DNA of 64,000 nucleotides from positions 248,001 to 312,000 of IMG/VR virus record IMGVR_UViG_3300043418_000072; one strand, given 5' to 3'. The notes under the pieces were generated by a model. It was not told where the DNA came from. It did no database searches and saw nothing but the letters and a program-made list of their open reading frames with translations. Every line of letters begins with the position of its first letter. Positions within the stretch are counted from its first letter, which is position 1. The translations under genes and the position numbers were made by a program. Positions 1 through 64,000 of the stretch are shown here, piece after piece.

Positions 1-602
1 CTTGCTGTGTATCCAATTATCTGTCCTTTCCACTTAAATGGAACAATTACACGTTTGTGCAAATTGTATGCTTCGTTCTCTGTAGTGTAGAAATCGTACC
101 TGCTGTAATCAATTTTACGATTGTAAATGTAGTTAAATGCACTAGCAAATTGTGGATGCACAGGCTCATCGTCGTCTTGCAAACGCAGGAATGTCTCCCA
201 CTCCTTGAAACTCACTGCATCCTCTGGTAGTGCCCGTACCTTAAAAGAAACTTCTTCTCGCTCTTCTTTAATAGTCTCGGGTGCAACCAGATCTTTAACT
301 CGTAGTGCGTCAATAACCAAACGCTTTACTTCGTTCTCGCTTGCACCGAGCCAACCCAATAGCTTACGAAATTTATAGTTTAAGTGGCGACCCGGTGTGT
401 AGTTGGCTTTGAACCCACAGTTAAAACAGTGATAGCTAGTACCGCCATCTGCGTTCATTACAAGGCCGCCTCTGCCCCGTGTGTCTGCGCTTTCGCCATT
501 GTGAGTGCAACACACGCCGTTGAAACTGATCCAGCCATTGGAACTGGTTTTCTTTTTAGCAGGAAGTATTTGACGCACTGCGTCTTGGATGGTATTAAAC
601 AT
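1..602 (-). CDS. DNA primase (T4 gp61-like), N-terminal part; runs off window
   Basis: Manual translation from ATG 602: MFNTIQDAVRQILPAKRKTSSNGWISFNGVCCTHNGESADTRGRGG...YHCFNCGFKA, a Zn-ribbon typical of phage primases. Open to the window edge and absent from the ORF track. Confidence 0.75.
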   Translation of the reverse strand, partial: MFNTIQDAVRQILPAKKKTSSNGWISFNGVCCTHNGESADTRGRGGLVMNADGGTSYHCFNCGFKANYTPGRHLNYKFRKLLGWLGASENEVKRLVIDALRVKDLVAPETIKEEREEVSFKVRALPEDAVSFKEWETFLRLQDDDEPVHPQFASAFNYIYNRKIDYSRYDFYTTENEAYNLHKRVIVPFKWKGQIIGYTA

Positions 603-1564
603 TATCGTTGATCTTCTAAGTTAGCTGCTTCAATTTGCGCCAACTGTTCTCGCTCTACATCACTAACAGTAATATTGCTGCCATCTTTTGTGGGCAAGAC
701 ATTGCCTTGCACTGACCAGCATTTGGGTCGATCTAGGTTACAAAACAACCACACAAGGCGTTCAGCCGTTTCCCCAATCACTGCTCTTACTGCATCTCTA
801 TCGGATGTACTTGAGTATGTAAAGATACTAGTGCCATATACACTGTGGAACAATCCTGCTAGGCATACATCAATGTTTTGCTTTTTGTTTTGCAGAATCT
901 GATACGTGCCCATTAAATGACTTTTTAGTGTGCCTTTGGCGTGCTGTGTTTTATCTGCGCCAATTTGATTAAGCAAGGCTGTGTATTTTGCTTCAATGAT
1001 ATCTGGTGCAGAATCTAAACGTATCTTGTATACTAACACTTCTCTCAGCTCATTGCAAGTCTTACTAACAGGTCTGGCTGCATGTAATTGGTTGCAGGGG
1101 AATTTCACAATGCGCCTAAATCTTGGTATTACTGACTGCTGGATATCTTTACCCTCTATATCAAGGATAACGGTTTCTCCTGCCCAGTTCATTTGCCATT
1201 CTCTATTGAGATAGAGCATGACTGTGTATTCCCCATCTCGGTTGCTGTCTGTGTGCATTGCACCTTCGGTGCCAAACGTATATGCGTTTACGTAACATCG
1301 TAACAGTTTACATGGCTCTACAATAATGTCACGTTTGATAACGTCCCAAACTTGTGATTCTAATTCGTAGCCGGGCTTATTGTAAAACTTATGTGAAACG
1401 TCATCTACTCCGTTTAGTCCGCCATCAGCAATACCATGATGCCAATGGTTCAAGGAAGACTTGACGTTACCTGCCCAGTAGTAACTAAAACGAAATCGAC
1501 GATACTTGTTCCATAATTCAATGGCTGTTGTATCGTCGATTGCTGAATCAAAAACTTTAATCAT
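602..1564 (-). CDS. 2OG-Fe(II) oxygenase fused to DUF6817-like (HD-like) domain
   Basis: HTD...YLN..W...GET...H.AR oxygenase motif; C-terminal HLMGTYQIL...AGLFHSVYGT. Start moved to MIKVFD. Confidence 0.75.
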   Translation of the reverse strand: MIKVFDSAIDDTTAIELWNKYRRFRFSYYWAGNVKSSLNHWHHGIADGGLNGVDDVSHKFYNKPGYELESQVWDVIKRDIIVEPCKLLRCYVNAYTFGTEGAMHTDSNRDGEYTVMLYLNREWQMNWAGETVILDIEGKDIQQSVIPRFRRIVKFPCNQLHAARPVSKTCNELREVLVYKIRLDSAPDIIEAKYTALLNQIGADKTQHAKGTLKSHLMGTYQILQNKKQNIDVCLAGLFHSVYGTSIFTYSSTSDRDAVRAVIGETAERLVWLFCNLDRPKCWSVQGNVLPTKDGSNITVSDVEREQLAQIEAANLEDQR

Positions 1565-1599
1565 ATAGTAGTTTATACTAAATGACAACTTAAATCAAC

Positions 1600-1626
1600 A
1601 AAAAAGGACCAAAGTCCTTTTTGTTT
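1600..1626. terminator. Putative intrinsic terminator
   Basis: AAGGAC-CAAA-GTCCTT hairpin flanked by A and T tracts after the tail-fibre gene. Confidence 0.55.
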
Positions 1627-1635
1627 TATGCCATA

Positions 1636-4600
1636 TTATCCAACTGTCCAAGTTCCAATTGCTGTGTTACCACCAGTTGCACTGATTGGGTTGATACGCA
1701 TTAGTGAACCTGCTGGTACTGTTACAGTTCCCGGAGTCACGCCCCAGCCAATTTGTGGAATTAATGTGCCGCCTGTGGTTACATCAATTGTACCAAACAC
1801 TTCGATAATGTTCGGTGTTCCATTTGCACCACTTGCCGTAACGGCCGATCCTGTTGCAAAACCACTGGTGATGTTGGTATTATTCATTACCGGAGTTGTT
1901 ACTGAGTTAACGCTCACTGCAAAAAAGTTAACACGAGCCAAAGCTGCTGTTCCGGCAAAACCTAAACGCATAGTGCTTGACCCACCTGCACTGCGGCTTA
2001 CGGCTGTTTTAATAGCAAAGTGATAACGTGTTGCAGTGGTTACCCCAACACTTTGCCCGAACAAACTGGTTTGATTACCATTGCCTGGCACGTATGTTCT
2101 ATCTGCGTTAAGAACAAACAACTGTTCGGATATCACTAAACTGCGTTGGGCATCGCTTGGAGTAAAATACAATGCGTTGCCATCGTAGTTCATTGCACCC
2201 GGTACTGTTGTAGTCAACAAAGAACCAGCGGTAAACTTCAACGGACTAGTAGTGGCTGTGCCTGCTGCCAATGTCATTGTGCCAGCAGCGGCTAAACTGA
2301 TGTTGCCTGCACTCACGTTGCCTGCAACTGTTAACCCAGTTAACGTGCCAACCGAGGTTACGTTTGTCTGTGCTGGGGTCAATAATGTACCAGCTACGTT
2401 TGTAAATGTTCCATTAGTGCCGCTTACATTGCCTGTTAAGACGTTACCGGTTACAGCCAATGCACTCAATGTACCAACACTTGTGATGTTAGTTTGTGCT
2501 GCTGTAGTTAGCGTTCCGCCCAAGTTGCCAGCATAGGTTGGCAAATACGCAGATACGTTTGAGTTGGTGTAAACTTGCGATTGCAATGTTGTAATGTTTA
2601 CGTTAGCTGCTGTGATGTTGGCACGTAGTCCACTGATTGCTGTGTCTTGTGCTGCTGCGTTGGCCGTCCATGCACTAGTCATTGCAGAGTCTAACGAATT
2701 AACATAGCTGACCACTGCACTGTTTGCGGTTACAATAGCTGCATTGGCTGCTGTGATGTTGGCACGTAGTCCGGTGATTTCACTTTCTTGAGATGCGGCA
2801 TTGGCTGTCCACGCACCGTTTACTGATGTGATTTGATCATTGACATAGCCAACAACTGCACTGTTTGCTGTTACAATAGCTGCATTAGCTGCTGTTAGGC
2901 CAGACTGTATAGCGGTTATGTTTGTTGCGTTAACGTTGCCTGCTGTAACGTTGCCTGCTACTGCCAAACTAGTCAGTGTACCAAGACTTGTTACATTTGG
3001 TTGTGCTGCGGTCAACAACACTGCTGTGGTGTTTGGAGTAACCAAGTTGCCCATGATAGTGATGTTGCCTGCTGTAATGGTACCAGCAACCTTCATGTTG
3101 TCACCAACCTGTAGTCGAGTTACTCCGTCGTCTGCAGGCGTGCCAATCAACCAACGCTTCTGGTGAATACGACCAGCTTCGCGATCTGCTGTAGTGCCAT
3201 CAGTGAAGAATACCACATCAGTTTGAGTTGATTGTGTACCGATGGTCAAGTTACCGCCGTTGACATACATATAGCCATCGTTGGCTTTCTGGATGCTGTA
3301 CAATGGATCAGTGTTTTGACTTGAGTTAATGCCCACGTCAATGTAGTTGTTGGTGTCACTGCCAATGTCGTTTGCTGCGACCCAATCAGTACTTGCAGTT
3401 GTTCCGGCGTGCAAATTTTGATTAACAAGTTGGCTCCAACTGTTAAGGTTAGCAGTAAACTGGGCCACGGTATTGTAGTTTGTTAGTGCACCAGATCCAA
3501 CATTCAGTTTATGATATGCGTTAATATTTCCCGTAAACACATTCATCCAATTACGAGATTCGCTTCCAAGATTGGTCGTATCATCTTCTGATGGGACTAC
3601 GCTAATATTACTACGCCATGCGTGTTGGCCGTCATCGTACGTCCAATCTGCTGTAGCTTGCCCGCCAATGTTTCCAATCAAGAAGGCTGCACCATCCATT
3701 GCGACGGTGCTGACTGCATTGGCCGCAATAGTAAAAGTCTTGGTATCAACTGTGGTCACTACTGCTTGAGTTGTTACTGTTGTACCGACTACGTTTAAAT
3801 TGCCATACACAGTTAAACTGCCAGCAATACTACTATTGGCGCCAATGCTAGTTGTATTAAGAGTTGTAGCTGTTACATTGCCGACGGCAATATTACCTGA
3901 TGCACCACGACTTACAATAGTACCAGGAGTGTTAGTTGGAGTTGCATCACTAGACAAGTTAAGGATTTTTGAAGTCCCAACTACACTAAATGCACCAGTA
4001 ATGTGATCAAGGTTATTAGTGGTGCTTGCTGCGGCGCTTGATTGAACGGTACTATCGTTAAATGCAATAGTACCAGTTCCAGTAACATTAATTTGATTAT
4101 TAATAATCATAGCGCCATCAACGTTAATGTTACCAGTAAAGGTAGATAATCCAAAATTTGAAACCGCCCCTGTAGTATCAACATTGCCAGTGATATGTAC
4201 ATCCCCGGTTAATGTTGTGTTCCCTACAGTTGTTGTGTCGCCGATCATCTGAGTAGTACCACTAACAATTAAATTGCCCTGAACCGTAGCTCCTTCGGTT
4301 ATGTCTAATCCACCGTTAAATTGGGTAAACCCACTGTGAGTCACATTACCAATAAAGACACTGTTGCCAGTAATCAGCTGTGACCCAGTACTGATTTTTG
4401 TACCGTTGAAAGTAGTATCACCGTTAAAGATAGTGTCACCATCAATAGTTCTTGTGCCAAGAATAATACTGTTACCGGTTTGAGTAAAGTTGTGTACCGT
4501 TAGATTAGCTGTAGTTAGTTCACCAACTCCGCTAATAATTGCAGGGCTTGCTGTGAAGTTAATCGAACCATCGTAGTTAGCAAGATATTCTGCCACATTG

Positions 4601-5193
4601 GAATCAGTGTAGTTAGTTGCGTTTGGCACAACCGCTTGCCCGTCAACGTACAATGTGCCGCCGGTCGTGCTTAATGCCACTCCACCGATATTAACGGTAT
4701 TTCCACTAACATACAGTGAACGCCACTGGTTTGACGGGCTACCCAAATCATAAGTTGCATCAGTTGACGGAATTAGATTTCCGTCAACTGATCCCAGTAC
4801 ATCAAGTAAATCTCCAACAGTGATGTACCCGGCTTCTTGTAATACTGCAATAGAATTGCTTTGTGTAGCTGCATTAGAGGTTAGATAAGTAATAGCCGTT
4901 GCCTGGGATGATGCGTTTGCATATAGGGCATTTATGTTGGAGATGAATCCTGCATCCAATCCAGTAATAGTTGATACTACATTGGACAATGTTGATACGT
5001 TTGCTGCTAAATTAATCAATGATGTGGAGCTAGGCATTACCCAGCCACCTGCGGTTACCCCGTCATGAACGCGAATTGCGCGAAGGGTAGTGTCTACAGT
5101 AACTTCCCCTACTGGCCCAGTATATGTGGAACTGGCTGCGGTGTTGCCACGCTTTAATAATACTTGTCTAATGTTTACGTTTGCTACTGTCAT
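1636..5193 (-). CDS. Tail fibre / virion structural protein with Mtd-like N-terminus
   Basis: N-terminal LKRGNTAASSTYTGPVGEVTVDTTLRAIRVHDGVTAGG; G/T/N/A-rich beta repeats; TAAQPNVTSLGTL repeats; coiled-coil repeat GLRANITAAN. Confidence 0.75.
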   Translation of the reverse strand: MTVANVNIRQVLLKRGNTAASSTYTGPVGEVTVDTTLRAIRVHDGVTAGGWVMPSSTSLINLAANVSTLSNVVSTITGLDAGFISNINALYANASSQATAITYLTSNAATQSNSIAVLQEAGYITVGDLLDVLGSVDGNLIPSTDATYDLGSPSNQWRSLYVSGNTVNIGGVALSTTGGTLYVDGQAVVPNATNYTDSNVAEYLANYDGSINFTASPAIISGVGELTTANLTVHNFTQTGNSIILGTRTIDGDTIFNGDTTFNGTKISTGSQLITGNSVFIGNVTHSGFTQFNGGLDITEGATVQGNLIVSGTTQMIGDTTTVGNTTLTGDVHITGNVDTTGAVSNFGLSTFTGNINVDGAMIINNQINVTGTGTIAFNDSTVQSSAAASTTNNLDHITGAFSVVGTSKILNLSSDATPTNTPGTIVSRGASGNIAVGNVTATTLNTTSIGANSSIAGSLTVYGNLNVVGTTVTTQAVVTTVDTKTFTIAANAVSTVAMDGAAFLIGNIGGQATADWTYDDGQHAWRSNISVVPSEDDTTNLGSESRNWMNVFTGNINAYHKLNVGSGALTNYNTVAQFTANLNSWSQLVNQNLHAGTTASTDWVAANDIGSDTNNYIDVGINSSQNTDPLYSIQKANDGYMYVNGGNLTIGTQSTQTDVVFFTDGTTADREAGRIHQKRWLIGTPADDGVTRLQVGDNMKVAGTITAGNITIMGNLVTPNTTAVLLTAAQPNVTSLGTLTSLAVAGNVTAGNVNATNITAIQSGLTAANAAIVTANSAVVGYVNDQITSVNGAWTANAASQESEITGLRANITAANAAIVTANSAVVSYVNSLDSAMTSAWTANAAAQDTAISGLRANITAANVNITTLQSQVYTNSNVSAYLPTYAGNLGGTLTTAAQTNITSVGTLSALAVTGNVLTGNVSGTNGTFTNVAGTLLTPAQTNVTSVGTLTGLTVAGNVSAGNISLAAAGTMTLAAGTATTSPLKFTAGSLLTTTVPGAMNYDGNALYFTPSDAQRSLVISEQLFVLNADRTYVPGNGNQTSLFGQSVGVTTATRYHFAIKTAVSRSAGGSSTMRLGFAGTAALARVNFFAVSVNSVTTPVMNNTNITSGFATGSAVTASGANGTPNIIEVFGTIDVTTGGTLIPQIGWGVTPGTVTVPAGSLMRINPISATGGNTAIGTWTVG

Positions 5194-5194
5194 T

Positions 5195-5689
5195 TTAAAT
5201 TTCTCCGCCGTCAATTACGCTGTTGTCTACATCCGGGCTTGGCTCTGTGATAGAATAGTATGCTGGCAATACATGTAGATCCAATGGGGCGCCATAGTTG
5301 TCATCTACATACGCAGGTTTTTCTGCATTGGTGTTTAAGTTTATTGTTTTGAATGTTAGCTTGTAAAAACGTTGTTCTAAGCTGCTAACAGTATTCTTGT
5401 CTATTGTAAAGGTACCTTGTCCCAGCGACACATTAGAGAATGTAACCGCATAACTGTTGACTGTTACTTGATTTGTTGGGTCCTGTATATCAGCCTGGAC
5501 TGCATAGCCTGCAATGTTCGCAGCTTTCTGGTCCTGGTTCTTTACTAAAACTTGGATTGGGTTGTCTATACCCTGATAGACTTTAATAGGGCGACTGTAC
5601 ACAGGTCTGTTCCTTGTTGTGAAGATGGCTGGGTCCATTATTTGAACCGTCACCGTGTTATCATATAAATATATTTTGGTAGTCTGCAT
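5195..5689 (-). CDS. Hypothetical (probable structural) protein
   Basis: 164-aa ORF preceded by CTAAATA and directly upstream of the fibre gene. Confidence 0.6.
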   Translation of the reverse strand: MQTTKIYLYDNTVTVQIMDPAIFTTRNRPVYSRPIKVYQGIDNPIQVLVKNQDQKAANIAGYAVQADIQDPTNQVTVNSYAVTFSNVSLGQGTFTIDKNTVSSLEQRFYKLTFKTINLNTNAEKPAYVDDNYGAPLDLHVLPAYYSITEPSPDVDNSVIDGGEI

Positions 5690-5707
5690 TTCAGATTATC
5701 TTTAACA

Positions 5708-5714
5708 TATTTAG
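5708..5714 (-). promoter_or_regulatory. Putative late promoter (NTAAATA)
   Basis: CTAAATA about 20 nt before ATG; the same motif precedes the SSB gene (61286-61292) and 61350..62798 (62819-62825). Confidence 0.45.
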
Positions 5715-5723
5715 CGAAACACG

Positions 5724-6095
5724 GTGGAACAAATACAACAGCTATTAGAACAATATCCCTTTATAACGTATCTAGTATACGGTGGGAACGATTATATCGG
5801 GATCGTGCAGAACGCAGATGAGCAAATCACTACGATCTACGACTTCGGTAGCTTAAAAACGCCAGAACAAAAGGCCAAGTTCCTGGAACTAGGTGAGCAA
5901 TGGTGGTGGGAGAGTAATAGATTAATCCCAATCAACGTGTTTCTTAAAGCCGACTGGGTGGTATTCAAGCCTTGCGTTAAGACTATGAATAGCAAAGATG
6001 TGGAAATCAAAGTAGGTCCACAGACTAGCCTTAAAGAGATGGCTAGCAAGCGCTCAAAGCGCCGTAGTATTACATTAGTTAGACGCTTGAGCTAA
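5724..6095 (+). CDS. Hypothetical phage protein
   Basis: 123-aa ORF with GTG start, WWWESNRLIPI motif and basic C-terminus. Confidence 0.7.
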   Translation: MEQIQQLLEQYPFITYLVYGGNDYIGIVQNADEQITTIYDFGSLKTPEQKAKFLELGEQWWWESNRLIPINVFLKADWVVFKPCVKTMNSKDVEIKVGPQTSLKEMASKRSKRRSITLVRRLS

Positions 6096-6736
6096 TAACA
6101 ATAACTCATCAACAGTAAGGGTACTATTAGCTCCTTTACTGCAATTCTTCTTAGCCTCAATGATTTGTAAATTAGCAGGATGGTTTACAATCTCTTCCGA
6201 CAATCCTGCCTTCCATGCATCAAGTATGCTTAATTTATGATCCACATGATAGGTCTGCTGGCCTAATACATATCCTTGATCCTTGGCCCATCGTTGAGCT
6301 CGCTGTCTAATAAAACGAGCATAACGTCGGAACTCGGCTGCCTTATCTGGATCTAAGGTACCAAATTTTTTCGCTTGGTGTTGGACATCTTTTGTAAAAC
6401 TTCAGGCACACCGCAACAATGTTCTAAGAATCGTAGCTTGGTTTCTTGTTTCCGTTGGTCTGCTCCGACCCATTGCTCGGCTATACGGGCTGAATGTTGT
6501 TTAATATATTCCGGACAGTGCTGTGTTTTTGTTAAGCAAGTATATTTTCCGCGAGTATTTAATACCGTAGCTGGTTGTCCGCACCCTTGCCAACACAGAG
6601 TTCCGTCTGGGATAGAATTGTGGGTCTTTTTGTGATAGTGATACATTGACGGATTGTTTGACGTATAATCGCAATGCTCACATTTTCGGGGATAGTTTTG
6701 TTTGCCTTTAAGATTAGGCTTACCTTTACGGGACAT
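6075..6736 (-). CDS. HNH homing endonuclease with N-terminal Zn finger, split by a -1 frameshift
   Basis: Frame 0 (CEHC..H, CWQGC) stops at 6353. The -1 frame from A_AAA_AAT (6365-6371) continues KFGTLD...YHVDHKLSI...NHPANLQIIEAKKNCSKG to TAA at 6075. Confidence 0.75.
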
Positions 6737-6751
6737 ATAATTCCTTTAAAG

Positions 6752-6759
6752 TATTTATA
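6752..6759 (-). promoter_or_regulatory. T4-type late promoter TATAAATA
   Basis: Exact TATAAATA upstream of the HNH gene. Confidence 0.55.
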
Positions 6760-6772
6760 CTTTATTAAAAAA

Positions 6773-7351
6773 TCACACTCTGTTCACCAAAAGGTTCATA
6801 TGCACAACTACAAGATGACTATAAGCAATCGAATGACTTTTTTTAAATGCGTATGCCCCATTGGCGTCAGGTTCCCATACTGTTTCAGCAACTTCCTTCC
6901 AAGTTTTTCCGATCAAATGCCGTTTAGCAGGGCGAATCAATGCTAGAAACATGGCCATACGCGGAATAGTATTCACTGCTTCTGGCATCTTAATTAGCGT
7001 ATCGTAATGTGCGCCAATATGTATTAGCTTTGCACAAAACTCCGGATCATATAACGCTGCCCAGTCTGGCTCAATTGCTAATAGTTCTTGCAAATGTTGT
7101 TCACTCTTTATCTGCGTATATAAAGACACATTCAAAAAGTCTAGCTTGGCATAGCCGCGATCTTCTGCTGCTTTGTGATCAATGCCTGCAACGCACATAA
7201 ATGGATCCTCGGGTACGTCGGTTACGTAGATACCTGTATTATGCTTGATTAACTTGCCGTCACGGATAATGGCTGCTGGTGTGTGCTTTAGCAATGCCAA
7301 CGCTCTGTTGCGATCGCCAAAGTCGATGTCTACGTCACTTTTGAAAATCAT
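6773..7351 (-). CDS. Minimal DNA polymerase III alpha (DnaE)-like catalytic module
   Basis: DVDIDF, KHNTG, KLDFL and YAFKKSHSIAY motifs of family C polymerases in only 192 aa. Confidence 0.8.
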   Translation of the reverse strand: MIFKSDVDIDFGDRNRALALLKHTPAAIIRDGKLIKHNTGIYVTDVPEDPFMCVAGIDHKAAEDRGYAKLDFLNVSLYTQIKSEQHLQELLAIEPDWAALYDPEFCAKLIHIGAHYDTLIKMPEAVNTIPRMAMFLALIRPAKRHLIGKTWKEVAETVWEPDANGAYAFKKSHSIAYSHLVVVHMNLLVNRV

Positions 7352-8049
7352 AGTCCCGCTGCTTCCATAATCGATTTAACCCACGTTACGTCTTCTGGGT
7401 AATCTCTAAACTTCTTCTGCCAGTAATCGGGGTCAATGGCAGGCAAAATTATTTCCACTTGTTCATTAGATAACGTATCAAGAAAGGCAACCCCGCTCTC
7501 ACAATTAAAGACAACCCAAGGACTAATACGACCGGTGCTAATATGATGACAGATCCTATTACCATTAGCGTATCTGAAATAGTCTCTATAGCCGTTTTTA
7601 AGTTCTGGATGATCCTCTGCATAACTTGTTATTTCCTTTAATGCCCGCTCTAGTGCGTCTTGCGGGTTCTCTTTTTTCATGTACTCTGCCAACCACTCTG
7701 CATAAAACGCATCCTTGGTCCAGTAGTCTAACTTCTTATTGTTTTTAAGCAACCAGTCAATGAATACCAGTGGGTTAACTGCACGTATACCCACTAGGTG
7801 TCTACCAAACTTAACAAATGCTGTGTAGTATGGGCTACCAGCAAAGTCTTCGTATGTTTTGATCTTGCCTGCACCTTGTGTTGTTTGATAAAATCGCAGG
7901 TATGCTTTAAAGCCTAACTGTACGCCAGTTTCGTTTTGTTGCTGTGCTCTGCGCTTTTGTTCGCAGGCGTGACTTGCTAGAGTAGATTCCTTAGCAAATG
8001 ATTTGCCACAATACTGACATTTATAGGTCTGCTTTGATTCGCTTGTCAT
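7348..8049 (-). CDS. C2H2-like Zn-finger protein
   Basis: YKCQYCGKSFAKESTLASHAC; start moved to MTSESK. Confidence 0.7.
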   Translation of the reverse strand: MTSESKQTYKCQYCGKSFAKESTLASHACEQKRRAQQQNETGVQLGFKAYLRFYQTTQGAGKIKTYEDFAGSPYYTAFVKFGRHLVGIRAVNPLVFIDWLLKNNKKLDYWTKDAFYAEWLAEYMKKENPQDALERALKEITSYAEDHPELKNGYRDYFRYANGNRICHHISTGRISPWVVFNCESGVAFLDTLSNEQVEIILPAIDPDYWQKKFRDYPEDVTWVKSIMEAAGL

Positions 8050-8488
8050 CCCATCCGTGCTCTTTAGCCAGTCGTTTAAGATCGTCTTTACTGTTAAGTC
8101 GTCCGAGTAGCTCAATTTCATCTTCTTTCAAGTGCGGGTAAATTCCTCTAAGAAATTTAACTGCTTTGTTGTTGCTTTCTTTCTTCTTGCCTGCTAGCCA
8201 CTTGTGATACTGCTTGCCCAATCCCGGACTAACTGTAGTGGCCAGTAGCCACTGTAGCTTTTTGTGCTCACTTGTGCTTACATCGAAGAACTGTTTATTT
8301 AACTTCTCATTCAAGCTCATCAAGTAATAGGCCTGCATGTCTGCACTGCCTTCTACTGTGGCGCCCCAGCGAATCATTAGGAATGGGCTAAACTTTTTCT
8401 TTTCATCTTCGCTTAGGCTATCATAGAAGTCACGGTTCTTGTTATCAAACTGTGCCATCTCATTTGAAATGTTTAGTTTATCACTCAT
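8021..8488 (-). CDS. Clamp-loader small subunit (T4 gp62-like)
   Basis: FSPFLMIRW...LNE..N...LQWLL...HKW pattern recalled from the gp62 family; replication context. Confidence 0.55.
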   Translation of the reverse strand: MSDKLNISNEMAQFDNKNRDFYDSLSEDEKKKFSPFLMIRWGATVEGSADMQAYYLMSLNEKLNKQFFDVSTSEHKKLQWLLATTVSPGLGKQYHKWLAGKKKESNNKAVKFLRGIYPHLKEDEIELLGRLNSKDDLKRLAKEHGWDDKRIKADL

Positions 8489-8690
8489 CTATATAGGGTC
8501 TCCGGAGTACTATGTTTAAAAACGATCCAACCACATTAGAGGAATCCGGTGTTATAGTAACCACGTCCCATCCCTCTGCGCCAAGCTCGTTTAACTCAGC
8601 AGTGGTGTTTACCCACGACCCAATGGAATCAGTTTCTCTAATAAGGCTGGATACATAATGGTATTGATATTTTATCATACTGGATGCCAC
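8481..8690 (-). CDS. DUF4177-like small protein
   Basis: LNELGAEGWDVV...LRRP signature. Confidence 0.6.
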   Translation of the reverse strand: MASSMIKYQYHYVSSLIRETDSIGSWVNTTAELNELGAEGWDVVTITPDSSNVVGSFLNIVLRRPYIDE

Positions 8691-8962
8691 ATAACTTCGT
8701 TGCTGTCTTCAAGTAGTCGATAGAACATTATAACACGATCTAGCTCTTCTTGCAAACCGGGATGGGTCTTTGCCTTGCGGCGAATGTTGCCCCACAGTTT
8801 ATCCTCTTGGATTTCGTCCCATTTGCTCCTGGCTGTGTAACTTTGCCCAATCATCACACGCTCGTTAGTGCCTACTTCTCTAGCATAGGTTGTTTGACCA
8901 CCATCGGGGCTTTCGTAAACGTAAGTGGCTCCAGGTTTAAGCTGTCCCATACTTGTATCCAT
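8675..8962 (-). CDS. Hypothetical protein
   Basis: YVYESPDGGQTTYAR motif; may start at 8950. Confidence 0.65.
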   Translation of the reverse strand: MDTSMGQLKPGATYVYESPDGGQTTYAREVGTNERVMIGQSYTARSKWDEIQEDKLWGNIRRKAKTHPGLQEELDRVIMFYRLLEDSNEVMWHPV

Positions 8963-9086
8963 ATTGTAAGTGTGCCCAGCGCAAGAAACGTTCCAGTCCT
9001 TCCTTGTCGTCTGGGTAGCTTTCCAAATAGATTCTCGCGAGTCTATTCATTGTTTCAAAAATTTGTGGTTCTGTGTAATTTCCCAT
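8937..9086 (-). CDS. Small hypothetical protein (49 aa)
   Basis: MGNYTEPQIFETMNRLARIYLESYPDD...; fills the gap and overlaps the upstream stop (TGATG). Confidence 0.55.
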   Translation of the reverse strand: MGNYTEPQIFETMNRLARIYLESYPDDKEGLERFLRWAHLQYGYKYGTA

Positions 9087-9589
9087 CACCAGGCCTTACT
9101 GTAATCAACTACCTCACTTTGGCGACTGATGTCTTTTACAAAGTAAGCGCATAAGGGTTTCTCTGTTCCCGAGTCTAGAGGTACTGCTAGCATCTGCCCG
9201 GGTTTAAGTTTAGGAAAGTACCATTTAACATCTTGATAGATATCCACAATCTCAACAGACTTAAATTCAGGCTTAAAGCTGCTTAGTGGATTAAAGCAAA
9301 ATACCTTAAATCCCCTATCGTTAATGCTAGTAAGTGGCACAACCTCTAGGTCGCCTAGGTCTGGTTCGCCAATCAGCAGTTGCCAATCTACCGGCATCTT
9401 AATAACGCTGTCTCCAATTTTTAGTACAAGGGCGGGACTATTAAATGATTCCAAAAAGATTAAGGGAATGTAGAAGTAATCTGGGTTCTTGTTATCGCTG
9501 TTGTCAAGTACTGCGAATCGCAAGTCCTCAACTTCATCGGGGATTTCGTTAAGGTCGTATGCTGTATTATCCAGCGTTAATATTCTCAT
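9086..9589 (-). CDS. Hypothetical phage protein
   Basis: 167-aa ORF translationally coupled to its neighbours. Confidence 0.7.
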   Translation of the reverse strand: MRILTLDNTAYDLNEIPDEVEDLRFAVLDNSDNKNPDYFYIPLIFLESFNSPALVLKIGDSVIKMPVDWQLLIGEPDLGDLEVVPLTSINDRGFKVFCFNPLSSFKPEFKSVEIVDIYQDVKWYFPKLKPGQMLAVPLDSGTEKPLCAYFVKDISRQSEVVDYSKAW

Positions 9590-10362
9590 GTGGTAAGCTC
9601 TCTGTTAAAATAATTATAGTACACTTCTTTAGTACTTTGCAACCATATCGAGTGCAAAGTCTTAATCTGGTGCAGCGTGACTTCTAAATGTAAATTTGTC
9701 ACTATGTCATTGATAGTATTGTATCCGTTTGCAGCGTATAGCGTGTCTGCTGTGTAAATGTTTACATTACTGCCATTGGTGATTAGCGGGTCTACTAGAC
9801 TACTAAGACGATTAGACATGGCAGTTATGGCACCTAAGGCTGCTATTTGTTTCTCCTGCAGGCCACCGTTCAGTTGGTTTAGTGAGGGATTTTTGCTGTT
9901 ATATATTTCAGCTATCAGTTTAGTGTTGTTAGGCAAGAGAAACACATGGTTGCAGTCTTGCAGACACCACGGGCTTAGTTGTTCTGTACGCTCGCCTGTG
10001 GCAATGCGATGTCTGTCATAACATCGCAGGTGTTGGTTAGAAAGGATCGTGTCAATTTCATGCTCCTGTCCATGACAGTCGTATGCAACTAGTGCGTCAG
10101 GATTCCAGAACTCAATTTGATTGTTAGTATAATAGCAGGTGTGCAACTTTTGTCTAATACTCCACTCTCGCTGTAGCCACAGGCCAGGCGCCATTGGTCG
10201 TTGATAATATTCCAATAACCAGTTGTACCTGTCAGCGGATGTGGGGTAAGAATCTCTAAACTCCTTGTCGTCAAAGAAGTCAAAGCGCGGGTCAATGGTA
10301 ATTATGTTACGAACAAGATTACCAGCAGCGCCCCACGGAAAGTAAAGGATCACTCCCTTCAT
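9586..10362 (-). CDS. Hypothetical protein, possible sulfotransferase-like P-loop fold
   Basis: N-terminal ILYFPWGAAGN motif. Confidence 0.5.
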   Translation of the reverse strand: MKGVILYFPWGAAGNLVRNIITIDPRFDFFDDKEFRDSYPTSADRYNWLLEYYQRPMAPGLWLQREWSIRQKLHTCYYTNNQIEFWNPDALVAYDCHGQEHEIDTILSNQHLRCYDRHRIATGERTEQLSPWCLQDCNHVFLLPNNTKLIAEIYNSKNPSLNQLNGGLQEKQIAALGAITAMSNRLSSLVDPLITNGSNVNIYTADTLYAANGYNTINDIVTNLHLEVTLHQIKTLHSIWLQSTKEVYYNYFNRELTT

Positions 10363-11885
10363 TGCCAGTCAATCTTCTCTACTGTAAATGGGTAGTTGGC
10401 ATCTTTATAGAATTTCTTACGTGCTGTTAAGTGACGTTTAGAAAACTTGCAGGTACTAGTCACATCCCAAATCTCTACGTGGTCTTTGTCTTCCGCTTTT
10501 CTAATGCCTCGCCCAATACTTTGTATAACCCGCACAAAGCTCTTTCCGGGCTCCATAAGAACCAGATTAAAAATCCTAGGAATATTAATACCCACTGCGG
10601 CCACGCCATAAGTCGCCACAATAATCTTGTTAGTTGCTGTTGCAACATCGTCATATTCATCTTTCCGATCCTTTGCTTTAGTAGATCCATTGACAAACAT
10701 CACGTCCGGCTTGTCGCTTAGTAAACTAAACAATCCGCTCAGTTCCGCTTGCAGCATCTTGCCAGTTTCAATGCGGTCAACTAGAACAAGGGTATTACCG
10801 CCCTCTTTAATCTTGTCTACTAGCTTGGCAATATATGCAATACGTGCCGCTGTAGTAGTCAAGTACTTTAGTTCGCTTTGGTAGTCTGTATATTCTACGT
10901 GATCAATTAGCTGCACAACGTTAACGTGACACATAGCCAAATGTCCAGCTTCTTGCAATTCACTTGCACTTAGCTTGCCAACTACTGGACCAAGGCTACA
11001 GAAGATTGACACTGCTGCATACTCTTCTTTAGGTACTGTGCCAGTTAGGCCCCAACGAATAGGCACATGGGCAAACACACTTGTCAACAAAGTCTTTAAC
11101 GCATCTGCTTTAGCCATGTGTACTTCGTCTACCATAACCAATGCCACTCCGTCAACGAGATCGTCAATGATATAGTCTGTTGGATCCTTTAGTAAGCGAT
11201 GGCTAGCCGGTTCATCTTCGCCGCTGCGGCCTTCGCTGTTCTTCATTAGAATGTTTAAGCTCTGCCATGTGCAGATAGTATGAGTGCGACCAACTTCCTT
11301 ACGATCACCAAAGTAAACGCCAACGTCTAGGCCCAAGTTAATGTAGTCTAGCTCTGTTTGGCGCACCAAGTCCTTGTTAGGAACAATAACCACGCTCTTA
11401 CCATACTTCTCAGCACTCAACGATAACGCCGCGGTCATAATAGTCTTACCTGCGCCTGTGGCAATCTCTTGCAATGCCTGGGGATTCTGCAAAAAGTTGT
11501 TGATAATACCAACTTGATAGTCACGGAACATAACAGGCTGACCAGCTGCTGGGTGCCCAACAGGCCATGTCTTGTGTGCAAACGTGTCTTCTTTAAACTC
11601 GTCAAAAACAATAGTATTGGAGTATGTGCGACGATCGTCAATTTCAATGTCGTAACCTGCTGCATCAAGCACAGGCAAGATTTCGGGCAACAGGTTAATG
11701 TAGCTGCTGCCACCTAATTGGAAGTAACTGACTTTGCCGTCCCATCTGCCCAAGCGAACGCTCGGCTGATACCGCGCACCAGGGATTTCGTATTTGAACT
11801 TGTCTACAAGTTTCTTCCTAACCCCTACGTCAACGCCTTCAATCTTTACGTTAACTTCGTCTTTGATAATTAATTTAGCCTGCAA
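10359..11885 (-). CDS. uvsW: UvsW-like SF2 DNA helicase
   Basis: RDYQ, ATGAGKT, DEVH, GLTGT, GINIP, QSIGRGIR; probable TTG start at 11885. Confidence 0.9.
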   Translation of the reverse strand: MQAKLIIKDEVNVKIEGVDVGVRKKLVDKFKYEIPGARYQPSVRLGRWDGKVSYFQLGGSSYINLLPEILPVLDAAGYDIEIDDRRTYSNTIVFDEFKEDTFAHKTWPVGHPAAGQPVMFRDYQVGIINNFLQNPQALQEIATGAGKTIMTAALSLSAEKYGKSVVIVPNKDLVRQTELDYINLGLDVGVYFGDRKEVGRTHTICTWQSLNILMKNSEGRSGEDEPASHRLLKDPTDYIIDDLVDGVALVMVDEVHMAKADALKTLLTSVFAHVPIRWGLTGTVPKEEYAAVSIFCSLGPVVGKLSASELQEAGHLAMCHVNVVQLIDHVEYTDYQSELKYLTTTAARIAYIAKLVDKIKEGGNTLVLVDRIETGKMLQAELSGLFSLLSDKPDVMFVNGSTKAKDRKDEYDDVATATNKIIVATYGVAAVGINIPRIFNLVLMEPGKSFVRVIQSIGRGIRKAEDKDHVEIWDVTSTCKFSKRHLTARKKFYKDANYPFTVEKIDWQ

Positions 11886-13065
11886 TTTTAATAACTTTCT
11901 TTCCGGTATTGCCTTTAGTATACACATCTGCTGCGGTATATACTACCTTACTGGATCTTTGTAACATGGTTTGTTTGTCGCCACCGAAGATCATCCCCGA
12001 TGTGCTAATGAGCATGGGAATGTGTTCAAGGTCTTTAATGGGCTTAACTGTATATATGAACTTTGTCTCGGGTGTTATACGTTCTTGTACGCTTTTGCTA
12101 TTACCAACGTCAATGATTTGTTCTTCTGGGTACAATTCCTTTAATCGTTGGAGCAGACGAACACTCAAGTCTGGCTCATAAATTACCACTGGCAAGCGCC
12201 CGACCTTTACTGCATAATCTAAGACACTAGCTAAATGATCTTCGTCGATGCCTACATCACTGTTAATCTTAACTTCGCGGTGACTTGCAATGCGCAGGAA
12301 TCGTGTACCCCACTCTTGGATCACAGCTTGGCTCAAGTCTTCATCAATGGAGTACCCTAAATCGCTAGAGGCATCTACTAGACGTAGCAGATTATCAAAT
12401 GCAAATCCACCTAGTTTAGTTTCAATATATTCGCGCAGGCTGTCTGGGCAGTTTCTAATGTCTAGAGATGTACCGTTGCAAAACAACTCAATCGCATATG
12501 GCTGTTGTTCAACCTGCTCAATCTTGCCAGTCAACTCTACCACTTCATCGCCTATTGTGAATCCATTGGATGCAGCCCACGCATGACAATAGTTTAGATT
12601 GTATTCTGTTAGGGCAATATGCCATTGCTTCTTTTCTTTGTCAAATACGCATCGGCCCTGACTATCTTTCCTAAAAGCACGTAACCGTTCAATCAAGTCA
12701 GTTGAGTATGGAAATTGTAGAACAATAGTGTCATCCTTAATAGTAAGGGACTTGGTGTAATCCATCTTACGTAATTTATTTCTCCACACTGGCCGCTCGA
12801 CAGGACTTACATCAACGCCCTTTGCTGCAAGTTGCCGTTGGTATTTAAGAAGGATCTTACAAGCCAGTTCGCCCTGTCGTTCAGTTAGTGGCTTAGCTGT
12901 ATGTGTGGCTTCGCACATGCTGGTCAGCACACTGACATCGTATCTTGCTAGATTGATAATCGGATCAAAGCTAAACATCCACGAACTTTTGGGCTTGCCA
13001 GTGACAACGTCACGGTAGCCAGAAATAACTTCAATGTAATCTTCAACTGTATCGTATTTTTTCAT
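11875..13065 (-). CDS. Hypothetical protein upstream of uvsW
   Basis: Long ORF; start moved to MKKYDT. Confidence 0.7.
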   Translation of the reverse strand: MKKYDTVEDYIEVISGYRDVVTGKPKSSWMFSFDPIINLARYDVSVLTSMCEATHTAKPLTERQGELACKILLKYQRQLAAKGVDVSPVERPVWRNKLRKMDYTKSLTIKDDTIVLQFPYSTDLIERLRAFRKDSQGRCVFDKEKKQWHIALTEYNLNYCHAWAASNGFTIGDEVVELTGKIEQVEQQPYAIELFCNGTSLDIRNCPDSLREYIETKLGGFAFDNLLRLVDASSDLGYSIDEDLSQAVIQEWGTRFLRIASHREVKINSDVGIDEDHLASVLDYAVKVGRLPVVIYEPDLSVRLLQRLKELYPEEQIIDVGNSKSVQERITPETKFIYTVKPIKDLEHIPMLISTSGMIFGGDKQTMLQRSSKVVYTAADVYTKGNTGKKVIKIAG

Positions 13066-13115
13066 AGTGCATTGTAGCAGGAACAAATAATTTTTACGAG
13101 GCACATTTAACCATT

Positions 13116-13135
13116 AAAAAGCCCCTTGCGGGGCT
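13116..13135 (-). terminator. Intrinsic terminator
   Basis: AGCCCC-GCAA-GGGGCT followed by U tract. Confidence 0.7.
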
Positions 13136-13142
13136 CTTACTC

Positions 13143-13433
13143 TTACTCTGTATCACTGTTATGCGCACCAGAGTCTAGGTCTTGCATCAGTCTGCGTTCT
13201 TGTGCAGTCCTGCGTTCTTTCTTATTCCACTCATTGCGTCGTGGATTCCCACACATCAAGCATCCAGGCGTACCACAGTCCATGGCACGATGTTTAGCAA
13301 GTCGATGAGGCTGCTTATCCAACTTGGGATTATAGCTAGAACTCTGCTTGGCAATACGTAACTGCCTAGCAATAGTAACATCCGTCTTGTGGCGGCGTCG
13401 CGAGTTTAAGAACTTTGCTGTTTCGTTACTCAT
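13143..13433 (-). CDS. Small basic Cys-motif protein
   Basis: DCGTPGCLMCGNPRR motif. Confidence 0.65.
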   Translation of the reverse strand: MSNETAKFLNSRRRHKTDVTIARQLRIAKQSSSYNPKLDKQPHRLAKHRAMDCGTPGCLMCGNPRRNEWNKKERRTAQERRLMQDLDSGAHNSDTE

Positions 13434-13434
13434 A

Positions 13435-13605
13435 TTAGCGGCGACTCCAGAACATGTAGTTTACTACTACAAAGAACGCATCTAGTGCTGCGTTGCCGTA
13501 ATTGTGCAATGAGAGATTGGCAATACACGACATCAAACATACGCCAATAATGAACCATGTGATTTCGCTACTGTACTGTGTGTACCAAAGTTGAAACTTA
13601 TTCAT
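13435..13605 (-). CDS. Small membrane protein
   Basis: 56 aa with two hydrophobic segments (manual translation). Confidence 0.5.
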   Translation of the reverse strand: MNKFQLWYTQYSSEITWFIIGVCLMSCIANLSLHNYGNAALDAFFVVVNYMFWSRR

Positions 13606-13760
13606 TTACACACCTTTGCAATATCGTCTGTTGGCATGTGTGCAGCAATGCCTGCTAGCTTACACTGACTTTTTTGATAATCAGAATATGCAAGACCCGC
13701 AAATGGAACACCCATAACAAAAACCATAGCGATCATAAACCACTTCATATCATCGTCCAT
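13602..13760 (-). CDS. Small membrane protein
   Basis: 52 aa with N-terminal TM segment (manual translation). Confidence 0.5.
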   Translation of the reverse strand: MDDDMKWFMIAMVFVMGVPFAGLAYSDYQKSQCKLAGIAAHMPTDDIAKVCK

Positions 13761-13761
13761 A

Positions 13762-13962
13762 TCATTCCTCCCAGAATAATTTCATGTTAAAATACCGAGC
13801 AACAGGTTTAACTGTTAGTGGCAGTATCAAAGATACGATCCACAGCATTTGAATTAGTTCTGTTGGGCAGAACTTGTAGTAGATGTTCAACAGGCCCACC
13901 CAAAGGTAAACAAAGCCTGTCCAAAAAATATAGTAACCGCCCGAGCGTCCAAATAACTTCAT
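13762..13962 (-). CDS. Small membrane protein
   Basis: 66 aa, two TM segments. Confidence 0.55.
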   Translation of the reverse strand: MKLFGRSGGYYIFWTGFVYLWVGLLNIYYKFCPTELIQMLWIVSLILPLTVKPVARYFNMKLFWEE

Positions 13963-14267
13963 TTAGTATCTCCGTGTGCTGGCTTGTTCTTTTCATCTCG
14001 CCACTCTTGCTCGAGCTGTTCTTTTTCGCGAACAAACCTAACAGTTTCTAGTTCTATCCAGAACAAGGAGCTGATGGCCGCGATAACCACTACCGTAGCG
14101 GTGACCCACGGAAACTGAAATGCAAGTGTACCAACAACAAAACACACCAGTATAACCAACATTATATATCCAACAATCTTGGAAATATCCTTAATGCTGT
14201 CCCACATGTAGCGCGAAATGTTTTTGACTGCAACTTTTGCATCTTGAAAAAATTCTTTGTAAATCAT
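13959..14267 (-). CDS. Membrane protein
   Basis: 102 aa, two TM segments, ATGA overlap. Confidence 0.6.
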   Translation of the reverse strand: MIYKEFFQDAKVAVKNISRYMWDSIKDISKIVGYIMLVILVCFVVGTLAFQFPWVTATVVVIAAISSLFWIELETVRFVREKEQLEQEWRDEKNKPAHGDTK

Positions 14268-14530
14268 TCTTCAACTCCAAATTCACTTTTGATTGCTTCG
14301 TAGCAAAACGTAGCAGCCATTTCTGCTAGATCACGCTTATCATTATCTTCGATAGTAAATAAGTCTTCTTTAACCTCTGCACAAAGTTTCATACAGTCTA
14401 GAGCAATCAACTCGGCGAACTTTTCAATGTCCTTCAAGTTTGCTACAACAGCATGACCATCGTACCCGTCATATTCCCAAAGAATACTGATGCCAGCCTG
14501 CTTGGCAAGTTCTTGAATTCGCTCGTTCAT
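14264..14530 (-). CDS. Hypothetical phage protein
   Basis: MNERIQELA...EKFAELI...FGVEE pattern. Confidence 0.7.
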   Translation of the reverse strand: MNERIQELAKQAGISILWEYDGYDGHAVVANLKDIEKFAELIALDCMKLCAEVKEDLFTIEDNDKRDLAEMAATFCYEAIKSEFGVEE

Positions 14531-14895
14531 TTGATCCCCAATGCTGCACGTTCAGTCGGTGTTAACTTTTCAAGCGCTCGTTCTTTTGCTTCTGCTCCGG
14601 CCTTTTCTGCCTGCAACTTTTCGATCTCTTGTGTGATTACTGTGCTGCGACGAAACACTGTGGTCTTACCCGACTGCTCGGTATAGTTGCGAGTGAATGT
14701 AGTGGTATTACCACACTTGGCAATGTAGAAACTCTTGCTTTGGTAACCACGGTCCACATACTTAACTTCGCAGCCTTCGTAAATGCCAACTAAGTTGATT
14801 GCAGGATTTGCAAGCATTTCTTTTGCTTGATCATCTGTGCGCTCGCTGCAACCCACTAACAATACTGCCGCTAAAATACAAATTACTTTTTTCAT
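14527..14895 (-). CDS. Putative lipoprotein
   Basis: Lipobox LLVGC. Confidence 0.65.
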   Translation of the reverse strand: MKKVICILAAVLLVGCSERTDDQAKEMLANPAINLVGIYEGCEVKYVDRGYQSKSFYIAKCGNTTTFTRNYTEQSGKTTVFRRSTVITQEIEKLQAEKAGAEAKERALEKLTPTERAALGIK

Positions 14896-14926
14896 GTTAA
14901 CTCCAAAAAGGGCTGAAGCCCTTTCA

Positions 14927-15778
14927 TTATTTGCCCAAGTTAAGCATCATGTCCTTGCCACCGTTTACCACAGTGTCGGGCATTTTGCCATTCCACTTTT
15001 CAATCCATTGCAACTTAACATAGTTGTCACCGCCTTGGTGTTGAATAGCACTTGCTTGAATCTGAATAGCTTCAGCTTCACCTTTAGCCTGTGCAATCCG
15101 TGACTTGGCTTCAACTTGAATACGTTCGTAGTCTTGATCTGCTCGCAGTTTGGCCTGTTCTGCAATCACTTTGGCTTCAATAGAATCTTGGAACGCTTTA
15201 CTGAACCCAAAGTTAACCAAGCTCACGTTGTTGACCACAATGTTAAATGGTGCTAGCTTTTCGCTCAGTCGAGCCACAATGTCTGCATTAACTGCATCAC
15301 GTTTGGTAATCAGTTCTTCACTGGTATAATGCCCAACTGCGGACTTAAACGATTCGTTGATTGCTGGACCGAGCACCTTGGTGTCTACATCAAGACCAAA
15401 CTCTTTGTAAATGTGCGGCACCTTGTTTGGTGTCAAGCGATAGTTGACCACGATGTCTGTATGCACTTGTTGAGTGTTTTTAGTGCCAGCACTTGCGTTA
15501 TTCAAGTTAGCACGTTGAAGTCGAACATCAACATGCTTAACATCTGAAATTGGATTAACAAACTGAGCACCCTCATTCAGCACGGTTTGATTAACTTCGC
15601 CGAGTGTGATCTGTACACCTACATGACCCGCTGGCACGATAGTGAATGCACTATATACCACACCAGCAGCAAAAATTGCGATGCCTGCTACATTAGCAAG
15701 AGTTTTGCGTTGCAAGAACACATGAATTGCGGCAGATGCAACTACTGCCAGCAAGAAGAAAAATACGATTGAAAACAT
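14927..15778 (-). CDS. SPFH/band 7 (prohibitin-like) membrane protein
   Basis: VPAGHVGV, EELITKR, AIEAK-like, KWNG motifs. Confidence 0.9.
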   Translation of the reverse strand: MFSIVFFFLLAVVASAAIHVFLQRKTLANVAGIAIFAAGVVYSAFTIVPAGHVGVQITLGEVNQTVLNEGAQFVNPISDVKHVDVRLQRANLNNASAGTKNTQQVHTDIVVNYRLTPNKVPHIYKEFGLDVDTKVLGPAINESFKSAVGHYTSEELITKRDAVNADIVARLSEKLAPFNIVVNNVSLVNFGFSKAFQDSIEAKVIAEQAKLRADQDYERIQVEAKSRIAQAKGEAEAIQIQASAIQHQGGDNYVKLQWIEKWNGKMPDTVVNGGKDMMLNLGK

Positions 15779-15896
15779 TTGGATTATTCCTTTTTATCCG
15801 TTGTTGAACTTGCTTTACCTGCTTTGTAACCAGTGTAGATTAAACTACCCACAATCGCTACTAAGCCACATGCCATTAAAAACTCTACGATTAAAA

Positions 15897-16127
15897 TCAT
15901 AAATCATCATCCTCGTCATCAAACCTAAATCCACACTGCTCGAGATCTAAGTCTGCCGGGAAAGTTAGCACCATGCTAGGTGTACCTTCGTTGCCATACA
16001 TCATCTCATCCCAGTCCGGACTGTCTTCATCTAGTTTGGCATCAACGATTGCTTTGTTGCGATACCAACGCATACCAGCACTACCATCACCATAGTCGCA
16101 TGTTAGTCCGTAAATTGTTTGGGTCAT
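15897..16127 (-). CDS. Small acidic hypothetical protein
   Basis: 76-aa ORF with GAGGA RBS. Confidence 0.55.
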   Translation of the reverse strand: MTQTIYGLTCDYGDGSAGMRWYRNKAIVDAKLDEDSPDWDEMMYGNEGTPSMVLTFPADLDLEQCGFRFDDEDDDL

Positions 16128-16266
16128 TTCAAGTCCTCTACGTTAAACCGTTTACGAAGTTTTGTTGCAAAATAACCTTTAAGGATAACTTCATCAAACA
16201 TGAAGAACAGTCCAATCAACATTACAAACGTCATTGTAATCATAAAAAGGTCGGCAAACCACATAA

Positions 16267-17400
16267 TTAATCCCAGCTTGATGAACTGTCGCTGCTGCTA
16301 GAACTATCACTGCTGCTCCAGCTTGAGCTAGAGTCGCTGCTTGAACTAGACCAGCTTGAGCTACTCTTGCTTGAACTGTCGTCCCAGCTAGAGCTGCGTG
16401 ATGGTGCAGGTGTGTCCCATGTGCTAGACTTTTCTTCACGGATAGTAGTGTCATCCCATGTGCTAGACTTGCTAGGAGCAGGAACTTCACGCACAGTTTC
16501 ACGGATCACAGTGCGCTCAGTGTCATGGTGGTGACCACTGTTGCTCAACATGTTACCAATCAACACACCAGTCAGCATGTCGTTGCTACCCGAGCTAGTA
16601 TGCACCACTGTCTGAGTTGGCTGCACTGCTTGAGCTGGGGTGTAGTATCCGCGACCCCTTGCTTCTGCGGCATCTGCACGAGCTCGGGCTTCTGCTGCTT
16701 CTGCACGGGCCTTAGCTACCATTTCTTCTGCAAGTTTTTCTTCTTTGAACTGCTTAACTGTTTTCAACTTGTCAGGGTTAGCAGGATCGAAACGTTCGTG
16801 TCCGTAGTTCTTGTGAGCCTTCAATGCTGCTTCTGCGGCCAGTTCAGCTTTGCGTTCTTCATCTTGCTTGGCAAGCATTTCCATGTGTTCACGCTTGCGT
16901 ATAGCTTCACGTTCTTGACGAAGAGCTTCACGCTTCTCAGCATCAATTTTGTCTTGTGCGTCTTGGTTTGCTTTACGTTGCATTTCTTTGTGTGCATACC
17001 AAATAGCGAAGCCCACTACCCCAATCAGCAAGAGCAACATAACGTTTCGCACAGTATGCGATTCCTCAATCGACTCAATCTTCTTAGTTTGCGGAGTAAT
17101 TGCTTCCTTCAAACTTGCAACACTAGATGCCGGCGCAAAGTCCAACGCAGGGTTCAGCCCTGTTGCAATGTTAAGCGCCTTTTGTGCTTTTTCTTGATTG
17201 CCAAGACCTGCTTGTGCTTGCGCCATTGCATAAAATGCTTTAGCTGACTTGGGATGATTTTGGATAATCACTTCCAGTCCTTGTGCTGCTGCGGCATATT
17301 GTTGCTGCTGGATCAGTCCTTGGATCTGATCAAATGTTGCCTCAGCTTGAGCGGCAATTGCCATCAAACCAAACGCGAATGCTGCTAGAAACTTTTTCAT
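16267..17400 (-). CDS. Membrane-anchored TPR protein with Ser-rich tail
   Basis: Signal peptide, TPR (HPKSAKAFYAMAQA), TM helix, coiled coil and SSSSW repeats. Confidence 0.75.
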   Translation of the reverse strand: MKKFLAAFAFGLMAIAAQAEATFDQIQGLIQQQQYAAAAQGLEVIIQNHPKSAKAFYAMAQAQAGLGNQEKAQKALNIATGLNPALDFAPASSVASLKEAITPQTKKIESIEESHTVRNVMLLLLIGVVGFAIWYAHKEMQRKANQDAQDKIDAEKREALRQEREAIRKREHMEMLAKQDEERKAELAAEAALKAHKNYGHERFDPANPDKLKTVKQFKEEKLAEEMVAKARAEAAEARARADAAEARGRGYYTPAQAVQPTQTVVHTSSGSNDMLTGVLIGNMLSNSGHHHDTERTVIRETVREVPAPSKSSTWDDTTIREEKSSTWDTPAPSRSSSWDDSSSKSSSSWSSSSSDSSSSWSSSDSSSSSDSSSSWD

Positions 17401-17429
17401 ATATGTCCTTTGTTGCTGTCTATGTGTAT

Positions 17430-17458
17430 ATTATAACACCGTTTTCATTGAATGTCAA
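17430..17458 (-). promoter_or_regulatory. Early sigma70-type promoter
   Basis: TTGACA-17-TATAAT. Confidence 0.75.
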
Positions 17459-17711
17459 TGCCCATGCGCACAATGTCAAGATCTGCGTTTTTGCAGCTGG
17501 ACCCATCTGGGTACCAAACCAACGACCAACTTGGGGTGTGAAACATGGCTTCTTCGTCCCGCTTCTCGTTGGCAGGCTTGTATACTAAAGTAGTAATGAC
17601 CCCATTACGCAACTGCACACGAGTTGGACCAGTAACTTCGCACATACGGCGCAGGCTCATAGTGAACTCGTTAAACTGACTGCGATTGCGGAACATTGCT
17701 TCGTTAATCAT
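17445..17711 (-). CDS. Hypothetical protein
   Basis: 88-aa ORF behind a promoter. Confidence 0.6.
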   Translation of the reverse strand: MINEAMFRNRSQFNEFTMSLRRMCEVTGPTRVQLRNGVITTLVYKPANEKRDEEAMFHTPSWSLVWYPDGSSCKNADLDIVRMGIDIQ

Positions 17712-17737
17712 CGGGTACCTTTTGCTGCTATGTAGTT

Positions 17738-17766
17738 ATTATAACACCAAAATCATTTCGGGTCAA
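17738..17766 (-). promoter_or_regulatory. Early sigma70-type promoter
   Basis: TTGACC-17-TATAAT with shared AAATG spacer motif. Confidence 0.7.
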
Positions 17767-18122
17767 GCGTGGCCTTTCCCGAGTACTTCTTCGTTTTTAA
17801 GGCGGCGCATCATGTTTTCGTTGCGACGATCTTGTTCTTTGCGGGCACGTTTCTTTTCGTCGCTAACTTTGTTGAGCATGTCGTAGCCACGAGCCCATTC
17901 AATGCCAGTAATCCACACTTGTAACTGTTCAATGGTTCCGCTAAACAACATAGCGTCACGTGCGTACATGGGCAGTTCTTCATCACGCGGAAATACGCCA
18001 ACTCGATCTCCGTACTCGCCGCCCCATTGTCCGCCGTGCTTGTCGTGTCCCCAACGCATACCCATCTTGTGCAGGGTATCTTCGAGACGCTTAACTTTGA
18101 GAACTAAATCGTAACCCGCCAT
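17763..18122 (-). CDS. Hypothetical protein
   Basis: 119-aa ORF. Confidence 0.65.
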   Translation of the reverse strand: MAGYDLVLKVKRLEDTLHKMGMRWGHDKHGGQWGGEYGDRVGVFPRDEELPMYARDAMLFSGTIEQLQVWITGIEWARGYDMLNKVSDEKKRARKEQDRRNENMMRRLKNEEVLGKGHA

Positions 18123-18279
18123 TTTTCAGTACCTTCCAAATTTTCTTTGCTTCTTCCTGCGTTACTTGTTTGCAGGCCTTACTACAGAACTGTGCCCAAC
18201 CGCGTTTGCGGTCTGCTGTACGTGCTGTAAACAAATTATAACACGTTCGGCAATTATATTGTGCTGTTTGCCCGCGCAT
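18091..18279 (-). CDS. Small Zn-ribbon protein
   Basis: CRTC...FTAR.AD.KRGWAQFCSKAC. Confidence 0.6.
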   Translation of the reverse strand: MRGQTAQYNCRTCYNLFTARTADRKRGWAQFCSKACKQVTQEEAKKIWKVLKNGGLRFSSQS

Positions 18280-18281
18280 GG

Positions 18282-18611
18282 TTACCAACTAATCTGAATG
18301 CCGTAGTTTTGAATTGTGGGGCCGTTGCCGTTGTCGTCTGCTAGACCTCGTGGAACATATTTGTCCCCGTCTAACTTAATAACAGCACAATAACCCAATG
18401 TTTTGAGTTTGTCTACCACTGCTTGTTGTAAAGGTGTAGTTGTGTGATGTAGGTACTCAAACTGCTCCACGCTACCCAGATGGATAAACACATTACGCTT
18501 GCCACCTTCGGCAGCTTTTTTCACTCTTTGCTCAACGCTGTGCTTCAAGTAGTCTTCAACTTCTTGACCACTTTGGTCATACAGTTCTTTGGCTTCTTTT
18601 GCAGTAATCAT
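18282..18611 (-). CDS. Hypothetical protein
   Basis: MITAKEA...LGY...ISW pattern. Confidence 0.65.
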   Translation of the reverse strand: MITAKEAKELYDQSGQEVEDYLKHSVEQRVKKAAEGGKRNVFIHLGSVEQFEYLHHTTTPLQQAVVDKLKTLGYCAVIKLDGDKYVPRGLADDNGNGPTIQNYGIQISW

Positions 18612-18877
18612 ACAATCTCCACTCGACCTTCGTCAATAAATTTGTCCCATGCTTGGCAGCGATATCCGTTGTTGAAACTTTTATACACTGTGCCATCTTT
18701 TTTGATTTTCTCAAACTTATAGCTTTGGCGGCGCGGATCTTCTCGATCTTTGCCAACGCAGCCTAGAGCCCAGATGTTTGTTACACGATATAAACCGGTC
18801 TTCCAATCATCGCATTTATGAATGCCAGGAATGACTTCATTGAGTTTACAAACATCACCAACTTTAAGTTTAAACAC
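18608..18877 (-). CDS. Hypothetical protein
   Basis: 89 aa, GTG start after GAGGAG. Confidence 0.6.
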   Translation of the reverse strand: MFKLKVGDVCKLNEVIPGIHKCDDWKTGLYRVTNIWALGCVGKDREDPRRQSYKFEKIKKDGTVYKSFNNGYRCQAWDKFIDEGRVEIV

Positions 18878-19209
18878 GCCAACTCCTCAGTTGCTGGGAT
18901 AGAACATGCCAACAATCAGTGCAAGGGCTAGCCAAACACCCACAATCATTGCACACACTTTAAAAATTGTGATAATGAAAGTTGGAATAGCAAAGGCTGT
19001 CATTTCGATATACATTACAGTTTACCTTCCTTGGCCATACGAGCCCACTTGGCTTCAATTCGTGAACACTGTTCTTCAATTGCATCTTCGCGGCTTTGAC
19101 CCGGAACAAAGATGTTATAAGCAATGATTGCCAGTCCCATCAACAGGATTGGGCTCAACATAATCAGGGCGTTTACGCAGGCTTGCATAATGTTCCTTTA
19201 CTTACTGTA

Positions 19210-19626
19210 TTAGTCAATTGAACCAGGCAACATTTGTGTCACTTTTTGGATGCCTGTTACGCACAAGTCAGCCACTTCGCGCACAATAACAAATGCCAGT
19301 GCAACCAACAGGAACGGTACACGGATGGCCCAAGCAGCAAACTTGCCAGCGTCTGTTAAAGCATGGAAGTATGCTTTGCGCTTGTCAGTGTCACCAATTG
19401 CTTCGCGCAAGCCATCAACTGTCTTGTAGTCATGCACATAGGTAGCCAACGTGCAGTTAGCCCCAATGATGGTGTCTTTGTTAACAAAGAACATGCGGAA
19501 GTGAGCATAAGCCTTTTGGAACAGGTTAAACTTCACACCGTAAAACTGTTCGCGCCAGCGAATGTGCTGTGCTTGAACTTCCATGCGCTTGTCCCACTTT
19601 GGATCACGTTGTGTAGTAGTTGTCAT
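19210..19626 (-). CDS. Hypothetical membrane-associated protein
   Basis: Start moved to ATG 19626 (GGAG RBS, downstream of the promoter). Confidence 0.6.
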   Translation of the reverse strand: MTTTTQRDPKWDKRMEVQAQHIRWREQFYGVKFNLFQKAYAHFRMFFVNKDTIIGANCTLATYVHDYKTVDGLREAIGDTDKRKAYFHALTDAGKFAAWAIRVPFLLVALAFVIVREVADLCVTGIQKVTQMLPGSID

Positions 19627-19659
19627 TTTCTGCTCCTGTTGTTTGCTTGCTATGTAGTT

Positions 19660-19688
19660 ATTATACAACCAAAATCATTTCTGGACAA
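19660..19688 (-). promoter_or_regulatory. Early sigma70-type promoter
   Basis: TTGTCC-17-TATAAT. Confidence 0.65.
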
Positions 19689-19962
19689 CCAAATGATCGC
19701 CTGTGCCGTCAAAAAACAGGCCTTTTATGTGGGTTTTTTGGCGCATTTCGTGCCCTGTTTTGTACTGGCTGCACCAGCTTTGGCCCTTGACACCGTGTGT
19801 AGTAACGGCGCAGTAGCTATAAGACGCCAAGTAGGGCTCGCCAACTGGGGTTTCTGTGCCAAATACTTCGTTAATCATTAGCAGCATTAAGAAGCCTACA
19901 ACAAAAGTAGTAACTAATGTTACAGTCCAAATAATGATTTTAACTTTGGTTTCTACACGCAT
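19675..19962 (-). CDS. Membrane-anchored hypothetical protein
   Basis: N-terminal TM helix. Confidence 0.55.
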   Translation of the reverse strand: MRVETKVKIIIWTVTLVTTFVVGFLMLLMINEVFGTETPVGEPYLASYSYCAVTTHGVKGQSWCSQYKTGHEMRQKTHIKGLFFDGTGDHLVVQK

Positions 19963-19987
19963 TGCTGGCCCTTCTTGCTATGTGTAT

Positions 19988-20016
19988 ATTATAGCAAAAG
20001 GACCATTTTCGAGCAA
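19988..20016 (-). promoter_or_regulatory. Early sigma70-type promoter
   Basis: TTGCTC-17-TATAAT. Confidence 0.6.
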
Positions 20017-20046
20017 CCAAAATATCTAATACTCTAGTACTACTTT

Positions 20047-20571
20047 TTAAACTTCCAGTCCCAACATTTCCAAGCCCATGTTGTGCAGCTCACGGGTGCT
20101 TTCGATTGCATCCTCTGTGCTCATTGCTGCAAACGCTTTGGCGTGGAATTCTTCATCGGGCAGAATCTTTGCAAACACATCGCGAATGTCTTGTGCAATT
20201 TCTTCATCTGCTGCTAGTGCTCGGATACGAAGCAAGCGCATGGTTTCGGCGTGATGTCCTGCCCCTGCAATCTCTTCAAAAGAGTGCAAGTTATCCAGGA
20301 TAGGTTCCCAATAACGTGTGTCCTTCATTGAAACTTCGGGCAAAGTCATGCCACGATCGGTTAGCAACTTACCAACCCACTTAGAGTGGGTAAGCTCATC
20401 GATTGCAATGTTTTCCAGCACTCGGCCGTATCGGGTAGCACGTTGTTCGTGTGCGAGATCAGCAATGCGCTCTGCTGCCAAGTATTCGCCAATGTACTGA
20501 CGTTCAAGCCACTGCTTGAGTTTTGCTGGGTCTGCTTTGACTTGTGATAACCATTGTTTAGTTGTTTTCAT
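20047..20571 (-). CDS. Ferritin-like di-iron protein
   Basis: Paired GE..A/DE..H and E../DE.FH helices. Confidence 0.8.
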   Translation of the reverse strand: MKTTKQWLSQVKADPAKLKQWLERQYIGEYLAAERIADLAHEQRATRYGRVLENIAIDELTHSKWVGKLLTDRGMTLPEVSMKDTRYWEPILDNLHSFEEIAGAGHHAETMRLLRIRALAADEEIAQDIRDVFAKILPDEEFHAKAFAAMSTEDAIESTRELHNMGLEMLGLEV

Positions 20572-20580
20572 AGTGTTTCC

Positions 20581-20817
20581 TTATTTGCCCCACATCATTA
20601 AAAATCGCCAGATCACCAACTCATACATGGTCTGGCCCTTCATATTGCGTACTCGGCCAATATGAAAGTAACTGGTCTTTTCGTTTTCTCGATCAGTAAT
20701 CCAAGTCCAACAATCTTCTGCCCACGTGACAGAGAACAAGTAGCCAAAAAGCGTGAAATACTTTGGCTCATTCTTGCATGGATATGTGTTGAAATACTCT
20801 CTTGCTCGTTCACTCAT
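20581..20817 (-). CDS. Hypothetical protein
   Basis: 78 aa, overlapping stop/start. Confidence 0.5.
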   Translation of the reverse strand: MSERAREYFNTYPCKNEPKYFTLFGYLFSVTWAEDCWTWITDRENEKTSYFHIGRVRNMKGQTMYELVIWRFLMMWGK

Positions 20818-21257
20818 GCTAATCCCTCACCATCTTCACCGTTCCACATACGATCCAGAATCTCCGGAGTAACCATTGTTATTCCACCGTGCGTGTCCAT
20901 TGTCACTGCCCACTGGTCGCTGCTAGACTTCCTGGTCCGAGTTCTGCGAGTACCAGTAGAGATTCCCAACACCTTACGCTCTTCTGTGGACAGTTTAGCT
21001 AGTGCTTCTTCTCTTACACGGGCAACACGCTCTTTTTCCAATCGAGCTGCAAGTTTCCTGGCTTCGGCTTCTTTGTGCGCCTTCCACCACTCACGCAATT
21101 TGTCGTTCTTGAGCAACAAGAGGTCGGCCATACCATTTGCTTCAAGTTCTTCCATTGCCTCAACAGCAAACTTTTCAAACTTTGATTTGACTGGGCTCCG
21201 ATCGAACCCGCCCCACTCAACGTCATCATCTTCATTCTCAATATCCCATGATTTCAT
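20814..21257 (-). CDS. Hypothetical protein
   Basis: WWKAHKEAE...ALAKLSTEERKVLG motif. Confidence 0.65.
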   Translation of the reverse strand: MKSWDIENEDDDVEWGGFDRSPVKSKFEKFAVEAMEELEANGMADLLLLKNDKLREWWKAHKEAEARKLAARLEKERVARVREEALAKLSTEERKVLGISTGTRRTRTRKSSSDQWAVTMDTHGGITMVTPEILDRMWNGEDGEGLA

Positions 21258-21260
21258 CGT

Positions 21261-21485
21261 TTACTCCGCTAATGTGAACAAGAGGAACAAGTCCCGATGT
21301 TCGTGTTCAAATGGATTTCGCATGCCGACTGCTAGGTATCCAAATCGTGTATCCATATCGATTGTGTCTTGTCCTTTGATCTTGGCTTTGCCGCTAATGG
21401 ATTCTAGCTCAATGCCATCAGGTAGTTGCTCAAACTCTTTTTCTGTAAAGAGATACAACCTTGTTTCTGCGTCCCACAAAATCAT
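21261..21485 (-). CDS. Hypothetical protein
   Basis: 74 aa, IDMDTRFGYLAVG. Confidence 0.55.
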   Translation of the reverse strand: MILWDAETRLYLFTEKEFEQLPDGIELESISGKAKIKGQDTIDMDTRFGYLAVGMRNPFEHEHRDLFLLFTLAE

Positions 21486-22409
21486 TTTAATTCCTTATCG
21501 GAGGGGTCTTATTGACGTTGCCCCTACGCACACTGCGGGGTTACCCGTGAAGCCAAATCAAATCTTCAAGTATGGTTAGCAGATATTCGTCAGACTTTGA
21601 ATCAAACTCTGCAAACACATGATCTGCACCATGGCTATCTACAAATTCGTCTTCGCCGCCTACCAACTCTCTCATTCGGTTAATTACTAGTTCACGCATC
21701 ATTGTTCTCCTAAATAGAACTGTGTTTCACAATCGGCACACTTGAATGGCTCTGCTGCATCGTAAAATTCTGTGCAGCCTTCCATTTCCTCAGCTACATA
21801 AAGCTCGCCGCCATTTGTAGTTGGGTTGGGCTGAATGTGTTGCTTACCGCAATTTGGACAAAACATGATTAATCTTCTTCCAATTCAATATCGTCAGCAA
21901 TGTTAGCAATATCATCAGCCATGGTTTGCAGTTCTGCACGGAAATCAGGGTGTGCATGACCAACTACTTCTTGAATCAATGCTGCCGCTTGAGCCAGCTT
22001 ACCAATTTGTTCAAATTTATCCATTGTGTTATCCGTTGAATCCAATTATGTCTTCAAACAATGCCAGCAAGTCTGCATTGGACATTTGCTCTAATTTTGC
22101 AACAGGAAACTCTTCGCCGTAGCTGTCACAAATGATGCCATTGTGGGCACACTCTTGTAAACGTGCAATGACTAGATTACGCACCGTAGTATGCCTCTAG
22201 TTCAATTTGAAAACCAGCTTCGCTTTGCTCAAAAGCCTCGTCTGCTGTTTCCACGTTAAACAAAAACAAATCACCATCCCAAATTTGATACATAAAAATC
22301 CTTAAGACAACAATAAAAGAAAAGCCAACAACACCGCAAAGCCCGGGTGTCCGCAAATAGCTAACACTATAACTGCAATCCACCCAAGATCTTTACTCAT
22401 TATAACTCC

Positions 22410-23438
22410 TTAGTTAGGCTTCATGCAAGTGGTACGAGCCATTGCAGTCCAGTTATTAGGAAAGCTCTTGCGCAAGTCTGCAATCTTAAGAGCCATGCGC
22501 AAACTCATTTCACGCAACTTGTTCTTGTTAGCGTCCATGAAATCAATGATCTCATCTTGGGCAATCTGATCAAACTCGTAGTCTGCAAACAACTCGCCAT
22601 CTGCTGCAATTTGACGGATGCGAAGCATCTTGTCACGCATGGTATCCAGTGTCAAGTCCAGATAATGACAGCGTGATTGCAGTGCATCAAGGTGATCACG
22701 GAGCTTCTGGCTCTTCATAGTGTCAAACTTCAAGTTGGTGATAAAAATCACAGAACCGTTGAAGTTAAAGCTGTCTGGGATACCTTCGCGGCGCAGAGCA
22801 CTTGACTCGCTCAACCAAGAAATCTTACGCTTCTTGCCCGAGTCCAATGCACCTTTCAGCAAGTTAAGCGACACGTCATCAAGCAAGATGCCGTCGCAGT
22901 CATCAAACACCAGCACACAATTTGCGTCACTGTACTTGTACAGAGTTTGGTACAAGCCGATTGGGGTAGCAGAGCCCTTAACAACTTCTGCACGGAGACG
23001 ATTGCCTGCAATTTGATCTAGCAGTGTTGCCTTTTCAATTTCTTGCTCAACACCGTAGCTCTTACCAACGCCAGGAGGGCCGCTAACAATCATAGCACGA
23101 ATGTCGCCGTTGGTTGCAGCCTTAGTCATCTCGTGCAAGATTTCAAAGCGCTCGCGGATACGTGTAATTGCTTCCTCATCAGATTCTACAACTACCTCTG
23201 CATGGGCTTGCACTGCGGCAACGCCTGCATCACCTTCAGTCACAAACTCGTAATCAAACGGACCAGTGACCTTGATGCGAATGTCTTCCGGAAAGCCAGG
23301 AAAAGCACCACCATTTTTAACAGTAACGTAACCACCTTTGGCGCTGGTCTTAAACTGCTCTACAAGCTCAAATGTTTGACCTGAGACATCAGTGGTACGA
23401 TAGGCGCCGCTGCGGATACGAACAAAACTGTTTGACAT
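22410..23438 (-). CDS. AAA+ ATPase
   Basis: Walker A GPPGVGKS, Walker B VLVFDD, ALQSRC. Confidence 0.85.
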   Translation of the reverse strand: MSNSFVRIRSGAYRTTDVSGQTFELVEQFKTSAKGGYVTVKNGGAFPGFPEDIRIKVTGPFDYEFVTEGDAGVAAVQAHAEVVVESDEEAITRIRERFEILHEMTKAATNGDIRAMIVSGPPGVGKSYGVEQEIEKATLLDQIAGNRLRAEVVKGSATPIGLYQTLYKYSDANCVLVFDDCDGILLDDVSLNLLKGALDSGKKRKISWLSESSALRREGIPDSFNFNGSVIFITNLKFDTMKSQKLRDHLDALQSRCHYLDLTLDTMRDKMLRIRQIAADGELFADYEFDQIAQDEIIDFMDANKNKLREMSLRMALKIADLRKSFPNNWTAMARTTCMKPN

Positions 23439-23467
23439 GCTTTTTCCTTTTTGCTGTTTAAGTGTGT

Positions 23468-23496
23468 ATTATACGATGGATTTCATTTCGGGTCAA
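23468..23496 (-). promoter_or_regulatory. Early sigma70-type promoter
   Basis: TTGACC-17-TATAAT. Confidence 0.7.
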
Positions 23497-23502
23497 CCGA
23501 AA

Positions 23503-23784
23503 TTACATGCTCCAATAAGTTTCGCTAGCAGGGTTGCAGCACCAAGGAGTGTCATGTGCAATTTCCACATCCTTGCCAGTCATCAAGTTCTTTACTACTT
23601 TAGTAGTAGAAACATACTCGATACGATACTGATCTACAGTATACATTCCCGAAAGCAAGAGCTCAGCAACTTCGCGCTTGATGCCTGCTTCGTCGCGGTG
23701 CCAAACAGTGGTACTAACCAAACGTTCGCCAGTTTTGCAACGACGATCCAGTTTGTAGATGTACATGGTGTAAGATTGCTTCAT
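23503..23784 (-). CDS. Hypothetical protein
   Basis: VKNLMTGKDVEI..DTPWCCNPASETYWSM motif. Confidence 0.7.
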   Translation of the reverse strand: MKQSYTMYIYKLDRRCKTGERLVSTTVWHRDEAGIKREVAELLLSGMYTVDQYRIEYVSTTKVVKNLMTGKDVEIAHDTPWCCNPASETYWSM

Positions 23785-23814
23785 ACCAACTCCTGTTTTG
23801 CTTGCTATGTATCT

Positions 23815-23843
23815 ATTATACTGCTTCTGCCATTTTCGGGCAA
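23815..23843 (-). promoter_or_regulatory. Early sigma70-type promoter
   Basis: TTGCCC-17-TATAAT. Confidence 0.65.
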
Positions 23844-23995
23844 ATTGAGTCTAATACTTGTTGTGTAAAAACAACACCACCATACGCTTGCTGGTACGTG
23901 TCTGCAACAGATTTCAAGAAGAAAGTGTAAACTTTGCCCTTGCTAGTGATTAGCGTGTACTTCATTGAAAAAGCCCTGTTTGCTGCAATACATGT

Positions 23996-24024
23996 ATTAT
24001 AGCAAAAGGGCCTTTATTGGGCAA
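23996..24024 (-). promoter_or_regulatory. Early sigma70-type promoter
   Basis: TTGCCC-17-TATAAT. Confidence 0.6.
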
Positions 24025-24030
24025 CCAAAA

Positions 24031-24858
24031 TTATGTTGCTGCGGCCCAGAATTTGCTATGTCTTGCAAGCCATTCCATTACCGGGAGCACCAGCTCAGGA
24101 CTGTGTTGTGTAATCTGCTGCATCACAAACGGCATATGGTGGTGTGCTTCTGCACGTTCACCTAGCTCGTACAAGAAATGATGCCATTTATGTATGTTCC
24201 ACCCTTTGTAGTCCATCCTAGGAATAAAATAATCAACTACGTCCAAGTCAGCCAACTTAACCACATTCCATTGTCCGTGAAATCCAAATCCCGGTTTGTA
24301 TTCATATGAGCCTTCTTGTATCTCGTGACTAAACTGCTGTGCCAATTCGGTTGGAGCAAATTTAATACCGTACTTGCTTTCTAAGAGCTGCTTATGGTCA
24401 ACACACTGGACTGCGTCTTCTTCAATGAACTTACGTTGTTCGTGCAACTGAATTGCAGGATCCTTGCAGGCCAATAAGAGTTTACGTGAGCGTAGAGAGA
24501 ACCCACCGTTACCCATGTTTTGGCCTTCGGGAGCCCATGGCCAAACTGCACCAATGTAATCATACTCAAGAAACTGATCGGACCACTTGGTACCGTCGTA
24601 TGCCATTGCATCCCACTGTGCAAACAAGATATGGTCAGTGTCAATGAACGGCCACATGTTTTTAAGCATAATCTCGTTGTAGTCCCTAAAGCTCTTAATA
24701 GGCTTGGTAAGCACTGTTGTGCTGCCGGGTAGGATCTCCCTGTCACTGAATACTACAACTTCCTTAACGTCAATGTGTTTAAGAGTTTCCTCTAATGCAC
24801 GACGAGCTAAGTCGTGGTACATGGTTTCCACCGTGACTAACGTGATGCTTTTACTCAT
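24031..24858 (-). CDS. DUF5672 family (glycosyltransferase-like) protein
   Basis: QWDA...YDYIGAVW...GNGGFSLRS...ED...FGFH; start MSKSIT. Confidence 0.8.
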   Translation of the reverse strand: MSKSITLVTVETMYHDLARRALEETLKHIDVKEVVVFSDREILPGSTTVLTKPIKSFRDYNEIMLKNMWPFIDTDHILFAQWDAMAYDGTKWSDQFLEYDYIGAVWPWAPEGQNMGNGGFSLRSRKLLLACKDPAIQLHEQRKFIEEDAVQCVDHKQLLESKYGIKFAPTELAQQFSHEIQEGSYEYKPGFGFHGQWNVVKLADLDVVDYFIPRMDYKGWNIHKWHHFLYELGERAEAHHHMPFVMQQITQHSPELVLPVMEWLARHSKFWAAAT

Positions 24859-25225
24859 AACTCTTCTCTTCAGTAATGCTGCTACCGCAGATGGTGTTGA
24901 TTGCTTTCTTAATAGCTGCACGTTTGTCGTTTTTAAGATACACCTGCCTAGCTGCATTAACAAACTCGTCGTTAAACAACTGCTTCTTTTCACATGCACG
25001 TTTAAAGTCTTCGATGTCCCACAGCTCATTGTTAATGGCTTTTAGTTCAGCCACATGACTATCTACGTCAGGTAGTGATAGTTCATTTAGCGATACATAG
25101 AGATGATACAGTTCAGTCTTAACATTTTCCAACTTAGTTGCATCCTTGATACGCTCACTTTTGATCTGGAGAATTGTAATCTTGTCAAGTAGTTCGCCGA
25201 TACTGACCGGAATAGACACGATCAT
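24851..25225 (-). CDS. DUF6165 family protein
   Basis: SIGELLDKITILQIK...LWDIED...NDKRA..K..IN...EEKSY. Confidence 0.8.
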   Translation of the reverse strand: MIVSIPVSIGELLDKITILQIKSERIKDATKLENVKTELYHLYVSLNELSLPDVDSHVAELKAINNELWDIEDFKRACEKKQLFNDEFVNAARQVYLKNDKRAAIKKAINTICGSSITEEKSYE

Positions 25226-26109
25226 AATTGTTTAACTACTGCGTCCACGATTGCAGCAATATCCCATAATTTATTACAAGCGTAGTCGCTGCGCTCGCAT
25301 ACAATTTGTCGAACTGGGCGTTGTTGTCTAGCATGACATCCAACACATGGCACACTGGCTTGAATGACTGTGCAGTTATCTCCCATTACTCCGTTTCGGA
25401 ATGGCAGCACACGGTCTGGATACATGTGGCTTAGTAATGCCACAATGTGTGTTTCACTTGCTCCAGCAATGTGGAATGGTGCTGAGTCAATGCCTACAAA
25501 GCACTTGGCACTATCCATTAGGTAACACGTTGATCCTGCGTCAAGGCCTCTAGCATCAATGACTCTAGGATTACCTTCGGGTGCATAATCAGTTGGGCCA
25601 CCTGTACACACAATCTTAACAGAAGGATCTGCTGCAAGGATTTTGTTAATAACGTCTATCCACACTTCCACTGCAATGTTTTTCAATTCCCAGTGCCAAC
25701 GGCGCATATGAATTACAACAAATGGACTGTCAATTGATGCAACAAGTTTATCAACTTCTGCAACTTGCGCATCTCCGATGAATAATTCCATACTCTTGTC
25801 CATGTTTGTGTTACCAAACACACGATAGAAGTAATTGTCAACAAAATGACCATCCGGGTTATACTCGTATGTGTCATCTAAGTTATAGAACACATCGTAT
25901 ACTGCTGCATCAACTTCGGTGTCTGTGTGGATCACATTACGCACATGAGGATTGTGTTTGAACACTTGTGGATACTCAGTATGCACATCAATCACACAGT
26001 TGTCACCGTACATGTTTTTTAGTTCACGCACAACTCCTGTGGTAATAATCACATCACCGAGTGCTGCTCGGCGGCGCAGTAGGATCCCAATCGGCACTTC
26101 TAGTTTCAT
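25222..26109 (-). CDS. Glycosyltransferase family 9 (heptosyltransferase-like)
   Basis: ALGDVI, FVGIDSAPFHIAGA and C-terminal CxxC. Confidence 0.85.
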   Translation of the reverse strand: MKLEVPIGILLRRRAALGDVIITTGVVRELKNMYGDNCVIDVHTEYPQVFKHNPHVRNVIHTDTEVDAAVYDVFYNLDDTYEYNPDGHFVDNYFYRVFGNTNMDKSMELFIGDAQVAEVDKLVASIDSPFVVIHMRRWHWELKNIAVEVWIDVINKILAADPSVKIVCTGGPTDYAPEGNPRVIDARGLDAGSTCYLMDSAKCFVGIDSAPFHIAGASETHIVALLSHMYPDRVLPFRNGVMGDNCTVIQASVPCVGCHARQQRPVRQIVCERSDYACNKLWDIAAIVDAVVKQL

Positions 26110-27332
26110 TGTTCTATCTCCACTTTGGGGAAATATTTAACATATCGGTCTCCGCGATTGTTACGCTTCTGTTGAATACGGGTGCGAATCTCTTCGTAGA
26201 AATTCCATGCCAGCGGTATAAAGATAATTGTATCATCTTCGCCGAACTGATCCAAGTAGTCAATTGGCACAATAGGAATATTTGCACCGGGGCTGTACAG
26301 ACCTTGCTTCAGAGGATTGTCATCAATGATGGCTTCCAGCTCGAGTCCACTAAACTGTAGCAGAGTATTGCCTTTGGCTGCTGCTCCATATCCAATAGCT
26401 CTATAGCCGTACTTTTCTACGTATACTTCAACACTCCCGACTAATTCTTCTACTAGCTCTTTAGCATTAAACGCCCAACGGTTGTAAGTGTCTGCTGTTA
26501 GCAGTCCTTTACTGGCTTCGCTTGCAATCAAGTTCTTGATGTGCCCGGGACGTTGTTTGTCTTTGCTAACAATAAAGATATAGCTTGTGCCATGGATAGG
26601 GCACTTGACCACATCCTCTAGATACAGTCCAGCACGTTTGCACAACTCATTCATGCTGTTGATGTTATAGAAGTTTACATGCTCGTGATAGATAGTATCA
26701 AACTCGTTGTTTACAACCATATCAGCTTGGCTTGTCTGGATAAAGAACTTGCTGCCATTACGCATCAATCTCTTGATGTTCTTCATGTAAGTTAGTGGAT
26801 CCGGATTGTGAGCAAAGCTGTTCTGCGCTGTAATGATGTCAAAGAATATTTCGTCCTTAGATAGTTGTTCAGTTAACGTTGAGCTAAAGAAGTCGCAGTA
26901 GATATTGTGATTCTTGCTGCTAACAGGATACAGGTTTTCAGCAGGGTCAACACCGGTAGTTCTCAATCCCAACTGTTTGAAGTAATCCAATTGTGTACCG
27001 TCATTGCAACCAATATCCAATACCGTCATTGGATAGTTACCCATGTACTCAACTGCAAACTTAGAGAACCACTCAAAGTGATCGCGCCCAGTTTTACTTG
27101 TTCCGCTTACGTAGAGATAGTGTGTGTAAATTAGTGCAGGGTCAACTGCGTGAGTCAATTGCAAATGATTGCAGTGCTCGCATCTGTTAACTGCCAACGG
27201 GAACTTTGGCTCATCAACTTGTAAATTATCAATACAGTTGTTTGCGAGAGCTTGGGTTCCTAGGTCTAGTTCAAGCGTTAGATGGCTACTGCCGCAAGCG
27301 AGACAGGCATCAATTGATTTGCAAGATGTCAT
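26106..27332 (-). CDS. NDP-hexose C-methyltransferase
   Basis: N-terminal CLAC..CEHC Zn site, LDIGCNDG, FDTIYHEH, GYGAAAKGNTLL. Confidence 0.9.
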   Translation of the reverse strand: MTSCKSIDACLACGSSHLTLELDLGTQALANNCIDNLQVDEPKFPLAVNRCEHCNHLQLTHAVDPALIYTHYLYVSGTSKTGRDHFEWFSKFAVEYMGNYPMTVLDIGCNDGTQLDYFKQLGLRTTGVDPAENLYPVSSKNHNIYCDFFSSTLTEQLSKDEIFFDIITAQNSFAHNPDPLTYMKNIKRLMRNGSKFFIQTSQADMVVNNEFDTIYHEHVNFYNINSMNELCKRAGLYLEDVVKCPIHGTSYIFIVSKDKQRPGHIKNLIASEASKGLLTADTYNRWAFNAKELVEELVGSVEVYVEKYGYRAIGYGAAAKGNTLLQFSGLELEAIIDDNPLKQGLYSPGANIPIVPIDYLDQFGEDDTIIFIPLAWNFYEEIRTRIQQKRNNRGDRYVKYFPKVEIEQ

Positions 27333-28054
27333 TATTCGGTTCTGTAGTTAGAAGAAGGATATTCGTTGTTGTAGTGGAAGCTAGGGTCTCCCTTACCGTG
27401 ACTTGAGTGTATGGTTACTTGCAGAGGTTTTCCACTGCCAATCCATGCCTCGTGCTCAAATCTAAAGTTACCCGGATCTAGTTTAACTCCCGGCAAGTAT
27501 AAACTTTCCTTGCCCCACTCAATTGTAGCAGGGTCTGACAATTTACGCAAGCGACGGATGTAGTTATTGGTTGTCCACCAAAAGTTGCCCGAGAAGTGGG
27601 GAAACGGATGGTCTAACCAGTTAACTCCAACTACGTCAACCCCTTTAGACAATTCGTCGAGAGATTTTTCCCATTGCTCGATTGCCCAGTATGTTAGATA
27701 GTTGCGCCAATCCGCAGCCTTTTGGTCTGCAACATTTTCTCTGCTGAGTCCTTTAAGGTGTGCGTAACCAATTGTGTACTCGTCTTCACTAGAATCAGCA
27801 TCCTGCTTGATTTTATTGATAGTAGGCCATTCCCACTTAGTGGCATCACCATGGACTTGCACTGCTGTAAATTTAGGATTAGAGTTAAGGATGGGCAACA
27901 AGAACATTTCCATATTACTCTTAACGCCGTTTAAGCAGAAGATGATTTCGTCTGCGCGATTGATTAAGCCGCTGTTGTCCATTTTCTCTAGCATCTCAAC
28001 TAGAACTGATTGCCAACCAGTTAATTCCGGTACGTGTAAATAAAATTTAATCAT
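27332..28054 (-). CDS. Putative glycosyltransferase-like protein
   Basis: YAHLKG...HFSGNFWW...E.WI motif; cluster context. Confidence 0.55.
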   Translation of the reverse strand: MIKFYLHVPELTGWQSVLVEMLEKMDNSGLINRADEIIFCLNGVKSNMEMFLLPILNSNPKFTAVQVHGDATKWEWPTINKIKQDADSSEDEYTIGYAHLKGLSRENVADQKAADWRNYLTYWAIEQWEKSLDELSKGVDVVGVNWLDHPFPHFSGNFWWTTNNYIRRLRKLSDPATIEWGKESLYLPGVKLDPGNFRFEHEAWIGSGKPLQVTIHSSHGKGDPSFHYNNEYPSSNYRTE

Positions 28055-28830
28055 GATTTGTAAACTCCGGGTGCGTTTGTAACGTTGCTACGTTTTTTAA
28101 TTAGTTCGATCACATCTGGATCGTTTACTTGGTCGCCGTACGGTGCAAATAATGCTTTACCGCGTGGGTCTGCGTTTGTCAATGGCTCAGTAACATAATA
28201 TGCTGCTAGGCTACAACGAATACTGCCATCTGGGCAGTTGAGTTCTTTTGGTAAACCGTGCCATGAATTTTGTGTGGTATCAAAAATTACAGCCCTGTTA
28301 AAACGATTTTCAACAGTAGTTACACATTGTCTAGGGCCACCAGTTTCTTCGTTGTGATCCCAAATCTCTAGGCCGCCGCCCCATGCAGTATCCCATTCAG
28401 GACTGATGTAAATGATGATGTTGAGCTTGCGTTGTAATTCCAATTTGGGATGAATACTATAGTCCAAGTGGATGTTGTTCTTGCCACCCTTAGTGTGGGC
28501 GTGCCATCCGCCGCCGTGTAGGCCAGCATCTGCTGCAAGGTTAGGATCGCTTAATATCTGTTGTAGATAGAACGTAAATGCCTCACCAGTTAGGTAGGAA
28601 AATGCCTTGTATGTGGTTGCAGGAAAGTTGTCCCAACGATTACATGCTTTCTTATCTTCAAGTGCATTGTGATAGTGGGCGTTCCATACTGCACTGTCGT
28701 ACGATGGAAATTCTGCAACCAATTGTTTAGCAACATCATCTGTAAAGAAGTCGTCAATTACTGCATAGTTAAACGGCTTGGCATTTAGAAAATTTCTCTG
28801 GATTTGATTCCAGTTGTGATTGTTTATCAT
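28051..28830 (-). CDS. 2OG-Fe(II) oxygenase
   Basis: LHGGG..HLD...WGGGLE...SWHG...R.S. Confidence 0.85.
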   Translation of the reverse strand: MINNHNWNQIQRNFLNAKPFNYAVIDDFFTDDVAKQLVAEFPSYDSAVWNAHYHNALEDKKACNRWDNFPATTYKAFSYLTGEAFTFYLQQILSDPNLAADAGLHGGGWHAHTKGGKNNIHLDYSIHPKLELQRKLNIIIYISPEWDTAWGGGLEIWDHNEETGGPRQCVTTVENRFNRAVIFDTTQNSWHGLPKELNCPDGSIRCSLAAYYVTEPLTNADPRGKALFAPYGDQVNDPDVIELIKKRSNVTNAPGVYKS

Positions 28831-29540
28831 TAGTTTTTAATATATGAACCGTTAGGTGCAATGGCCCCTTCTACGCCAACTTGATCTACTTCCACTACAT
28901 GAGCAGGGTTGAGGAATTTAGCAAGCACATGCTCAATGTCTGTGTAGCCACCATTTGTAACTCGTTCGTTGAAGTGTGCAAAACTGTAGTCGTATACGCT
29001 AATGACTTCGTCTAGTAGTGCAATAGGCCACGACCATAGTCGTGCCATGTATTGCCAAGGCTGCTGCGTTACCTCAACAGGGAATTGACTCTTATGCTTA
29101 CGCCCGATAATGATTTTGTCTGCTTCAGTTTTGTATAACTCAGGATCAAACAAGTCATTGATTACGTAACGACCCGACATCTTGTGGATACGATCAATGC
29201 CCGCAAACTCGCCGTCTTCTTTAAGCAATTTCAGTGCTTGACCGAAGCACATGATCTCAGTACCATTCTTTACCACATCCCAGTTGTCTGTACTGTGATA
29301 AAGTTTCTGAACCTCTGCTTCATCTGTGAAGTCCAAGAACACATCGCATACGCTAGACAAGATTGCAGTCTGTTCTGCTGTAACAGGAACTCCTGTTACC
29401 TCCATAATAACAATCTTAGCATCCGGAACATGCTTGCGAATACTAGCAACGGTAGTCACTGTTTGCTCTAGCCGCTCAATTGGAGAGTATACCCCAAAGC
29501 GGCTGTTAACTGCGCTGGTTACAATAAAGCAGTGTTTCAT
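28830..29540 (-). CDS. Putative glycosyltransferase-like protein
   Basis: ERLEQT..T..SIR, KMSGRY and DIEH motifs. Confidence 0.55.
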   Translation of the reverse strand: MKHCFIVTSAVNSRFGVYSPIERLEQTVTTVASIRKHVPDAKIVIMEVTGVPVTAEQTAILSSVCDVFLDFTDEAEVQKLYHSTDNWDVVKNGTEIMCFGQALKLLKEDGEFAGIDRIHKMSGRYVINDLFDPELYKTEADKIIIGRKHKSQFPVEVTQQPWQYMARLWSWPIALLDEVISVYDYSFAHFNERVTNGGYTDIEHVLAKFLNPAHVVEVDQVGVEGAIAPNGSYIKN

Positions 29541-30580
29541 TTACGCAACCAGCGGTTATTTGCTAAGGTCCACTCAACTACTTCCTTAACACGTTCGCTA
29601 AGTTTGATCTTAGGAGTCCATCCTAGCTCTGCTAGTAATCCGCCATCAAGTGCATAACGTAGATCGTGCCCAGGGCGGCTGCTGTGGAAGTCAGTCATTT
29701 CGTACACCAACTCGTTACCAACTGCTGCTGCAATCATTTTAGCAAGGGTAAGGTTATCAATTTCTTCTGGTCCAACAAGATTAAACTTAGGACATTTAGC
29801 ACCACCATAATCACCTGTGTGCGTATAGTCTTTGAGATTTTCAAGGATAAACATTAAGCCATCTGCTACATCCTTGGCATGGATATAGTGACGTGACCCT
29901 GCAATGGTCTTGCTTGGGTCGCTATGAACTGTTACTACTTCACCGTCGCGGGCTTTTTGTATTACCATTGGGATAAACTTCTCAGGATGCTGACGTTCGC
30001 CAAACACGTTCATAGTGTGTGTAACTACGATAGGAAGTTTGTAAGTGTTTTCAAATGCAACACAAATTTCCTCAGCTGCGGCCTTACTTGCAGAGTATGG
30101 GTTGGTGCTATTGTAGCGATCGTATTCTTTGTAGCTAACGCCGTTTGGTGCTGGACCAAACACTTCGTCTGTTGAGAAATATACAAAGCGATCAAGATTT
30201 GGCAGAGTGCGGGCATACTGCAAGAGATTGGTTGTGCCCACAACGTTATCCATTACAAACTCCATAGGGAATTCAATAGAACGATCCACGTGTGAACCAG
30301 CAGCCAAGTGCAACACAATGTTCACATCACCAATCATACTAGTAGTCAATGGATTAATCTCTGCTTTAAGATCATGCCACACAATGCGTAGGCGTTTACG
30401 CTGGTCCGGTGCAATCTCTTCCATCATGTCATGCAAACGGTTTAGATTGCCCGAATAGTCTAAACGATCTAAGCTAACAATATTCCAATCTGTAGTTTTT
30501 AGGATGCGCTCAATAACGTGATGAGCAATGAAACCGGCTCCGCCGGTGATAAGTACGGTCTTTGACAAGTAATTCTCCAA
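29537..30580 (-). CDS. rmlB: dTDP-glucose 4,6-dehydratase
   Basis: TGGAGFI, AAGSHVDRSI, STDEVFG, YSASK, RPGHDLRYA. Confidence 0.9.
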   Translation of the reverse strand: MENYLSKTVLITGGAGFIAHHVIERILKTTDWNIVSLDRLDYSGNLNRLHDMMEEIAPDQRKRLRIVWHDLKAEINPLTTSMIGDVNIVLHLAAGSHVDRSIEFPMEFVMDNVVGTTNLLQYARTLPNLDRFVYFSTDEVFGPAPNGVSYKEYDRYNSTNPYSASKAAAEEICVAFENTYKLPIVVTHTMNVFGERQHPEKFIPMVIQKARDGEVVTVHSDPSKTIAGSRHYIHAKDVADGLMFILENLKDYTHTGDYGGAKCPKFNLVGPEEIDNLTLAKMIAAAVGNELVYEMTDFHSSRPGHDLRYALDGGLLAELGWTPKIKLSERVKEVVEWTLANNRWLRK

Positions 30581-30665
30581 TGATAGTTGATAATGTATTT
30601 ATTTTAGCTATTTTACAAGAGTCAACTTTTAAAAGCAAGAGCAAGACCACCGAATAAATATTTGT

Positions 30666-31421
30666 ATGAAAATTGTAATTGTAACCGGTGGGTTTGATCC
30701 TATCCATAGTGGGCATATTGCCTATCTTAAAGCAGCAAGTCAACTCGGCGATATCTTAGTCGTTGGACTAAACAGTGACGATTGGCTACAACGTAAAAAG
30801 GGTGCAGCATTTATGCCTTGGGACGAACGGTATGCTATTGTAAGCAAGATCAAGTATGTTAATCAAACCACTTATTGGGATGACAGCGACGGTAGTGCCA
30901 TTAAGTTGCTAGAAGAGTTTAAAGCACAATATCCTAACGATGAAATCATCTTTGCCAATGGTGGAGATAGAACACAAGACAACATTCCCGAAATGTCAGT
31001 TACCGGTGTAGAGTTTGTGTTTGGTGTTGGTGGTGAGAATAAGGCCAACAGTTCAAGCTGGATTCTACAAGAATGGAAAGCACCTAAAACTGAACGCCCA
31101 TGGGGTTACTACCGAGTCCTGCATGATGTACCGGGTACCAAGGTTAAAGAACTAACCATCAATCCAGGGCAAAGTCTCAGTCTACAAAGGCATCAGCACC
31201 GTGCAGAATATTGGCACGTTAGCGAAGGACAATGTATTGCCGAGCAGCAAATGGAAAATGGATACCATATGCCAGCTCAACAATTAAGCGAACACATGAG
31301 TATCCATATACCCAAAGACGGATGGCATCAATTGCACAATCCGTTTACTGCACCGTGTCGCATTGTAGAGATACAATACGGCAAACACTGCACCGAAGAA
31401 GATATTGAGCGTAGAGATTAA
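30666..31421 (+). CDS. Cytidylyltransferase fused to mannose-6-phosphate isomerase-type cupin
   Basis: GGFDPIHSGH, FANGGDR; RPWG..SLSLQRHQHRAEYW..EIQYG..EEDIER. Confidence 0.85.
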   Translation: MKIVIVTGGFDPIHSGHIAYLKAASQLGDILVVGLNSDDWLQRKKGAAFMPWDERYAIVSKIKYVNQTTYWDDSDGSAIKLLEEFKAQYPNDEIIFANGGDRTQDNIPEMSVTGVEFVFGVGGENKANSSSWILQEWKAPKTERPWGYYRVLHDVPGTKVKELTINPGQSLSLQRHQHRAEYWHVSEGQCIAEQQMENGYHMPAQQLSEHMSIHIPKDGWHQLHNPFTAPCRIVEIQYGKHCTEEDIERRD

Positions 31422-31579
31422 TCTTGGTCGTCGGCTGTGATCTTTTGACCCAGCTGCGATTTAAGAGATCGCATCAGCTTGCGTTCAGTATCGTACACAA
31501 ATTCTTTTGTTTCGTCTTCGGTATGCACGATAAGGATAAAGCCGTTTGCTGCTTTGCGGATTTCAATTGATTCAAACAT
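31418..31579 (-). CDS. Small hypothetical protein
   Basis: MFESIEIRKAANGFIL; downstream of a promoter. Confidence 0.55.
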   Translation of the reverse strand: MFESIEIRKAANGFILIVHTEDETKEFVYDTERKLMRSLKSQLGQKITADDQD

Positions 31580-31610
31580 TAAAGTATTCCATTGGGTTAG
31601 TTGAACTACT

Positions 31611-31639
31611 ATTATAGCAGAGCATGAAAGTATAGTCAA
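31611..31639 (-). promoter_or_regulatory. sigma70-type promoter
   Basis: TTGACT-17-TATAAT. Confidence 0.65.
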
Positions 31640-31640
31640 G

Positions 31641-31662
31641 AAAAAGCCCACCGAAGTGGGCT
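31641..31662 (-). terminator. Intrinsic terminator
   Basis: AGCCCAC-TTCG-GTGGGCT plus U tract. Confidence 0.75.
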
Positions 31663-31664
31663 AG

Positions 31665-32120
31665 TTATTCTTCAATTTGTGTAACTGTTATGCCCGAACT
31701 CCTTAGGAATTGGACTCCTGCATCATCGCGATAGTTTGCACCATAAAATACACGACGAATGCCTGACTGAAAAATGAGCTTGGCACAGTGGATACAAGGA
31801 CTGTGAGTAACAAATAAGTCAGCCCCGTTGCCAACGTTAGGAGACTTCGCCAGTTTTGCAATAGCGTTTGATTCAGCATGTAATACCTCAGGTCGTGTTA
31901 CTAATCTAGTTGTATCTTCTTCAATGGCATAGGTTTGTTTGTTAACAACCTTGGGATGTTCTTCACAGTTGTTATCCCATCCCGCCGGCATGCCATTGTA
32001 TCCGTAAATAACCACATCGTCTTTGACAATAACTGCCCCTACCTTGAGCCTACGTGCATGACTTAGTTCAGCTGCACGATGTGCCCAGTCCATATATAGT
32101 TGTTGATATTTTGTTTTCAT
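31665..32120 (-). CDS. dCMP deaminase
   Basis: GYNG, HAESNAI, PCIHC. Confidence 0.9.
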   Translation of the reverse strand: MKTKYQQLYMDWAHRAAELSHARRLKVGAVIVKDDVVIYGYNGMPAGWDNNCEEHPKVVNKQTYAIEEDTTRLVTRPEVLHAESNAIAKLAKSPNVGNGADLFVTHSPCIHCAKLIFQSGIRRVFYGANYRDDAGVQFLRSSGITVTQIEE

Positions 32121-32155
32121 AAATGGCAAACCCCGCACAAGGCGGGGTAATGTTA

Positions 32156-32229
32156 TGGAGCGGGATAGCGGAATCGAACCGCTGACTTGAACTTGGAAGG
32201 ATCTCGTTTTACCATTAAACTAATCCCGC
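32156..32229 (-). tRNA. tRNA-Gly(TCC)
   Basis: Cloverleaf with CCA; loop CT-TCC-AA. Confidence 0.9.
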
Positions 32230-32237
32230 ATTTCCTT

Positions 32238-32312
32238 TGGTACCTTGTGACGGTTTCGAACCGCCGACCCTCTCCGTGTAAAGGAGACGCTCTACCCCTG
32301 AGCTAACAAGGC
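32238..32312 (-). tRNA. tRNA-Val(TAC)
   Basis: Cloverleaf with CCA. Confidence 0.9.
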
Positions 32313-32318
32313 ATGTAT

Positions 32319-32393
32319 TGGTTGCAAAGGCCGGAATCGAACCAACTGTCTCCAGGTTATGAGCCTGGTGAGATACCATTTCTCTACTCTGCT
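32319..32393 (-). tRNA. tRNA-Met(CAT), initiator-like
   Basis: 1:72 mismatch, CTCATAA loop, CCA. Confidence 0.8.
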
Positions 32394-32400
32394 TCAATAT

Positions 32401-32967
32401 TTATACCAGTTGCTCTGCTTGTAGCAAAGAAACTGTGTCTGCATCCAACTCAATTGATGTCTGAACATTGAGTTCCAACACCCGATCGTTGATGCTTTGT
32501 TTTTGTTTCTTCAGGTCACGCATTTCTGCTTTGTAACCTTCAATCTGGCCTGCTTCAAGCACGCCAGTATCAACTGTGTCGTTGTAACCGTAAATGCGGC
32601 TATTTTTGTCCTGTGTACGAAGCTTCTCTAGCTTGCCTTCAATGACTTCTGTAGCTTCAACTACCTTGCTTTCAGTTAGGCCTTTCAAGAAGCCCAGACG
32701 CTTGTCAATGAATGCTGCGTCTGTCAGCAAGTCTGCAACACCAGCTTCTGTGTTGGCGCGACCAACCTTTGCACGGATGCCGTACAATGCTCGAGTCAAC
32801 TGTGTGCGCTTGGCATCATTGCGGACCAGTGCGTCACGTGCTGTAGTCAGCACCGAAGTGGTGCTTTGGAACTCGTTAAGGGAAACTGTCAATGCGATGT
32901 CGATCGTCTTGATGTGTTCCTGGATTGTGTTTTGTAGGGCGTTTGCTTTGCGAAGTGTAAATTTCAT
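32401..32967 (-). CDS. Coiled-coil protein, DIP1984/DUF6847-like
   Basis: MKFTLRKANALQ... helical pattern ending LELNVQTSI; family recalled from memory. Confidence 0.55.
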   Translation of the reverse strand: MKFTLRKANALQNTIQEHIKTIDIALTVSLNEFQSTTSVLTTARDALVRNDAKRTQLTRALYGIRAKVGRANTEAGVADLLTDAAFIDKRLGFLKGLTESKVVEATEVIEGKLEKLRTQDKNSRIYGYNDTVDTGVLEAGQIEGYKAEMRDLKKQKQSINDRVLELNVQTSIELDADTVSLLQAEQLV

Positions 32968-33002
32968 AATCGAGTTCCTTTCTGTTTGAATTTAATAGGG
33001 GG

Positions 33003-33239
33003 GTAACGTATGGCAAGTCAATTGCGGGACAATGTGCAATGTACATTAGATAGAGTCGATTTTCAAGGCAACCTTTTTCTAAAGCAAAATACAACAAGCA
33101 GAGGATACCAATATTGCCGAGCATCAATAAACAAGCAACTTAATGCCATTTCATCTCGGAGCACTGGATCACGATTGTATATTCCAGTAAGCGTTTCAAG
33201 TGCTAACTAGATGTGCAATCTCTCATCTCCACACGCTAC
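33003..33239 (-). ncRNA. Putative ~237-nt structured RNA upstream of the DIP1984-like gene
   Basis: Ends form an 11-bp helix GUAGCGUGUGG/CCAUACGUUAC with two G-U pairs; U-rich interior. Confidence 0.5.
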
Positions 33240-33265
33240 AGCTAGTTTTGAGAAACTAGCAAAAA

Positions 33266-33341
33266 TGGAGGACGGTGTAGGAGTTTAACCTACCTTATAC
33301 CGAGTTTGCAATCCGGCGCATAAACGCTCTGCCAACCGTCC
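33266..33341 (-). tRNA. tRNA-Cys(GCA)
   Basis: U73, CCA, atypical T-loop TTAAACT. Confidence 0.8.
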
Positions 33342-33347
33342 ATAAAT

Positions 33348-33434
33348 CTTATATGTAAACACACTAACACGGCTACCACACCTTACGATGCCCTGTGACC
33401 GCACTCCAGGTTAGATAATGTGTTTGCATATAAG
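33348..33434 (-). ncRNA. Stem-closed small RNA (TATATG..ACACA terminal duplex)
   Basis: ~16-bp terminal inverted repeat, nearly identical to that at 51285-51367. Confidence 0.45.
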
Positions 33435-34336
33435 TGGAGGACTGAGAATACATCTCTCCCAACAACACCTCGGACATTATTACGATCCTTGCGAGACCGC
33501 TTTCTTCCGACTTCCACTAAACCCTACTTGCATAGTAGTCTAGTCTGCTGTCAGCATCGCCGTTTTTAAAGACAGGCAGTAGTCTTGTCGCCATATGCTA
33601 TTCTACGCTTTCTATCCCGTTGACCTTTAGAGCCATTCACCACCGCTAAGTAGCTACGAAACTTCCTGCATAAACAGATTTCACCTTGCGAGTTACGTCT
33701 GACTTAGTTAGCTTGCGCCCTAAGTATTAGATGCTTTTCACATATGACCGAGTCAGTCTTTGCGTTTTGTAATGATAGCGGGAATTGAACCCGCCGCATT
33801 CTGTTTAAGAGACAGACGTTCTACCAATGAACTATATCAACCTACTGCGATGTGCTGACTCAGTTGCTGCATACTCTTTTGGAATACACAATACAACACA
33901 CCACGTACCTTTTGCCTTGCGAGCTACTCAGTCGTCTTTTGCGACCAATGTTCGTATTACTACGTCCACCAACCACTAAAACTGCATACGAGCTCTTAGG
34001 TGCAACCCTTCGAACCAATACACTACCCTTTCTCATACCAATTAACAAAGTTGGTTTCGCATAGAAGTCAGCACCACCTGTTACTTTCCATCTACTCAAG
34101 TTCCCCTTGATGCAATCTCAGGCTTGTAAGCAAACGTTCTTCCCTATGCACTTTGCGTCACTGTTACAACCACCCGTCGCTGAGTGATCGCTCCCTCACA
34201 GGAGTGAGCAGGCTTGTCTAAACGAACTATTGCTAGCGGAGTTATGTAGGCATACCTCCTTTGGCTGTGTCACCACAGTTATTCTTCGCATCAAGCTGGG
34301 CGAACCATACTCTTTGCAGGACATTAAACTGCCCCA
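33435..34336 (-). ncRNA. Probable GOLLD large ncRNA with embedded tRNA
   Basis: ~900 nt without a credible ORF inside a phage tRNA island; several GCAA-capped hairpins; 3' TGTATTCTCAG end recalled from GOLLD; internal tRNA. Confidence 0.7.
33770..33841 (-). tRNA. tRNA-Lys(CTT) embedded in GOLLD, no CCA
   Basis: Normal D, anticodon and T arms; weak acceptor terminus; no encoded CCA. Confidence 0.7.
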
Positions 34337-34338
34337 AA

Positions 34339-34451
34339 TTCTTATACAACTGCACACTCACAGGATTCGAACCTGCGACCCGGGCAATAGCCCGAGCTAT
34401 GATCCAACCATATCAGCGTGGCCTACGCCTTTATGTGCATGTGTATAAGAA
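34339..34451 (-). ncRNA. tRNA mimic on long stem (anticodon loop replaced by tetraloop)
   Basis: D arm TATG/CATA, CGGGC-TATT-GCCCG, T arm GCAGG-TTCGAAT-CCTGT, terminal stem TTCTTATAC/GTATAAGAA. Confidence 0.55.
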
Positions 34452-34468
34452 CTTCTTATACGTATCTA

Positions 34469-34479
34469 TTTTAAAGAAC
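34469..34479 (-). promoter_or_regulatory. boxA-like antitermination element
   Basis: GTTCTTTAAAA about 30 nt downstream of the promoter. Confidence 0.55.
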
Positions 34480-34512
34480 TTGCTTGTTAGCACTATCACT
34501 AACTAAGCTGCT

Positions 34513-34541
34513 ATTGTAGCAAACTTTTCATTTGCTGTCAA
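34513..34541 (-). promoter_or_regulatory. sigma70 promoter for the GOLLD unit
   Basis: TTGACA-17-TACAAT. Confidence 0.75.
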
Positions 34542-34554
34542 CAGTTATTTAGAA

Positions 34555-34840
34555 ATTTATTTTGATGCCTCTTTCGCCTGCTTACAAGGCTACGGGTAAG
34601 ACTTGCGTCTTTTGGTTGACCCTCATGCAACCAGCGGAGCGTTACTCTACTTTATTGCAATCCTTCTTCCTGCGTATTGCTACGTGGAATAGATCGTTTC
34701 TAACTCATAGGTGTTAGACGCCACTGTAGTCTCTTACAAACTACACAAGAGTGCCCAGCTTTCTTTCTGGACCAAATTTTCAACAAGACTCACGCAACCT
34801 AATAGCGTGGTAGGCCTGTTTACTTTACATCAAAACAAAT
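34555..34840 (-). ncRNA. Unidentified ~285-nt structured RNA
   Basis: Closing stem TTTGATG/CATCAAA, two GCAA tetraloop hairpins, own promoter and boxA, no ORF. Confidence 0.55.
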
Positions 34841-34851
34841 TTTTAAAGAAC
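34841..34851 (-). promoter_or_regulatory. boxA-like element
   Basis: GTTCTTTAAAA, same as 34469-34479. Confidence 0.55.
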
Positions 34852-34877
34852 GTTTGTTAATTGCTTAACATGTATCT

Positions 34878-34906
34878 ATTATAACAAGAGTTTCATTAAG
34901 TGTCAA
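34878..34906 (-). promoter_or_regulatory. Consensus sigma70 promoter
   Basis: TTGACA-17-TATAAT. Confidence 0.8.
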
Positions 34907-34935
34907 GTACTTTTAGAAAAACTTAAAATAATAAA

Positions 34936-35019
34936 TGGTGCGTAAGGAGAGACTCGAACTCTCAATCCTCGCGGCGCTGGCTTCTAAGACCAGAGTGTAT
35001 ACCATTCCACCACTTACGC
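34936..35019 (-). tRNA. tRNA-Leu(TAG), long variable arm
   Basis: Cloverleaf with CCA. Confidence 0.9.
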
Positions 35020-35030
35020 ATTGTGATAAA

Positions 35031-36206
35031 TTACTTATCATCTAAGCTGTTATTATAAACAAATTTGACTTGCTTGTCAACTATGTGTTTATCCATAATA
35101 GCTTCAAAATCTTTTGGGTCTTGTGCTTTTGGGGCACAGTAACCGCATATACATCTTGTTCTAGCACATTGTATAACAGGCATGGCTTTGTTGTCAATGT
35201 TTTTCTGCACTTGTTCTAGTATAAGATTACCATTTGACAAATTACCAATTGGACCAACTGTGCCGTTAAAGCGCATACGGCAATCCTTGTTTGTGTACAC
35301 ATCGCCATTGATCTGTTTAATGTACAAGAAGTACCAATTAACACTACAACTCCATCCCATGAAATCTGCATGTGGCACAAAGGCTGTTGGGTGTTGTAAG
35401 TCTTGGTTAGTGCATAGCTTTCGACCACCACAACAACCACGACCTACCTTACCCATGCCAACTGTGTCTGTTGACACTGCATCTAATGCCTTTGTTAGCG
35501 CATCTCTACTCTTAGCAGGGGTACGCGACTTGTAGTAATCTTGAAAGTAAATAAACTGTTCTTTGTTATATTGCCACTGTGGTGTAGGAGTGTCGTTTGC
35601 TTTAACTACATAGTCAACACTGTGTGTCTTGCAAAACTCGATAGCTTGTTGGCTAATATCCCACAAAACAGGATCGTTGTGCATCACAAACACCACCTTT
35701 TGGCGCCTGCCGATGGCCTTATTATAAAGTATGTTGTCTAGTACTTGCTGTCTCTGTTTAGGCAATGCACTGCTGTGAAAACTAACTGTAAACTCATCAA
35801 TTAAGTTTGCAACCTTTTCCCAAAGATTCTTGCCAGCCACTGCATTACTTGTGCATGTAACAGTTAATGGCCATTCGTATGTGTGTCTTGCACGAACCTG
35901 TTCAAGGATCTCAACAATGTCTGGATGAAAGATGCTTTCGCCGCCGTAGACATTAAGAACAACCATGCGCTGCCATTTAGGCTTTAGCTGCATGTACTTG
36001 TCTGCATAAGCAAACATGAAGTCAATGGTCTTTAAGCATTCGTCTTTAGGAGGATGCGCTGTGCTATTGTCGTGGCCACCATACTCAATGCCAGTTGAGC
36101 AGTAGTCGCAATCCAAATTGCACTTCATTGTCAATTCCCAGTCCAACAAAAATGTGGGACGGTTAACTGGATCGATTGCAGGCTCAATTGAGATAATTTT
36201 ATTCAT
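35031..36206 (-). CDS. Radical SAM enzyme with Cys-rich C-terminal domain
   Basis: CNLDCDYC, GGE, C-terminal CARTRCICGYC. Confidence 0.9.
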   Translation of the reverse strand: MNKIISIEPAIDPVNRPTFLLDWELTMKCNLDCDYCSTGIEYGGHDNSTAHPPKDECLKTIDFMFAYADKYMQLKPKWQRMVVLNVYGGESIFHPDIVEILEQVRARHTYEWPLTVTCTSNAVAGKNLWEKVANLIDEFTVSFHSSALPKQRQQVLDNILYNKAIGRRQKVVFVMHNDPVLWDISQQAIEFCKTHSVDYVVKANDTPTPQWQYNKEQFIYFQDYYKSRTPAKSRDALTKALDAVSTDTVGMGKVGRGCCGGRKLCTNQDLQHPTAFVPHADFMGWSCSVNWYFLYIKQINGDVYTNKDCRMRFNGTVGPIGNLSNGNLILEQVQKNIDNKAMPVIQCARTRCICGYCAPKAQDPKDFEAIMDKHIVDKQVKFVYNNSLDDK

Positions 36207-36795
36207 AAGTTAATACCAAATGATCTGCAAACCAATCTCTGCAATAGGCAAAGGGTTTACCAAATCTAAGGTTAAACCAAATTCGTTCGTTTGTATTTGA
36301 GATGCTGTGTAGTTGTTGGATATCAAGGATCCATCCTGTGTCTTTTACACTACGATAGGATTCGCAGATGTCTGCGTTTCTTGCGTAGGTAGTGCTGTCA
36401 CAATCAGCGAAGAAATAATTAAACCCAGTTTGCTGACTTTCGTGATCCTTATGCTCTGCACCATCGCCTACCATGTAGTTAATGCTAGCAAAAGTAGGAC
36501 CAAGCTCTGCAAGATCATCTAGCATCATTGGCAAAAAGCGCATGGTAGATTCAATTAGCTTGCCTGTTACTGAATACCATTCTGCACTACCATTAGTAAT
36601 GTGACTAACTGTGCCCGATGATCCTAGCTCATAGTGATATCCGTAATCACTGTATTTGTATTCCCTAGTAATACCAGTTGATTGACTCTTTACTAGATCA
36701 ATGCAGTGCTTTGCCACTTGAGCTGTTTTATCCCAGTTATTAACTATACGCACTGGGGTTTGAAACGTTAATGTATTCATAAAAGGGTTAGCCAT
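36199..36795 (-). CDS. Hypothetical protein, cupin/2OG-like
   Basis: HKD...WILDIQQLHSI...R; start uncertain (36795 or 36780). Confidence 0.55.
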   Translation of the reverse strand: MANPFMNTLTFQTPVRIVNNWDKTAQVAKHCIDLVKSQSTGITREYKYSDYGYHYELGSSGTVSHITNGSAEWYSVTGKLIESTMRFLPMMLDDLAELGPTFASINYMVGDGAEHKDHESQQTGFNYFFADCDSTTYARNADICESYRSVKDTGWILDIQQLHSISNTNERIWFNLRFGKPFAYCRDWFADHLVLTYE

Positions 36796-37104
36796 GTAAT
36801 TCTGTTTTTCAACCGCGGACCACTTGGTCCCCATTGATCAGATGGGCAACCATGATCTAGATCAAGCAGCATCTTGCGAATGCCTACCTAGACCACACGT
36901 TGTGGGCTCGAAACGGTTCTCAATTTTAAAATCGTTTTGTTGCCTCGGGGGTTCCCGATACTTAAACACAGGCCACTAATTGCAAGATTATTGATACTAC
37001 GCCTACCACTGGTAACAGAAAGCTGCCCTGCTCATGGCTAACTCTTTTATGAACAGTTTGTATTATACAGACTGCTAGTAGATAAGTCAATAAATATTGA
37101 ACAA

Positions 37105-38007
37105 ATGCTATACGGTTTTTCAAATAATAAATTTTACATTGACATCCCTGCTTGCACACGCACGGTGGGCAACATGCGTGAAGAAAGCGATCGCCATGCT
37201 CGAGATTTAGCTAGCCAATCCAATAAACTGTTGCTAACCATTAGCTCAGGAATTGACAGCCAAAGTGTGTTACATAGTTTTGTTACACAAGGCATACCAA
37301 TTGAAACTGCATTTATGTACCTTCCCGGATACAATGATCACGAATATCGCAATCTTCAGTTAGTCGACAAAAAGTACGGAATCAAAACTCGCATTGTAGA
37401 TCTTGATCCGCTAGCACTTGCTGATGAACTAATTGCCGAAGATGAAGCTACCGGCATCCATCGATTCTTTTTGCTTAGTAAACGGTTTATAAGTCTACTA
37501 CCGGACTCTGCAGATGTAGTGCAAATTATCCACGACCCACAAGTGTTAGTTAACAACGGCGTTCCGTACTATCACATGGGGCTCCACTATTGCGAAATCG
37601 AAAAGCCACGTGCATTTGAATTAGCAAAGCGATCTGGGCGCAACATCTTCTTTGGCGACACCACCGAATTCATGTATAGTTTTTTAAACGATCCGGTGTA
37701 CAGAGCTGTTGCAACGGCTGGCCAATTATACAATGCTAACGGACTATCTAAGCGTATGTTTAATGTCTATCGCGGAGACAACTGGGACTTTTATGTAAAG
37801 CCATTTATCTATGGTCAATACTGGAAGGACGAACTCATGTACTTCCCGAAGTATAACGGATCTGAACGTATGCCATTTATTCGTCGACCATTTGATACTG
37901 TATCTCATTCGCTAGCAATTCCATTTACAGAACTGCTAGACCATATGGGCAACATCGGGGGCGGAGTTAAACGTTACGCATCCGACCAACAAAATACGAA
38001 TGCTTAA
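37105..38007 (+). CDS. PP-loop (adenine nucleotide alpha-hydrolase-like) protein
   Basis: LLTISSGIDS motif; ends PKYNGSE like asparagine-synthase-like phage proteins. Confidence 0.65.
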   Translation: MLYGFSNNKFYIDIPACTRTVGNMREESDRHARDLASQSNKLLLTISSGIDSQSVLHSFVTQGIPIETAFMYLPGYNDHEYRNLQLVDKKYGIKTRIVDLDPLALADELIAEDEATGIHRFFLLSKRFISLLPDSADVVQIIHDPQVLVNNGVPYYHMGLHYCEIEKPRAFELAKRSGRNIFFGDTTEFMYSFLNDPVYRAVATAGQLYNANGLSKRMFNVYRGDNWDFYVKPFIYGQYWKDELMYFPKYNGSERMPFIRRPFDTVSHSLAIPFTELLDHMGNIGGGVKRYASDQQNTNA

Positions 38008-39115
38008 ACCCTTTTAGTCCGTCTGCGACACCGTTTTTGTATTCGATGTAGTCCCCGGCACTCTGTGCCACGTACTCAAGCCCACGTTTCCATTGTGTTA
38101 ACTCTCTAGACAAGGTGGGGTCGTTGTGGAACCATGCGTCAAACTCACTGTTCCAGTAACTAGTACCTTTGTCAGCTTGGAACCATGTGTCATCCCATGT
38201 AGTGTATAAGATATTGCGTAAAAATCTTTCGTGGTACAAGCGAACCATTTCTTTAGTTACGTTGCGCCACATACGTTGTCTCACAGGATTGGCTTCTAGC
38301 CAATGTTTAACCACGTGTGCTTGCTTGCAAATTAGTGGTGCCGTGTCCTTGGACCAGTAGAACAACTCTGTTTTAATATTCGAGTATTCTGTGTTAAAGT
38401 CATTGACACTTGCAATATTAGCAGTCGCATCTGTGAAGTATAACACAAACTCATCATTTGGCGAAATTACTGTTCGTGGCTTATCTACCCCGACGATGAT
38501 TGCAACCTTCTTGTCTTTATCAAATTGCTTTTTCAATTCAGCAAAATGAAAATAATTGTATCTAAACAGTTGCCCAATTGACAGATAATCATTGCGCTCG
38601 TGTACCCATTCAACATCGTCGAACTGGCTCATTGAATTCAAGACTACGTCACTTACATCCAGGACTGTAATCTTAGTTTTAGGCAACTTATCATAAATGT
38701 ATTGCAAACGTGGAATCGCTTGCAGTTGATGTTCTGCTGCAAAGTTAGAAGCTAACTTGTTACTAGGATCGATGATTGTGAATTTTTCAGTTGCTTTAGT
38801 AATGTGATTAGTAACAATCTCATCTATGTGCAGATCCTGCCTAATAAAACTTTCAAGAATATTATTTGTATCCGAGCCGCCGCTGTAGCTGAGAATCAAG
38901 TAGTCGTACTGTTCGCGAAGTTGTCTAGCTCGGGCGTCGTAGAGTTCGTCTAGTGTCTGCTCTGGCTCAATTTGCCACGGATATGCTGAGTACACATCGT
39001 TGTGAAACATCCATTCAACTGGCTTGTTAACTGTCTGGGAATATATGCAAGCATTAACCTTTGAGGAAAACTCTATCCCATTGCAGGTGTAATAGCTTAG
39101 ATCTTTATCTATCAT
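37967..39115 (-). CDS. PP-loop ATPase family protein (paralog 1)
   Basis: ILSYSGGSDT, GVDKP. Confidence 0.75.
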   Translation of the reverse strand: MIDKDLSYYTCNGIEFSSKVNACIYSQTVNKPVEWMFHNDVYSAYPWQIEPEQTLDELYDARARQLREQYDYLILSYSGGSDTNNILESFIRQDLHIDEIVTNHITKATEKFTIIDPSNKLASNFAAEHQLQAIPRLQYIYDKLPKTKITVLDVSDVVLNSMSQFDDVEWVHERNDYLSIGQLFRYNYFHFAELKKQFDKDKKVAIIVGVDKPRTVISPNDEFVLYFTDATANIASVNDFNTEYSNIKTELFYWSKDTAPLICKQAHVVKHWLEANPVRQRMWRNVTKEMVRLYHERFLRNILYTTWDDTWFQADKGTSYWNSEFDAWFHNDPTLSRELTQWKRGLEYVAQSAGDYIEYKNGVADGLKGFKHSYFVGRMRNV

Positions 39116-39128
39116 TTATGTACTTATG

Positions 39129-39203
39129 TGGCCGGTCTTGAGAGGATCGAACTCCCACCCTCTGTTTCGAAGACAGAGATGATATCCATTTCACCAAAGA
39201 CCG
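39129..39203 (-). tRNA. tRNA-Arg(TCG)
   Basis: Cloverleaf with CCA. Confidence 0.85.
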
Positions 39204-39207
39204 AAAT

Positions 39208-39284
39208 TGGCGACCCCCGAGGGATTCGAACCCCCAACACTCGGATTTGGAATCCGATGTTCTGCCAATTGGAACTAGAGAGCC
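39208..39284 (-). tRNA. tRNA-Trp(CCA) with U11-A24
   Basis: D stem GTTC/GAAC; loop TT-CCA-AA. Confidence 0.9.
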
Positions 39285-39289
39285 ATTTA

Positions 39290-39365
39290 TGGAGCGGATG
39301 ATCGGGTTCGAACCGACGACCTCGACGTTGGCAACGTTGTGCTCTACCAGCTGAGCTACATCCGC
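39290..39365 (-). tRNA. tRNA-Gly(GCC)
   Basis: Canonical cloverleaf. Confidence 0.9.
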
Positions 39366-39383
39366 ATTATACTTACTTATCAC

Positions 39384-39471
39384 TGGCGGAGCGTGTAGGA
39401 ATCGAACCTACTCACCTCTTTCGAAATGACGGCTTAGCAAGCCGCTGCCTTAACCGGTCGGCCAACGCTCC
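39384..39471 (-). tRNA. tRNA-Ser(GCT)
   Basis: Long variable arm, G73, CCA. Confidence 0.9.
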
Positions 39472-39477
39472 GTATTC

Positions 39478-39618
39478 TTATCTAGTGAAAAACCTTACTA
39501 GACGGATCCAGTAATATCTAACACCTCTAAACTCTGGAATCCAACTTAGGTCTATTGGATTCACAACTTCTTTTGGAACGTTGCTGTATGCTTTTTCGAT
39601 AGTCTCTTTAGGCTTCAT
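39478..39618 (-). CDS. Small hypothetical protein (46 aa)
   Basis: MKPKETIEKAYSNVPKEV... (manual translation). Confidence 0.45.
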   Translation of the reverse strand: MKPKETIEKAYSNVPKEVVNPIDLSWIPEFRGVRYYWIRLVRFFTR

Positions 39619-39651
39619 TGCATCGTCCCTTCTGTGTATTATACACTATAG

Positions 39652-40860
39652 TTATTTATTTCGCAAGCGATTGTACAGTTTATTCTTCAACTCTGGGCAG
39701 AGATTTTTTACTGGGCCAATTGAGTACTCTTTGACAAATATCTCAAGTCCATCAGTTTGGCCGTCTACCAGATGAGTGGTGTTTATGTATGGATGTAAAA
39801 TATTACGCACATAATCAATGCCTTCAGCCCATACACGATACGCACGGGTATCGCTGTAGCCATCTTTAAACCACTGATCAAACTCGCTTGTCCAGTCGTT
39901 AACTGCTTTATTCGATTGCCACCAACTGTTGTTCCATGTAGAGTACAGTAGCGGACGGTAGATCCGTTCGTGTACTAATCTAATCATCTCGGGTGTTAGT
40001 GTGTCGACGTCCCATAGATGCTGCTTATCCGGGTTAGCTTCAAGCCATCGCTTAATAGTATGCGCTTGCTTGATAATAATAGGTACTGCGTCGGGACTCC
40101 AGTAGAAAAACTCCACTGTGCTGTTTGTGTATTCTTTAATGTGTTCTGCTACTGTGACGATGTTTGCAGCTCTGTCAATGAACCGCAGTATCAATTGGCC
40201 ATATCTAATAAACACTCGAGGCTTTTCGATCCCTAGTACTAATGCAATTTTCTTATCTTTATCAAACTGCTTACGTAATTGATCAAAGTGGAGATAATTA
40301 AATCTCGTCACCCCTGCTGGGTTTAAACTTTCACGTTTTTCTAGCACCCAACTTGCATCATCTGCCTTTGAAAAACTTTCAAACAAATGATCAGACAGAT
40401 CCATTACACTAATCTTAGTCCTGGGAATCTGGTCTTGTATTTCTCTCAGTCTCGGCAGAGTTTGGAACACATGTTCCGCTGCTGCATTACGGGGATCTAG
40501 ATTATTCTTATCTAACTCAGTGAACTTAGCACTGGCTTTTTCTGTAGTGTTCACTACAATCTCATCTATATGCAACCCTTGTCGGATAAAGCTCATTAAG
40601 ATATTGTGGCTGTCTGATCCGCCGCTATAACTCAATATAACATAGTCGTACTGTTCTCTTATTTGCTTAGATCTAAGATCGTACAGCTGATCGAGAGTCT
40701 GTTCAGGCTCTCGGGTCCAATCGTACTGGTTAAATTCTCGATCATTGAAGGTCCAGGTAACTGGTGCATTGTTGTGCTGCACCGAGTGTACACACGCTGC
40801 GATCTTAGAATCAAATGAGATTCCGTTGCATAAGTAATATCCTAATTTTACATTGATCAT
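39652..40860 (-). CDS. PP-loop ATPase family protein (paralog 2)
   Basis: ILSYSGGSDS, GIEKP; collinear similarity to 37967..39115. Confidence 0.75.
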   Translation of the reverse strand: MINVKLGYYLCNGISFDSKIAACVHSVQHNNAPVTWTFNDREFNQYDWTREPEQTLDQLYDLRSKQIREQYDYVILSYSGGSDSHNILMSFIRQGLHIDEIVVNTTEKASAKFTELDKNNLDPRNAAAEHVFQTLPRLREIQDQIPRTKISVMDLSDHLFESFSKADDASWVLEKRESLNPAGVTRFNYLHFDQLRKQFDKDKKIALVLGIEKPRVFIRYGQLILRFIDRAANIVTVAEHIKEYTNSTVEFFYWSPDAVPIIIKQAHTIKRWLEANPDKQHLWDVDTLTPEMIRLVHERIYRPLLYSTWNNSWWQSNKAVNDWTSEFDQWFKDGYSDTRAYRVWAEGIDYVRNILHPYINTTHLVDGQTDGLEIFVKEYSIGPVKNLCPELKNKLYNRLRNK

Positions 40861-40868
40861 GTGTGGTT

Positions 40869-40876
40869 TATAAATA
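40869..40876 (+). promoter_or_regulatory. T4-type late promoter TATAAATA
   Basis: Exact motif 6 nt before ATG 40883. Confidence 0.5.
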
Positions 40877-40882
40877 TATTAA

Positions 40883-41587
40883 ATGGGTTACACAGCACAC
40901 TTCACTTCTCCGGGACGCCTTGTTGGCAGCATGAAGGACGAATTAGATGTAGCCGTTGCTAACATTGTAGCAAACAATTCGTCAATTGTCATTGATGATA
41001 ACTCCACACTATCTAGCCAAATTCTAGTAGACAGTTTCCGTAGACAACAACTGCCATTTATCCCAAAAAATACTACACTACCAATGGGTAGCACATATCT
41101 CCACGGGGTGTATGGTCCAACCGTTGCGTTACAAACTGTGAACAACAAACGTGCAATGTACTACGTAGATAGTGCGTGGGACCAAGAATCGATCAATCAA
41201 CGTGCATATGAATCTGCATATCCGAAAAACAAAATATTAAGCATAGGCAAAAAATCTTCTGCCTTTCTGTTAAGTATACTTATCGATCCAATATATGAGG
41301 GCTTCGTATATAGTTTCGAATACCTAAAGCACAATCAATTAATCACTGCTGATGAAAAGACTCTAAACGATATAGAATTTTGGATGTACTATGCAGAACC
41401 GTTATTAGTTGCACACCACTGGCGTAGCGCAATCGATTACACAAATGTGTTGTTTAATCACTCGTCTCCCGACTTCACTAAAGACACCGTCTATGTAAAT
41501 CTCAAGGTGTTAACTAAGTTTTTGTCCAGACCAGCTGTATCCACTCTCGCAGTGCCAGACAATTCTAATCTATTAGAGTTTACCTAA
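40883..41587 (+). CDS. Hypothetical protein, degenerate relative of 37105..38007
   Basis: Shared VGxMxEE, SQ.V..SF..Q..P, FL.S.L.DP.Y and W..Y..P motifs; SGxDS lost. Confidence 0.55.
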   Translation: MGYTAHFTSPGRLVGSMKDELDVAVANIVANNSSIVIDDNSTLSSQILVDSFRRQQLPFIPKNTTLPMGSTYLHGVYGPTVALQTVNNKRAMYYVDSAWDQESINQRAYESAYPKNKILSIGKKSSAFLLSILIDPIYEGFVYSFEYLKHNQLITADEKTLNDIEFWMYYAEPLLVAHHWRSAIDYTNVLFNHSSPDFTKDTVYVNLKVLTKFLSRPAVSTLAVPDNSNLLEFT

Positions 41588-42412
41588 TAGGAATTTCCGC
41601 TGCTCAACAGTATGCAATGACAGATACTGAATTATAAACTTTTGCACTTCAATATTAGTAGTTATACCCAGCTGATCAAACAACACACGGCCTTGAGTTT
41701 TTATTAAGTCTTGTAGTTTAACCACTATGTCCATTTCGGGAATAACGTCTACCACTTTCTTATACACAAGATCTCCGTTATAGATTACACCAGGAGGGCG
41801 GTAATCCTCATTATCAAATTTTCCAATATCCAACACTTCCCACATACTGTGCTCAGTTATACACTTGTCTTGTATTGCTTGCGGGAGTGAATAAAAATCA
41901 TCGGCCTTTGTGATCAAGGGCCAATTGGCTTGTTTAATGTTGTTGTACCATATAAGCACTTGTTCTTCACGATACTCGGGTGTTTGCCAATTTGGGCCGT
42001 GGCCGTTTAGCTGCTGACCTGGTTGGAACCAATATGCACGTTTGGTTTTTGTTAAATGCCACTGTGTTGCTAGGTCTGTGTATAACAAGATTTTCTTTCC
42101 CGGATACTTGGCAAGTATGTTATCCTGCGGTCCAGGTTTTTGCGTTATCGGTATTGGGTTGCAGAGAAAAAATACTTTACTAACATCAAAACTAGTTGCC
42201 CGTGTGCCACTATTATTAGGCCATATTTCGTTGTCTTTCCACGCCGAAACATTTTGTATATTCCATTGCGTGGACTTTGTTTTGTGTACGTTGATTGTTC
42301 CGTTTTCGAAGCAACACTTATATTGGCCGCTGAGTAGCAACAGGTACAAACAAAAGAATCCGCCACTACCTCCAAAATAACAAATAGTTACATCAGCTGG
42401 CTTCTGCGTCAT
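41573..42412 (-). CDS. Hypothetical protein (sulfotransferase-like N-terminus)
   Basis: ICYFGGSGGF; WYNNIKQANWP motif. Confidence 0.55.
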   Translation of the reverse strand: MTQKPADVTICYFGGSGGFFCLYLLLLSGQYKCCFENGTINVHKTKSTQWNIQNVSAWKDNEIWPNNSGTRATSFDVSKVFFLCNPIPITQKPGPQDNILAKYPGKKILLYTDLATQWHLTKTKRAYWFQPGQQLNGHGPNWQTPEYREEQVLIWYNNIKQANWPLITKADDFYSLPQAIQDKCITEHSMWEVLDIGKFDNEDYRPPGVIYNGDLVYKKVVDVIPEMDIVVKLQDLIKTQGRVLFDQLGITTNIEVQKFIIQYLSLHTVEQRKFLLGKL

Positions 42413-43305
42413 CGGGCAACCCCAGTTAACTCTGATACAATAGTTTGTACTGTCTTAATTGAACTAATGTAATCAATTGCTTTGCCCGCAAATACATGCC
42501 CAGCAGTCGGACTCTTGATTCCCAGTTCTAGTCCCATTGTGTGATTACCATCTACGTCAGGCTCTGAAGAAAATACCAAAGCATTTTGATGAGCTTCGCC
42601 AATATTCTTTACTTGATCAAATGACGATTCGATCATTTTCAGTTTGGTTTCAGTTGAAATAGATGATTCTTCTGATACTGCAAATATTGTTCCCAACCCA
42701 ACTGCACATGCTCCTGCATCCAAGCAGTCTTGTATATCTTGTGCCGACGTTACGCCGCCCGATGCGATAATATTTAGATTGCTGTGGGTCGATTTTAGTT
42801 GCTTGATTCTATCCACTAGACTAATTGACACGTCTGCAACACGGGACGCAGCATCTGGTCCCTTTATATCAATTGCATCAATGTAATTAACTAAGTCCCC
42901 AATAGGGCGTGTGCTCAATACTTTGTAGATTATCTTAATTTTATATTTTCTAAAAAGTTTAATGATATTTGTTAAACGAATGTTTGTTAAGTCTACATCA
43001 TCAAACAATTCCAAGTAATTTGGATGGTATTTTAGAATAGCTTCAACCAGCGTTGTATCTTTTAATAAAAAATCCGATCGCAGTGCAAGAATAAAATCAC
43101 GAGACCCAGATTGCTCAGTGAATTCTTTCATCTCCGACACAATCTTTGTTACGTCAAGAGTCAATCGAGACTCAATATAATTGTGTACTACCAGGCTTGG
43201 CAGACAGCCTGCGTTGTGAACCGCGAGAGCCAACTTAACGTCGGACACTCTATTCATTGGCGCACAAATAATAGGATGTGTACAAGATAAAAAATTGTTT
43301 TGCAT
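42409..43305 (-). CDS. Nitronate monooxygenase/FabK-like FMN oxidoreductase
   Basis: PIICAPMNRVS, IIASGGV, GACAVGLGTIFAVSEES. Confidence 0.8.
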   Translation of the reverse strand: MQNNFLSCTHPIICAPMNRVSDVKLALAVHNAGCLPSLVVHNYIESRLTLDVTKIVSEMKEFTEQSGSRDFILALRSDFLLKDTTLVEAILKYHPNYLELFDDVDLTNIRLTNIIKLFRKYKIKIIYKVLSTRPIGDLVNYIDAIDIKGPDAASRVADVSISLVDRIKQLKSTHSNLNIIASGGVTSAQDIQDCLDAGACAVGLGTIFAVSEESSISTETKLKMIESSFDQVKNIGEAHQNALVFSSEPDVDGNHTMGLELGIKSPTAGHVFAGKAIDYISSIKTVQTIVSELTGVAR

Positions 43306-43320
43306 CAGATACTTATCTTA

Positions 43321-43394
43321 TGGTGCTCCCACTAAGAATCGAACTTAGGACTGCGCTATACCACAGCGCCGATATACCATTTACCTATGAGAGC
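43321..43394 (-). tRNA. tRNA-Thr(GGT)
   Basis: Cloverleaf; unusual G32. Confidence 0.85.
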
Positions 43395-43400
43395 AGGTGT

Positions 43401-44609
43401 TTATTTTGTTTGTATAGAGAATACGTCTGTAAACGATTCGCCCCTAATAACATCATACTTCTTTGTATAGTCAAAGAATGCAGATGGCATATTTGGCGTT
43501 AATGTTGATAACGCTTGTTTCACATTTAGTAGCTCAGTAACCAATACTACATAATTTGGTGCAGTTAGTATTTCAACTGCTTTGTTAATTTGCTCAATTG
43601 CCCGGCCCCGCAGTTGATTAGGCAAGTTGTTAAAGTTCATGCCTGGCGGAGAAGTTACGTTATAGCACTTCACGCCAATGGTGTTGTTTTCGTTATATAG
43701 CCGCATCAGGAACGTTGCTGTTTCTGCAAAATCCATTAAACTATATGCAGATATTGCTGTTGTAACTTCCATCTTAAACGGCGATTGAAGTTGGTTAAGT
43801 CTAAGTACGTTACTTTCAACTTTTGGCCAATCTGTTCCGCTGCGAATATATTCTGCCGATTTACCCACTGCGTCAATGCTCATTACCATCTGCACTGTTT
43901 TAAATTTACTAAGACGGTCAACAAACAATGGGTTATACACACTGCAATTGGTGTATAGCTCTAGGTTAATTTCTTTGTTGAATCCGTTATCTATTAGATA
44001 ATCAAGGTAGTCGTAATATTCTTTTATTAAGAATGGTTCCCCACCCGTTAAGCATACTTTCCATACTGAGGCCAAGAAGGCAGGGTCCTTAAGACCCTCA
44101 ATAGAATTGCTTTCAATTTTTGTAATAGGTATCACACTGTACTCAATGTGGCTACCTTCTTTATCTGGTTTAATGTTGTGCTGAATCTTTTCTGCTGCAA
44201 AGCTAGAGCTAGATGTTTCATCGCACATTCTGCATTTCATGTTACACAGATTACTAAATCTAAGTTCAATGCGGCCCGGTACTGTCGGTGTGTCGGCTGT
44301 AAATTTATTTGCAAACCATTGATCTTCGTACTCGGGTTCTGGGCCTACATTATAGTAATTCCAAATTGCGCCGCGTGTGCTTTTTAGCCCCATGTCTTCT
44401 TTTGTCTTGCAGCCGCCACATGCAGTTGGGGCAGTGCCACTCAGCATATCTGTCTTCATCTGCTTGAGCCAATCACTGTTGATATACTCAGCGGGTGTCA
44501 TGCCAGACTCTAAGTTCTTGATGTAATGACACGGACTAGGAGAGTTGGCGTGATAGTACATCATTGTCCACGGTGCTGGGCAAAAGAACTTCTCAGAAAA
44601 CTTTGCCAT
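43401..44609 (-). CDS. Radical SAM enzyme with N-terminal twitch-like domain
   Basis: FCPAPW..PC..CGGC, CNMKCRMC, TGGEP. Confidence 0.9.
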   Translation of the reverse strand: MAKFSEKFFCPAPWTMMYYHANSPSPCHYIKNLESGMTPAEYINSDWLKQMKTDMLSGTAPTACGGCKTKEDMGLKSTRGAIWNYYNVGPEPEYEDQWFANKFTADTPTVPGRIELRFSNLCNMKCRMCDETSSSSFAAEKIQHNIKPDKEGSHIEYSVIPITKIESNSIEGLKDPAFLASVWKVCLTGGEPFLIKEYYDYLDYLIDNGFNKEINLELYTNCSVYNPLFVDRLSKFKTVQMVMSIDAVGKSAEYIRSGTDWPKVESNVLRLNQLQSPFKMEVTTAISAYSLMDFAETATFLMRLYNENNTIGVKCYNVTSPPGMNFNNLPNQLRGRAIEQINKAVEILTAPNYVVLVTELLNVKQALSTLTPNMPSAFFDYTKKYDVIRGESFTDVFSIQTK

Positions 44610-44625
44610 TATGGCTCCTGTATTA

Positions 44626-44701
44626 TGGTGCCTCTAACCGGATTCGAACCAGTGACACAAGGATTTTCAATCCTCTGCTCTACCAACTGAGCTATAAAGG
44701 C
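44626..44701 (-). tRNA. tRNA-Phe(GAA)
   Basis: Canonical cloverleaf. Confidence 0.9.
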
Positions 44702-44801
44702 AAATTTAAATGGCATTGTGGGTTCCTACCACACCTGAACCTTGTTCCACCGCTCGTTCAAAGACTTATGTGGCGATCCCGTGCATTCGCATTACACCAT
44801 A

Positions 44802-44920
44802 CCATATAGAAGCACTCTCAAATGCAGGCATAGGAGGAGTCAAGCTCTGAAACTTTCGCATCTGCAGATACTAGGCTTCTTCTCCCGCTTTGACTTATGC
44901 CAAGAATACTTCTATATAGG
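44802..44920 (-). ncRNA. Stem-closed small RNA
   Basis: ~15-bp terminal duplex ATATAGAAG.A.TCT; inner GGCATA/TATGCC helix. Confidence 0.4.
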
Positions 44921-45142
44921 CTCCACCGTTAACGACAGCATTCGTCCTGGCTTTATTTTATGTCGGTTAATGCACGGTGGACACACATGCCGACGGGGTT
45001 ACAGTTTCAATGATGGGATTCGAACCCACTAACTACCCGTGCGCTGCGGGTTGTGCTACGCTCAATATAAAACTGGTTTACTCTGTTTCGAACCAGACCA
45101 ACAGTATATCTTTGCACTATCTTTCCATGTCGTCTTCATTGT

Positions 45143-45245
45143 TACCATATAGAAACACACTATGTGGAATCGAACCACTGACCCTTTCACTCCGTAGAGA
45201 CCGTGCAATACGCTTAGTCGCCGACTAGTATGTTTTTATATGGTA
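45143..45245 (-). ncRNA. T-arm-containing RNA on long stem
   Basis: 20-bp imperfect terminal inverted repeat; GTGG-TTCGATT-CCAC. Confidence 0.5.
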
Positions 45246-45318
45246 GAAGCACTGGGGCTCGAACCCAGGACCCTCGGATTAAAAGTCCGATGCTCTAAAC
45301 CAACTGAGCTATACTTCC
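45241..45318 (-). tRNA. tRNA-Lys(TTT)
   Basis: Canonical cloverleaf. Confidence 0.9.
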
Positions 45319-45325
45319 ATGACCT

Positions 45326-45456
45326 TACCATATCAAAGTACGCTACGGAATCGAACCGCAGTCGTCAACCTTTCCCTCCAGGGCAATTGATACAATTATA
45401 GCTTCCACAGGAGCGACCTGATTCACTATAATGCACTAGCGTACTTTGATATGGTA
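45326..45456 (-). ncRNA. T-arm-containing RNA on perfect 20-bp stem
   Basis: TACCATATCAAAGTACGCTA perfect inverted repeat; CGG-TTCGATT-CCG. Confidence 0.5.
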
Positions 45457-45526
45457 GGGGCACAGAGAATCGAACTCTGGTTCTCTGGTTAAAAGCCAGA
45501 TACTTTAGCCGCTAAGTTATACCCCC
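45452..45526 (-). tRNA. tRNA-Lys(TTT), second copy
   Basis: Cloverleaf with CCA. Confidence 0.9.
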
Positions 45527-45529
45527 ATA

Positions 45530-45604
45530 TGGTCCACAGCCAGAGAATCGAACTCTGTTAGCCCGGGTAAGAGCCGGGTACTTCGCCAGCAAAGTTTGCT
45601 GTGG
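45530..45604 (-). tRNA. tRNA-Lys(CTT), atypical
   Basis: A8 instead of U8; loop CT-CTT-AC; CCA. Confidence 0.75.
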
Positions 45605-45617
45605 ATGGATTCGTAAA

Positions 45618-45692
45618 TTACTTTTCTTTTACGTGCCATCCAGGACCATACGGGGGTCTAGGATGACACTATCGTTTACCTGAACGTTTCAT
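45618..45692 (-). promoter_or_regulatory. Mini-ORF MKRSGKR-UAG followed by a strong hairpin
   Basis: AAGGA RBS, ATG 45692, TAG 45669-45671, hairpin 45633-45669, in-frame TAA at 45618. Confidence 0.45.
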
Positions 45693-45706
45693 GACATTTT
45701 TCCTTT

Positions 45707-46378
45707 TTAATTCCAAAGTAAGTCAAAGTTGCCAGCTAACACTTTCTTAACGCTTGCAGTCTTGTCACTTACGTGATCTTTAACTGTATCGTCTTGAAAG
45801 CGGTATGTGCGAATTTTGTCTCCTCGCATCCCTGAACCAACTTGTTGCTTTCTGTTGCTTGCTAAGTTGTTATTATAACAGTCTTTTGTTATCTTGTCAA
45901 CTCTTTCTCTAATAGTTTGCATGGCTTCTGCCAAACTATTTTCCCTACTGCGGCACTGTGCTGTTACTACTGTGCCGCTAGGTACGTGCGTAACACGGGC
46001 ACTGTTTTGGTGCTTGTTACGGTGTTGTCCTCCTGCGCCTGTTCCGCTGTACCATTCAATCTTCAGATCTGAGTCAAGAATAGCAGTGGTCGGCACACTT
46101 GGATCAACGACAGCGACAGTAACGGTACTAGTATGTACTCGTCCTTTTCGCTCAGTTGGTGGTACACGCTGTATTCGGTGTCCACCTGGCTCGTTGTATA
46201 AGCCAGATAAATCAGCACCCTCGACTAAGATATGAACTTCGCCAAGATACTCATTTATCAGGCGGCTAGTTCAGCCCTTGCTGTGTGCAAATTTAATGTA
46301 GGCTTGCGCCAAGTCTTTTACAAATAGTTTACTGTCTTCGCCACCTTCTGCGGCACGGACTTCAATTACACGTTTCAT
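45707..46378 (-). CDS. RF1-like peptide chain release factor lacking domain 1, with in-frame UGA at codon 36
   Basis: EVRAAEGG, KG*T, GGHRIQRVPPTERKGRVHTS (PxT), GAGGQH, KIRTY; the frame is continuous across TGA 46271-46273. Confidence 0.85.
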
Positions 46379-46703
46379 ATTCATTTTTCTCTTTTAATCG
46401 CATAGCTTCTAATCTTGCTTTCAAGAATAGTTCAACTACATCTTTATTTAACTTAGTAAATCCTGTCTTGATTAGAAAGAACAATTCGTCTTTTTCTGAC
46501 TCAAGCCATACCACGTGAGCATCACCTGTATTGCCCACTGCCCCAAGTCCTTCGGGGTTGCTGAATCTCTGTGCCGCGTTACAAATGAACGCAAACTTTA
46601 CCCCAAAGTCCCTTGATAGTACTTCTGGACCAGTGGCCTCACCTTGGGCAATCCGGTACACATAGTTGTACTCGTACGGAACGTCAACGTAGACTTTGTG
46701 CAT
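46362..46703 (-). CDS. Hypothetical protein
   Basis: 113-aa coupled ORF. Confidence 0.55.
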   Translation of the reverse strand: MHKVYVDVPYEYNYVYRIAQGEATGPEVLSRDFGVKFAFICNAAQRFSNPEGLGAVGNTGDAHVVWLESEKDELFFLIKTGFTKLNKDVVELFLKARLEAMRLKEKNEYETCN

Positions 46704-47206
46704 TAGATATCACCTTCGTGGCTTGGGGGTAAAATGATACCACCTGCGCTGTATTGGTATGGTTGACCATTGATTGTTGGCTCTTCGTTCTCATCGTATG
46801 TCCATCCCAGATGCTTCATCATGCGATGCTTGACTAGCAAGTTAGGAGCACGAAATGCTTCAGTGTCATCAAACCCAAGCATGACCCCAACTTCACAAAC
46901 TGCACCACTGCGGCAAACACCGGCATGGCAGTGAACAATCACGTTCATGCGATTCTCTAGTGCATGTTGCAACAAACGAACTAGCTCCGCAGCTTGCTCG
47001 TGACTGCAACGCATTTCTTCTTCAAGAACGTAGTCCTTTTCCTCTACATCGAGGAACTCAAATTGATGAACTTCTCTAAACTTGTAAAGGGGGGTAGGAC
47101 ACTCGCTCCCGCAGTCAACAATTTGAATCAACATAGCGTTATCACCGGGGTTTATGTGAAACCCTTTAGTGACATCGCTACGTGCTACGTTTTGGATCCA
47201 GGGCAT
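46703..47206 (-). CDS. Cys-based tyrosine/dual-specificity phosphatase
   Basis: VHCHAGVCRS (CX5R); start MPWIQN. Confidence 0.85.
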   Translation of the reverse strand: MPWIQNVARSDVTKGFHINPGDNAMLIQIVDCGSECPTPLYKFREVHQFEFLDVEEKDYVLEEEMRCSHEQAAELVRLLQHALENRMNVIVHCHAGVCRSGAVCEVGVMLGFDDTEAFRAPNLLVKHRMMKHLGWTYDENEEPTINGQPYQYSAGGIILPPSHEGDI

Positions 47207-47231
47207 TTTGTTTCCTTGTGTTAAATACAGT

Positions 47232-47408
47232 ATGAGCAAACCCAATCCTGGATTCGATGAATTACTTAAACTCGGCAACGGAACTTATTCCAATGCTAAG
47301 AGCTTCTCTTGTGTTAAACATTTTACACGAGATTATCCTGAAAAGCAAGATTTGCCTTTTGTACAGGATATGAAATTCTGGCAGAGGATAGTGGAATCGA
47401 ACCACTAA
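47232..47408 (+). CDS. Possible small late protein (58 aa)
   Basis: TAAATA just upstream of the ATG; overlaps the tRNA remnant. Confidence 0.25.
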   Translation: MSKPNPGFDELLKLGNGTYSNAKSFSCVKHFTRDYPEKQDLPFVQDMKFWQRIVESNH

Positions 47409-47412
47409 TGAC
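47379..47412 (-). pseudogene. 3' half of a tRNA (Gln-like remnant)
   Basis: T arm, acceptor 3' strand and CCA only, abutting the intact tRNA-Gln. Confidence 0.6.
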
Positions 47413-47490
47413 TGGCAGGGGTTATCGGATTCGAACCGATGATACTAATTTCAAAGACTAGTGCTTTAGGCCAAACTAAGCTAAACCCCA
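47413..47490 (-). tRNA. tRNA-Gln(TTG)
   Basis: Loop CT-TTG-AA, G73, CCA. Confidence 0.85.
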
Positions 47491-47494
47491 ACAA

Positions 47495-47896
47495 TTATCT
47501 ATATTTTTCCAAGTTGTTTAATGTCCATCTACCGACATTTTTACCTTTATTTCTACCAGCAAATGTATCTGTTTGACTATGGCAGTTAGGACATAATAAT
47601 CTTAGATTATCTAGTTTATTATTACTTGAGTCACCGTTTATGTGGTCCACTTGACACTTAATTGGACGACTGGCCCATTCGGATATTCCGCAAGTGGAAC
47701 ACTTGTTACCAAATAAACTCATTAACACACTGTATATTGTTGGCCGATTTGTTATTTGCCCATCAACAATAAGTTTTTTATTTTCTGCTAATACCATACT
47801 AGATTTATGCTGACTCTGGCATGCGTGATTACAATAAACTCTCTCTTGTGTTGAATATCTTGGTATGATTTCTTTTTTACAATTTAAGCATAACAT
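47495..47896 (-). CDS. HNH endonuclease
   Basis: CSTCG...QVDHING..NN...NLRLLCPNCHS; preceded by TATAAATA at 47917-47924. Confidence 0.9.
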   Translation of the reverse strand: MLCLNCKKEIIPRYSTQERVYCNHACQSQHKSSMVLAENKKLIVDGQITNRPTIYSVLMSLFGNKCSTCGISEWASRPIKCQVDHINGDSSNNKLDNLRLLCPNCHSQTDTFAGRNKGKNVGRWTLNNLEKYR

Positions 47897-47958
47897 AGTG
47901 TTATTCTCCTTAATTGTATTTATAACGTTGGCTTGATTGTGCCAACGTTATACCAAAT

Positions 47959-48021
47959 TGGTGGACAACCGTTTAACGTCCGATCGCCCAAAGACGGGGT
48001 CTGTGTGCTAACAATTTATCC
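47959..48021 (-). ncRNA. Degenerate 63-nt tRNA-like element
   Basis: GGATAA/TTGTCC-A-CCA acceptor with shrunken arms. Confidence 0.3.
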
Positions 48022-48051
48022 TATTATACGCCGCTAGCAAAGGCGAGGCTC

Positions 48052-48126
48052 TGGGGAGAAGTACGGGAATCGAACCCGTGATAGCGGAATCACAACCCGC
48101 GGTTTTGCCACTAAACTAACGACTCC
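48052..48126 (-). tRNA. tRNA-His(GTG)
   Basis: G-1:C73, CCA. Confidence 0.85.
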
Positions 48127-48133
48127 ATAACTC

Positions 48134-48343
48134 TTAGTCGCGCAACTTTTTCAAGTACTCGCGGCCAATTTTTCCTTCTTCAATTTCTTTCAACACTGTT
48201 GCAGTGATGCCACCAGCGCCACTTACTTTTGCAGCATGTCCTCGCTTGAGTTCACGTGCTCGTGCGCTTGCAATAAGCACTAGATCAAAACGATTACCAA
48301 CTTGGTCTACTGCTGCTGCTGAAGTGTTTCTACTATTTGACAT
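48134..48343 (-). CDS. rpoZ: RNA polymerase omega subunit homolog
   Basis: VGNRFDLVLIASARAREL..G...LKEIEEGKIG. Confidence 0.85.
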   Translation of the reverse strand: MSNSRNTSAAAVDQVGNRFDLVLIASARARELKRGHAAKVSGAGGITATVLKEIEEGKIGREYLKKLRD

Positions 48344-48353
48344 AACTACCCTT

Positions 48354-48782
48354 TTAAAAATCTTCCGTAACTTGCTTTAAGCCTTCAATTTGGTCAAGCT
48401 CAAAGTCTTCAATGTGCTTAACTGATCCGCCATAGTAGCCATTGTGGCTGTTACGCACTTCAATGTCAATGTAGCCGCGGTCGGTTTTGATAGTCCAGAA
48501 CCCGTCTTGAACTACTTCGTATCCGTCTTCTTCGCGATTATCGCCCCAGCCTTTGTCTTCTGTTTCAGTCACCAATGCGCCACGCAATAGATCAAAGCTG
48601 TTACCTTCACCTAGGATAGTAGCACCATTGATGTGATTGAACCACACGCTGTTGCAACAATCGTTCTGTGTATCAAAACGAAAATACTTGCCGCTAACTG
48701 TACGGAATACCAATGCCCAGCTGTCGTTGCCTAGAAAGATTCCGTTAATGCGCTCACCGCGCAATACTTTGAATGCTGACAT
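48354..48782 (-). CDS. Hypothetical phage protein
   Basis: DCCNSVW...TDRG...HNGYYGG; start moved out of the tRNA to MSAFKV. Confidence 0.7.
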   Translation of the reverse strand: MSAFKVLRGERINGIFLGNDSWALVFRTVSGKYFRFDTQNDCCNSVWFNHINGATILGEGNSFDLLRGALVTETEDKGWGDNREEDGYEVVQDGFWTIKTDRGYIDIEVRNSHNGYYGGSVKHIEDFELDQIEGLKQVTEDF

Positions 48783-48800
48783 TGTATTTCCTTTGTTGAT

Positions 48801-48875
48801 TGGTGCGTCTGGATGGAATCGAACCACCATTCCTAAGTTCGTAGCCTAGTGTACTTTCCATTGTACTACAGACGC
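48801..48875 (-). tRNA. tRNA-Arg(ACG)
   Basis: Cloverleaf with CCA. Confidence 0.85.
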
Positions 48876-48879
48876 AAAT

Positions 48880-48956
<77 letters not shown>

Positions 48957-49067
48957 AATATGCTTTACAACACTGTGGGCTGTCCACTCAAGTCCGTGTC
49001 AGACATATAGCAGTACACTAAATCTCGTCTACTATACATTCCAGTTTACTGCTGGTTCAGTTAAAAT

Positions 49068-49143
49068 TGGTGGAGAATATCGGACTCGAACCGATCACCT
49101 ACAGCTTGCAAAGCTGCCGCTCTCCCAGATGAGCTAATTCCCC
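49068..49143 (-). tRNA. tRNA-Ala(TGC)
   Basis: G3-U70, canonical. Confidence 0.9.
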
Positions 49144-49147
49144 AATT

Positions 49148-49221
49148 TGGATGCGGGTGCAAGATTTGAACTTGCGATGCTCCGAGCTTATGAGACTGGA
49201 GTGGTGGCCGCCCTACCCGCT
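49148..49221 (-). tRNA. Atypical tRNA-Met(CAT)-like
   Basis: 1:72 mismatch, reduced D arm, bulged anticodon stem, CCA. Confidence 0.6.
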
Positions 49222-49228
49222 ATAACCT

Positions 49229-49302
49229 TGGTGCCCCATAACAGAATCGAACTGCTATCCCCGGATTACAAAACCGGTGTTCTACCATTTAACTAATGGG
49301 GC
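49229..49302 (-). tRNA. tRNA-Thr(TGT)
   Basis: Cloverleaf with CCA. Confidence 0.9.
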
Positions 49303-49308
49303 GAAATT

Positions 49309-49384
49309 TGGCTGGCAAACCTGGGCTCGAACCAGGGACATCTTGATTAACAGTCAAGCGCTCTACCGACTGAGCTATATGCCA
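49309..49384 (-). tRNA. tRNA-Asn(GTT)
   Basis: Canonical. Confidence 0.9.
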
Positions 49385-49392
49385 ATAACACT

Positions 49393-49421
49393 ATTATATA
49401 TGACACGCACATGCTTGTCAA
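49393..49421 (-). promoter_or_regulatory. Consensus sigma70 promoter within the tRNA array
   Basis: TTGACA-17-TATAAT. Confidence 0.75.
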
Positions 49422-49428
49422 TAAATTT

Positions 49429-49503
49429 TGGTACCCGATGCAAGATTTGAACTTGCGACCAACGGCTTATCAAGCCGCTGCTCTACCACTGAGCTAACCG
49501 GGT
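49429..49503 (-). tRNA. tRNA-Ile(GAT)
   Basis: Cloverleaf with CCA. Confidence 0.9.
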
Positions 49504-49511
49504 AAATTAAA

Positions 49512-49716
49512 TTTGTAAGTAGTTGAGCCGCTGTTATCTCAACGCTTCACCCGAATTAACTAGTCCGGACGGGGGCAGTCTGCCACTAGGAATACTTGTC
49601 CAGTACAGCCTCCAAATGGCCCGCGCACGGTGGGATTCGAACCCATTAACCTTTTACTAAACAACACCTTCGAAGAATATTGAATAGCGTGACGTTCTCT
49701 TGCTGACACTTACAAA
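49512..49716 (-). ncRNA. ~205-nt stem-closed RNA with internal T arm
   Basis: TTTGTAAGT/ACTTACAAA closing stem; central TGGG-TTCGAAT-CCCA. Confidence 0.5.
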
Positions 49717-49718
49717 AC

Positions 49719-49794
49719 TGGCGCCGTGGACGGGAATCGAACCCGCCTAGGTCTCATCGACAGTGAGGTGCCCTACCCAGAGAGCTACCACGGC
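49719..49794 (-). tRNA. tRNA-Asp(GTC), G37 variant
   Basis: Loop CT-GTC-GA. Confidence 0.85.
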
Positions 49795-49801
49795 ATTAAC
49801 T

Positions 49802-49876
49802 TGGAGCGGGTAGTCGGTATCGAGCCGACTACTCAAGTTTGGAAGACTAGTGTGTATCCGTAAACACCTTACCCGC
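49802..49876 (-). tRNA. tRNA-Gly(TCC), divergent
   Basis: T-loop CTCGATA, CCA. Confidence 0.8.
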
Positions 49877-49883
49877 TAAAACT

Positions 49884-49970
49884 TGGAGGATAGAAACAGA
49901 ATCGAACTGTTACCGCTTTCGCAGTAGATCGGTTTAGCAAACCAACTCGGCACCATGCACACTACTATCC
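49884..49970 (-). tRNA. tRNA-Ser(GCT), divergent (U73)
   Basis: Long variable arm, CCA. Confidence 0.7.
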
Positions 49971-49975
49971 ATAAC

Positions 49976-50051
49976 TGGCATCCTGTACGGGAATCGAACC
50001 CGTCTCTACAACTTGAAAGGCTGTTGATCTAAACCGATAATCTAACAGGAT
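49976..50051 (-). tRNA. tRNA-Glu(TTC)
   Basis: Loop CT-TTC-AA. Confidence 0.85.
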
Positions 50052-50058
50052 ATAAAAC

Positions 50059-50135
50059 TGGCGCCTCGTATCGGGCTCGAACCGACGGCCTCAACAGTGA
50101 CAGTGTTGCGCTCTAACCAACTGAGCTAACGAAGC
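50059..50135 (-). tRNA. tRNA-Asp(GTC)
   Basis: Canonical. Confidence 0.9.
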
Positions 50136-50142
50136 ATAAATT

Positions 50143-50460
50143 TCGAGGAGCATCATTCTTGAGGACTCTTACCCCACCCTTTTGCTCACGCTGTTGTTCA
50201 CTGCGATTGCCACCATGCTCCCTCGCTGGCGGGTGTTTACTTTGTGGCTCTTGCTTTCCACTTGATTCTGTTAGTTCAAGGAATACACGGCGTTAAACTA
50301 ACCCACAAACTAGATGTGGTGATTAACTTCTGTCCTTGTTGCAGTCTTTCCGCTAACAATACTTTTCCTTACCCTACTGGACCGACTTTGCTTATCGTTC
50401 GTCACTTTCGTGAAGCCCGGGAAGTCTCTCCCGGGTCGGTTTCCGTCTACTCTAGTACTC
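50143..50460 (-). ncRNA. Block of unidentified structured RNA(s)
   Basis: CCCGGGA/TCCCGGG, TCAC-GAAA-GTGA, CCGAC/GTCGG and GAGCAT/ATGCTC helices; no credible ORF. Confidence 0.4.
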
Positions 50461-50478
50461 ACTATTGTCTTAGTGTTT

Positions 50479-50564
50479 TGGTGGGGATAGTTAGATTCGA
50501 ACCAACTCATCCAGTGGAAACAGATTTACAGTCTGCCGCGCCTCTCCAACTGCGCCGTATCCCC
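50479..50564 (-). tRNA. tRNA-Tyr(GTA)
   Basis: Long variable arm, CCA. Confidence 0.9.
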
Positions 50565-50576
50565 ATTATTTCTTTA

Positions 50577-50756
50577 TGCTGTTAAGGCTGATATCTAATA
50601 AACCCTACTAGGAATCGAACCTAGGCCCCCGACGGATTATGCCGGTGTGCGTCCACTACACTATAGAGACTCCCTCCTCTTTCGCTCGGCAAAGCTACAC
50701 GAATTGAGGTTAGATTTCAGACTGCTTTCAGATTGCCGTCATCAGCCTTAACAACA
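50577..50756 (-). ncRNA. tRNA-like domain on long closing stem (Y-RNA-like architecture)
   Basis: ~16-bp terminal duplex TGTTAAGGCTGAT; D arm, CTAGG-TTCGATT-CCTAG; no CCA. Confidence 0.55.
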
Positions 50757-50762
50757 CAAACT

Positions 50763-50832
50763 TGGCGCCCCTAACAGGAATCGAACCTGTCTACGTTCGG
50801 CTTCAAATCCGACTCGCAACTCAGTCCGGGGC
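50763..50832 (-). tRNA. D-armless tRNA-like RNA with 8-nt anticodon loop
   Basis: GCCCC/GGGGC-G-CCA, T arm, TCGG-ATTTGAAG-CCGA. Confidence 0.55.
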
Positions 50833-50842
50833 ATAAACTTAT

Positions 50843-50987
50843 GTACATCAGCGGGATTCGAACCCGCACACATCACCCGAACATACCGCATTGTTAGCGG
50901 CTTACACATCCTAGGCCACTGGCCTTTACTGTCGATGTCCTACTTAGTGTTATGGGTAATGCTCTCCCAATTGATAGTATGACGCAC
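50843..50987 (-). ncRNA. tRNA-like RNA with ~75-nt anticodon-arm insertion
   Basis: 8-bp acceptor, D arm, CATTACCC/GGGTGATG stem, T arm; no CCA. Confidence 0.55.
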
Positions 50988-51061
50988 GAAATAGAAACAC
51001 ATTGCTAGTTTCGCCTTGAGCCGACTTTAAAATCAGATGCGGTTTAAGCAATGTGAAAACT

Positions 51062-51201
51062 TGGTGTAGTAATTGGGACTTGAACCCAACTAGTTATCTG
51101 TTTTTACAAACGGGTGATATCACTTCCCATCGCCATATGCCCCTCGGGTTTGCAATCCTGCTACGCACACAGTCAAATAACCTGTCAACCTAACTTACCA
51201 C
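51062..51201 (-). ncRNA. 140-nt tmRNA-like RNA (Ala-identity tRNA-like domain)
   Basis: GTGGTAA/TTACTAC-A-CCA with G3-U70, stemless D loop ending GAC, 9-bp P2-like helix, T arm. Confidence 0.5.
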
Positions 51202-51208
51202 AAAAACT

Positions 51209-51283
51209 TGGAAGAGCTACGGGGAATCGAACCCCGCTTGCCTGGATGAAAACCAGATGTCCTAACCGATAGACGATAGCTCC
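51209..51283 (-). tRNA. tRNA-Glu(TTC), divergent
   Basis: Loop TT-TTC-AT, U73. Confidence 0.8.
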
Positions 51284-51284
51284 A

Positions 51285-51367
51285 CTATATGTAAACACAA
51301 TACTCATCCGCTTTACGCTAATATCACTTTAGGCGATTTGATTGTTCGGCATTGTGTTTGCATATAG
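51285..51367 (-). ncRNA. Stem-closed small RNA
   Basis: Terminal duplex matches 33348-33434. Confidence 0.45.
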
Positions 51368-51404
51368 AGCCCTGTAACTTGTACAGGGATATATGACAGT
51401 ATCT

Positions 51405-51414
51405 TTTTAAAGAC
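51405..51414 (-). promoter_or_regulatory. boxA-like element followed by a CCTGTA hairpin
   Basis: GTCTTTAAAA downstream of tandem promoters. Confidence 0.4.
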
Positions 51415-51467
51415 TGTTAGCATTACAGTACGATCACTGCGCTGCGTTGTTTGTTTAACATGTATGT

Positions 51468-51496
51468 ATTATAGTACCAATTTCTTTATTGGACAA
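51468..51496 (-). promoter_or_regulatory. sigma70-type promoter
   Basis: TTGTCC-17-TATAAT. Confidence 0.6.
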
Positions 51497-51562
51497 CTGT
51501 TATTTTCTAACTGTTGTTTTTATGCTACTCTACACTTTATGCTAATTTCTTAACATGTGTGT

Positions 51563-51591
51563 ATTATAGCACCCATTTCATTAAGTGTCAA
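51563..51591 (-). promoter_or_regulatory. Consensus sigma70 promoter
   Basis: TTGACA-17-TATAAT; spacer start CTTAATGAAA shared with the 34878 promoter. Confidence 0.8.
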
Positions 51592-51594
51592 ATT

Positions 51595-51671
51595 TGGTAC
51601 CCCTGGCTGGATTCGAACCTGCAACCAAAAGATTTTAAGTCTGTCCGCACTACCAATTAGCGTACAGGGGC
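51595..51671 (-). tRNA. tRNA-Leu(TAA), short variable loop
   Basis: 77 nt, loop CT-TAA-AA, A73. Confidence 0.8.
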
Positions 51672-51674
51672 ATA

Positions 51675-51751
51675 TGGTACCTTCGGGCGGATTCGAACCC
51701 CCAACCAACAGTTTCTAAAACTATCCGCACTACCAATTAGCGTACGAAGGC
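51675..51751 (-). tRNA. tRNA-Leu(TAG), short variable loop
   Basis: 77 nt, loop TT-TAG-AA. Confidence 0.8.
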
Positions 51752-51759
51752 ATTGTATG

Positions 51760-52016
51760 TGGCTTCGTTAGCAGGACTCGAACCTGCGACCCGGGGCTTA
51801 AATCGCGTATGCTGGGTGCCCCGTGAGTTTCCAAAAGTTACCCTCACATCCCCTCAATGCCTTATCTCACTTTTCACACATTTCAACCTGTCCCGCACTT
51901 CCCGGGCTCACAGTGTTTGGTTTTAAAGCCTACGCGATTGTTATCTACTTTGTGCTACTAGATGTATTATCTCATCTACTCAATGCTGCTCTACCTTCTC
52001 TCTACTCTATAACGAA
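51760..52016 (-). ncRNA. 257-nt tRNA-like RNA with large internal domain
   Basis: TTCGTTA/TAACGAA-G-CCA, T arm, internal AATCGCGTA/TACGCGATT helix. Confidence 0.55.
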
Positions 52017-52023
52017 ATAAACT

Positions 52024-52100
52024 TGGTACCCCGTGTCTGATTCGAACAGACAGCCAACTCCTTTTGAGAGAATCCGCACTACCAATTAGCGTAACGGGGC
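52024..52100 (-). tRNA. tRNA-Leu(CAA), short variable loop
   Basis: 77 nt, loop CT-CAA-AA. Confidence 0.8.
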
Positions 52101-52110
52101 ATTTAAATTT

Positions 52111-52186
52111 TGGTGCAACCTCCAGGGATCGAACCTGGTTCAATGGCTCTTCAGACCACCGCTATGACCACATCAGCTAAAGTTGC
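52111..52186 (-). tRNA. tRNA-Phe(GAA), G37 variant
   Basis: Loop CT-GAA-GA. Confidence 0.85.
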
Positions 52187-52189
52187 ATT

Positions 52190-52264
52190 TGGTAGTTCCT
52201 AGTGGTGTCGAACCACCGACCTCTACAATGTCAATGTAGCGTTCTACCGCTGAACTAAGGAACT
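52190..52264 (-). tRNA. tRNA-Val(GAC)
   Basis: Cloverleaf with CCA. Confidence 0.9.
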
Positions 52265-52271
52265 ATAAAAC

Positions 52272-52345
52272 TGGCACGGGAACCGGGGCTCGAACCCGGA
52301 ACGACAGAGTCAAAGTCTGTTGTGTTACCATTACACCATCCCCGA
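52272..52345 (-). tRNA. tRNA-Gln(TTG)
   Basis: Loop CT-TTG-AC. Confidence 0.9.
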
Positions 52346-52353
52346 ACAAAAAT

Positions 52354-52432
52354 TGGACACTGTGGTGTAAGTTGCAGTACACATTACTAACTATTTGCAA
52401 GGCTACACATAGCGGCCCCGCTTAACACAGTG
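52354..52432 (-). tRNA. Highly atypical tRNA-like RNA, possibly Cys (GCA + U73)
   Basis: Perfect 7-bp acceptor CACTGTG/CACAGTG-U-CCA, non-canonical T loop, TTGCAAA in the central loop. Confidence 0.45.
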
Positions 52433-52440
52433 ATAAAAAT

Positions 52441-52612
52441 TGGAGTCTAGTGCTGTTGTGACACAGCAACATCCCTTGAGCGAGAGCGTAGGAACTAAAT
52501 CTACGGGTTTAACACCTCTTGGGTTGAACAGTCAGGACAATTACTTTGTAAGCGTACTAAACAGCGCCTGTTCAGAGCGCTCCCTTTGGGTTACTTTCAT
52601 TTCCAACTAGAC
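52441..52612 (-). ncRNA. 172-nt tRNA-like RNA (acceptor + CCA, large interior)
   Basis: GTCTAGT/ACTAGAC-U-CCA and a GCTGT/ACAGC arm in the T-arm position. Confidence 0.5.
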
Positions 52613-52617
52613 ATAAT

Positions 52618-52696
52618 TGGCTCCGAGTGTGGGAATCGAACCCACCTAACCACTGATTAACAGTCAGGTCCCTGCACCTTGCTTGGATTTCTCGGA
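52618..52696 (-). tRNA. tRNA-Asn(GTT), divergent
   Basis: Altered D arm, CCA. Confidence 0.8.
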
Positions 52697-52702
52697 ATAA
52701 CT

Positions 52703-52778
52703 TGGTGCCCCAGTCCGGAATCGAACCGACTTCTCCTGCTTACAAGACAGGACCTCATCCATTAAAGGTTTCAAGGGC
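52703..52778 (-). tRNA. tRNA-Thr(TGT), divergent
   Basis: Loop CT-TGT-AA, CCA. Confidence 0.8.
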
Positions 52779-52783
52779 ATATA

Positions 52784-52860
52784 TGGCATACCAGGAGAGA
52801 TTCGAACTCCCATCACGCAATTTTGGAGACTGCTGTTCTGCCAATTGGAACTACTGGTAT
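52784..52860 (-). tRNA. tRNA-Trp(CCA) with U11-A24
   Basis: D stem GTTC/GAAC; loop CT-CCA-AA. Confidence 0.9.
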
Positions 52861-52867
52861 ATAAACT

Positions 52868-52951
52868 TGGTGGATACTGTAGGAATCGAACCTACTCACT
52901 TTACGAACTGGGTTACAGCCAGCCACACCTCTCCAACTGTGTCGAGTATCC
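52868..52951 (-). tRNA. tRNA-Tyr(GTA)
   Basis: Loop CT-GTA-AC, long variable arm. Confidence 0.85.
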
Positions 52952-52959
52952 ATTAACTT

Positions 52960-53033
52960 TGGTACCTGGTACAAGAATCGAACTTGTGATAAAGGCTTAT
53001 CAAGCCTCCGTTATACCATTTAACTAACCAGGT
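52960..53033 (-). tRNA. tRNA-Ile(GAT)
   Basis: Cloverleaf with CCA. Confidence 0.9.
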
Positions 53034-53039
53034 AAAATT

Positions 53040-53128
53040 TGGCGGGGAGATAGTAGAATCGAACTCTAACCACTTTCGCAGTCCATCGGTTTTCAAGACC
53101 GTGACAGGCCCAGCCTGCATAACTCCCC
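53040..53128 (-). tRNA. tRNA-Ser(TGA), divergent
   Basis: Long variable arm, G73, bulged T stem. Confidence 0.75.
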
Positions 53129-53133
53129 GTGAT

Positions 53134-53207
53134 TGGTCTGGGTAGCTGGAATCGAACCAGCGCCTCGAGTATCCAAGACTCGTCGACTACCATTATCCTA
53201 TACCCAG
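53134..53207 (-). tRNA. tRNA-Pro(TGG), A37 variant
   Basis: Loop CT-TGG-AT. Confidence 0.85.
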
Positions 53208-53214
53208 ATTATTT

Positions 53215-53289
53215 TGGTGGAGGCCGGGGGTATCGAACCCCTCTAGACAATCTACGTGCAAGGCAGATCCGCAGCCCTCTGCTGCCCCC
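53215..53289 (-). tRNA. tRNA-Ala(TGC), atypical D arm
   Basis: G3-U70; D arm GCAG-AGGG-CTGC. Confidence 0.7.
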
Positions 53290-53296
53290 ATAAAAG

Positions 53297-53446
53297 GTTT
53301 TTGAGAGCCCAACTATCCTCCTGGGAGGACTCACTGGATTGTCTCGTATGGACGAGTTTATCAACCACTATAGCAGCCTGGCGTTATCATGTAGTAGACA
53401 CTACACTATGCTATGTGGGACTCAAGTCCTACGTCTATCTCAAAAC
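53297..53446 (-). ncRNA. Stem-closed structured RNA
   Basis: TTTTGAGA/TCTCAAAA closure with several internal hairpins. Confidence 0.35.
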
Positions 53447-53447
53447 T

Positions 53448-53522
53448 TGGTGGATGTAGCTAGATTCGAACTAGCGATAGTTACCGTATGAAGGTAGTGC
53501 ATTACCACTTTGCTATACATCC
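53448..53522 (-). tRNA. tRNA-Met(CAT), elongator-like
   Basis: Loop TT-CAT-AC, CCA. Confidence 0.8.
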
Positions 53523-53844
53523 AAATATATTCCTTAAGGTTTCCGGCGCTGGGCTCGGACATAGTATAGAATCAGAATCTATCTATCATCGTCATCCTTA
53601 AGGTATTCATAAACAAACTAGTGGGTCGCTGCCAAAAAATATGTTTCAAATATATTCTAGTCTTCTAGTTTGTTTGTGAATACCCTGTATTGCTACAGGA
53701 TATGTTAGGGTCGATACCCTAACCAGTTATTTGTACTCTGCTGTTACCGCCAGCATTTCATCCAACTGTCCGCCCGTTTAAAGATTATTATAGTGTTCTT
53801 TCAGGTCCTCGTTACCTGGGCATATAGCACTTATCTAACACTGT

Positions 53845-53997
53845 CTATGCGTGAAGTGAAAACTTTTTACGGCTTTCTAGTTCCTTCCTTGCACGTTCTA
53901 ACTTTTCTTGAATCAACGTATTACGTTGTTCTGTTGTTAGCGTATGCTCGGCAGTAAACTTTACTTCACGAATTCTTTTATTAAAGTCTACCTTCAA
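53845..53997 (-). CDS. Small basic protein (50 aa)
   Basis: AAGGA RBS, TTG start just after the terminator: MKVDFNKRIREVKF... Confidence 0.4.
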   Translation of the reverse strand: MKVDFNKRIREVKFTAEHTLTTEQRNTLIQEKLERARKELESRKKFSLHA

Positions 53998-54010
53998 AAA
54001 TTTCTTCCTT

Positions 54011-54045
54011 AAAACAAAAAACCCTAGGGTTTTTAATCCTAGGGT
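54011..54045 (-). terminator. Intrinsic terminator of putative attenuator
   Basis: ACCCTAGG/CCTAGGGT followed by TTTTTGTTTT. Confidence 0.75.
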
Positions 54046-54071
54046 CCTTTAAGTTTGTTAGCTACTACTTG

Positions 54072-54221
54072 TTAAGCGTAACCACTTCCCTCTAAGAACC
54101 CTAAACTAATCTCCGGTGCGCGATCATTCGTATTCAAACTAAACGACATCCCTGACCAATAGGCCACTGTGCCTAAGGTAGACTGTTGTTGTTTAAGTGA
54201 ATGAAGAATGTTTTGCATCAT
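54072..54221 (-). CDS. Putative leaderless leader peptide (49 aa)
   Basis: ATG 6 nt after the -10 box; contains the antiterminator strand 54094-54103. Confidence 0.6.
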   Translation of the reverse strand: MMQNILHSLKQQQSTLGTVAYWSGMSFSLNTNDRAPEISLGFLEGSGYA

Positions 54222-54227
54222 GTTAGT

Positions 54228-54256
54228 ATTGTATGTTTATTTACCTTTGTTGTCAA
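54228..54256 (-). promoter_or_regulatory. sigma70 promoter for the leader/tRNA operon
   Basis: TTGACA-17-TACAAT. Confidence 0.75.
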
Positions 54257-54331
54257 CCTCTTTAACAACATCTGGTAAATTTATTTATCTTTTTGTTTAA
54301 ACTTTCGTTTCTTTGTTTGTTACAAGCCTCA

Positions 54332-54360
54332 ATTGTATGACACTTGTCTTTCTGTGTCAA
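54332..54360 (-). promoter_or_regulatory. sigma70 promoter
   Basis: TTGACA-17-TACAAT. Confidence 0.65.
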
Positions 54361-54377
54361 CTACAACTTTTACCATT

Positions 54378-54461
54378 TGGTGCGAGAGACGGGACTCGAA
54401 CCCGTAAGCCTTTCGGCGGCAGATTTTAAGTCTGCTGTGTATACCATTCCACCACTCTCGC
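54378..54461 (-). tRNA. tRNA-Leu(TAA), long variable arm
   Basis: Canonical. Confidence 0.9.
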
Positions 54462-54470
54462 GATACTTCT

Positions 54471-54499
54471 ATTATATATGCTTAACACAAGAGTGTCAA
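54471..54499 (-). promoter_or_regulatory. Consensus sigma70 promoter
   Basis: TTGACA-17-TATAAT. Confidence 0.75.
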
Positions 54500-54509
54500 G
54501 CAATTTGTT

Positions 54510-54584
54510 TGGTCCGGCGTGCAGGAATCGAACCCACATTCGCAAGGTAGAAGCTTGCTGTACTATCCATTGTACTAACGCCAG
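54510..54584 (-). tRNA. tRNA-Arg(TCT)
   Basis: Loop CT-TCT-AC. Confidence 0.85.
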
Positions 54585-54589
54585 AAATT

Positions 54590-54664
54590 TGGTGCACCAA
54601 CTTGGAATTGAACCAAGACTCAACCGATTATGAGTCGGCTGCTTTACCATTAAGCTATTGGTGC
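54590..54664 (-). tRNA. tRNA-Ile2/Met(CAT)
   Basis: GCCGA-CTCATAA-TCGG arm typical of lysidine tRNA-Ile2. Confidence 0.8.
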
Positions 54665-54673
54665 ATAACGAAC

Positions 54674-54702
54674 ATTATAACTAATTGATCATTGCGTGTC
54701 AA
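54674..54702 (-). promoter_or_regulatory. Consensus sigma70 promoter
   Basis: TTGACA-17-TATAAT. Confidence 0.7.
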
Positions 54703-55462
54703 CTGTGTTTAGCGTCTCGTTAAGAAAAATTTTAACTCTGTCCCTTGATACGGCATTTGCATCTGCGTTATACCCATAGGCACATTGTGTTCCCTTCCAG
54801 CACACTGCACTTCCGCTACCATAGCTGTCAAATGCGTGGTGTGTATTTTCGTAATAATTGTACTTAGCATCTTTAAAGTTTTCAGACTGGGCTAATGCTT
54901 TGCAGCGATCTGCCGCTGCCCATTCGTCGCTAAGACCTATATGTATTTGCAGCGGTATTGCTAGTTTGCGTTCAGCAATCGGTTCTCTACAGGTCGGATA
55001 GTAGGCCACTGCACTTGCAAATACGCCCGAATCGTCTGATGCAATCAGCAACGAAGTTATGCCACCTAAGGAAAACCCGATCACCGACACCTTCCCGTTG
55101 CTCCACGGTTGCTGTTTAACCCACTTGCCAACTGCTATTGCATCTTGTACTGTATTGTAGGAATATGACGAGTTACCCTTAATTGAGCATATATTCGACA
55201 GTCCGCGGGTGCTAAATGAGTCAATCACTATTGCATTGTACCCTGCATCGTCAATGTATCGTGCCCAGTCATGATAGTGCATGTTTCGCGGGCCGTTGCA
55301 TCCATTCAGTAGGAGCACTGTGCCCCGTTTGGCTTTTTCGTTGACTCGCAGAGACAGGCTAGCTTCGTAGTCGGTGTTATCAACCTGCACTGATACCGCA
55401 TTGCAATAAGTTGCAAATAAGGCTAGCGAAAGTAATACTAAAGTTTTACGCATTTTGATCAT
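54689..55462 (-). CDS. Secreted dienelactone-hydrolase-family alpha/beta hydrolase
   Basis: Signal peptide, GFSLGG, G..DEW, HAFD. Confidence 0.85.
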   Translation of the reverse strand: MIKMRKTLVLLSLALFATYCNAVSVQVDNTDYEASLSLRVNEKAKRGTVLLLNGCNGPRNMHYHDWARYIDDAGYNAIVIDSFSTRGLSNICSIKGNSSYSYNTVQDAIAVGKWVKQQPWSNGKVSVIGFSLGGITSLLIASDDSGVFASAVAYYPTCREPIAERKLAIPLQIHIGLSDEWAAADRCKALAQSENFKDAKYNYYENTHHAFDSYGSGSAVCWKGTQCAYGYNADANAVSRDRVKIFLNETLNTVDTQ

Positions 55463-55468
55463 CCATTA

Positions 55469-55507
55469 AAAAACGGTACACTGCATTTTAGCACAGGTAC
55501 CGTTTTT
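55469..55507. terminator. Putative bidirectional terminator
   Basis: AAAAACGGTAC...GTACCGTTTTT. Confidence 0.45.
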
Positions 55508-55536
55508 GGGTTAGCTAATGTTGTTTTATCGTAACA

Positions 55537-56667
55537 TCATCGTTTGGCTCTCATCCCAGTGTCGGCACTAGCTGGCGCAGATCTCTTACCAGGAGGGGTT
55601 ATCTTAGTGTGTCCGCCAACAATAGACTTTGGTGCAGCAACAGGTGCAGCCGGTGCAGCATCTGCTGCGCCCATATCATATCCAGCATCGCCTAGTAGTA
55701 ATGTTACTTTTGGCATACCTTCGCTCTCGGGACCATAGATGTACGGCATATCGCTCTTGATCTTGCCAATCATTGAGTCGTAATCTTCGAAGTATTGAGC
55801 AGACTCAGTCTTTACATCCATTAGCAACATTCCGTCAAACTTACTATACTCTTTGTAGTTATCAAAACCAACTGCTAGGATAGCTTCACGGATGTCGGCG
55901 GCTGCTCCACCTTCAAGGGCTTGCTGGTAACGAGAGTTATCAACCGCATTAAACAGTCCATCGGCCATTACTTTAGTAACTGCATTAAGCTGTGTTGGCT
56001 CAATAACTGGGCGGATCTTGTTTACCCAGTAGTCTGGGTTGATACGCTCGGGCAATGCTTCAATTTGACCATTTGGTCCCGGAACCATTGCTCCTTGAAT
56101 TGCCTTAAGAATGCCTTGCATGTTCATGTTAGCTTTGCGAGTGTTGATCCAACGGCCGCCGCTGCTAATGCTGGTTTTAACTTCAACTGCTTTGTTGCCA
56201 ACTTGGATGTCACCACCGCCAACTGCACGTCCACTCCAGGAAATGTCTGGGCTCATTACTGCAAGAGCAACTTCGCCGGGGCCCACGCCTTGTGATGTTA
56301 GAGTTTTGGATAGCACAATAAACAACTCTTTTGCAAAGTCGTCGCCCCTAATCAAGTCGTCAAACGAATGAGCATTGCCATCCATTAACTTTCCAGTATC
56401 AATGATACCTTGCTTGTATTGTTTAAGGAACGCATCCTTACTCTCCACTGGAGCATCAATATGCACAATCACTTGTGCAATTTGTTTAATGAAGCGTGAT
56501 GCATCAGCATCCTTGGATAGAACGCTGGTGATACGTTCCTCAATGTTGCCGGCTTTTAGGGTGTTAAGTACTTTCTGCAATACTGCTGCATCGTCCGTGG
56601 ATTTTACCACGTCAATGACTTGCTTCTTTAATGCAGGGTCTTCAAAGATGTTAATTAAATTTCGCAT
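55537..56667 (-). CDS. Hypothetical protein with PD-(D/E)xK-like motif
   Basis: GPGE...GDIQVGNKAVEVK; N-terminal MRNLINIFE. Confidence 0.6.
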   Translation of the reverse strand: MRNLINIFEDPALKKQVIDVVKSTDDAAVLQKVLNTLKAGNIEERITSVLSKDADASRFIKQIAQVIVHIDAPVESKDAFLKQYKQGIIDTGKLMDGNAHSFDDLIRGDDFAKELFIVLSKTLTSQGVGPGEVALAVMSPDISWSGRAVGGGDIQVGNKAVEVKTSISSGGRWINTRKANMNMQGILKAIQGAMVPGPNGQIEALPERINPDYWVNKIRPVIEPTQLNAVTKVMADGLFNAVDNSRYQQALEGGAAADIREAILAVGFDNYKEYSKFDGMLLMDVKTESAQYFEDYDSMIGKIKSDMPYIYGPESEGMPKVTLLLGDAGYDMGAADAAPAAPVAAPKSIVGGHTKITPPGKRSAPASADTGMRAKR

Positions 56668-56674
56668 GAAGTAT

Positions 56675-57427
56675 TTATTCTTTTATACGGTAGAAATCTT
56701 TGTCTAGCCACGTTACTATTAAGTCTTCTTGCCTTACGTGCCCGTGCGCATTAAGGCTTGCAATAGTGCTGTCATTGACTAGATTCTGCTCCGCAAGGGT
56801 GTACCAAGTGGTGGTTTTGGCGTCTAAAGGATCGCTTGTTTTGTACACAGCCGCATATAGCCACGGATCGTTTGCTTCTTTGTAAAAGTAAGCATCTCTG
56901 CAATCAAATCCACTTACTGCTAGCATATACATGAGATTAACAAGAGTGTAGTTATAGTAGACTCCGTTATAACTATGAGATTGCGGCCGGTTGTATTGAC
57001 TAAAGGTGTTTTGTGGAATACTTAGAACCAACATTCCGTTTAGATTAATTTGCTGGTTCCAATACCGTAGCGTCTGTATTGGGCTAAGGCAGTATTGGAA
57101 ACTGTCGTGTGCCCACAATAGGTCACAAGCTCTAGGAATAACATGGTCGTGCTCAAAGTTTGCTTCTATAGTTTTTACATTGTGCAGATTACGTACACGT
57201 TGATCCACTTGCGATATAGTTTGATCAACTGCATATACAATAAGATTGCGTGGCTCAGGCGGGTCATCACGTGTTTGTAATGCTGCCCACCACGCTGCAT
57301 CTAATCCTGCGCCACACCCAAAGTCTGCAACTACAGTTAAGCTATCTAGAAAACTATCGTATTCGTATAGTAAATCTAAAACTCGTCTGCTATGCTCGTG
57401 ACTTGCTTGGGCGTTTTTAAATGCCAT
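56675..57427 (-). CDS. Class I SAM-dependent methyltransferase
   Basis: VADFGCGAG; start MAFKNA. Confidence 0.75.
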   Translation of the reverse strand: MAFKNAQASHEHSRRVLDLLYEYDSFLDSLTVVADFGCGAGLDAAWWAALQTRDDPPEPRNLIVYAVDQTISQVDQRVRNLHNVKTIEANFEHDHVIPRACDLLWAHDSFQYCLSPIQTLRYWNQQINLNGMLVLSIPQNTFSQYNRPQSHSYNGVYYNYTLVNLMYMLAVSGFDCRDAYFYKEANDPWLYAAVYKTSDPLDAKTTTWYTLAEQNLVNDSTIASLNAHGHVRQEDLIVTWLDKDFYRIKE

Positions 57428-57882
57428 TATTGAATTACAATATCTTCCATGCCCGCTGTGCGTAAACGAACAACGTGTCCCATCATGAAGTTTTTGCTTT
57501 CCAGACCCTTCATCACACCAAGCCACTTATTTCTTAATAGTGCAACTTCGTTAATGATGGTTTCCGTATCAACTACTTCATCTTCTGCTTCTGCGTACTT
57601 CTCAGCATCACGACTTGTTAGGGCACGGTTATACCCTTCAAGGTATTTCTTGTAATGCTTTTGACGAATCTTGCGTAACTGAATGTTAAGGAAGTTTAAG
57701 ATAGCTTCAATCTCTTGCAGTTGGTTGAATCTATACTCTGTTACGCCCGGTAAGTTGCTGATGCTTTTCTCAACGTTTCCGCGGATAGCAATCTCCCCAC
57801 GTGCATTGATCAACTCTTTTTCAAAGTATTCGATGCAATCGGGAATTTTACTTAGGTCGCTAACAACACGGTTATACCACAT
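57427..57882 (-). CDS. uvsY: UvsY-like recombination mediator
   Basis: All-helical, KY.E.Y...DAEKY.EAEDE..., near uvsX. Confidence 0.7.
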   Translation of the reverse strand: MWYNRVVSDLSKIPDCIEYFEKELINARGEIAIRGNVEKSISNLPGVTEYRFNQLQEIEAILNFLNIQLRKIRQKHYKKYLEGYNRALTSRDAEKYAEAEDEVVDTETIINEVALLRNKWLGVMKGLESKNFMMGHVVRLRTAGMEDIVIQ

Positions 57883-57884
57883 AA

Positions 57885-58121
57885 TTAATCTTCGTACCCA
57901 GAATCAATGTCGTCTTCGTCGTCCTCAAACCCTGCTGCATATTCTTTATATGCACGGCCGAGTGCTGCATCTGTGCCGCTAAACTCTTTCAGCGAAACGT
58001 CGTCGAGTGCGTCAACTAGCAACCCCATAAGATTATCTGCTGCTTCCTGGCGATCCTTAACAGGAATGTACTGTTTTAAAATTGTGTACACTTCACTTAG
58101 TACATCTGCTTCAATGCTCAT
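57885..58121 (-). CDS. Small acidic hypothetical protein
   Basis: 78 aa with acidic tail. Confidence 0.65.
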   Translation of the reverse strand: MSIEADVLSEVYTILKQYIPVKDRQEAADNLMGLLVDALDDVSLKEFSGTDAALGRAYKEYAAGFEDDEDDIDSGYED

Positions 58122-59049
58122 TTGATTTCCTTAATTTTGTTAACGGTATTAGTTTACGATCCATCTTTAGTCCGGCACATGCAAAAACACATAACGGTCT
58201 AGGCTGGGTATTTATTTCACTAGCGATATCCAGTTGTTCTGTTTCTTCAATGGTGTCAAATCCAATAGGATCAAACCTATCATCAAAAGGATCAAAGTGG
58301 CAGCACAAAGTGTACTTTCCGCTAGCTGTTATATATAGCCCAGGAGCCTCAAGGTGGGCACAATTCTTTGTACTTAGCTTTTGCTCATGGTTCACTCTGA
58401 AGTTAAAGGTTTGATCTTTTGTCCAAGGCTCAAGAATAAACTCTTCGCCTGTACGGTAGTTTCGTGCCGTTTCAACATTGCGCACTCCTTCAACTAATTC
58501 AAAGTCTGCAAATTTTAACTGATTCGCTAGCTTAATGCAAGCATTAAGTTGGTGCTCGTTGTGCTTGAATGGAATAAATTGCCAAACTGCTTTGCCGCCT
58601 GCGTTGATAAATGCTGTTGCGTTTTCAATTACTTTGTTAAAGTCAGTGCCCTGTCTATATATCTCGTGGACTCCTGCTAGGCCATCAATCCCAAACCAGA
58701 CTCTATGATCTGTATTGCTTAACTTGCGGCCGATTTCCGCCCACCAGTCTGCATTTCGCACACTTCCATTTGTGTGGATCGTAATCTGTTTCACTCGCGG
58801 GATAGTCCAGTCAAGGATTTCACTCAAGTCTGGGTGAATAGCCGGATCTCCGTAGCGACCGCAGAACTGTACTTTGGTCAAACCAGGCAATGCGTCAATT
58901 GCAGTGCGTAGCTTGTCAACTACTAGATTCTGCGGTACCAGGCCGTCTTTGAGGCCAAATCCATTTTTATTTCGAGCACAACTAGGACACCAAGCATTAC
59001 ATTTTGAGCTTAGTTCGACATGTAAGCTCTTGATGTCCTTTAGTAGCAT
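58111..59049 (-). CDS. Radical SAM enzyme
   Basis: CNAWCPSC, GDP, HTNG, C-terminal Cys cluster. Confidence 0.9.
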   Translation of the reverse strand: MLLKDIKSLHVELSSKCNAWCPSCARNKNGFGLKDGLVPQNLVVDKLRTAIDALPGLTKVQFCGRYGDPAIHPDLSEILDWTIPRVKQITIHTNGSVRNADWWAEIGRKLSNTDHRVWFGIDGLAGVHEIYRQGTDFNKVIENATAFINAGGKAVWQFIPFKHNEHQLNACIKLANQLKFADFELVEGVRNVETARNYRTGEEFILEPWTKDQTFNFRVNHEQKLSTKNCAHLEAPGLYITASGKYTLCCHFDPFDDRFDPIGFDTIEETEQLDIASEINTQPRPLCVFACAGLKMDRKLIPLTKLRKSNEH

Positions 59050-60128
59050 TACTCTACTGCTTCTTCAATAACAGGAGCGTCTTCTGCAACACTCTTGTCA
59101 AAGATGTGTGGATTGTTTGTAATGTCTGACATTACGGTATCCAAGCATCCATCATCGTTGCGTTCCCATGCCTTGCGGAATTTCTTGATGATTTCACCGT
59201 CGACTGTTGTGTACACAAGACTGTTGCCTTCTTTCTTCAACATGCCCTTAGCTTCAATCAAGTCAGTTAACCCGCTGTAAGGGTTCATACCTGTTTCGTA
59301 CGGGATCTTAACTTGCACTGACTCAAACGGCTTTGCGTAACGTGTCTTCATGATCTTACATGCAGCACGGATACCCTTAACTTCAGATACCTTGTTACCA
59401 TCTTCGTCTTCCTTCAACTTCAACTTGCGCATAGCAACTACGATAGAGCTAGCATAGATAAAGCCTTGACCGCCGGAGATCTTGTCGTCCGGGTCAAACA
59501 TGTCTTGCGATGCGTATGTGTGGTTAGTTGCAACTAGACCCAAGTTCAAGTCACCAAACATGTTTACACAGTTACGAACCAATGCAGTCAATGCCTTTGG
59601 CTTACGACCCATGTCACCCTTCATGTCACCTGCGTTAAACTGGTTAACGTCTGTTGGTGTTAGCAACATCCCCAAGCTGTCCAATACAAACAAGACTTTA
59701 GGGCGTTGGTCTTCTGGCATGGTTTTGTATTCCTTAACGAACTCACTAATCATTTTAGCGACGTCGTCGATCATGGCCATGTTCAGCTTTAGCAGCTTGT
59801 CTTCACTTGTGTCTACGTTTAGTGCGTGTAGCCACTTTTCATCAAGAGCGTTTTCAGTATCAATTAAGATAGGGAAAATGCCTTGCTTTTGTGCGTTAGC
59901 AACTAAGTTGCCACTACAGATAAAACTTTTGCCTGCGCCGGACTCACCAGCAAACACTGTAACCTTGCCCATTGGGATACCTTTTGTGAAGTCCCCGCTG
60001 ATCAAGTAGTTAAGTGCGAAATTGTTTGTTGATACCCAATCGGTTGGGTCGTTGAAGCCTACACTTAGGCCTTCGATGCTTTTCGTAAGAGTCTTACGAA
60101 ATTTACTTACGTCAAATGGTTTTGCCAT
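59049..60128 (-). CDS. uvsX: UvsX/RecA-like recombinase
   Basis: GESGAGKS, DTENA, LDSLG, TNHTY, SGGQG. Confidence 0.92.
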   Translation of the reverse strand: MAKPFDVSKFRKTLTKSIEGLSVGFNDPTDWVSTNNFALNYLISGDFTKGIPMGKVTVFAGESGAGKSFICSGNLVANAQKQGIFPILIDTENALDEKWLHALNVDTSEDKLLKLNMAMIDDVAKMISEFVKEYKTMPEDQRPKVLFVLDSLGMLLTPTDVNQFNAGDMKGDMGRKPKALTALVRNCVNMFGDLNLGLVATNHTYASQDMFDPDDKISGGQGFIYASSIVVAMRKLKLKEDEDGNKVSEVKGIRAACKIMKTRYAKPFESVQVKIPYETGMNPYSGLTDLIEAKGMLKKEGNSLVYTTVDGEIIKKFRKAWERNDDGCLDTVMSDITNNPHIFDKSVAEDAPVIEEAVE

Positions 60129-60148
60129 ATTATTGTTCCTTGAAAAAT

Positions 60149-60183
60149 AAAGGAGAGCTAGAGCAATGTCTAGTCTCTCCCTT
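60149..60183 (-). terminator. Hairpin between SSB and uvsX
   Basis: AAGGAG/CTCCTT and CTAGA/TCTAG stems followed by TATTTTT. Confidence 0.5.
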
Positions 60184-60190
60184 GAGCAGA

Positions 60191-61204
60191 TTACTGCTTA
60201 CGGTTGCGAATCATCGCAAGGATGTCTTCAGCTTTTTGGCTGCTTGGCTTAGCTGCTGCTGGTGCAACAACTGGAGCCGATGCTGCTTCTGCTGCGTCGT
60301 CTTCCCATGCTGGTGTCTCATTAACCACCGGAGCTGCAACAGGAGCTGCAACTGCTGGGCGAGCTTGTGGTACAGGTTTAGCTGCCACCTCATCACCAGT
60401 GGAACCAGAACCAACTTGCAAGCCAGCTGGCTTGAAGTAGTTAGCCCAACGATCTGCATCGTACGGTTGACCATCAACAGATGCTTCAAACATTTCTTTC
60501 ATGACTTGCAACGCTGTAGCGTCAGGACGCTTTGGCAAGAAGTCTGCCAAGTTGTACAAGCCGTGAGTCTCAATGGCTTCAGCTTCTGTGGAGTTCAATG
60601 AACTCTCTTTACGTGCCCATGTGCTGCTGTTGTAGTCAGCATAACCACCCTTGCTGGTCTTCTTGATGTTGAAGTCAAGACCACCTGCGTAGTCAGTTGG
60701 CAAGTTTTCCATTTCTGGATCCATCAATGCGTTCTTTACCAAAGTAAAGATTTGTGGGCTGATGATGAATCGACGGATTGGGTTCTCAGGGGTTTTGTCA
60801 TCGCTCAGTGGGTTTTCACGAACGAAACCTTGGAACAAGTAGCTGCGCTTTTTCCAGTACTTGCGACCCATTTCTTCCATTGCTGGGTCTTTGAACCATG
60901 TACGTACTTCTGCTAAGATTGGGCAAGCATCGCCCCACATCTCAACGCAAGGTACTTGAACTACAACAGGCTTGCTGTCGCTTTGACCTTTAATGCCAGC
61001 GAATGGCAATTTGATCATAGCACGTTCAACCCAAAAGAATGAGTTTTTAGTGTCTGCGTCTGGGAGGAATCGAACACGGGATGTCGTGTTTTCTGGAATG
61101 TTCCAGTGTGCGTAAATGGCGTTGTCGCCTTGGGGACGATTACCGCCTGTGCGGTTCTCTTGTGATTGTAGTTTTGCGCGAATTTCTGCAAGTGTCATAG
61201 CCAT
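60191..61204 (-). CDS. T4 gp32-like single-stranded DNA-binding protein
   Basis: VRFLP, C...CPI, KKRSY, DF.IKKTSKGGYADY.SS, acidic C-terminal region. Confidence 0.88.
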   Translation of the reverse strand: MAMTLAEIRAKLQSQENRTGGNRPQGDNAIYAHWNIPENTTSRVRFLPDADTKNSFFWVERAMIKLPFAGIKGQSDSKPVVVQVPCVEMWGDACPILAEVRTWFKDPAMEEMGRKYWKKRSYLFQGFVRENPLSDDKTPENPIRRFIISPQIFTLVKNALMDPEMENLPTDYAGGLDFNIKKTSKGGYADYNSSTWARKESSLNSTEAEAIETHGLYNLADFLPKRPDATALQVMKEMFEASVDGQPYDADRWANYFKPAGLQVGSGSTGDEVAAKPVPQARPAVAAPVAAPVVNETPAWEDDAAEAASAPVVAPAAAKPSSQKAEDILAMIRNRKQ

Positions 61205-61305
61205 GATGTATTTCCTTTATATAAATTAAGATGGTCTTTTAATGTGCCTAATCGTATACAGCACAGTGTGTAGTATACGATAATGTATTTAGCTAAGTCA
61301 AAAGA

Positions 61306-61329
61306 AAAGGCACAAATTTCTGTGCCTTT
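61306..61329 (-). terminator. Intrinsic terminator
   Basis: AAAGGCACA/TGTGCCTTT plus U tract. Confidence 0.55.
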
Positions 61330-61349
61330 GGCTAAACAAGTTCGAACTG

Positions 61350-62798
61350 TTATCGAACTAGTCTTGCAAGACGTTTCATAACATCAAGTGGGTCATGGGA
61401 CTCATTTGTTGGTACTTCGTCTGTTGTGGTTGCTGCCATTGGTTGCGATCCTGCTACAGGGGCAGGTGCTGCTGGCGCTGTTCCGTCCATTGGGGCGGTG
61501 TTTTCTGGTGCAATCTCTGCTTGGATCTTGTCGGCCACGATGGTCATACCATTTGCTCTCATCCAATCCAAAATTGTTTGGCGAGCATCTGTATCTGGTC
61601 CCGAGGTACGACCTAAGTCAGTTAACTTCTCTTCCAAACTCTCTTCACCGAAAATATGGGCAATAGCTTGTGCTGCATCTAGTCCGTCCATGCCAGCATT
61701 AATTGGTTTGCTCATCACTCTAGACAGTGCTTCGTACTCTTCGTCGTCGGACTCAAATGTATCTTCGGTGATGTCATTTGCCCACTGTTCAAATTCTTCG
61801 CCCATTGGTGTGTGCATACGCTTTTGTTGATCCTTGTAGGCTTTGTACACAAACGGCAATGCTTCGGTGAAACGATCATCGTAAACTTTTTTAACAAAGC
61901 GTTCGCGTAATGCGTCTACATCAATTTCTTCTTCAATGTTGTGTGCTGGATGATACGATTGCTTGTAGCTGTCGTAACCTCTGCGTCCGCCCAAGTGTTT
62001 TAGTTGATTCTTTAGTTCGCCGTAACGCTGCACCGCTGCTTGAGCCATGCTGCTGGTTTCAGTATCTTCAAACTGGCGACGTTTAGCTTCGCGAACAAAA
62101 TGGCTCATTGCGCCCATTTCTTTCACAATGCTAGTAATGCTTTCGCCTAACTCATCATCAACTGACCCACCTTGTGAGCAATGTTGTGCCATTGCACGGG
62201 CACCATGTAGATTTTTAAAGTCTAGCAATCTACGTTCACCAACGTGGTTTTCAATGAATACTGCTTCAATGTTACGGCTACGGCTTCCGCGTTTTTCTTC
62301 GTCTACATTGTTATTGTGACGAACAATAATGCGAGCAGGGCCCATTTCTTGATAGCTGCTGCGGCTAGTGCCCCACATCTTGCTTTCGTTCATTGTAACT
62401 TCATCATCGGTGTATGTGCTGTCCGATTTACTTTGTTGCTTTAGGTCACGTAGGTCTAAGTTGCTCTTGGTAATGTCACGAACGTCAAAGCTCAATAGGT
62501 TAGCTTTGGCAAATCGACGGATACCTTTAAGGAAGTTAAACCAATTATCTTGTTCTTCACCCTCAAGTGCATCAGTAATGTGCTTGCTGAAATAGATCTT
62601 TAAACCTGTTTCGTCAATGATACTGATTGTGATGTTACCGTAGTTCTTACCAGCTGAATCAACGTAATCAAAGTTAATGAAACGTGCTTGTGCCGGATCT
62701 TCAGTGTGTTTGGCGTTTTCGTCGCCCAAGTTCACGTTCTCAAAACGAGTACGGATCTTGTTAAATAAATTCTCTGCAATCTTGTCTAATTCGCGCAT
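61350..62798 (-). CDS. Hypothetical protein, probably virion/head-associated
   Basis: 482 aa after the terminase, own TAAATA motif, ends MKRLARL. Confidence 0.65.
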   Translation of the reverse strand: MRELDKIAENLFNKIRTRFENVNLGDENAKHTEDPAQARFINFDYVDSAGKNYGNITISIIDETGLKIYFSKHITDALEGEEQDNWFNFLKGIRRFAKANLLSFDVRDITKSNLDLRDLKQQSKSDSTYTDDEVTMNESKMWGTSRSSYQEMGPARIIVRHNNNVDEEKRGSRSRNIEAVFIENHVGERRLLDFKNLHGARAMAQHCSQGGSVDDELGESITSIVKEMGAMSHFVREAKRRQFEDTETSSMAQAAVQRYGELKNQLKHLGGRRGYDSYKQSYHPAHNIEEEIDVDALRERFVKKVYDDRFTEALPFVYKAYKDQQKRMHTPMGEEFEQWANDITEDTFESDDEEYEALSRVMSKPINAGMDGLDAAQAIAHIFGEESLEEKLTDLGRTSGPDTDARQTILDWMRANGMTIVADKIQAEIAPENTAPMDGTAPAAPAPVAGSQPMAATTTDEVPTNESHDPLDVMKRLARLVR

Positions 62799-62821
62799 AG
62801 TTAAACCTGTTATTTGTATAT

Positions 62822-64000
62822 TTAGCCCATAGACATAATGAAGGGCATAGGTTGTATGTACTCATCCATGTCCTTAACATGATCATCTAACTGTGCATCA
62901 AAGCTCTGTAGTGCTTGTACCATTCTAACTGCTAGCAGCATAGCCATTACCAAGTCGTCTGTTTCACCAATTTTGGCTTTAAAACTGTTTTCCATTGCCA
63001 CAAAAGTTTTGAGCTCACCAATTAAATTGCGTGATGCAATAAACAGCTTCTTCTGCTCAACCAAACTCTTAAACTTAGCACACACTGCAATCTTGCTCTT
63101 GCTTGTGGTAGTAAAGCCCTTACGTGATCTACGGCCGCCACCGCTCTTGTACGGCTCAGACAAGAATAGTCCACGGATATTTTCTTCGCCCACTTCTGCA
63201 ATAGCAACTAATGCTGCTTCGCCTAATGTATTGTTTTCAACACTGTAGTAAATAGAGTTTTCAGTTCCTGTTACTTCGTATAGATAATTGCAAATCTCTT
63301 TGAGGATAACAACTTGGCGCTGAACAGGGGTTTTGTTGTGCTGCCATTCCCCTACTTGTTTAAGTGTGGGTAGCTCCAAAATTTGGATAGCAGCAGGGTC
63401 TCCACCTGTGCCTAAACTTGGATCAAGCGCAACCACGTAAGTCTTATCGCGTTGTGGCTTTGCATACCACCGCACCTGCCCTTGTCTCTCAATTGGATCA
63501 ATGCTTGCCATTTCGATTAGAGTGGTAGCGTTGATTAAGGTTTCGTCATAGATCAAGAACTCGCAACCGTGTTCACGACGGAAACGTTCTTCACCAATGC
63601 GTCCAATTTCCTCTGCTTTCCATTGTTCGTCACGATCTGGATGTTCCCACCAGTTAGCTTGGTAAGCACGGAAACCGTTTGTGCCCAATGCTGTTTCATT
63701 CCCAAACTCGTCGATGCACTTGTTAGCGCCTTTCCAGAGTAGTGCAAACTGGTCTTCGTCACTGTTCGGAGTTGATGTAATAATTGCTTTACCACCAGTG
63801 CTTAACGTAGGAGAAATAGAAGTCCAAAACTCTTTAGCAATACCCGGTCTAACGAATGCAAATTCGTCAGCGTATAGTAGGGAAATAGACATACCACGCC
63901 CAGTTGTTTCTGTTGTGGTTTGTGATACTAGTCGTGAGCCGTTTTCAAAGTCAATTGATCCTTTGTTGTAACTGGTTGCACCTGCTCTAATAAAGTCTGG
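62822..64000 (-). CDS. Terminase large subunit (T4 gp17-like), partial
   Basis: GRG, LLYADEFAF, TSTPN, DPSLGTGGD, DDLVMA; frame open to the window edge. Confidence 0.92.
   Translation of the reverse strand, partial: PDFIRAGATSYNKGSIDFENGSRLVSQTTTETTGRGMSISLLYADEFAFVRPGIAKEFWTSISPTLSTGGKAIITSTPNSDEDQFALLWKGANKCIDEFGNETALGTNGFRAYQANWWEHPDRDEQWKAEEIGRIGEERFRREHGCEFLIYDETLINATTLIEMASIDPIERQGQVRWYAKPQRDKTYVVALDPSLGTGGDPAAIQILELPTLKQVGEWQHNKTPVQRQVVILKEICNYLYEVTGTENSIYYSVENNTLGEAALVAIAEVGEENIRGLFLSEPYKSGGGRRSRKGFTTTSKSKIAVCAKFKSLVEQKKLFIASRNLIGELKTFVAMENSFKAKIGETDDLVMAMLLAVRMVQALQSFDAQLDDHVKDMDEYIQPMPFIMSMG

What the first reader, a model, noticed from the sequence alone, without database searches (positions are those of the whole stretch)
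33435..34336. Probable GOLLD RNA carrying an internal tRNA-Lys(CUU)
Seen: ~900 nt non-coding region with repeated GCAA tetraloops, a complete tRNA lacking CCA at 33770-33841, and a dedicated promoter plus boxA. Established: GOLLD RNAs occur in phage tRNA clusters, can embed tRNAs in a variable region and form large oligomeric cages; their function is unknown. The assignment rests on recalled 3' motifs.
Basis: partly seen in the sequence, partly recalled or inferred. Interest (0 to 1): 0.6.

Follow-up and report, generated by a model that had tools for sequence, protein, structure and literature searches.

The report
Phage GOLLD RNA with built-in tRNA
This is a genuine GOLLD RNA, a roughly 920-nt cage-forming non-coding RNA, encoded in the tRNA array of a 354-kb jumbo phage; it carries a tRNA-shaped insert that looks more like a permanent part of the RNA than an ordinary tRNA gene.

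Summary
Confirmed. The Rfam GOLLD model matches window 33439-33904 on the minus strand over its full length (196.1 bits, cut-off 150, E 9e-54). A tRNA-Lys(CUU) at 33769-33841 sits in the model's variable linker.

The upstream 430 nt (33905-34334) is the 5' domain. It is homologous in about 50 related phage loci, and 71 of its 94 predicted pairs show compensatory changes.

GOLLD RNAs in phage tRNA arrays with a tRNA in the linker are already described, so this is a new member of a known kind.

Added here:
- The nested tRNA lacks CCA, while 45 of the window's 48 tRNAs encode it.
- The top of its acceptor stem is mispaired, because its 5' strand is an invariant GOLLD motif.
- Its fold covaries across relatives, but its anticodon changes (Lys, Asn, Thr, Arg, Ile).
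- One relative has a circularly permuted version and two have lost it.

These features favour a tethered tRNA-shaped domain inside the cage over a normal excised tRNA. The claimed boxA is not supported, and the claimed dedicated promoter is only partly supported. Expression could not be tested.

The parts
33417..34334 (-). Whole GOLLD RNA (about 918 nt) as delimited by conservation
   Evidence: Near-identity block in window/L098/L131/L140 with divergent flanks. Homologous over both halves in about 50 loci.
33905..34334 (-). 5' domain (430 nt), not covered by the Rfam model
   Evidence: 33-sequence alignment A2. RNAalifold gives 94 pairs, 71 with compensatory changes. Its length is close to the 420-nt 5' region of the solved env-38 GOLLD (PMC12286853).
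33439..33904 (-). Conserved 3' domain, matched by Rfam GOLLD RF02032
   Evidence: 196.1 bits, gathering score 150, E 8.9e-54, model 1-416 of 416, not truncated.
33839..33845 (-). Invariant GUAGGUU motif at the 5' edge of the linker; its last three bases form tRNA positions 1-3
   Evidence: Invariant or nearly so in 37 unique full-length relatives. GUAGG is complementary to the invariant CCUAC loop of a 5'-domain hairpin, with matched changes in Magneto and Phosso. This pairing is a lead only.
33769..33841 (-). Nested tRNA-shaped module, Lys(CUU), anticodon at 33807-33809. No CCA; acceptor pairs are G1.U72 and a U2/U71 mismatch, then 5 Watson-Crick pairs.
   Evidence: Cloverleaf covariation in relatives: 15 of 18 pairs, with only 4 acceptor pairs conserved.
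33754..33768 (-). Invariant AAAACGCAAAGACUG at the 3' edge of the linker (J13/15)
   Evidence: Invariant in all relatives. Used as the search pattern.
33740..33749 (-). J13/15 strand of the 9-bp pairing with loop L20
   Evidence: Rfam pseudoknot columns. 9 of 10 positions stay paired in 21 distinct variants, with many compensatory changes. The solved GOLLD cage uses this pairing as an intermolecular bridge (PMC12286853).
33589..33598 (-). L20 strand of the same pairing
34338..34346 (-). -10-like TATAAGAAT just before the conserved 5' start; possible own promoter or processing signal
   Evidence: Not called by the consensus promoter scan.
34513..34541 (-). Consensus sigma-70-type promoter (TTGACA, 17 nt, TACAAT, preceded by TG) that would transcribe the tRNA-like element and then GOLLD
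   Evidence: identical in L098.
34352..34439 (-). 88-nt tRNA-like element with a long variable arm, directly upstream of GOLLD. No CCA, weak acceptor stem.
   Evidence: ARAGORN calls it Pro(UGG); Rfam tRNA is below threshold. It keeps this position in L098, L123, L110 and L047, with a covarying variable arm.
33348..33434 (-). Long hairpin at the GOLLD 3' end: 15-nt inverted-repeat arms around a variable loop, followed by tRNA-Cys (33266-33341). Candidate 3' processing or termination element.
   Evidence: Phosso and Magneto have ordinary intrinsic terminators at this position instead.

Best explanation
The locus encodes a GOLLD RNA of a jumbo phage, on the minus strand, about 918 nt long. It has a 430-nt structured 5' domain, the conserved 3' domain, and between them a linker occupied by a tRNA-shaped module.

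By analogy with the solved GOLLD structures, the RNA most likely assembles by itself into a closed 12- to 14-mer nanocage. The 5' domains would cap each half-shell and the 3' domains would form the ring. The linker, and so one tRNA-shaped module per chain, would point into the interior.

The nested module is most likely not an ordinary tRNA gene that is cut out to decode AAG. More probably it stays covalently attached as an L-shaped tRNA mimic with an intact elbow and anticodon loop but a degenerate acceptor end. What it binds or does inside the cage is unknown.

Shown here: family identity, extent, conserved structure of both domains and of the module, and conservation of the bridge pairing. 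Inferred: cage formation, interior location and non-excision.
For: Identity. The Rfam GOLLD hit is full length and well above cut-off. There is one copy in a 354-kb virus record that CheckV rates 100% complete, inside a 48-tRNA array.

5' domain. It is homologous in about 50 loci, and 71 of 94 pairs covary.

Cage. The J13/15-L20 pairing is an intermolecular bridge in the solved 14-mer (PMC12286853). It is kept here through many compensatory changes. Domain sizes (430 nt plus about 488 nt) match env-38 (420 plus 413 nt). The tRNA sits where env-38 has its disordered interior linker.

Module not a normal tRNA:
- 45 of the window's 48 tRNAs encode N-CCA; the nested one does not. The genome shows no CCA-adding enzyme.
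- 29 of 31 unique nested tRNAs have acceptor mismatches, mostly at pairs 2-71 and 3-70, because the 5' strand is the invariant GUAGGUU. Only 4 acceptor pairs are conserved.
- D, anticodon and T stems covary and the elbow bases are invariant, so the fold is under selection.
- Anticodons differ within well-supported clades of near-identical tRNA bodies. 'Asn' versions carry A73, not the G73 of the window's own tRNA-Asn.
- One relative has a circularly permuted version and two have none.
- The window already has a separate tRNA-Lys(CUU) and two tRNA-Lys(UUU), all with CCA.

Precedent. In Mycobacterium aubagnense the tRNA inside GOLLD is a predicted pseudo-tRNA, and no separate tRNA was seen on Northern blots (PMC6582537).
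Against: The window's own copy is one of the better tRNAs of the set: 64 bits, a single mismatch plus a G.U pair in the acceptor stem, and an A73 suitable for Lys. RNase P and RNase Z cleavage followed by host CCA addition therefore cannot be excluded.

Covariation cannot tell an intramolecular from an intermolecular pairing. I did not test homology of the 5' domain to the canonical P1-P13 of solved GOLLDs, because no reference sequence was available to the tools.
Confidence: 0.6

Rival explanations
1. Stored pro-tRNA. The nested element is a real tRNA-Lys(CUU) precursor. GOLLD holds it inside the cage, protected from processing ('inhibited storage'). On opening or turnover, RNase P and RNase Z release it, the host CCA-adding enzyme completes it, and it decodes AAG late in infection.
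For: Good tRNA scores (64.1 bits; ARAGORN Lys CUU). Canonical D and T loops and an A73. The fold covaries in relatives. Anticodon changes could be real identity switches, since the anticodon is the main identity element for Lys, Asn, Thr, Ile and Arg (established knowledge). The idea is raised in PMC12990946 and PMC12286853. Some distant members have a fuller acceptor stem, and one has CCA-like letters.
Against: It lacks CCA in a genome where 45 of 48 tRNAs encode it, and no phage CCA enzyme was found. Positions 1-3 are fixed by a GOLLD motif and mispaired in 29 of 31 relatives. 'Asn' versions lack G73. It is redundant with three free tRNA-Lys genes. Permuted and tRNA-less relatives exist. No free tRNA was detected in the one case examined experimentally (PMC6582537).
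Confidence: 0.25
2. Multivalent decoy. The cage carries 12-14 tethered tRNA mimics that bind, and may be cut by, host tRNA-targeting defence nucleases or other tRNA-binding factors, sparing the translating tRNA pool.
For: In the main clade the anticodon loop reads C-U-N-N-U-A-A in 26 of 31 unique modules. The commonest identities are Lys(UUU/CUU), Asn(GUU) and Thr(UGU). That is the set cleaved by the PARIS effector AriB in E. coli (PMC12409363), and Lys is the PrrC target. The elbow and anticodon arm are conserved while the acceptor end, which translation needs, is not. Phage tRNAs are known counter-defences (PMC11464382, PMC12409363).
Against: The anticodon set is also what single-base steps from an ancestral UUU would give. 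More distant members carry Gly(ACC), Gly(GCC) and Thr(AGU) or Phe (PMC12990946). Only one module has the UAAUCA cleavage context (inspection output). An interior location would hinder access by a nuclease. The host and its defences are unknown, and no tRNA-repair genes were found.
Confidence: 0.1
3. Inert passenger. The linker tolerates insertions and the tRNA is a decaying relic copied in from the surrounding array, with no role of its own.
For: The linker varies in length and content; two relatives have 50 nt with no tRNA. tRNA sequence identity (52-74%) is lower than backbone identity (84-87%). ARAGORN fails to call a tRNA in 8 relatives' linkers; two of these are the tRNA-less ones and one holds the permuted version.
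Against: 15 of 18 cloverleaf pairs keep pairing through compensatory changes, and the elbow nucleotides are invariant across about 30 diverged copies. A neutral relic would not show this. The position is identical from Caulobacter and Sinorhizobium phages to the metagenomic clade.
Confidence: 0.05

Closest known systems
GOLLD RNA env-38 (833 nt, D7 14-mer nanocage, PDB 9MEE; PMC12286853)
   Same: Same Rfam family. Same two-domain layout: about 420-430 nt 5' cap domain plus conserved 3' ring domain. The variable linker lies about 60-75 nt into the 3' region. The J13/15-L20 pairing is conserved. Phage origin, next to tRNA genes.
   Different: env-38 has a 42-nt disordered linker without a tRNA; here the linker is a 73-nt tRNA-shaped module between two invariant motifs. 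Sequence homology of the 5' domains was not tested. The stoichiometry here is unknown.
Mycobacterial and Mycolicibacterium GOLLD in tRNA arrays, with a tRNA-Phe or pseudo-tRNA in J13/15 (PMC6582537, PMC12990946)
   Same: GOLLD inside a large, horizontally acquired tRNA cluster, with a tRNA-like element at the same junction. That element was judged a pseudo-tRNA and was not detected as a separate RNA.
   Different: Different host phylum and a different tRNA identity. Here the comparison across about 50 loci shows the module is structurally conserved while its anticodon changes.
GOLLD of Sinorhizobium phage Phosso and of phiCbK-like Caulobacter phages (Magneto, Karma, Swift)
   Same: Closest cultured-phage relatives: 66-70% DNA identity over the 3' part, and both score above the Rfam cut-off (186.6 and 169.4 bits). 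The nested tRNA is at the same spot. In Magneto tRNA-Cys follows GOLLD, as in the window.
   Different: Those copies end in ordinary intrinsic terminators; the window has a long inverted-repeat hairpin instead. Records annotate the Caulobacter-phage element simply as tRNA-Lys and leave GOLLD unannotated.
ROOL RNA (RF03087)
   Same: Large phage or prophage RNA near tRNA islands that forms a nanocage with an interior linker.
   Different: Unrelated sequence and fold. There is no ROOL match in the window or the genome (the genome control search was uninformative).
Tethered tRNA-like structures (tmRNA tRNA-like domain, plant-virus 3' TLS)
   Same: A tRNA-shaped fold built into a larger RNA and used as a handle rather than as a decoder. 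A circularly permuted version exists in one relative, as in permuted tmRNAs.
   Different: Those mimics keep a chargeable acceptor and CCA end and often lack a true anticodon arm. Here the acceptor end is the degenerate part, and the anticodon arm and elbow are kept.

Membership tests
GOLLD RNA (Rfam RF02032) | Covariance-model score at or above the curated gathering score over the conserved 3' domain | tested here: met
   196.1 bits against 150, E 8.9e-54, model 1-416 of 416, no truncation.
GOLLD RNA (Rfam RF02032) | Long-range J13/15-L20 pairing (pseudoknot in the model; an intermolecular bridge in the solved cage) | tested here: met
   Window 33740-33749 pairs with 33589-33598 at 9 of 10 positions. 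The pairing is kept through compensatory changes in 21 distinct variants.
GOLLD RNA (Rfam RF02032) | Large, less conserved, structured 5' domain (P1-P13, about 400 nt) joined to the 3' domain | tested here: inconclusive
   A 430-nt contiguous domain with 94 predicted pairs, 71 covarying, is present and conserved in the subfamily. Helix-by-helix equivalence to the published P1-P13 could not be checked, because no reference sequence was available to the tools.
GOLLD RNA (Rfam RF02032) | Variable linker after the first 3'-domain hairpin, sometimes holding a tRNA | tested here: met
   The tRNA at 33769-33841 aligns to the insert region of the model, between the invariant GUAGGUU and AAAACGCAAAGACUG motifs.
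GOLLD RNA (Rfam RF02032) | Phage or prophage location next to tRNA genes | tested here: met
   354-kb virus record; 48 tRNAs in the window; a helicase about 50% identical to those of jumbo phages Phosso, Atu_ph07 and PA5oct.
GOLLD RNA (Rfam RF02032) | Self-assembly into a closed homo-oligomeric nanocage | not testable with these tools
   Needs native gel, mass photometry or cryo-EM of the transcript.
GOLLD RNA (Rfam RF02032) | Expression as a discrete RNA during phage growth | not tested
Functional (decoding) tRNA-Lys | Cloverleaf with canonical D-loop and T-loop elbow nucleotides and a 7-nt anticodon loop | tested here: met
   Rfam tRNA 64.1 bits; ARAGORN structure; loop CUCUUAA.
Functional (decoding) tRNA-Lys | Fully paired 7-bp acceptor stem | tested here: not met
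   Window: G1.U72 wobble and a U2/U71 mismatch. 29 of 31 unique relatives have at least one mismatch, and only 4 acceptor pairs are conserved. Among all 48 tRNAs called in the window, 37 have no acceptor mismatch; the nested one is among the 10 with one.
Functional (decoding) tRNA-Lys | 3' CCA, encoded as in the genome's other tRNAs | tested here: not met
   45 of 48 window tRNAs have N-CCA; the nested one reads A-CAAAACG. No PF01743 enzyme was found in the genome.
Functional (decoding) tRNA-Lys | Anticodon and identity conserved among orthologues | tested here: not met
   Orthologous modules carry CUU, UUU, GUU, AUU, UGU, UCU, GAU, UAU and UUC, also within well-supported clades of near-identical bodies. 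More distant members carry ACC, GCC and AGU.
Functional (decoding) tRNA-Lys | Release as a tRNA-sized, aminoacylated molecule | not testable with these tools
   Needs Northern blotting or tRNA sequencing of infected cells.

The most novel reading that the evidence does not exclude
The module nested in this GOLLD subfamily is a permanently tethered, non-decoding tRNA mimic. Its elbow and its C-U-N-N-U-A-A anticodon loop are the selected features. A GOLLD cage would then be a multivalent display or trap of 12-14 tRNA look-alikes, acting on a tRNA-recognising factor such as a host anticodon nuclease of the PARIS or PrrC kind. That would give GOLLD its first function, as a phage counter-defence RNA.
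Probability: 0.1. Interest if true: 0.85.

Novelty: new member of a known kind. Interest (0 to 1): 0.4.

Why it matters
GOLLD is one of the largest bacterial or phage non-coding RNAs. Its architecture is solved but it has no known function.

This locus adds a clean, complete example in a jumbo phage. It also gives access to a family of about 50 related copies in which the linker tRNA can be compared.

That comparison turns 'a tRNA is sometimes embedded' into a testable statement. The embedded element keeps the tRNA shape and anticodon loop, but it has lost the features needed for charging and it changes anticodon freely. This points experiments at what binds the tethered tRNA shape, rather than at tRNA supply. 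If that is wrong and the tRNA is released, GOLLD would be a regulated tRNA store. Either result would narrow the open question of GOLLD function.

Tried and rejected
- boxA: the consensus gives no site within 3 mismatches near the locus, and window-wide matches are at chance.
- ROOL and other Rfam families: nothing but GOLLD and tRNAs reaches threshold in the window. ROOL is absent from the genome, but that control search rang nowhere, so it is uninformative.
I tried no other route.
- 15-mer scan: the first scan of viral contigs returned mostly chance hits. I screened them with an nhmmer profile and repeated the scan with a 19-base pattern.
- Bacterial genomes: three of six pattern hits were chance; no GOLLD in the Oscillospiraceae, Kiritimatiellae or Faecalicatena loci.
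- Phage-encoded CCA-adding enzyme, RtcB and T4 Rnl1: none found. The Rnl1 control rang nowhere, so that blank is uninformative.
- PARIS link: the apparent match between nested anticodons and PARIS targets weakened once distant members with Gly and Thr(AGU) were seen. I kept it only as a low-probability rival.
- tRNA tree: too few columns to show a single origin of all nested tRNAs; only the starred sub-clades are used.
- Own sigma-70 promoter at 34336-34350: not called by the scan.
- Small ORFs overlapping the locus (50-79 aa): disregarded in view of the covariance-model hit and the RNA covariation.

Full report
OBSERVATION. The region is non-coding and lies on the minus strand. A scan of the whole window against Rfam gives one GOLLD (RF02032) match at 33439-33904 (-). 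It covers model positions 1-416 of 416 without truncation, at 196.1 bits against a gathering score of 150 and E 8.9e-54. All other matches are tRNAs. A sensitive E-value scan of 33200-35100 adds nothing credible. ARAGORN finds 48 tRNA genes in the window, all on the minus strand, including tRNA-Lys(CUU) at 33769-33841. In the model alignment this tRNA occupies the insert-tolerant linker after the first hairpin of the 3' domain. The window is bases 248001-312000 of a 354,098-bp virus record that CheckV rates complete, and this is its only GOLLD. A helicase in the window is about 50% identical to those of the jumbo phages Phosso, Atu_ph07 and PA5oct. CGCAAG tetraloop hairpins occur four times on the minus strand of the region, where about 0.3 would be expected.

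EXTENT AND 5' HALF. The Rfam model covers only the conserved 3' half. BLAST against cultured phages found the same element in Sinorhizobium phage Phosso and in phiCbK-like Caulobacter phages. Both pass the GOLLD cut-off, at 186.6 and 169.4 bits, with a tRNA at the same place. A conserved 15-mer just 3' of the tRNA, and then a 19-base version of it, retrieved IMG/VR loci. An nhmmer profile screen left 53 homologous loci, 37 of them unique and full length, that align over both the 5' and the 3' half. In the four closest copies (window, L098, L131, L140) identity is nearly complete from GGGCAG... at 34334 to ...ACACAUU at 33417, and it breaks down on both sides. An alignment of 33 5' domains (A2) gives an RNAalifold consensus of 94 pairs, 71 of which keep pairing through changes on both sides. 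The 430-nt 5' half is therefore a conserved structured domain. Its size matches the 420-nt 5' region of the solved env-38 GOLLD (PMC12286853). I could not compare it helix by helix with the published P1-P13.

CAGE-RELATED FEATURE. In env-38 the pairing between J13/15 and loop L20, first seen by covariation, is an intermolecular bridge of the 14-mer, and the linker lies inside the cage (PMC12286853). Here the two strands are 33740-33749 and 33589-33598. They pair at 9 of 10 positions. Across 21 distinct variants in the subfamily the same nine positions stay paired through many compensatory changes. This supports, but does not prove, the same assembly.

THE NESTED tRNA. It is a good cloverleaf: 64.1 bits, canonical D and T loops, loop CUCUUAA. 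It differs from the phage's ordinary tRNAs in several ways.

(i) CCA. 45 of the window's 48 tRNAs encode N-CCA. The exceptions are the nested one, an odd 88-nt element just upstream of GOLLD, and a weak tRNA-Ile(AAU). No CCA-adding enzyme domain is found in the genome.

(ii) Acceptor stem. The first three bases belong to an invariant GOLLD motif, GUAGGUU. The window copy has G1.U72 and a U2/U71 mismatch. Of 31 unique nested tRNAs in relatives, 29 have acceptor mismatches, mostly at pairs 2-71 and 3-70. A consensus fold of the linker keeps only four acceptor pairs, while 15 of 18 pairs overall covary and the elbow nucleotides are invariant.

(iii) Anticodon. The anticodon is not conserved: Lys UUU and CUU, Asn GUU and AUU, Thr UGU, Arg UCU, Ile GAU and UAU, and Glu UUC all occur. 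The loop reads C-U-N-N-U-A-A in 26 of 31. Well-supported clades of near-identical tRNA bodies mix anticodons, and the window's nested tRNA does not group with its three free tRNA-Lys genes. The tRNA part is more diverged (52-74% identity) than the backbone (84-87%). 'Asn' versions have A73, whereas the window's free tRNA-Asn has G73.

(iv) Plasticity. One relative (L085) has what folds as a circularly permuted tRNA in the linker, and two (L100, L127) have a 50-nt linker with no tRNA. More distant members, in MAG contigs labelled Hyphomicrobiales and Pyrinomonadaceae, carry Gly(ACC), Gly(GCC) and Thr(AGU).

Literature. tRNAs in the GOLLD linker are known (PMC12286853, PMC12990946). In Mycobacterium aubagnense the nested element was called a pseudo-tRNA, and no separate tRNA was detected on Northern blots (PMC6582537).

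TRANSCRIPTION SIGNALS. The consensus scan finds sigma-70-type promoters on the minus strand at 35052-35080, 34878-34906 and 34513-34541, but none directly before GOLLD, and no intrinsic terminator after it. The 34513-34541 promoter is conserved in L098. It would transcribe the 88-nt tRNA-like element (34352-34439) and then GOLLD. A -10-like TATAAGAAT lies at 34338-34346, just before the conserved start. Related forms stand at the same distance in L131 and L140. The motif is kept in L098, L123 and L110, and L047 has a consensus TTGACA-17-TACAAT promoter inserted exactly there. An own promoter is therefore plausible, and the conserved start is probably close to the true 5' end, but neither is shown. 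The boxA claim fails. At the 3' end, 15-nt inverted repeats (33420-33434 and 33348-33362) enclose a loop that differs completely among close relatives, and tRNA-Cys follows. Phosso and Magneto have ordinary terminators at this position.

INTERPRETATION. Identity as GOLLD is near certain. The most likely mechanism is self-assembly into a 12- to 14-mer nanocage with one tRNA-shaped module per chain inside. This rests on analogy with solved structures plus the conserved bridge pairing.

For the module, the evidence favours a tethered structural or functional tRNA mimic over a routinely excised decoder. The fold is selected, the charging end is not, and the anticodon drifts.

Three rivals remain. 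A stored pro-tRNA, released and completed by host enzymes, is possible, and the window copy is among the most tRNA-like. A decoy for tRNA-targeting defence nucleases is suggested by the predominance of Lys, Asn and Thr anticodons, which are the PARIS AriB target set (PMC12409363). That idea is weakened by the simpler mutational-neighbour explanation and by the distant members. A neutral relic is contradicted by the covariation.

NOVELTY. This is a new member of a known family, showing a known feature. The comparative findings on the nested module may be new in detail, but I could not check all the literature.

LIMITS. The host is unknown.

Noticed in passing
window 34352-34439 (-): An 88-nt tRNA-like element with a long variable arm. 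ARAGORN calls it Pro(UGG); Rfam tRNA is below threshold; it has no CCA and a weak acceptor stem. It sits directly upstream of GOLLD and keeps that position in L098, L123, L110 and L047. Its variable arm covaries, but its anticodon region is not conserved.
   Followed up: partly
window 34545-34872 (-): Candidate structured RNA of about 330 nt between two consensus sigma-70 promoters (34878-34906 and 34513-34541). Folding energy z-score is -4.3, with no shuffle as stable. It is conserved in L098, L131 and L140. There is no Rfam match and no ORF of 50 aa or more on that strand.
   Followed up: partly
window 33348-33362 (-) with 33420-33434 (+); also 51284-51298 (-) with 51354-51368 (+): Two pairs of 15-nt inverted repeats (GTGTTTRCATATAAG), each enclosing about 55-57 nt and each ending just upstream of a tRNA (Cys, Glu). 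In close relatives the arms are conserved and the enclosed sequence is entirely different. They may be processing or termination hairpins, or sites of a small mobile insert.
   Followed up: partly
window 34443-34461; also 33344-33353 and 34337-34346 (-): A perfect 19-nt palindrome (GTATAAGAA-N-TTCTTATAC) upstream of the tRNA-like element. The motif TATAAGAWKT occurs three times within 1.2 kb, where 0.7 is expected in the whole window, each time just before an RNA gene. It may be a phage-specific promoter or operator.
   Followed up: partly
L085:7545-8068 (linker about 7640-7745): The GOLLD linker of this relative folds as a circularly permuted tRNA. The order is T arm, 3' acceptor strand with CCA, closing loop, 5' acceptor strand, D arm, then anticodon arm (GAU).
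   Followed up: partly
window 33841-33845 (-) and the hairpin loop CCUAC in the 5' domain (A2 columns 90-94): The invariant GUAGG at the 5' edge of the nested tRNA is complementary to an invariant 5-nt hairpin loop of the 5' domain. Magneto has GUGGG with CCCAU and Phosso has AUGGG with CCCAG, a matched change. This may be a subfamily-specific tertiary or intermolecular contact that occupies tRNA position 1.
   Followed up: partly
window 32156-54664 (-): 48 tRNA genes lie on one strand and 45 carry an encoded CCA. The genome shows no CCA-adding enzyme, RtcB or T4-type RNA ligase domain. tRNA-Ile(AAU) at 50599-50671 is a weak, CCA-less outlier.
   Followed up: partly
L002:698-1017 (Caulobacter phage Magneto): A permuted tmRNA (Rfam 70.3 bits) lies next to the Magneto GOLLD on the opposite strand. 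The record annotates neither it nor GOLLD; the record lists only tRNA-Lys there.
   Followed up: no
window 31665-32138 (-) and 35031-36206 (-): A cytidine/deoxycytidylate deaminase-family protein (157 aa, 82 bits) and a weak radical-SAM-like protein (391 aa, below cut-off) flank the tRNA/GOLLD block. Whether the deaminase acts on nucleotides or on tRNA A34 is unknown; a tRNA-Arg(ACG) is present.
   Followed up: no

Follow-up and report, generated by a model that had tools for sequence, protein, structure and literature searches.

Does a reading frame of only seven codons, which ends at the foot of a hairpin and is followed by tRNA-Lys genes, act on these genes, and if so, how? The question arises in a 64,000-nt stretch of DNA (hereafter, the window) that corresponds to bases 248001–312000 of the 354-kb IMG/VR virus record IMGVR_UViG_3300043418_000072. 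The record is rated complete by CheckV, has 43.5% G+C, and contains 49 tRNA genes plus a tmRNA. An initial annotation based on the sequence alone described a Shine-Dalgarno (SD)–led MKRSGKR-UAG mini-ORF with a stop-adjacent hairpin located between a release factor gene and three tRNA-Lys genes. It proposed that this is a translation sensor of Lys/Arg supply or UAG termination efficiency that controls synthesis or processing of the tRNA-Lys block.

We first reexamined the sequence, and the described features were all found to be present. On the minus strand, AAGGA lies at 45705–45701, and the ATG at 45692–45690 is followed by AAA CGT TCA GGT AAA CGA and by TAG at 45671–45669. A 37-nt hairpin, H1, spans 45669–45633 and starts with the G of the UAG. 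It consists of a 9-bp lower stem with one G·U pair, formed by the 5′ arm GUGUCAUCC (region 1, 45669–45661) and the 3′ arm GGAUGGCAC (region 2, 45641–45633), a 2-nt mismatch, a 4-bp inner stem (GACC/GGUC), and a 7-nt loop CCCGUAU (45654–45648). The 108-nt intergenic RNA folds at −24.8 kcal/mol (z = −3.06), and 1 of 200 shuffled sequences folds as well. A second ATG (45639–45637) is located in the 3′ arm of the hairpin, and readthrough of the UAG would give a 24–amino acid product ending at TAA 45620–45618. The upstream gene (46384–45707) is RF1-like: it matches the Pfam PCRF and RF-1 families, and its best solved-structure matches are RF1 (4e-33). ARAGORN calls three tRNA-Lys genes downstream, with anticodons CTT (45604–45530), TTT (45526–45452), and TTT (45318–45241). 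The second of these scores 66.2 bits with the Rfam tRNA model (RF00005). The first, tRNA-Lys(CUU), whose CCA is encoded, has an unusual core (A8 and a D arm ACUU/AAGU) and is not reported by the Rfam model even at E ≤ 10. The model is also silent for locus L083 (L numbers denote fetched IMG/VR loci), which has the same D-arm type, but gives 49 to 59 bits for homologs in L017, L087, L092, and L159, and the cloverleaf has many compensatory changes across the family. The two models thus leave the recognition of this gene as a standard cloverleaf undecided, and we treat it as a real but unusual tRNA.

Conservation of the mini-ORF, UAG, and hairpin downstream of release factor homologs had been named beforehand as the way to judge the element. 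To assess it, we fetched 80 IMG/VR loci through the RF protein. Only in the four closest ones (L002–L005, 83 to 100% identity) is the RF gene followed by the element; their mini-ORFs differ (MKRSGKR, MKRIAKM, and MKRKSRKL), yet each ends in TAG fused to a hairpin with the same outer stem and the same loop core. A DNA pattern built from these invariants matched at least 120 IMG/VR contigs, giving 104 distinct instances, of which 103 are real. When TAG was dropped from the pattern, only chance matches and one true variant, L220, in which TAG is replaced by CGAG, were added (133 TAG matches against 1 in the fetched loci). In the 596 billion bases of prokaryote genomes, the strict pattern was found 33 times; 31 matches are unrelated chance occurrences, and 2 are short phage-like contigs in metagenome bins, one of them labeled Polynucleobacter. 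A blastn search of 50,697 isolated phage records with the leader returned nothing, and a 1.6-kb query matched only tRNA-Lys genes. Rfam scans of 44000–47600 (E ≤ 1) and 45400–45720 (E ≤ 10) gave only tRNAs. A covariance-model search of the window's genome found a single copy; IMG/VR as a whole and metagenomes were not scanned with such a model. The second tRNA-Lys(CUU) gene, at 33769–33841, has no leader. Overall, the feature is far beyond chance, and the element belongs to a conserved, previously undescribed leader present in about a hundred versions in uncultured freshwater phages.

We next asked whether the mini-ORF behaves as a translated frame. All 102 complete versions have an ATG in frame with the TAG and no internal stop, and their lengths are 6, 7, 8, 9, or 10 codons, so that every length change is a multiple of three. 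An SD core lies 4 to 7 nt upstream of the ATG in 93 of 99 versions; it is mostly GGAG, 6 to 7 nt before the ATG (52 of 99 have GGAG at spacing 6, which is optimal), and only 6 of 99 lack an SD-like core. Codon 2 is AAA in 98 versions and AAG in 3. Codon 3 is Arg through the synonymous CGT, CGA, CGC, and AGA. The penultimate codon is AAA in 102 of 102, and the last codon begins with C in 100 but encodes R, L, Q, or P. The genome itself uses AAA and AAG about equally (2563:2421), and TAG ends only 17 of its 261 long ORFs. This is the signature of a translated frame in which the position of particular codons, not the peptide, is under selection, although no expression data prove translation. Other explanations for the conserved codons exist. 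AAA at codon 2 is a general enhancer of initiation, a basic penultimate residue is reported to favor termination, and TAG could be fixed simply because its G is the first base of the stem. Since only two Lys codons are involved and both positions have other possible explanations, their presence upstream of tRNA-Lys genes does not settle whether they are regulatory codons cognate to the product. The other reading frame features in the note did not hold across the family. The buried second ATG disappears wherever GGATGG is replaced by GGTTGG. The readthrough frame is not kept open: a new stop comes three codons later in 41 of 97 versions, stops are not depleted relative to the other frames, and the continuation after UAG is not conserved in any frame.

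The linkage of the leader to tRNA-Lys is tight. In 95 of 104 instances, tRNA-Lys(CUU) starts 24 to 31 nt after the hairpin (about 27 nt), and tRNA-Lys(UUU) usually follows about 3 to 6 nt after it. The third tRNA-Lys is not part of the unit. The upstream neighbor varies and can be one of many different tRNAs, a TTGTATAAT promoter, or, in the four closest relatives only, the RF gene. In the 80 loci chosen through the RF gene and not through the leader, 12 of 12 tRNA-Lys(CUU) genes carry it. Across about 2000 tRNA genes of related loci, SD-led mini-ORFs precede 92% of Lys-CUU genes but only 0 to 10% of every other tRNA species, and no other recurrent peptide appears; a recurring MQESAKL ORF turned out to be the anticodon arm of tRNA-Cys. 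No other tRNA in the window is preceded by anything similar.

To find out what the hairpin might do, we searched for alternative partners of its strands. H1 itself, which pairs region 1 with region 2, is supported by 87% of paired cells in the alignment, and one column pair (60–89) switches between UA (16), AU (14), and CG (1). Region 2 is also complementary to region 3, CCAUCCA (45608–45602), which comprises leader positions −4 to −1 and nucleotides 1 to 3 of tRNA-Lys(CUU), that is, the RNase P cleavage site. The resulting 7-bp helix B, with UGGAUGG (45642–45636) as its 5′ strand, has the family consensus (U/G)GG(A/U)UGG with CCA(U/A)CC(A/C). Two positions covary, A/U with U/A and U/G with A/C (GGATGG/CCATCC, GGTTGG/CCAACC, and GGGTG/CACCC). 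One of the helix B pairs is only U·U or U·G in H1 and therefore supports helix B specifically. Three columns, one each in regions 1, 2, and 3, covary together, and tRNA nucleotide 3 also covaries with its acceptor-stem partner. Regions 2 and 3 are connected by a small A/U-rich hairpin, H2 (GUAAA...UUUAC, 45632–45613), whose pairing is weakly conserved (58% of cells, with a GC-to-AU change in 6 sequences). H2 is duplicated in L084, L152, L157, and L177, and yet region 3 stays next to the tRNA and stays complementary.

A longer complementarity, helix A, involves ACCCCCGUAUGGUCC (45657–45643), i.e., the end of the inner 5′ arm, the loop, and the inner 3′ arm of H1. Its target is GGACCAUAUGGGGGU (45535–45521), which contains G71 G72 A73 CCA of tRNA 1, the spacer UAU, and nucleotides 1 to 6 of tRNA-Lys(UUU). 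Helix A is an ungapped 12- to 18-bp helix in 86 of 92 versions. Loop length classes (UAU, UAUU, UAUAU, and UAUAUU) match the spacer length classes in 88 of 93, and changes in the 5′ acceptor strand of tRNA 2 are compensated in the leader, for example, GGAGG with CUUCC. The leader G lies opposite U in 77 and opposite C in 11 of the 88 length-matched versions; therefore, the pairing makes sense only in RNA of the tRNA-sense strand. In a 35-sequence alignment, 88.8% of helix A cells are paired, with compensatory changes at 7 pairs. Helices A and B together (the "clamp") are 88.3% paired, against 30 to 55% for slid controls, and have 9 compensatory pairs, a number reached by 3 of 500 shuffles, and a covariation score reached by 0 of 500. 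RNAalifold run on the same alignment returned the lower stem of H1 together with the tRNA cloverleaf. Both states therefore carry evolutionary support, as a switch predicts, although the covariation rests largely on a few two-state positions that may reflect few independent events; a phylogeny-aware test (R-scape) was not applied to the whole family. A further possible helix involves region 0 (45697–45691; AUGUCAU here and AUGACAU in most relatives), which includes start-codon bases and is complementary to the invariant GUGUCAU of region 1. The best helix is (A)UGACAU with GUGUCA(U) in most versions (mean of 5.7 bp against 4.4 for a reversed control), with one central mismatch in the window. 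Since region 1 is invariant, there is no covariation, and this helix is tentative.

The clamp is the predicted minimum-energy fold of the full unit in 91 of 92 versions; in the window, it scores −88.5 kcal/mol, against −80.1 kcal/mol with H1 forced. The strands of H1 are transcribed about 110 to 130 nt before the target of helix A, so H1 should form first. Prefix folding intended to mimic the cotranscriptional order was uninformative because cutting tRNA 1 frees its 5′ strand. A ribosome with UAG in its A site protects about 12 to 15 nt from the first base of the P-site codon, which corresponds to the nine bases of the H1 5′ arm, and when these bases were blocked, H1 was lost and the fold became the clamp. 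With the invariant AAA in the A site, the first base of H1 is at about +12, just outside the helicase site, as follows from toeprint and helicase work. However, in the constrained folds, a ribosome parked at the penultimate AAA also gave the clamp as the minimum-energy fold. The computed thermodynamics therefore do not separate the two ribosome positions, and the model needs kinetics. Nearest-neighbor energies also ignore tRNA tertiary structure and modifications, and the clamp might form without any ribosome or never compete with folded tRNAs.

These results suggest, and we propose with moderate confidence, that the region is the leader of a two-gene tRNA-Lys(CUU)/tRNA-Lys(UUU) transcription unit and works as a ribosome-operated RNA switch. 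In one state, H1 would form, both tRNAs would fold as cloverleaves, and their ends would be free for RNase P and 3′ trimming. In the other state, H1 would be open and the clamp would partly unzip both acceptor stems and bury both RNase P sites and the RCCA end that bacterial RNase P contacts, which is why we take the clamp to be the nonprocessable state. A ribosome waiting for Lys-tRNA at the invariant AAA would leave H1 intact at the mouth of its mRNA channel, while a ribosome reaching the stop codon would favor the clamp; once free, region 1 could pair around the start codon and shut off further initiation. Our preferred reading is negative feedback on lysine decoding, in which fast decoding of AAA traps the precursor, whereas scarce Lys-tRNA(UUU) or poor translation leaves time for the tRNA-Lys pair to be matured. 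The conservation, the reading frame, the linkage to tRNA-Lys, and the alternative helices with their covariation come directly from the sequence comparison; translation of the ORF, the choice of state by the ribosome, the block of processing by the clamp, and the sign of control are our deductions from them. The interpretation given in the initial annotation is thus partly supported. Its core idea, that a translated mini-ORF with a stop-adjacent hairpin acts in cis on the tRNA-Lys block, is backed by the comparative evidence, but several of its specifics are not conserved, and the sequences do not distinguish Lys-tRNA supply from UAG termination as the sensed variable.

The main alternative, which we consider less likely, is an RNA-only processing or folding scaffold. 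In this view, the clamp is a stalk bracketing tRNA 1, like the stems flanking rRNAs, that is cut by a double-strand–specific nuclease or orders maturation of the dimeric precursor, while the mini-ORF only loads ribosomes to stabilize the transcript or keep Rho away. This agrees with the clamp being the predicted ground state and with the about 21 to 25 stacked base pairs of helices A and B centered on the inter-tRNA spacer, and the H1 loop could act as a toehold, so that no ribosome is strictly needed. Yet helix A consumes mature nucleotides of both tRNAs and competes with the native folds rather than flanking them, and the invariant AAA-CNN-UAG-stem spacing, the frame conservation, and the covariation of regions 1 and 2 are left unexplained. 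A sensor of UAG termination, somewhat less likely still, would respond to ribosome dwell time or readthrough at UAG, as set by host RF1 or the phage RF1-like protein and by the phage's own amber-suppressor tRNA. UAG is essentially invariant in the leader despite being rare in the genome, and dwell time at the stop is exactly the period during which the 5′ arm of H1 is masked. The genome encodes an RF1-like factor with a conserved in-frame UGA and a canonical tRNA with anticodon CUA, and four related loci carry such a tRNA; a termination-sensing variant stays open because the phage encodes these two factors. Conversely, the G of UAG is structurally fixed, so no RF1-specific selection is needed, the RF gene is adjacent only in the closest clade, the readthrough frame is closed after three codons in many versions, and there is no genome-wide TAG recoding, with only one in-frame TAG junction found between long open segments.

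Two other possibilities appear very unlikely. A functional cationic micropeptide, with the hairpin merely stabilizing or terminating its message, is consistent with M-K-R at the N terminus and K at position −2 being kept at the amino acid level. However, its length (6 to 10 amino acids) and other residues vary freely (MKASAKQ, MKQGKQ, and MKLGKP), no terminator follows, and the covarying complementarity to the tRNA ends is not explained. A DNA-level inverted repeat serving cassette exchange is suggested by the tRNA-Lys(CUU) body being more variable than its flanks, by metatranscriptome and metagenome contigs that join the flanks across unlike tRNA bodies (joints 45535 to 45622/45625), and by rearrangements at this site in L004 and L105. 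The complementarity, however, tolerates G·U but not A·C, which fits RNA pairing on the tRNA-sense strand only, and the ORF is not explained.

We compared the element with characterized leader systems. As in ribosome-mediated transcription attenuators of amino acid operons (trpL, hisL, pheL, and leuL type), an SD-led short ORF with a maintained reading frame, carrying codons for the amino acid concerned although their regulatory role is not settled here, precedes a chain of mutually exclusive helices (here 0:1, 1:2, 2:3, and 3:4; H1, helix B, and helix A are each 87 to 90% paired, with compensatory changes and three-way covariation), with 1:2 and 3:4 paired in the no-ribosome state and the outcome set, in our model, by the position of the ribosome. 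However, no terminator-like site (a G+C stem followed by a U tract) was found in 45150–46450, where H1 is followed by GUAAAAG and helix B by the tRNA. In addition, the last helix is a tRNA acceptor stem, the products are tRNAs rather than enzymes, the ORF stops at the very base of helix 1:2 with only two cognate codons, and an extra long-range helix reaches the second tRNA. Like T-box riboswitches (RF00230), the leader is a cis-acting RNA specific for one amino acid and contains UGGN pairing with the NCCA end of the cognate tRNA: UGGU lies opposite ACCA of tRNA-Lys(CUU) inside helix A, and these pairs are invariant (GC, GC, and UA, 35 of 35 each). The leader does not match the T-box model, lacks the Stem I and specifier architecture, pairs in cis with the unprocessed precursor including spacer bases, involves a ribosome and an ORF, and precedes tRNA rather than aminoacyl-tRNA synthetase genes.

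In translational attenuation leaders (ermC, cat, and cmlA type), a ribosome on a very short ORF likewise melts the 5′ arm of an adjacent hairpin and frees the 3′ arm for another partner; here, no ribosome-binding site or start of a downstream protein gene is sequestered, since the buried ATG and downstream frames are not conserved and the next genes are tRNAs. No drug-dependent arrest motif can be tested. Leader-trailer pairing in tRNA and rRNA precursors, such as the stems flanking 16S and 23S rRNA, also controls access of processing nucleases over long range, but here the pairing invades the mature ends of two tRNAs, competes with an upstream hairpin, and is coupled to an ORF. Lambda bar minigenes and the short ORFs reported in the T5 tRNA region are SD-led ORFs of a few codons in phage DNA, some within tRNA gene regions; no conserved stop-overlapping hairpin or complementarity to tRNA ends has been described for them. 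A prfB-type autoregulatory recoding site, with an in-frame stop within a longer ORF, a slippery site, and an internal SD giving a frameshift, does not fit: the mini-ORF is a separate seven-codon frame without a conserved continuation. Bypassing of the T4 gene 60 type was dropped since matching take-off and landing codons were, by eye, not consistent between the window, L004, and L005.

Known ribosome-sensing leaders control transcription termination or translation initiation of protein genes; we know of none that controls the folding or processing of a tRNA, and full-text literature searches found no description of a leader ORF controlling tRNA maturation. If the model holds, this compact and very well conserved element shows how large phages with their own tRNA sets tune individual tRNAs, that attenuator logic extends to stable RNAs, and a possible link between codon-level sensing and the arms race around tRNA-Lys. 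It also marks an unannotated RNA family for Rfam-type curation. The most far-reaching reading, which is possible but doubtful, is a new kind of gene control, leader-peptide control of tRNA maturation, in which ribosome speed on an AAA codon decides whether the phage's own tRNA-Lys precursor is released for processing or locked by a cis-antisense clamp, giving the phage a lysine-decoding homeostat. tRNA-Lys(UUU) is the classic target of abortive-infection anticodon nucleases. Phage tRNAs are proposed to counter such defenses (PMC10264068), and the switch could therefore turn on replacement tRNA-Lys exactly when the host cuts its own.

As to expression of the unit, a consensus sigma-70–type promoter (TTGACA, 17-nt spacer, and TG-TATAAT; 12 of 12 hexamer matches plus TG) is located at 45900–45872 on the minus strand, inside the 3′ part of the RF gene. 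It is the likely start of the leader/tRNA-Lys transcript in this genome, although its assignment to the unit is inferred; many relatives carry TTGTATAAT 30 to 40 nt upstream of the SD instead. A sigma-54 promoter suggested by TGGCAC was rejected since, by eye, the −12 TTGC element is absent. Four metatranscriptomic libraries contain the leader, with summed word depth 10 to 100 times that of the adjacent RF gene; these are assembled contigs pooled over related phages that may include DNA, raw reads were not mapped, and the data show presence only and not transcription, ends, strand, or the two conformations in vivo. In L105, the body of tRNA 1 is deleted, but the leader, region 3, an acceptor mini-helix, the junction, and tRNA-Lys(UUU) remain, which hints that the UUU tRNA, the only reader of AAA, is the essential target.

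The RF1-like gene (window 46384-45707, minus strand) contains an in-frame TGA after codon 37 (..HSKG TGA TSRLI..), at window positions 46271-46273. Across the related loci L002-L081, the TGA is present at the same place in 78 of 78 relatives that could be read. The encoded protein lacks RF domain 1 and has PPT at the position of the RF1 PxT motif. The TGA looks like a conserved recoding or autoregulatory stop. The coding sequence of the same gene also harbors, at window 45872-45900 (minus strand), a perfect extended sigma-70 promoter (TTGACA, 17 nt, TG-TATAAT; 12 of 12), which is located about 180 nt upstream of the mini-ORF. In one relative, L004, there are two copies of the leader (L004:3653-3778 and L004:4562-4687). 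One copy lies upstream of the RF gene and is followed by a tRNA-Lys(CUU) truncated after the anticodon arm, while a diverged one lies downstream of the RF gene, suggesting that the RF gene was inserted into the leader/tRNA-Lys unit with partial duplication.

Outside the window, the phage genome encodes a canonical tRNA with anticodon CUA, an amber suppressor, at G000:C1:174391-174465 (positions 192-266 of the extracted locus L289, minus strand). ARAGORN labels it "tRNA-Pyl," and it scores 66.7 bits with the Rfam tRNA model. Four related loci (L085, L152, L164, and L197) also carry a CUA tRNA; there is no sign of genome-wide TAG recoding. A permuted (two-piece) tmRNA of betaproteobacterial type, with the tag ANDSQFLMVA, is encoded at G000:C1:179583-179981 (positions 184-582 of the extracted locus L290, minus strand), as identified by ARAGORN and by the Rfam models tmRNA_permuted (110.9 bits) and beta_tmRNA (110.2 bits). 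One leader-bearing contig was binned with Polynucleobacter. Together these observations hint at a betaproteobacterial host.

The gaps between called tRNAs at window 45319-45451, 45148-45240, and 45003-45140 (minus strand) hold tRNA-like sequences with a GGTTCGAWTCC T-arm and long terminal stems that are called by neither ARAGORN nor Rfam. The first of these folds into a four-way junction closed by a 14-bp stem (−43.6 kcal/mol, z = −3.29), while the other two are not significant by energy. The tRNA-Lys(CUU) at window 45530-45604 (minus strand) has A8 and the D arm ACUU/AAGU, and it escapes the Rfam tRNA model. The same D-arm type in the related locus L083 also escapes the model, while other types in relatives are recognized. 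The body of this tRNA is far more variable in the family than its flanks. A second tRNA-Lys(CUU) gene in the same genome, at window 33769-33841 (minus strand), has no leader, and a covariance-model search of the whole genome found one leader only.

Follow-up and report, generated by a model that had tools for sequence, protein, structure and literature searches.

An RNA polymerase omega subunit homologue with a remodelled N-terminal tip, encoded in the tRNA gene array of an uncultured freshwater phage

An uncultured freshwater phage with a complete genome of 354 kb carries, inside its tRNA gene array, a homologue of omega (RpoZ), the smallest subunit of bacterial RNA polymerase (RNAP). The end of the protein that normally helps to bind the starvation signal ppGpp has been rebuilt, beginning with MSNSRNTS, whereas all 86 cellular beta- and gammaproteobacterial omegas compared begin with MAR(V/I)(T/S). 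Such remodelling has occurred at least three times independently in a large phage-only clade of omegas, for which no description was found in the literature. The initial annotation described a clear omega core with this altered N-terminus inside the tRNA array, and that observation is confirmed. Its proposal that the phage omega could blunt stringent control of tRNA transcription, an effect which it called uncertain because Arg and Thr are retained, is only partly supported, as a link to ppGpp is plausible but has not been demonstrated.

Identity and genomic setting of the phage omega gene

The analysed window, a stretch of 64,000 nucleotides, corresponds to bases 248001-312000 of a 354,098-bp IMG/VR virus record (IMGVR_UViG_3300043418_000072), rated 100% complete by CheckV. 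The omega gene is an ORF of 69 amino acids, starting at the first ATG after an in-frame stop and ending in TAA, with no alternative start codon upstream in the open frame. Its product passes the curated thresholds of both omega families, scoring 41.3 bits against Pfam PF01192 (RNA_pol_Rpb6; cut-off 26) and 30 bits against TIGR00690 (rpoZ; cut-off 23.6), while a phmmer comparison with solved E. coli and Vibrio omega chains gave E = 4e-8. The AF2 model (mean pLDDT 79.1) contains four helices, and its top 50 PDB matches are all omega chains taken from RNAP structures, the best of them with TM 0.72-0.75 normalised to the query and a probability of 1.00. Residues G16, N17, R18, D20, L21, R28, R30, E31, L32, G35, T49, E53, E55 and G57, which belong to the conserved omega core (GNRFDLV...RAR and T..L.EIE.G), are invariant in the alignment examined and shared with E. 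coli omega.

The gene is maintained by purifying selection. dN/dS is 0.07-0.10 against relatives, with synonymous sites saturated, and the three variants seen inside the gene in other samples are all synonymous. Unlike cellular rpoZ, it does not lie in a gmk-rpoZ-spoT or equivalent chromosomal operon but among phage tRNA genes (Table 1), with tRNA-Arg located 0.46 kb upstream. No beta or beta' gene (PF00623, PF00562) and no sigma70_r2 match was found in the genome, which has 13 perfect sigma-70 consensus promoters, so the phage very probably uses host RNAP.

Table 1. Features of the omega locus, in window coordinates.
Position	Strand	Feature	Supporting observations
48134..48343	-	rpoZ-like CDS: 69-aa omega subunit homologue (N-terminal class A)	Family scores, structure comparison and dN/dS given in the text
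48320..48343	-	Codons 1-8, MSNSRNTS: remodelled N-terminal tip	Aligns to E. coli M1-V6, the part that contacts ppGpp at site 1, with a two-residue extension
48344..48353	-	10-nt spacer AAGGGTAGTT between the stop codon of the upstream ORF and the omega ATG	Holds a Shine-Dalgarno-like AAGGG, read directly from the sequence
48354..48782	-	Upstream ORF, DUF7448 / phrog_2650, function unknown	Probable start is the internal Met, because the longer frame overlaps tRNA-Arg; a 143-aa DUF7448 gene also sits directly upstream of omega in the relative L127
48052..48125	-	tRNA-His(gtg), starting 8 nt after the omega stop codon	Would imply co-transcription and release of the omega mRNA 3' end by tRNA processing; same omega-to-tRNA-His junction in the relatives L127 and L128
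48801..49384	-	Six tRNA genes (Asn, Thr, Met, Ala, Pro, Arg) between the nearest promoter and the DUF7448-omega pair	No terminator-like site found on the - strand between 49393 and 48134
49393..49421	-	Perfect sigma-70 consensus promoter TTGACA-N17-TATAAT, 9 nt before tRNA-Asn; likely promoter of the tRNA-DUF7448-omega-tRNA transcript	One of 13 perfect matches in the genome, all on the - (coding) strand, against about 0.02 expected per strand
32156..54664	-	tRNA array: 48 tRNA genes, all on the - strand, interspersed with small ORFs	

The phage omega clade and its N-terminal tip

The gene belongs to a large family of phage omegas. Searches returned 695 matching protein clusters, of which all six contexts examined are phage-like, and at least 455 IMG/VR stretches encoding a relative. 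The phage omegas form one clade (support 90/95) on a long branch (0.61-0.66 changes per column) apart from cellular omegas, although the three-group tree is unrooted and cannot say whether beta- or gammaproteobacterial omegas are the sister group. In 64 of 74 viral loci, tRNAs lie on the same strand, usually 4-30 nt from the ORF.

In the HMMER alignment, R5, N6 and T7 of the phage protein correspond to R3, V4 and T5 of E. coli omega. The difference is therefore a two-residue extension (Ser-Asn), with Ser in place of Ala2 and Asn in place of Val/Ile4, while Arg and Thr are kept. Within the phage clade the canonical MARITS tip is ancestral and is retained by class B, which makes up 33 of the 120 representatives compared. 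On a tree built without the tip columns, the altered classes A (to which this protein belongs), C and D are each one clade nested among canonical-tip phage omegas. The tip is extended in classes A and C, whereas class D has lost the Arg altogether, replacing it with Asn and adding acidic residues; overall, the family provides tips that are canonical, extended by 2 or 4-5 residues, or lacking the Arg. Each new tip is conserved within its class. In class A it is as conserved as the protein core, with S4, R5, N6 and S8 at 100% among 47 representatives.

Class B omegas (e.g. P0069 and P0074, from related uncultured jumbo phages) are 63-68% identical to the present protein and share its tRNA-array location and neighbouring gene types, including the DSPc phosphatase, but they begin with MAR(I/L)TS like cellular omega. 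Many of them are followed, 2-4 kb downstream on a class B range of 2-7 kb, by a small Rel/SpoT-type hydrolase gene (8 of 17 loci). In a profile scan of 10-kb flanks, such an alarmone-hydrolase-like gene occurred 2-7 kb downstream of omega only in classes B, C and D (16 of 50 loci with enough flank), and in 0 of 10 class A loci. The present genome nevertheless encodes an HD_4 domain of the Rel/SpoT/Mesh1 type, located 187 kb from omega in a 784-aa protein of unknown function (G000:C1:107755-110109, - strand, in the phage genome record). This domain scores 56.5 bits over residues 366-504, contains the HD and ED motifs HP..V and LHDTVEDT, and matches Mesh1 and Rel structures at E = 1e-15, its activity on (p)ppGpp being inferred from sequence alone. 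The possibility that omega and the small hydrolase were captured together from a host rpoZ-spoT operon fits gene order and strand, but PDB-level similarity of the hydrolase does not discriminate SpoT from other Rel and Mesh1 types.

A possible role at ppGpp site 1 and alternative readings

The tip is the part of omega that contacts the 5'-diphosphate of ppGpp at site 1, through Ala2 and Arg3 (PMC13192712) or residues 2-5 (PMC7676912). In E. coli, omega lacking residues 2-5 abolishes specific ppGpp binding at this site, with Kd above 100 uM, normal affinity in that assay being about 6 uM (PMC7676912). The repeated rebuilding of the tip in phages, its conservation within the class and the alarmone-hydrolase-type domains and genes of these phages strengthen the lead beyond what the initial annotation could see. 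In the favoured but tentative reading, the ORF encodes a functional omega of a jumbo phage that transcribes its genes with the host sigma-70 RNAP. The gene would be transcribed early from a consensus promoter as part of a tRNA-mRNA polycistron, with the message released by tRNA processing. The protein would then bind host beta' at the normal omega site, filling omega-free enzyme, entering newly assembled enzyme, or exchanging with host omega. RNAP carrying it would probably respond differently to (p)ppGpp at site 1, most likely more weakly, and the expected result would be continued transcription in starved or stringent host cells, mainly at the elongation and pausing step, alongside the action of the SpoT-like hydrolase domain. 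The identity of the gene, its predicted fold, purifying selection, the phage-specific clade, the embedding among tRNAs, the derived and conserved tip and the lack of detectable phage beta/beta' rest directly on the data. In contrast, binding to host beta', which is considered likely, and a changed ppGpp response, which is possible but no better than evenly balanced, are inferred. A complex prediction of the phage omega with two pieces of E. coli beta' (residues 330-680 and 1230-1407) and ppGpp scored 0.27 against a mark of 0.34, which is not evidence either way.

Several points weaken the link to ppGpp. The retention of Arg and Thr means that site 1 may still form, and the extension could even add contacts. 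The occurrence of the site-1 residues (E. coli R362, R417, K615, I619, D622) in the host beta' is assumed only from the proteobacterial type of this omega. Because class B keeps the canonical tip, tip alteration is not why phages carry omega in the first place. Moreover, loss of omega or site 1 gives only a modest phenotype in E. coli, where initiation control runs mainly through DksA and site 2 while site 1 acts mainly on elongation (PMC7676912, PMC13192712); omega is not needed there for stringent control of stable RNA in vivo, and an rpoZ deletion is mild (PMC7676912). Additionally, the phage tRNA promoters, being perfect TTGACA-N17-TATAAT with AT-rich discriminators, are not of the type repressed by ppGpp and already look insensitive to stringent control.

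A simpler reading, possible though somewhat less favoured, is that the phage merely supplies omega, which helps beta' to fold and assemble, stabilises core enzyme, keeps RNAP saturated with omega and so favours the primary sigma factor, to the benefit of a phage that depends on strong sigma-70 promoters in slow-growing freshwater hosts. The altered tip would then be a lineage-specific feature with little or no effect on ppGpp. The canonical tip of class B, the retained Arg and Thr of class A and the reliance on sigma-70 promoters without a detectable phage RNAP agree with this view, as do the established chaperone role of omega (PMC5811629) and the fact that a fraction of cellular RNAP lacks omega (17-25% of particles in PMC13192712, with the same point made in PMC7676912). 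However, a tip that never varies among the 86 cellular sequences compared, but was changed at least three times in phages and then held fixed, suggests a function rather than drift, and the loss of Arg in class D and the recurrence of alarmone-hydrolase-like genes in the same gene island also speak against it. It is unlikely that the protein is an omega mimic which binds a phage protein or a host stringent-response factor, or which binds beta' as a poison or marker redirecting host RNAP. The long branch and the location in an island of host-takeover-type genes (a phosphatase, a release-factor-like gene, an HNH nuclease and RNA repair genes) would allow this, but the defining core, including the T49, E53 and G57 region, is conserved under strong purifying selection, the model superposes on omega chains from RNAP structures, and no partner candidate is conserved next to the gene across classes.

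Contamination, mis-assembly or a recently captured, decaying passenger is refuted by the available evidence. All eight tblastn hits in the GenBank phage collection are indeed bacterial DNA filed as phage, one with the bacterial gmk-rpoZ-spoT context, and two relatives sit in bacterial MAG bins. However, the present gene lies in the middle of a complete virus record between phage tRNAs, independent samples hold the same arrangement at 95-100% identity, and it recurs in contigs of 200-380 kb. The two MAGs each have their own, different omega, so the small contigs are mis-binned, and the low dN/dS does not fit a decaying gene.

A more far-reaching reading, regarded as unlikely on present evidence, is that subunit swapping is a phage strategy, in which a large clade of freshwater jumbo phages replaces host omega and, in at least three lineages, has independently re-engineered the tip so that host RNAP no longer senses (p)ppGpp at site 1. 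This would complement phage alarmone hydrolases and phage tRNAs, allowing transcription and translation to continue in starved cells. The only established regulatory role of omega is to form site 1, whose function in vivo has been hard to pin down because an rpoZ deletion also affects enzyme assembly. Omegas with an intact core and naturally varied tips would offer a ready-made allelic series for asking whether the tip sets ppGpp affinity and whether escape from site 1 helps a virus in nutrient-poor water.

Comparison with known systems and further observations

Compared with E. coli and gammaproteobacterial omega (e.g. PDB 4JK1 chain J, 6PSS chain K), the phage protein has the same predicted fold and 39-42% overall identity. 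Its N-terminal half (residues 9-34, including VGNRFDLVLIA..RAR) is 65% identical on average to gammaproteobacterial omegas, although that set was picked by motifs from this half, so the higher value is partly selection bias. It has 69 rather than 87-96 residues, lacks the acidic, Gln-rich C-terminal tail, and its linker is one residue shorter. The initial annotation had also taken the C-terminus as a hint of a Burkholderiales host, but this hint is weak. The short form (66-69 aa), the 15-residue linker (in 12 of 23 Burkholderiales sequences) and the C-terminal motif GKIG.E.LKK, corresponding to G(K/Q)(I/V)G.E.L(K/R)(K/R)V in Burkholderiales omegas such as that of a Polynucleobacter MAG (L088), are shared, the C-terminal part being up to 57% identical. 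The N-terminal half, however, is only 41% identical (DCLK.IPNRFEL.LAA.YRARQ in Burkholderiales), the Burkholderiales tip is canonical MARIT, and overall identity is about 39-51% to both groups, the nearest cellular omegas being 44-51% (GTDB Enterobacterales families) and 31-47% (Burkholderiales) identical. Neither did other evidence identify the host, as the phage TctC protein is only 31-36% identical to Burkholderiales paralogues, and phage contigs occur in two conflicting bins, of Polynucleobacter and Lentimicrobiaceae.

Phages are known to retarget host RNAP with sigma factors, inhibitors and covalent modification, but a virus that encodes a homologue of a core subunit of the host enzyme is unusual. 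Phage sigma-like factors, T7 Gp2, Xanthomonas phage P7 and Thermus phage gp39 also act on the host enzyme as small phage proteins, but they are unrelated folds, or sigma homologues that bind as accessory factors, whereas the present protein is a true homologue of a core subunit. The HD-alarmone phosphodiesterases of jumbo phages (PMC7824862) and the T7 portal protein Gp8, which inhibits RelA and SpoT (bioRxiv 10.64898/2026.01.27.700999), share the proposed aim of keeping phage gene expression going when the host raises (p)ppGpp. Those systems remove or prevent the signal, while the step proposed here would replace the receptor subunit of the signal on RNAP, for which no description in any phage was found. 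In the papers that could be searched, none combined omega or rpoZ with jumbo, huge or mega phages, and two comparative papers on jumbo and huge phages do not mention it. None of the 50,697 GenBank phage records holds a genuine phage omega, no PHROG family matched, and the nearest isolated phages by helicase (Phosso, Atu_ph07 and PA5oct) gave no omega hit, although hundreds of metagenomic viral contigs carry the gene.

Evidence on expression is suggestive only. The metatranscriptome runs were examined as contigs, in which presence in RNA libraries cannot prove transcription; one run covers the region evenly, which could reflect DNA carry-over, and two runs cover it in patches with peaks on tRNAs. 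The locus illustrates a protein gene embedded in, and probably matured from, a tRNA polycistron, and the mis-binned relatives are a reminder that omega on a small contig can mislead MAG binning and marker-gene counts.

A phage-encoded omega homologue and its genomic setting

The omega gene is a 69-aa ORF with the sequence MSNSRNTSAAAVDQVGNRFDLVLIASARARELKRGHAAKVSGAGGITATVLKEIEEGKIGREYLKKLRD, which begins at the first start codon after an in-frame stop and ends in TAA. It is separated from the stop codon of the upstream ORF, DUF7448 / phrog_2650, of unknown function, by a 10-nt spacer, AAGGGTAGTT, with a Shine-Dalgarno-like AAGGG, while tRNA-His(gtg) begins 8 nt after its own stop codon. The ORF scores 41.3 bits against Pfam RNA_pol_Rpb6 (cut-off 26) and 30 bits against TIGR00690 rpoZ (cut-off 23.6), and it matches E. 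coli and Vibrio omega chains of solved RNAP structures at E = 4e-8. An AlphaFold2 model built on a 13-sequence alignment has mean pLDDT 79 and four helices, although residues 1-4 are below pLDDT 50. The top 50 PDB matches of the model are all omega chains, the best with TM 0.72-0.75, and they include omega of the E. coli holoenzyme-ppGpp crystal structure 4JK1. Thus, the observation made in the initial annotation, namely an omega core with a non-canonical N-terminus located inside a tRNA array, is confirmed in every respect.

The region (bases 248001-312000) belongs to a 354,098-bp IMG/VR virus record that CheckV rates 100% complete. Helicase and virion-protein similarity place the phage as a distant relative of the Atu_ph07, Phosso, PA5oct and Rak2-like jumbo myophages, at 48-51% and 24-29% identity. 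Searches of the genome returned no match to RNAP beta' (PF00623), beta (PF00562), sigma-70 region 2 or the DksA zinc finger. By contrast, the genome has 13 perfect TTGACA-N17-TATAAT promoters, all on the coding (-) strand and none on the other, where about 0.02 per strand would be expected by chance; three further sites differ only by having TACAAT. The phage therefore very probably uses host sigma-70 holoenzyme, which is an inference from promoter content. Five perfect and two near-perfect promoters lie inside the tRNA array, and several of the perfect ones lie directly in front of tRNA genes; the discriminators of these promoters are AT-rich. The nearest promoter upstream of omega is placed 9 nt before tRNA-Asn, and no terminator-like site follows it before omega. 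The predicted transcript runs from this promoter through tRNA-Asn, Thr, Met, Ala, Pro and Arg, then DUF7448, omega, tRNA-His and onward.

The tRNA genes of the array, all on one strand, are interspersed with small ORFs. A free-standing HNH endonuclease gene lies between tRNA-His and tRNA-Gln; in the relatives L127 and L128 other genes occupy this position, which suggests a mobile insertion. A dual-specificity (Cys-based) phosphatase-like protein recurs within a few kb of omega in all tip classes examined. Two radical SAM proteins, which may be RNA-modifying enzymes, are also encoded there, and relatives have radical SAM genes in the array as well. Another gene of the array is release-factor-like, with an RF-1 domain, a GGQ motif and an RF1-type P-x-T motif (RVPPTE), and it is one reading frame interrupted by a single in-frame TGA. 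The stop falls where release factors have a conserved Trp after Gly (..HSKG*TSRLI..), and the same in-frame TGA is present in L127, whose omega is 91% identical. None of the 48 tRNAs has a UCA anticodon, but the phage has two tRNA-Trp(cca). This could be programmed UGA readthrough, without any claim of another genetic code.

Freshwater metatranscriptome assemblies from two studies hold the stretch around omega. Since these data are contigs only, they cannot prove transcription; in two of the runs, however, coverage is patchy with peaks on tRNA-Gln and tRNA-Arg, as expected for RNA rather than DNA carry-over.

Coordinates of the omega gene and of the other features discussed (G000:C1, the whole virus record; L002, L003, L124 and L125, stretches from related phages)
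Feature	Sequence	Position	Strand
Omega ORF	window	48343-48134	-
tRNA array (48 tRNA genes)	window	32156-54664	-
Nearest perfect promoter upstream of omega	window	49421-49393	-
Perfect sigma-70 promoters (first base of the -35 hexamer)	window	54702, 54499, 51591, 49421, 45900, 35080, 34906, 17458	-
HNH endonuclease	window	47495-47896	-
Dual-specificity phosphatase-like protein	window	46703-47278	-
Release-factor-like gene	window	45707-46384	-
In-frame TGA of the release-factor-like gene	window	46271-46273	-
Release-factor-like gene of the relative	L127	8429-9100	
Radical SAM proteins	window	43401-44609; 35031-36206	-
784-aa ORF with HD_4 domain (outside the window)	G000:C1 (L007:7755-10109)	107755-110109	-
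Small alarmone-hydrolase-like genes	L002	6797-7333	omega's strand
	L003	6427-6963	omega's strand
	L124	8870-9406	omega's strand
	L125	6322-6864	omega's strand
TctC-family (Bug) proteins (outside the window)	G000:C1	208698-209447; 124279-124968	
Stretch found in metatranscriptome runs X1, X4 and X5	window	46100-48900	

The phage omega family and its N-terminal tip

A word-indexed protein search found 695 clusters at E below 0.001, of which the best 120 are 60-99% identical. Six different clusters, from four tip classes, were examined, and every genomic context was phage-like, with contigs of 20-380 kb, tRNA arrays, small unknown ORFs, DNA polymerase B and RNA-repair genes. None had the bacterial gmk-rpoZ-spoT arrangement. 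IMG/VR contains 455 stretches that encode a relative. Of the 74 loci that could be parsed, 64 have tRNAs in the flanks, every one of those tRNAs is on omega's strand, and the nearest is usually 4-30 nt from the ORF. The exceptions are one class A sub-lineage in which omega sits next to DNA polymerase B, and one short class C contig (L173).

The GenBank phage collection has no genuine case, and PHROGs has no family for the protein. All eight tblastn hits in that collection are bacterial DNA filed as phage, one being a contig with pilin genes, ispH and gmk-rpoZ-spoT. The records that are bacterial DNA or carry bacterial (enterobacterial-type) omega (hits H21-H28) include Acinetobacter phage MD-2021a, Campylobacter phages A11a and A18a, and short Escherichia and Salmonella "phage" records. 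The nearest truly cellular omegas are 44-51% identical in Alteromonas, Aeromonadaceae and Succinivibrionaceae, and 31-47% identical in 120 Burkholderiales genomes. Two hits at 58-59% identity in bacterial MAGs are small mis-binned phage contigs, L008 (CALKUJ010000329.1) and L009 (CAZEDO010000145.1), placed in a Polynucleobacter MAG and a Lentimicrobiaceae MAG. Both MAGs also have their own, different omega, so that each is given two omega genes.

On maximum-likelihood trees, which rest on 59-69 columns, the phage omegas form one clade, with SH-aLRT 96 on a quick tree and support of 90/95 on a careful tree built without the tip columns. The gene is under strong purifying selection, as dN/dS is 0.07-0.10 within class A with synonymous sites near saturation. 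The three variants seen inside the gene in two other freshwater samples are all synonymous.

HMMER aligns phage R5, N6 and T7 to E. coli R3, V4 and T5; in other words, where cellular omega has M-A-R-V/I-T, the phage protein has M-S-N-S-R-N-T. In all 63 gammaproteobacterial and 23 Burkholderiales omegas extracted, the first five residues are MAR(V/I)(T/S). The phage family, however, shows several tip classes.

N-terminal tip classes of the phage omegas
Class	Tip	Change from the canonical tip
A (the omega described here)	MSNSRNTS, with variants MSRNSS and MPNNNRNTS	Two-residue extension, Val/Ile changed to Asn
B	MAR(I/L/V)TS	None (canonical)
C	M(S/T)ESR(A/V)RYTS	Extension of four to five residues before A/V-R-Y-T
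D	MLKVIKVPFSPQNIDTDKC	Arg replaced by Asn, acidic residues introduced

On the careful tree, class A is one clade (support 99/97), class C is one clade (93/85) and class D is one clade (100/100), while class B is scattered around them. With the cellular omegas all canonical, the simplest reading is that the canonical tip is ancestral in the phage family and was then remodelled at least three times, a count that depends on rooting the phage clade with canonical cellular sequences. Within class A the new tip is as conserved as the core: S4, R5, N6 and S8 are identical in all 47 representatives, whereas residues 9, 10 and 13 vary freely.

Omega is one of the best-known small proteins, and the automatic annotation of JGI already labels many of these viral proteins as omega. 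A literature search found no paper that describes a phage-encoded omega, its tRNA-array location or its tip variants, and one comparative paper on jumbo phages notes HD-alarmone phosphodiesterases but not omega (PMC7824862). 

Possible role of the remodelled tip in the response to ppGpp

In E. coli RNAP, site 1 for ppGpp lies between beta' and omega, and most contacts to the 5'-diphosphate come from omega Ala2 and Arg3 and from beta' Arg417 (PMC13192712). The phosphates are also described as coordinated by omega residues 2-5 and by beta' R417 and K615, and RNAP carrying omega that lacks residues 2-5 has lost specific binding, with Kd above 100 uM (PMC7676912). Both ppGpp sites are generally conserved in proteobacteria (PMC7676912). 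Nevertheless, a rpoZ deletion gives only a modest lag after a nutrient downshift, while a dksA deletion is much more severe. Initiation control runs mainly through DksA and site 2, whereas site 1 acts mainly on elongation and pausing (PMC13192712, PMC7676912).

What the analysis establishes is an apparently functional, selected, phage-specific omega with a derived and conserved tip, co-located with tRNAs and predicted to be co-transcribed with them from a consensus sigma-70 promoter. Its binding and activity, by contrast, are inferred from sequence and structure prediction. That it occupies the omega site on host beta' can be inferred with good confidence, because the whole core that defines omega is conserved and the phage has no detectable polymerase of its own for it to serve; a complex prediction decided nothing either way. 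That the remodelled tip changes the response to (p)ppGpp at site 1 is a more tentative inference, about as likely as not at best.

This latter reading rests on several points. The tip is the only part of omega with a known regulatory role, and it is invariant in the cellular omegas compared but was repeatedly rebuilt in phages and then held fixed, with class D removing the Arg. Additionally, the same phages invest in alarmone hydrolase-type domains. The present genome has a central Rel/SpoT/Mesh1-type HD_4 domain with intact HD and ED motifs (residues 366-504, motifs HP..V and LHDTVEDT) inside a 784-aa ORF, whose large N- and C-terminal parts match no Pfam family. Related phages of classes B, C and D carry a 178-180-aa Rel/SpoT/Mesh1-like small alarmone-hydrolase-like gene 2-7 kb downstream of omega on the same strand, in 16 of 50 IMG/VR loci with enough flank, and AAA_33 kinase, phosphatase and T4-type RNA ligase genes lie nearby. 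The order of omega followed by hydrolase echoes the bacterial rpoZ-spoT operon. On the other hand, class B keeps the canonical tip, so carrying omega has a more basic benefit. Class A keeps Arg and Thr, class A loci lack the adjacent hydrolase (0 of 10), and the reading is made without knowledge of the host.

The interpretation offered in the initial annotation is thus supported only in part, and its specific idea, relief of stringent repression of tRNA promoters, is the weakest element. The phage tRNA promoters are perfect consensus sequences with AT-rich discriminators, and from established promoter biology these are not the short-lived, GC-discriminator complexes that ppGpp and DksA inhibit. 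Any effect is more likely on elongation and pausing across the long tRNA-mRNA transcripts and the rest of the genome.

Indications of the host

The host is probably a freshwater beta- or gammaproteobacterium, and the evidence does not narrow it further. The initial annotation had taken a Burkholderiales-like C-terminus as a hint, and the phage omega indeed shares the short length (66-73 aa), the linker length and the C-terminal motif GKIG.E.LKK with Burkholderiales omegas, the C-terminal part being 42% identical on average and 57% at most. However, its N-terminal half is closer to gammaproteobacterial omegas (65% against 41%), although that comparison is biased, because the gammaproteobacterial set was selected by N-half motifs. 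The habitat is freshwater and GC content is about 43-44%, while one relative was binned with a Polynucleobacter MAG and another with a Bacteroidota MAG. The phage also encodes two TctC-family (Bug) periplasmic solute-binding proteins, which are only 31-36% identical to Burkholderiales paralogues, and relatives also carry DctP and ClpS.
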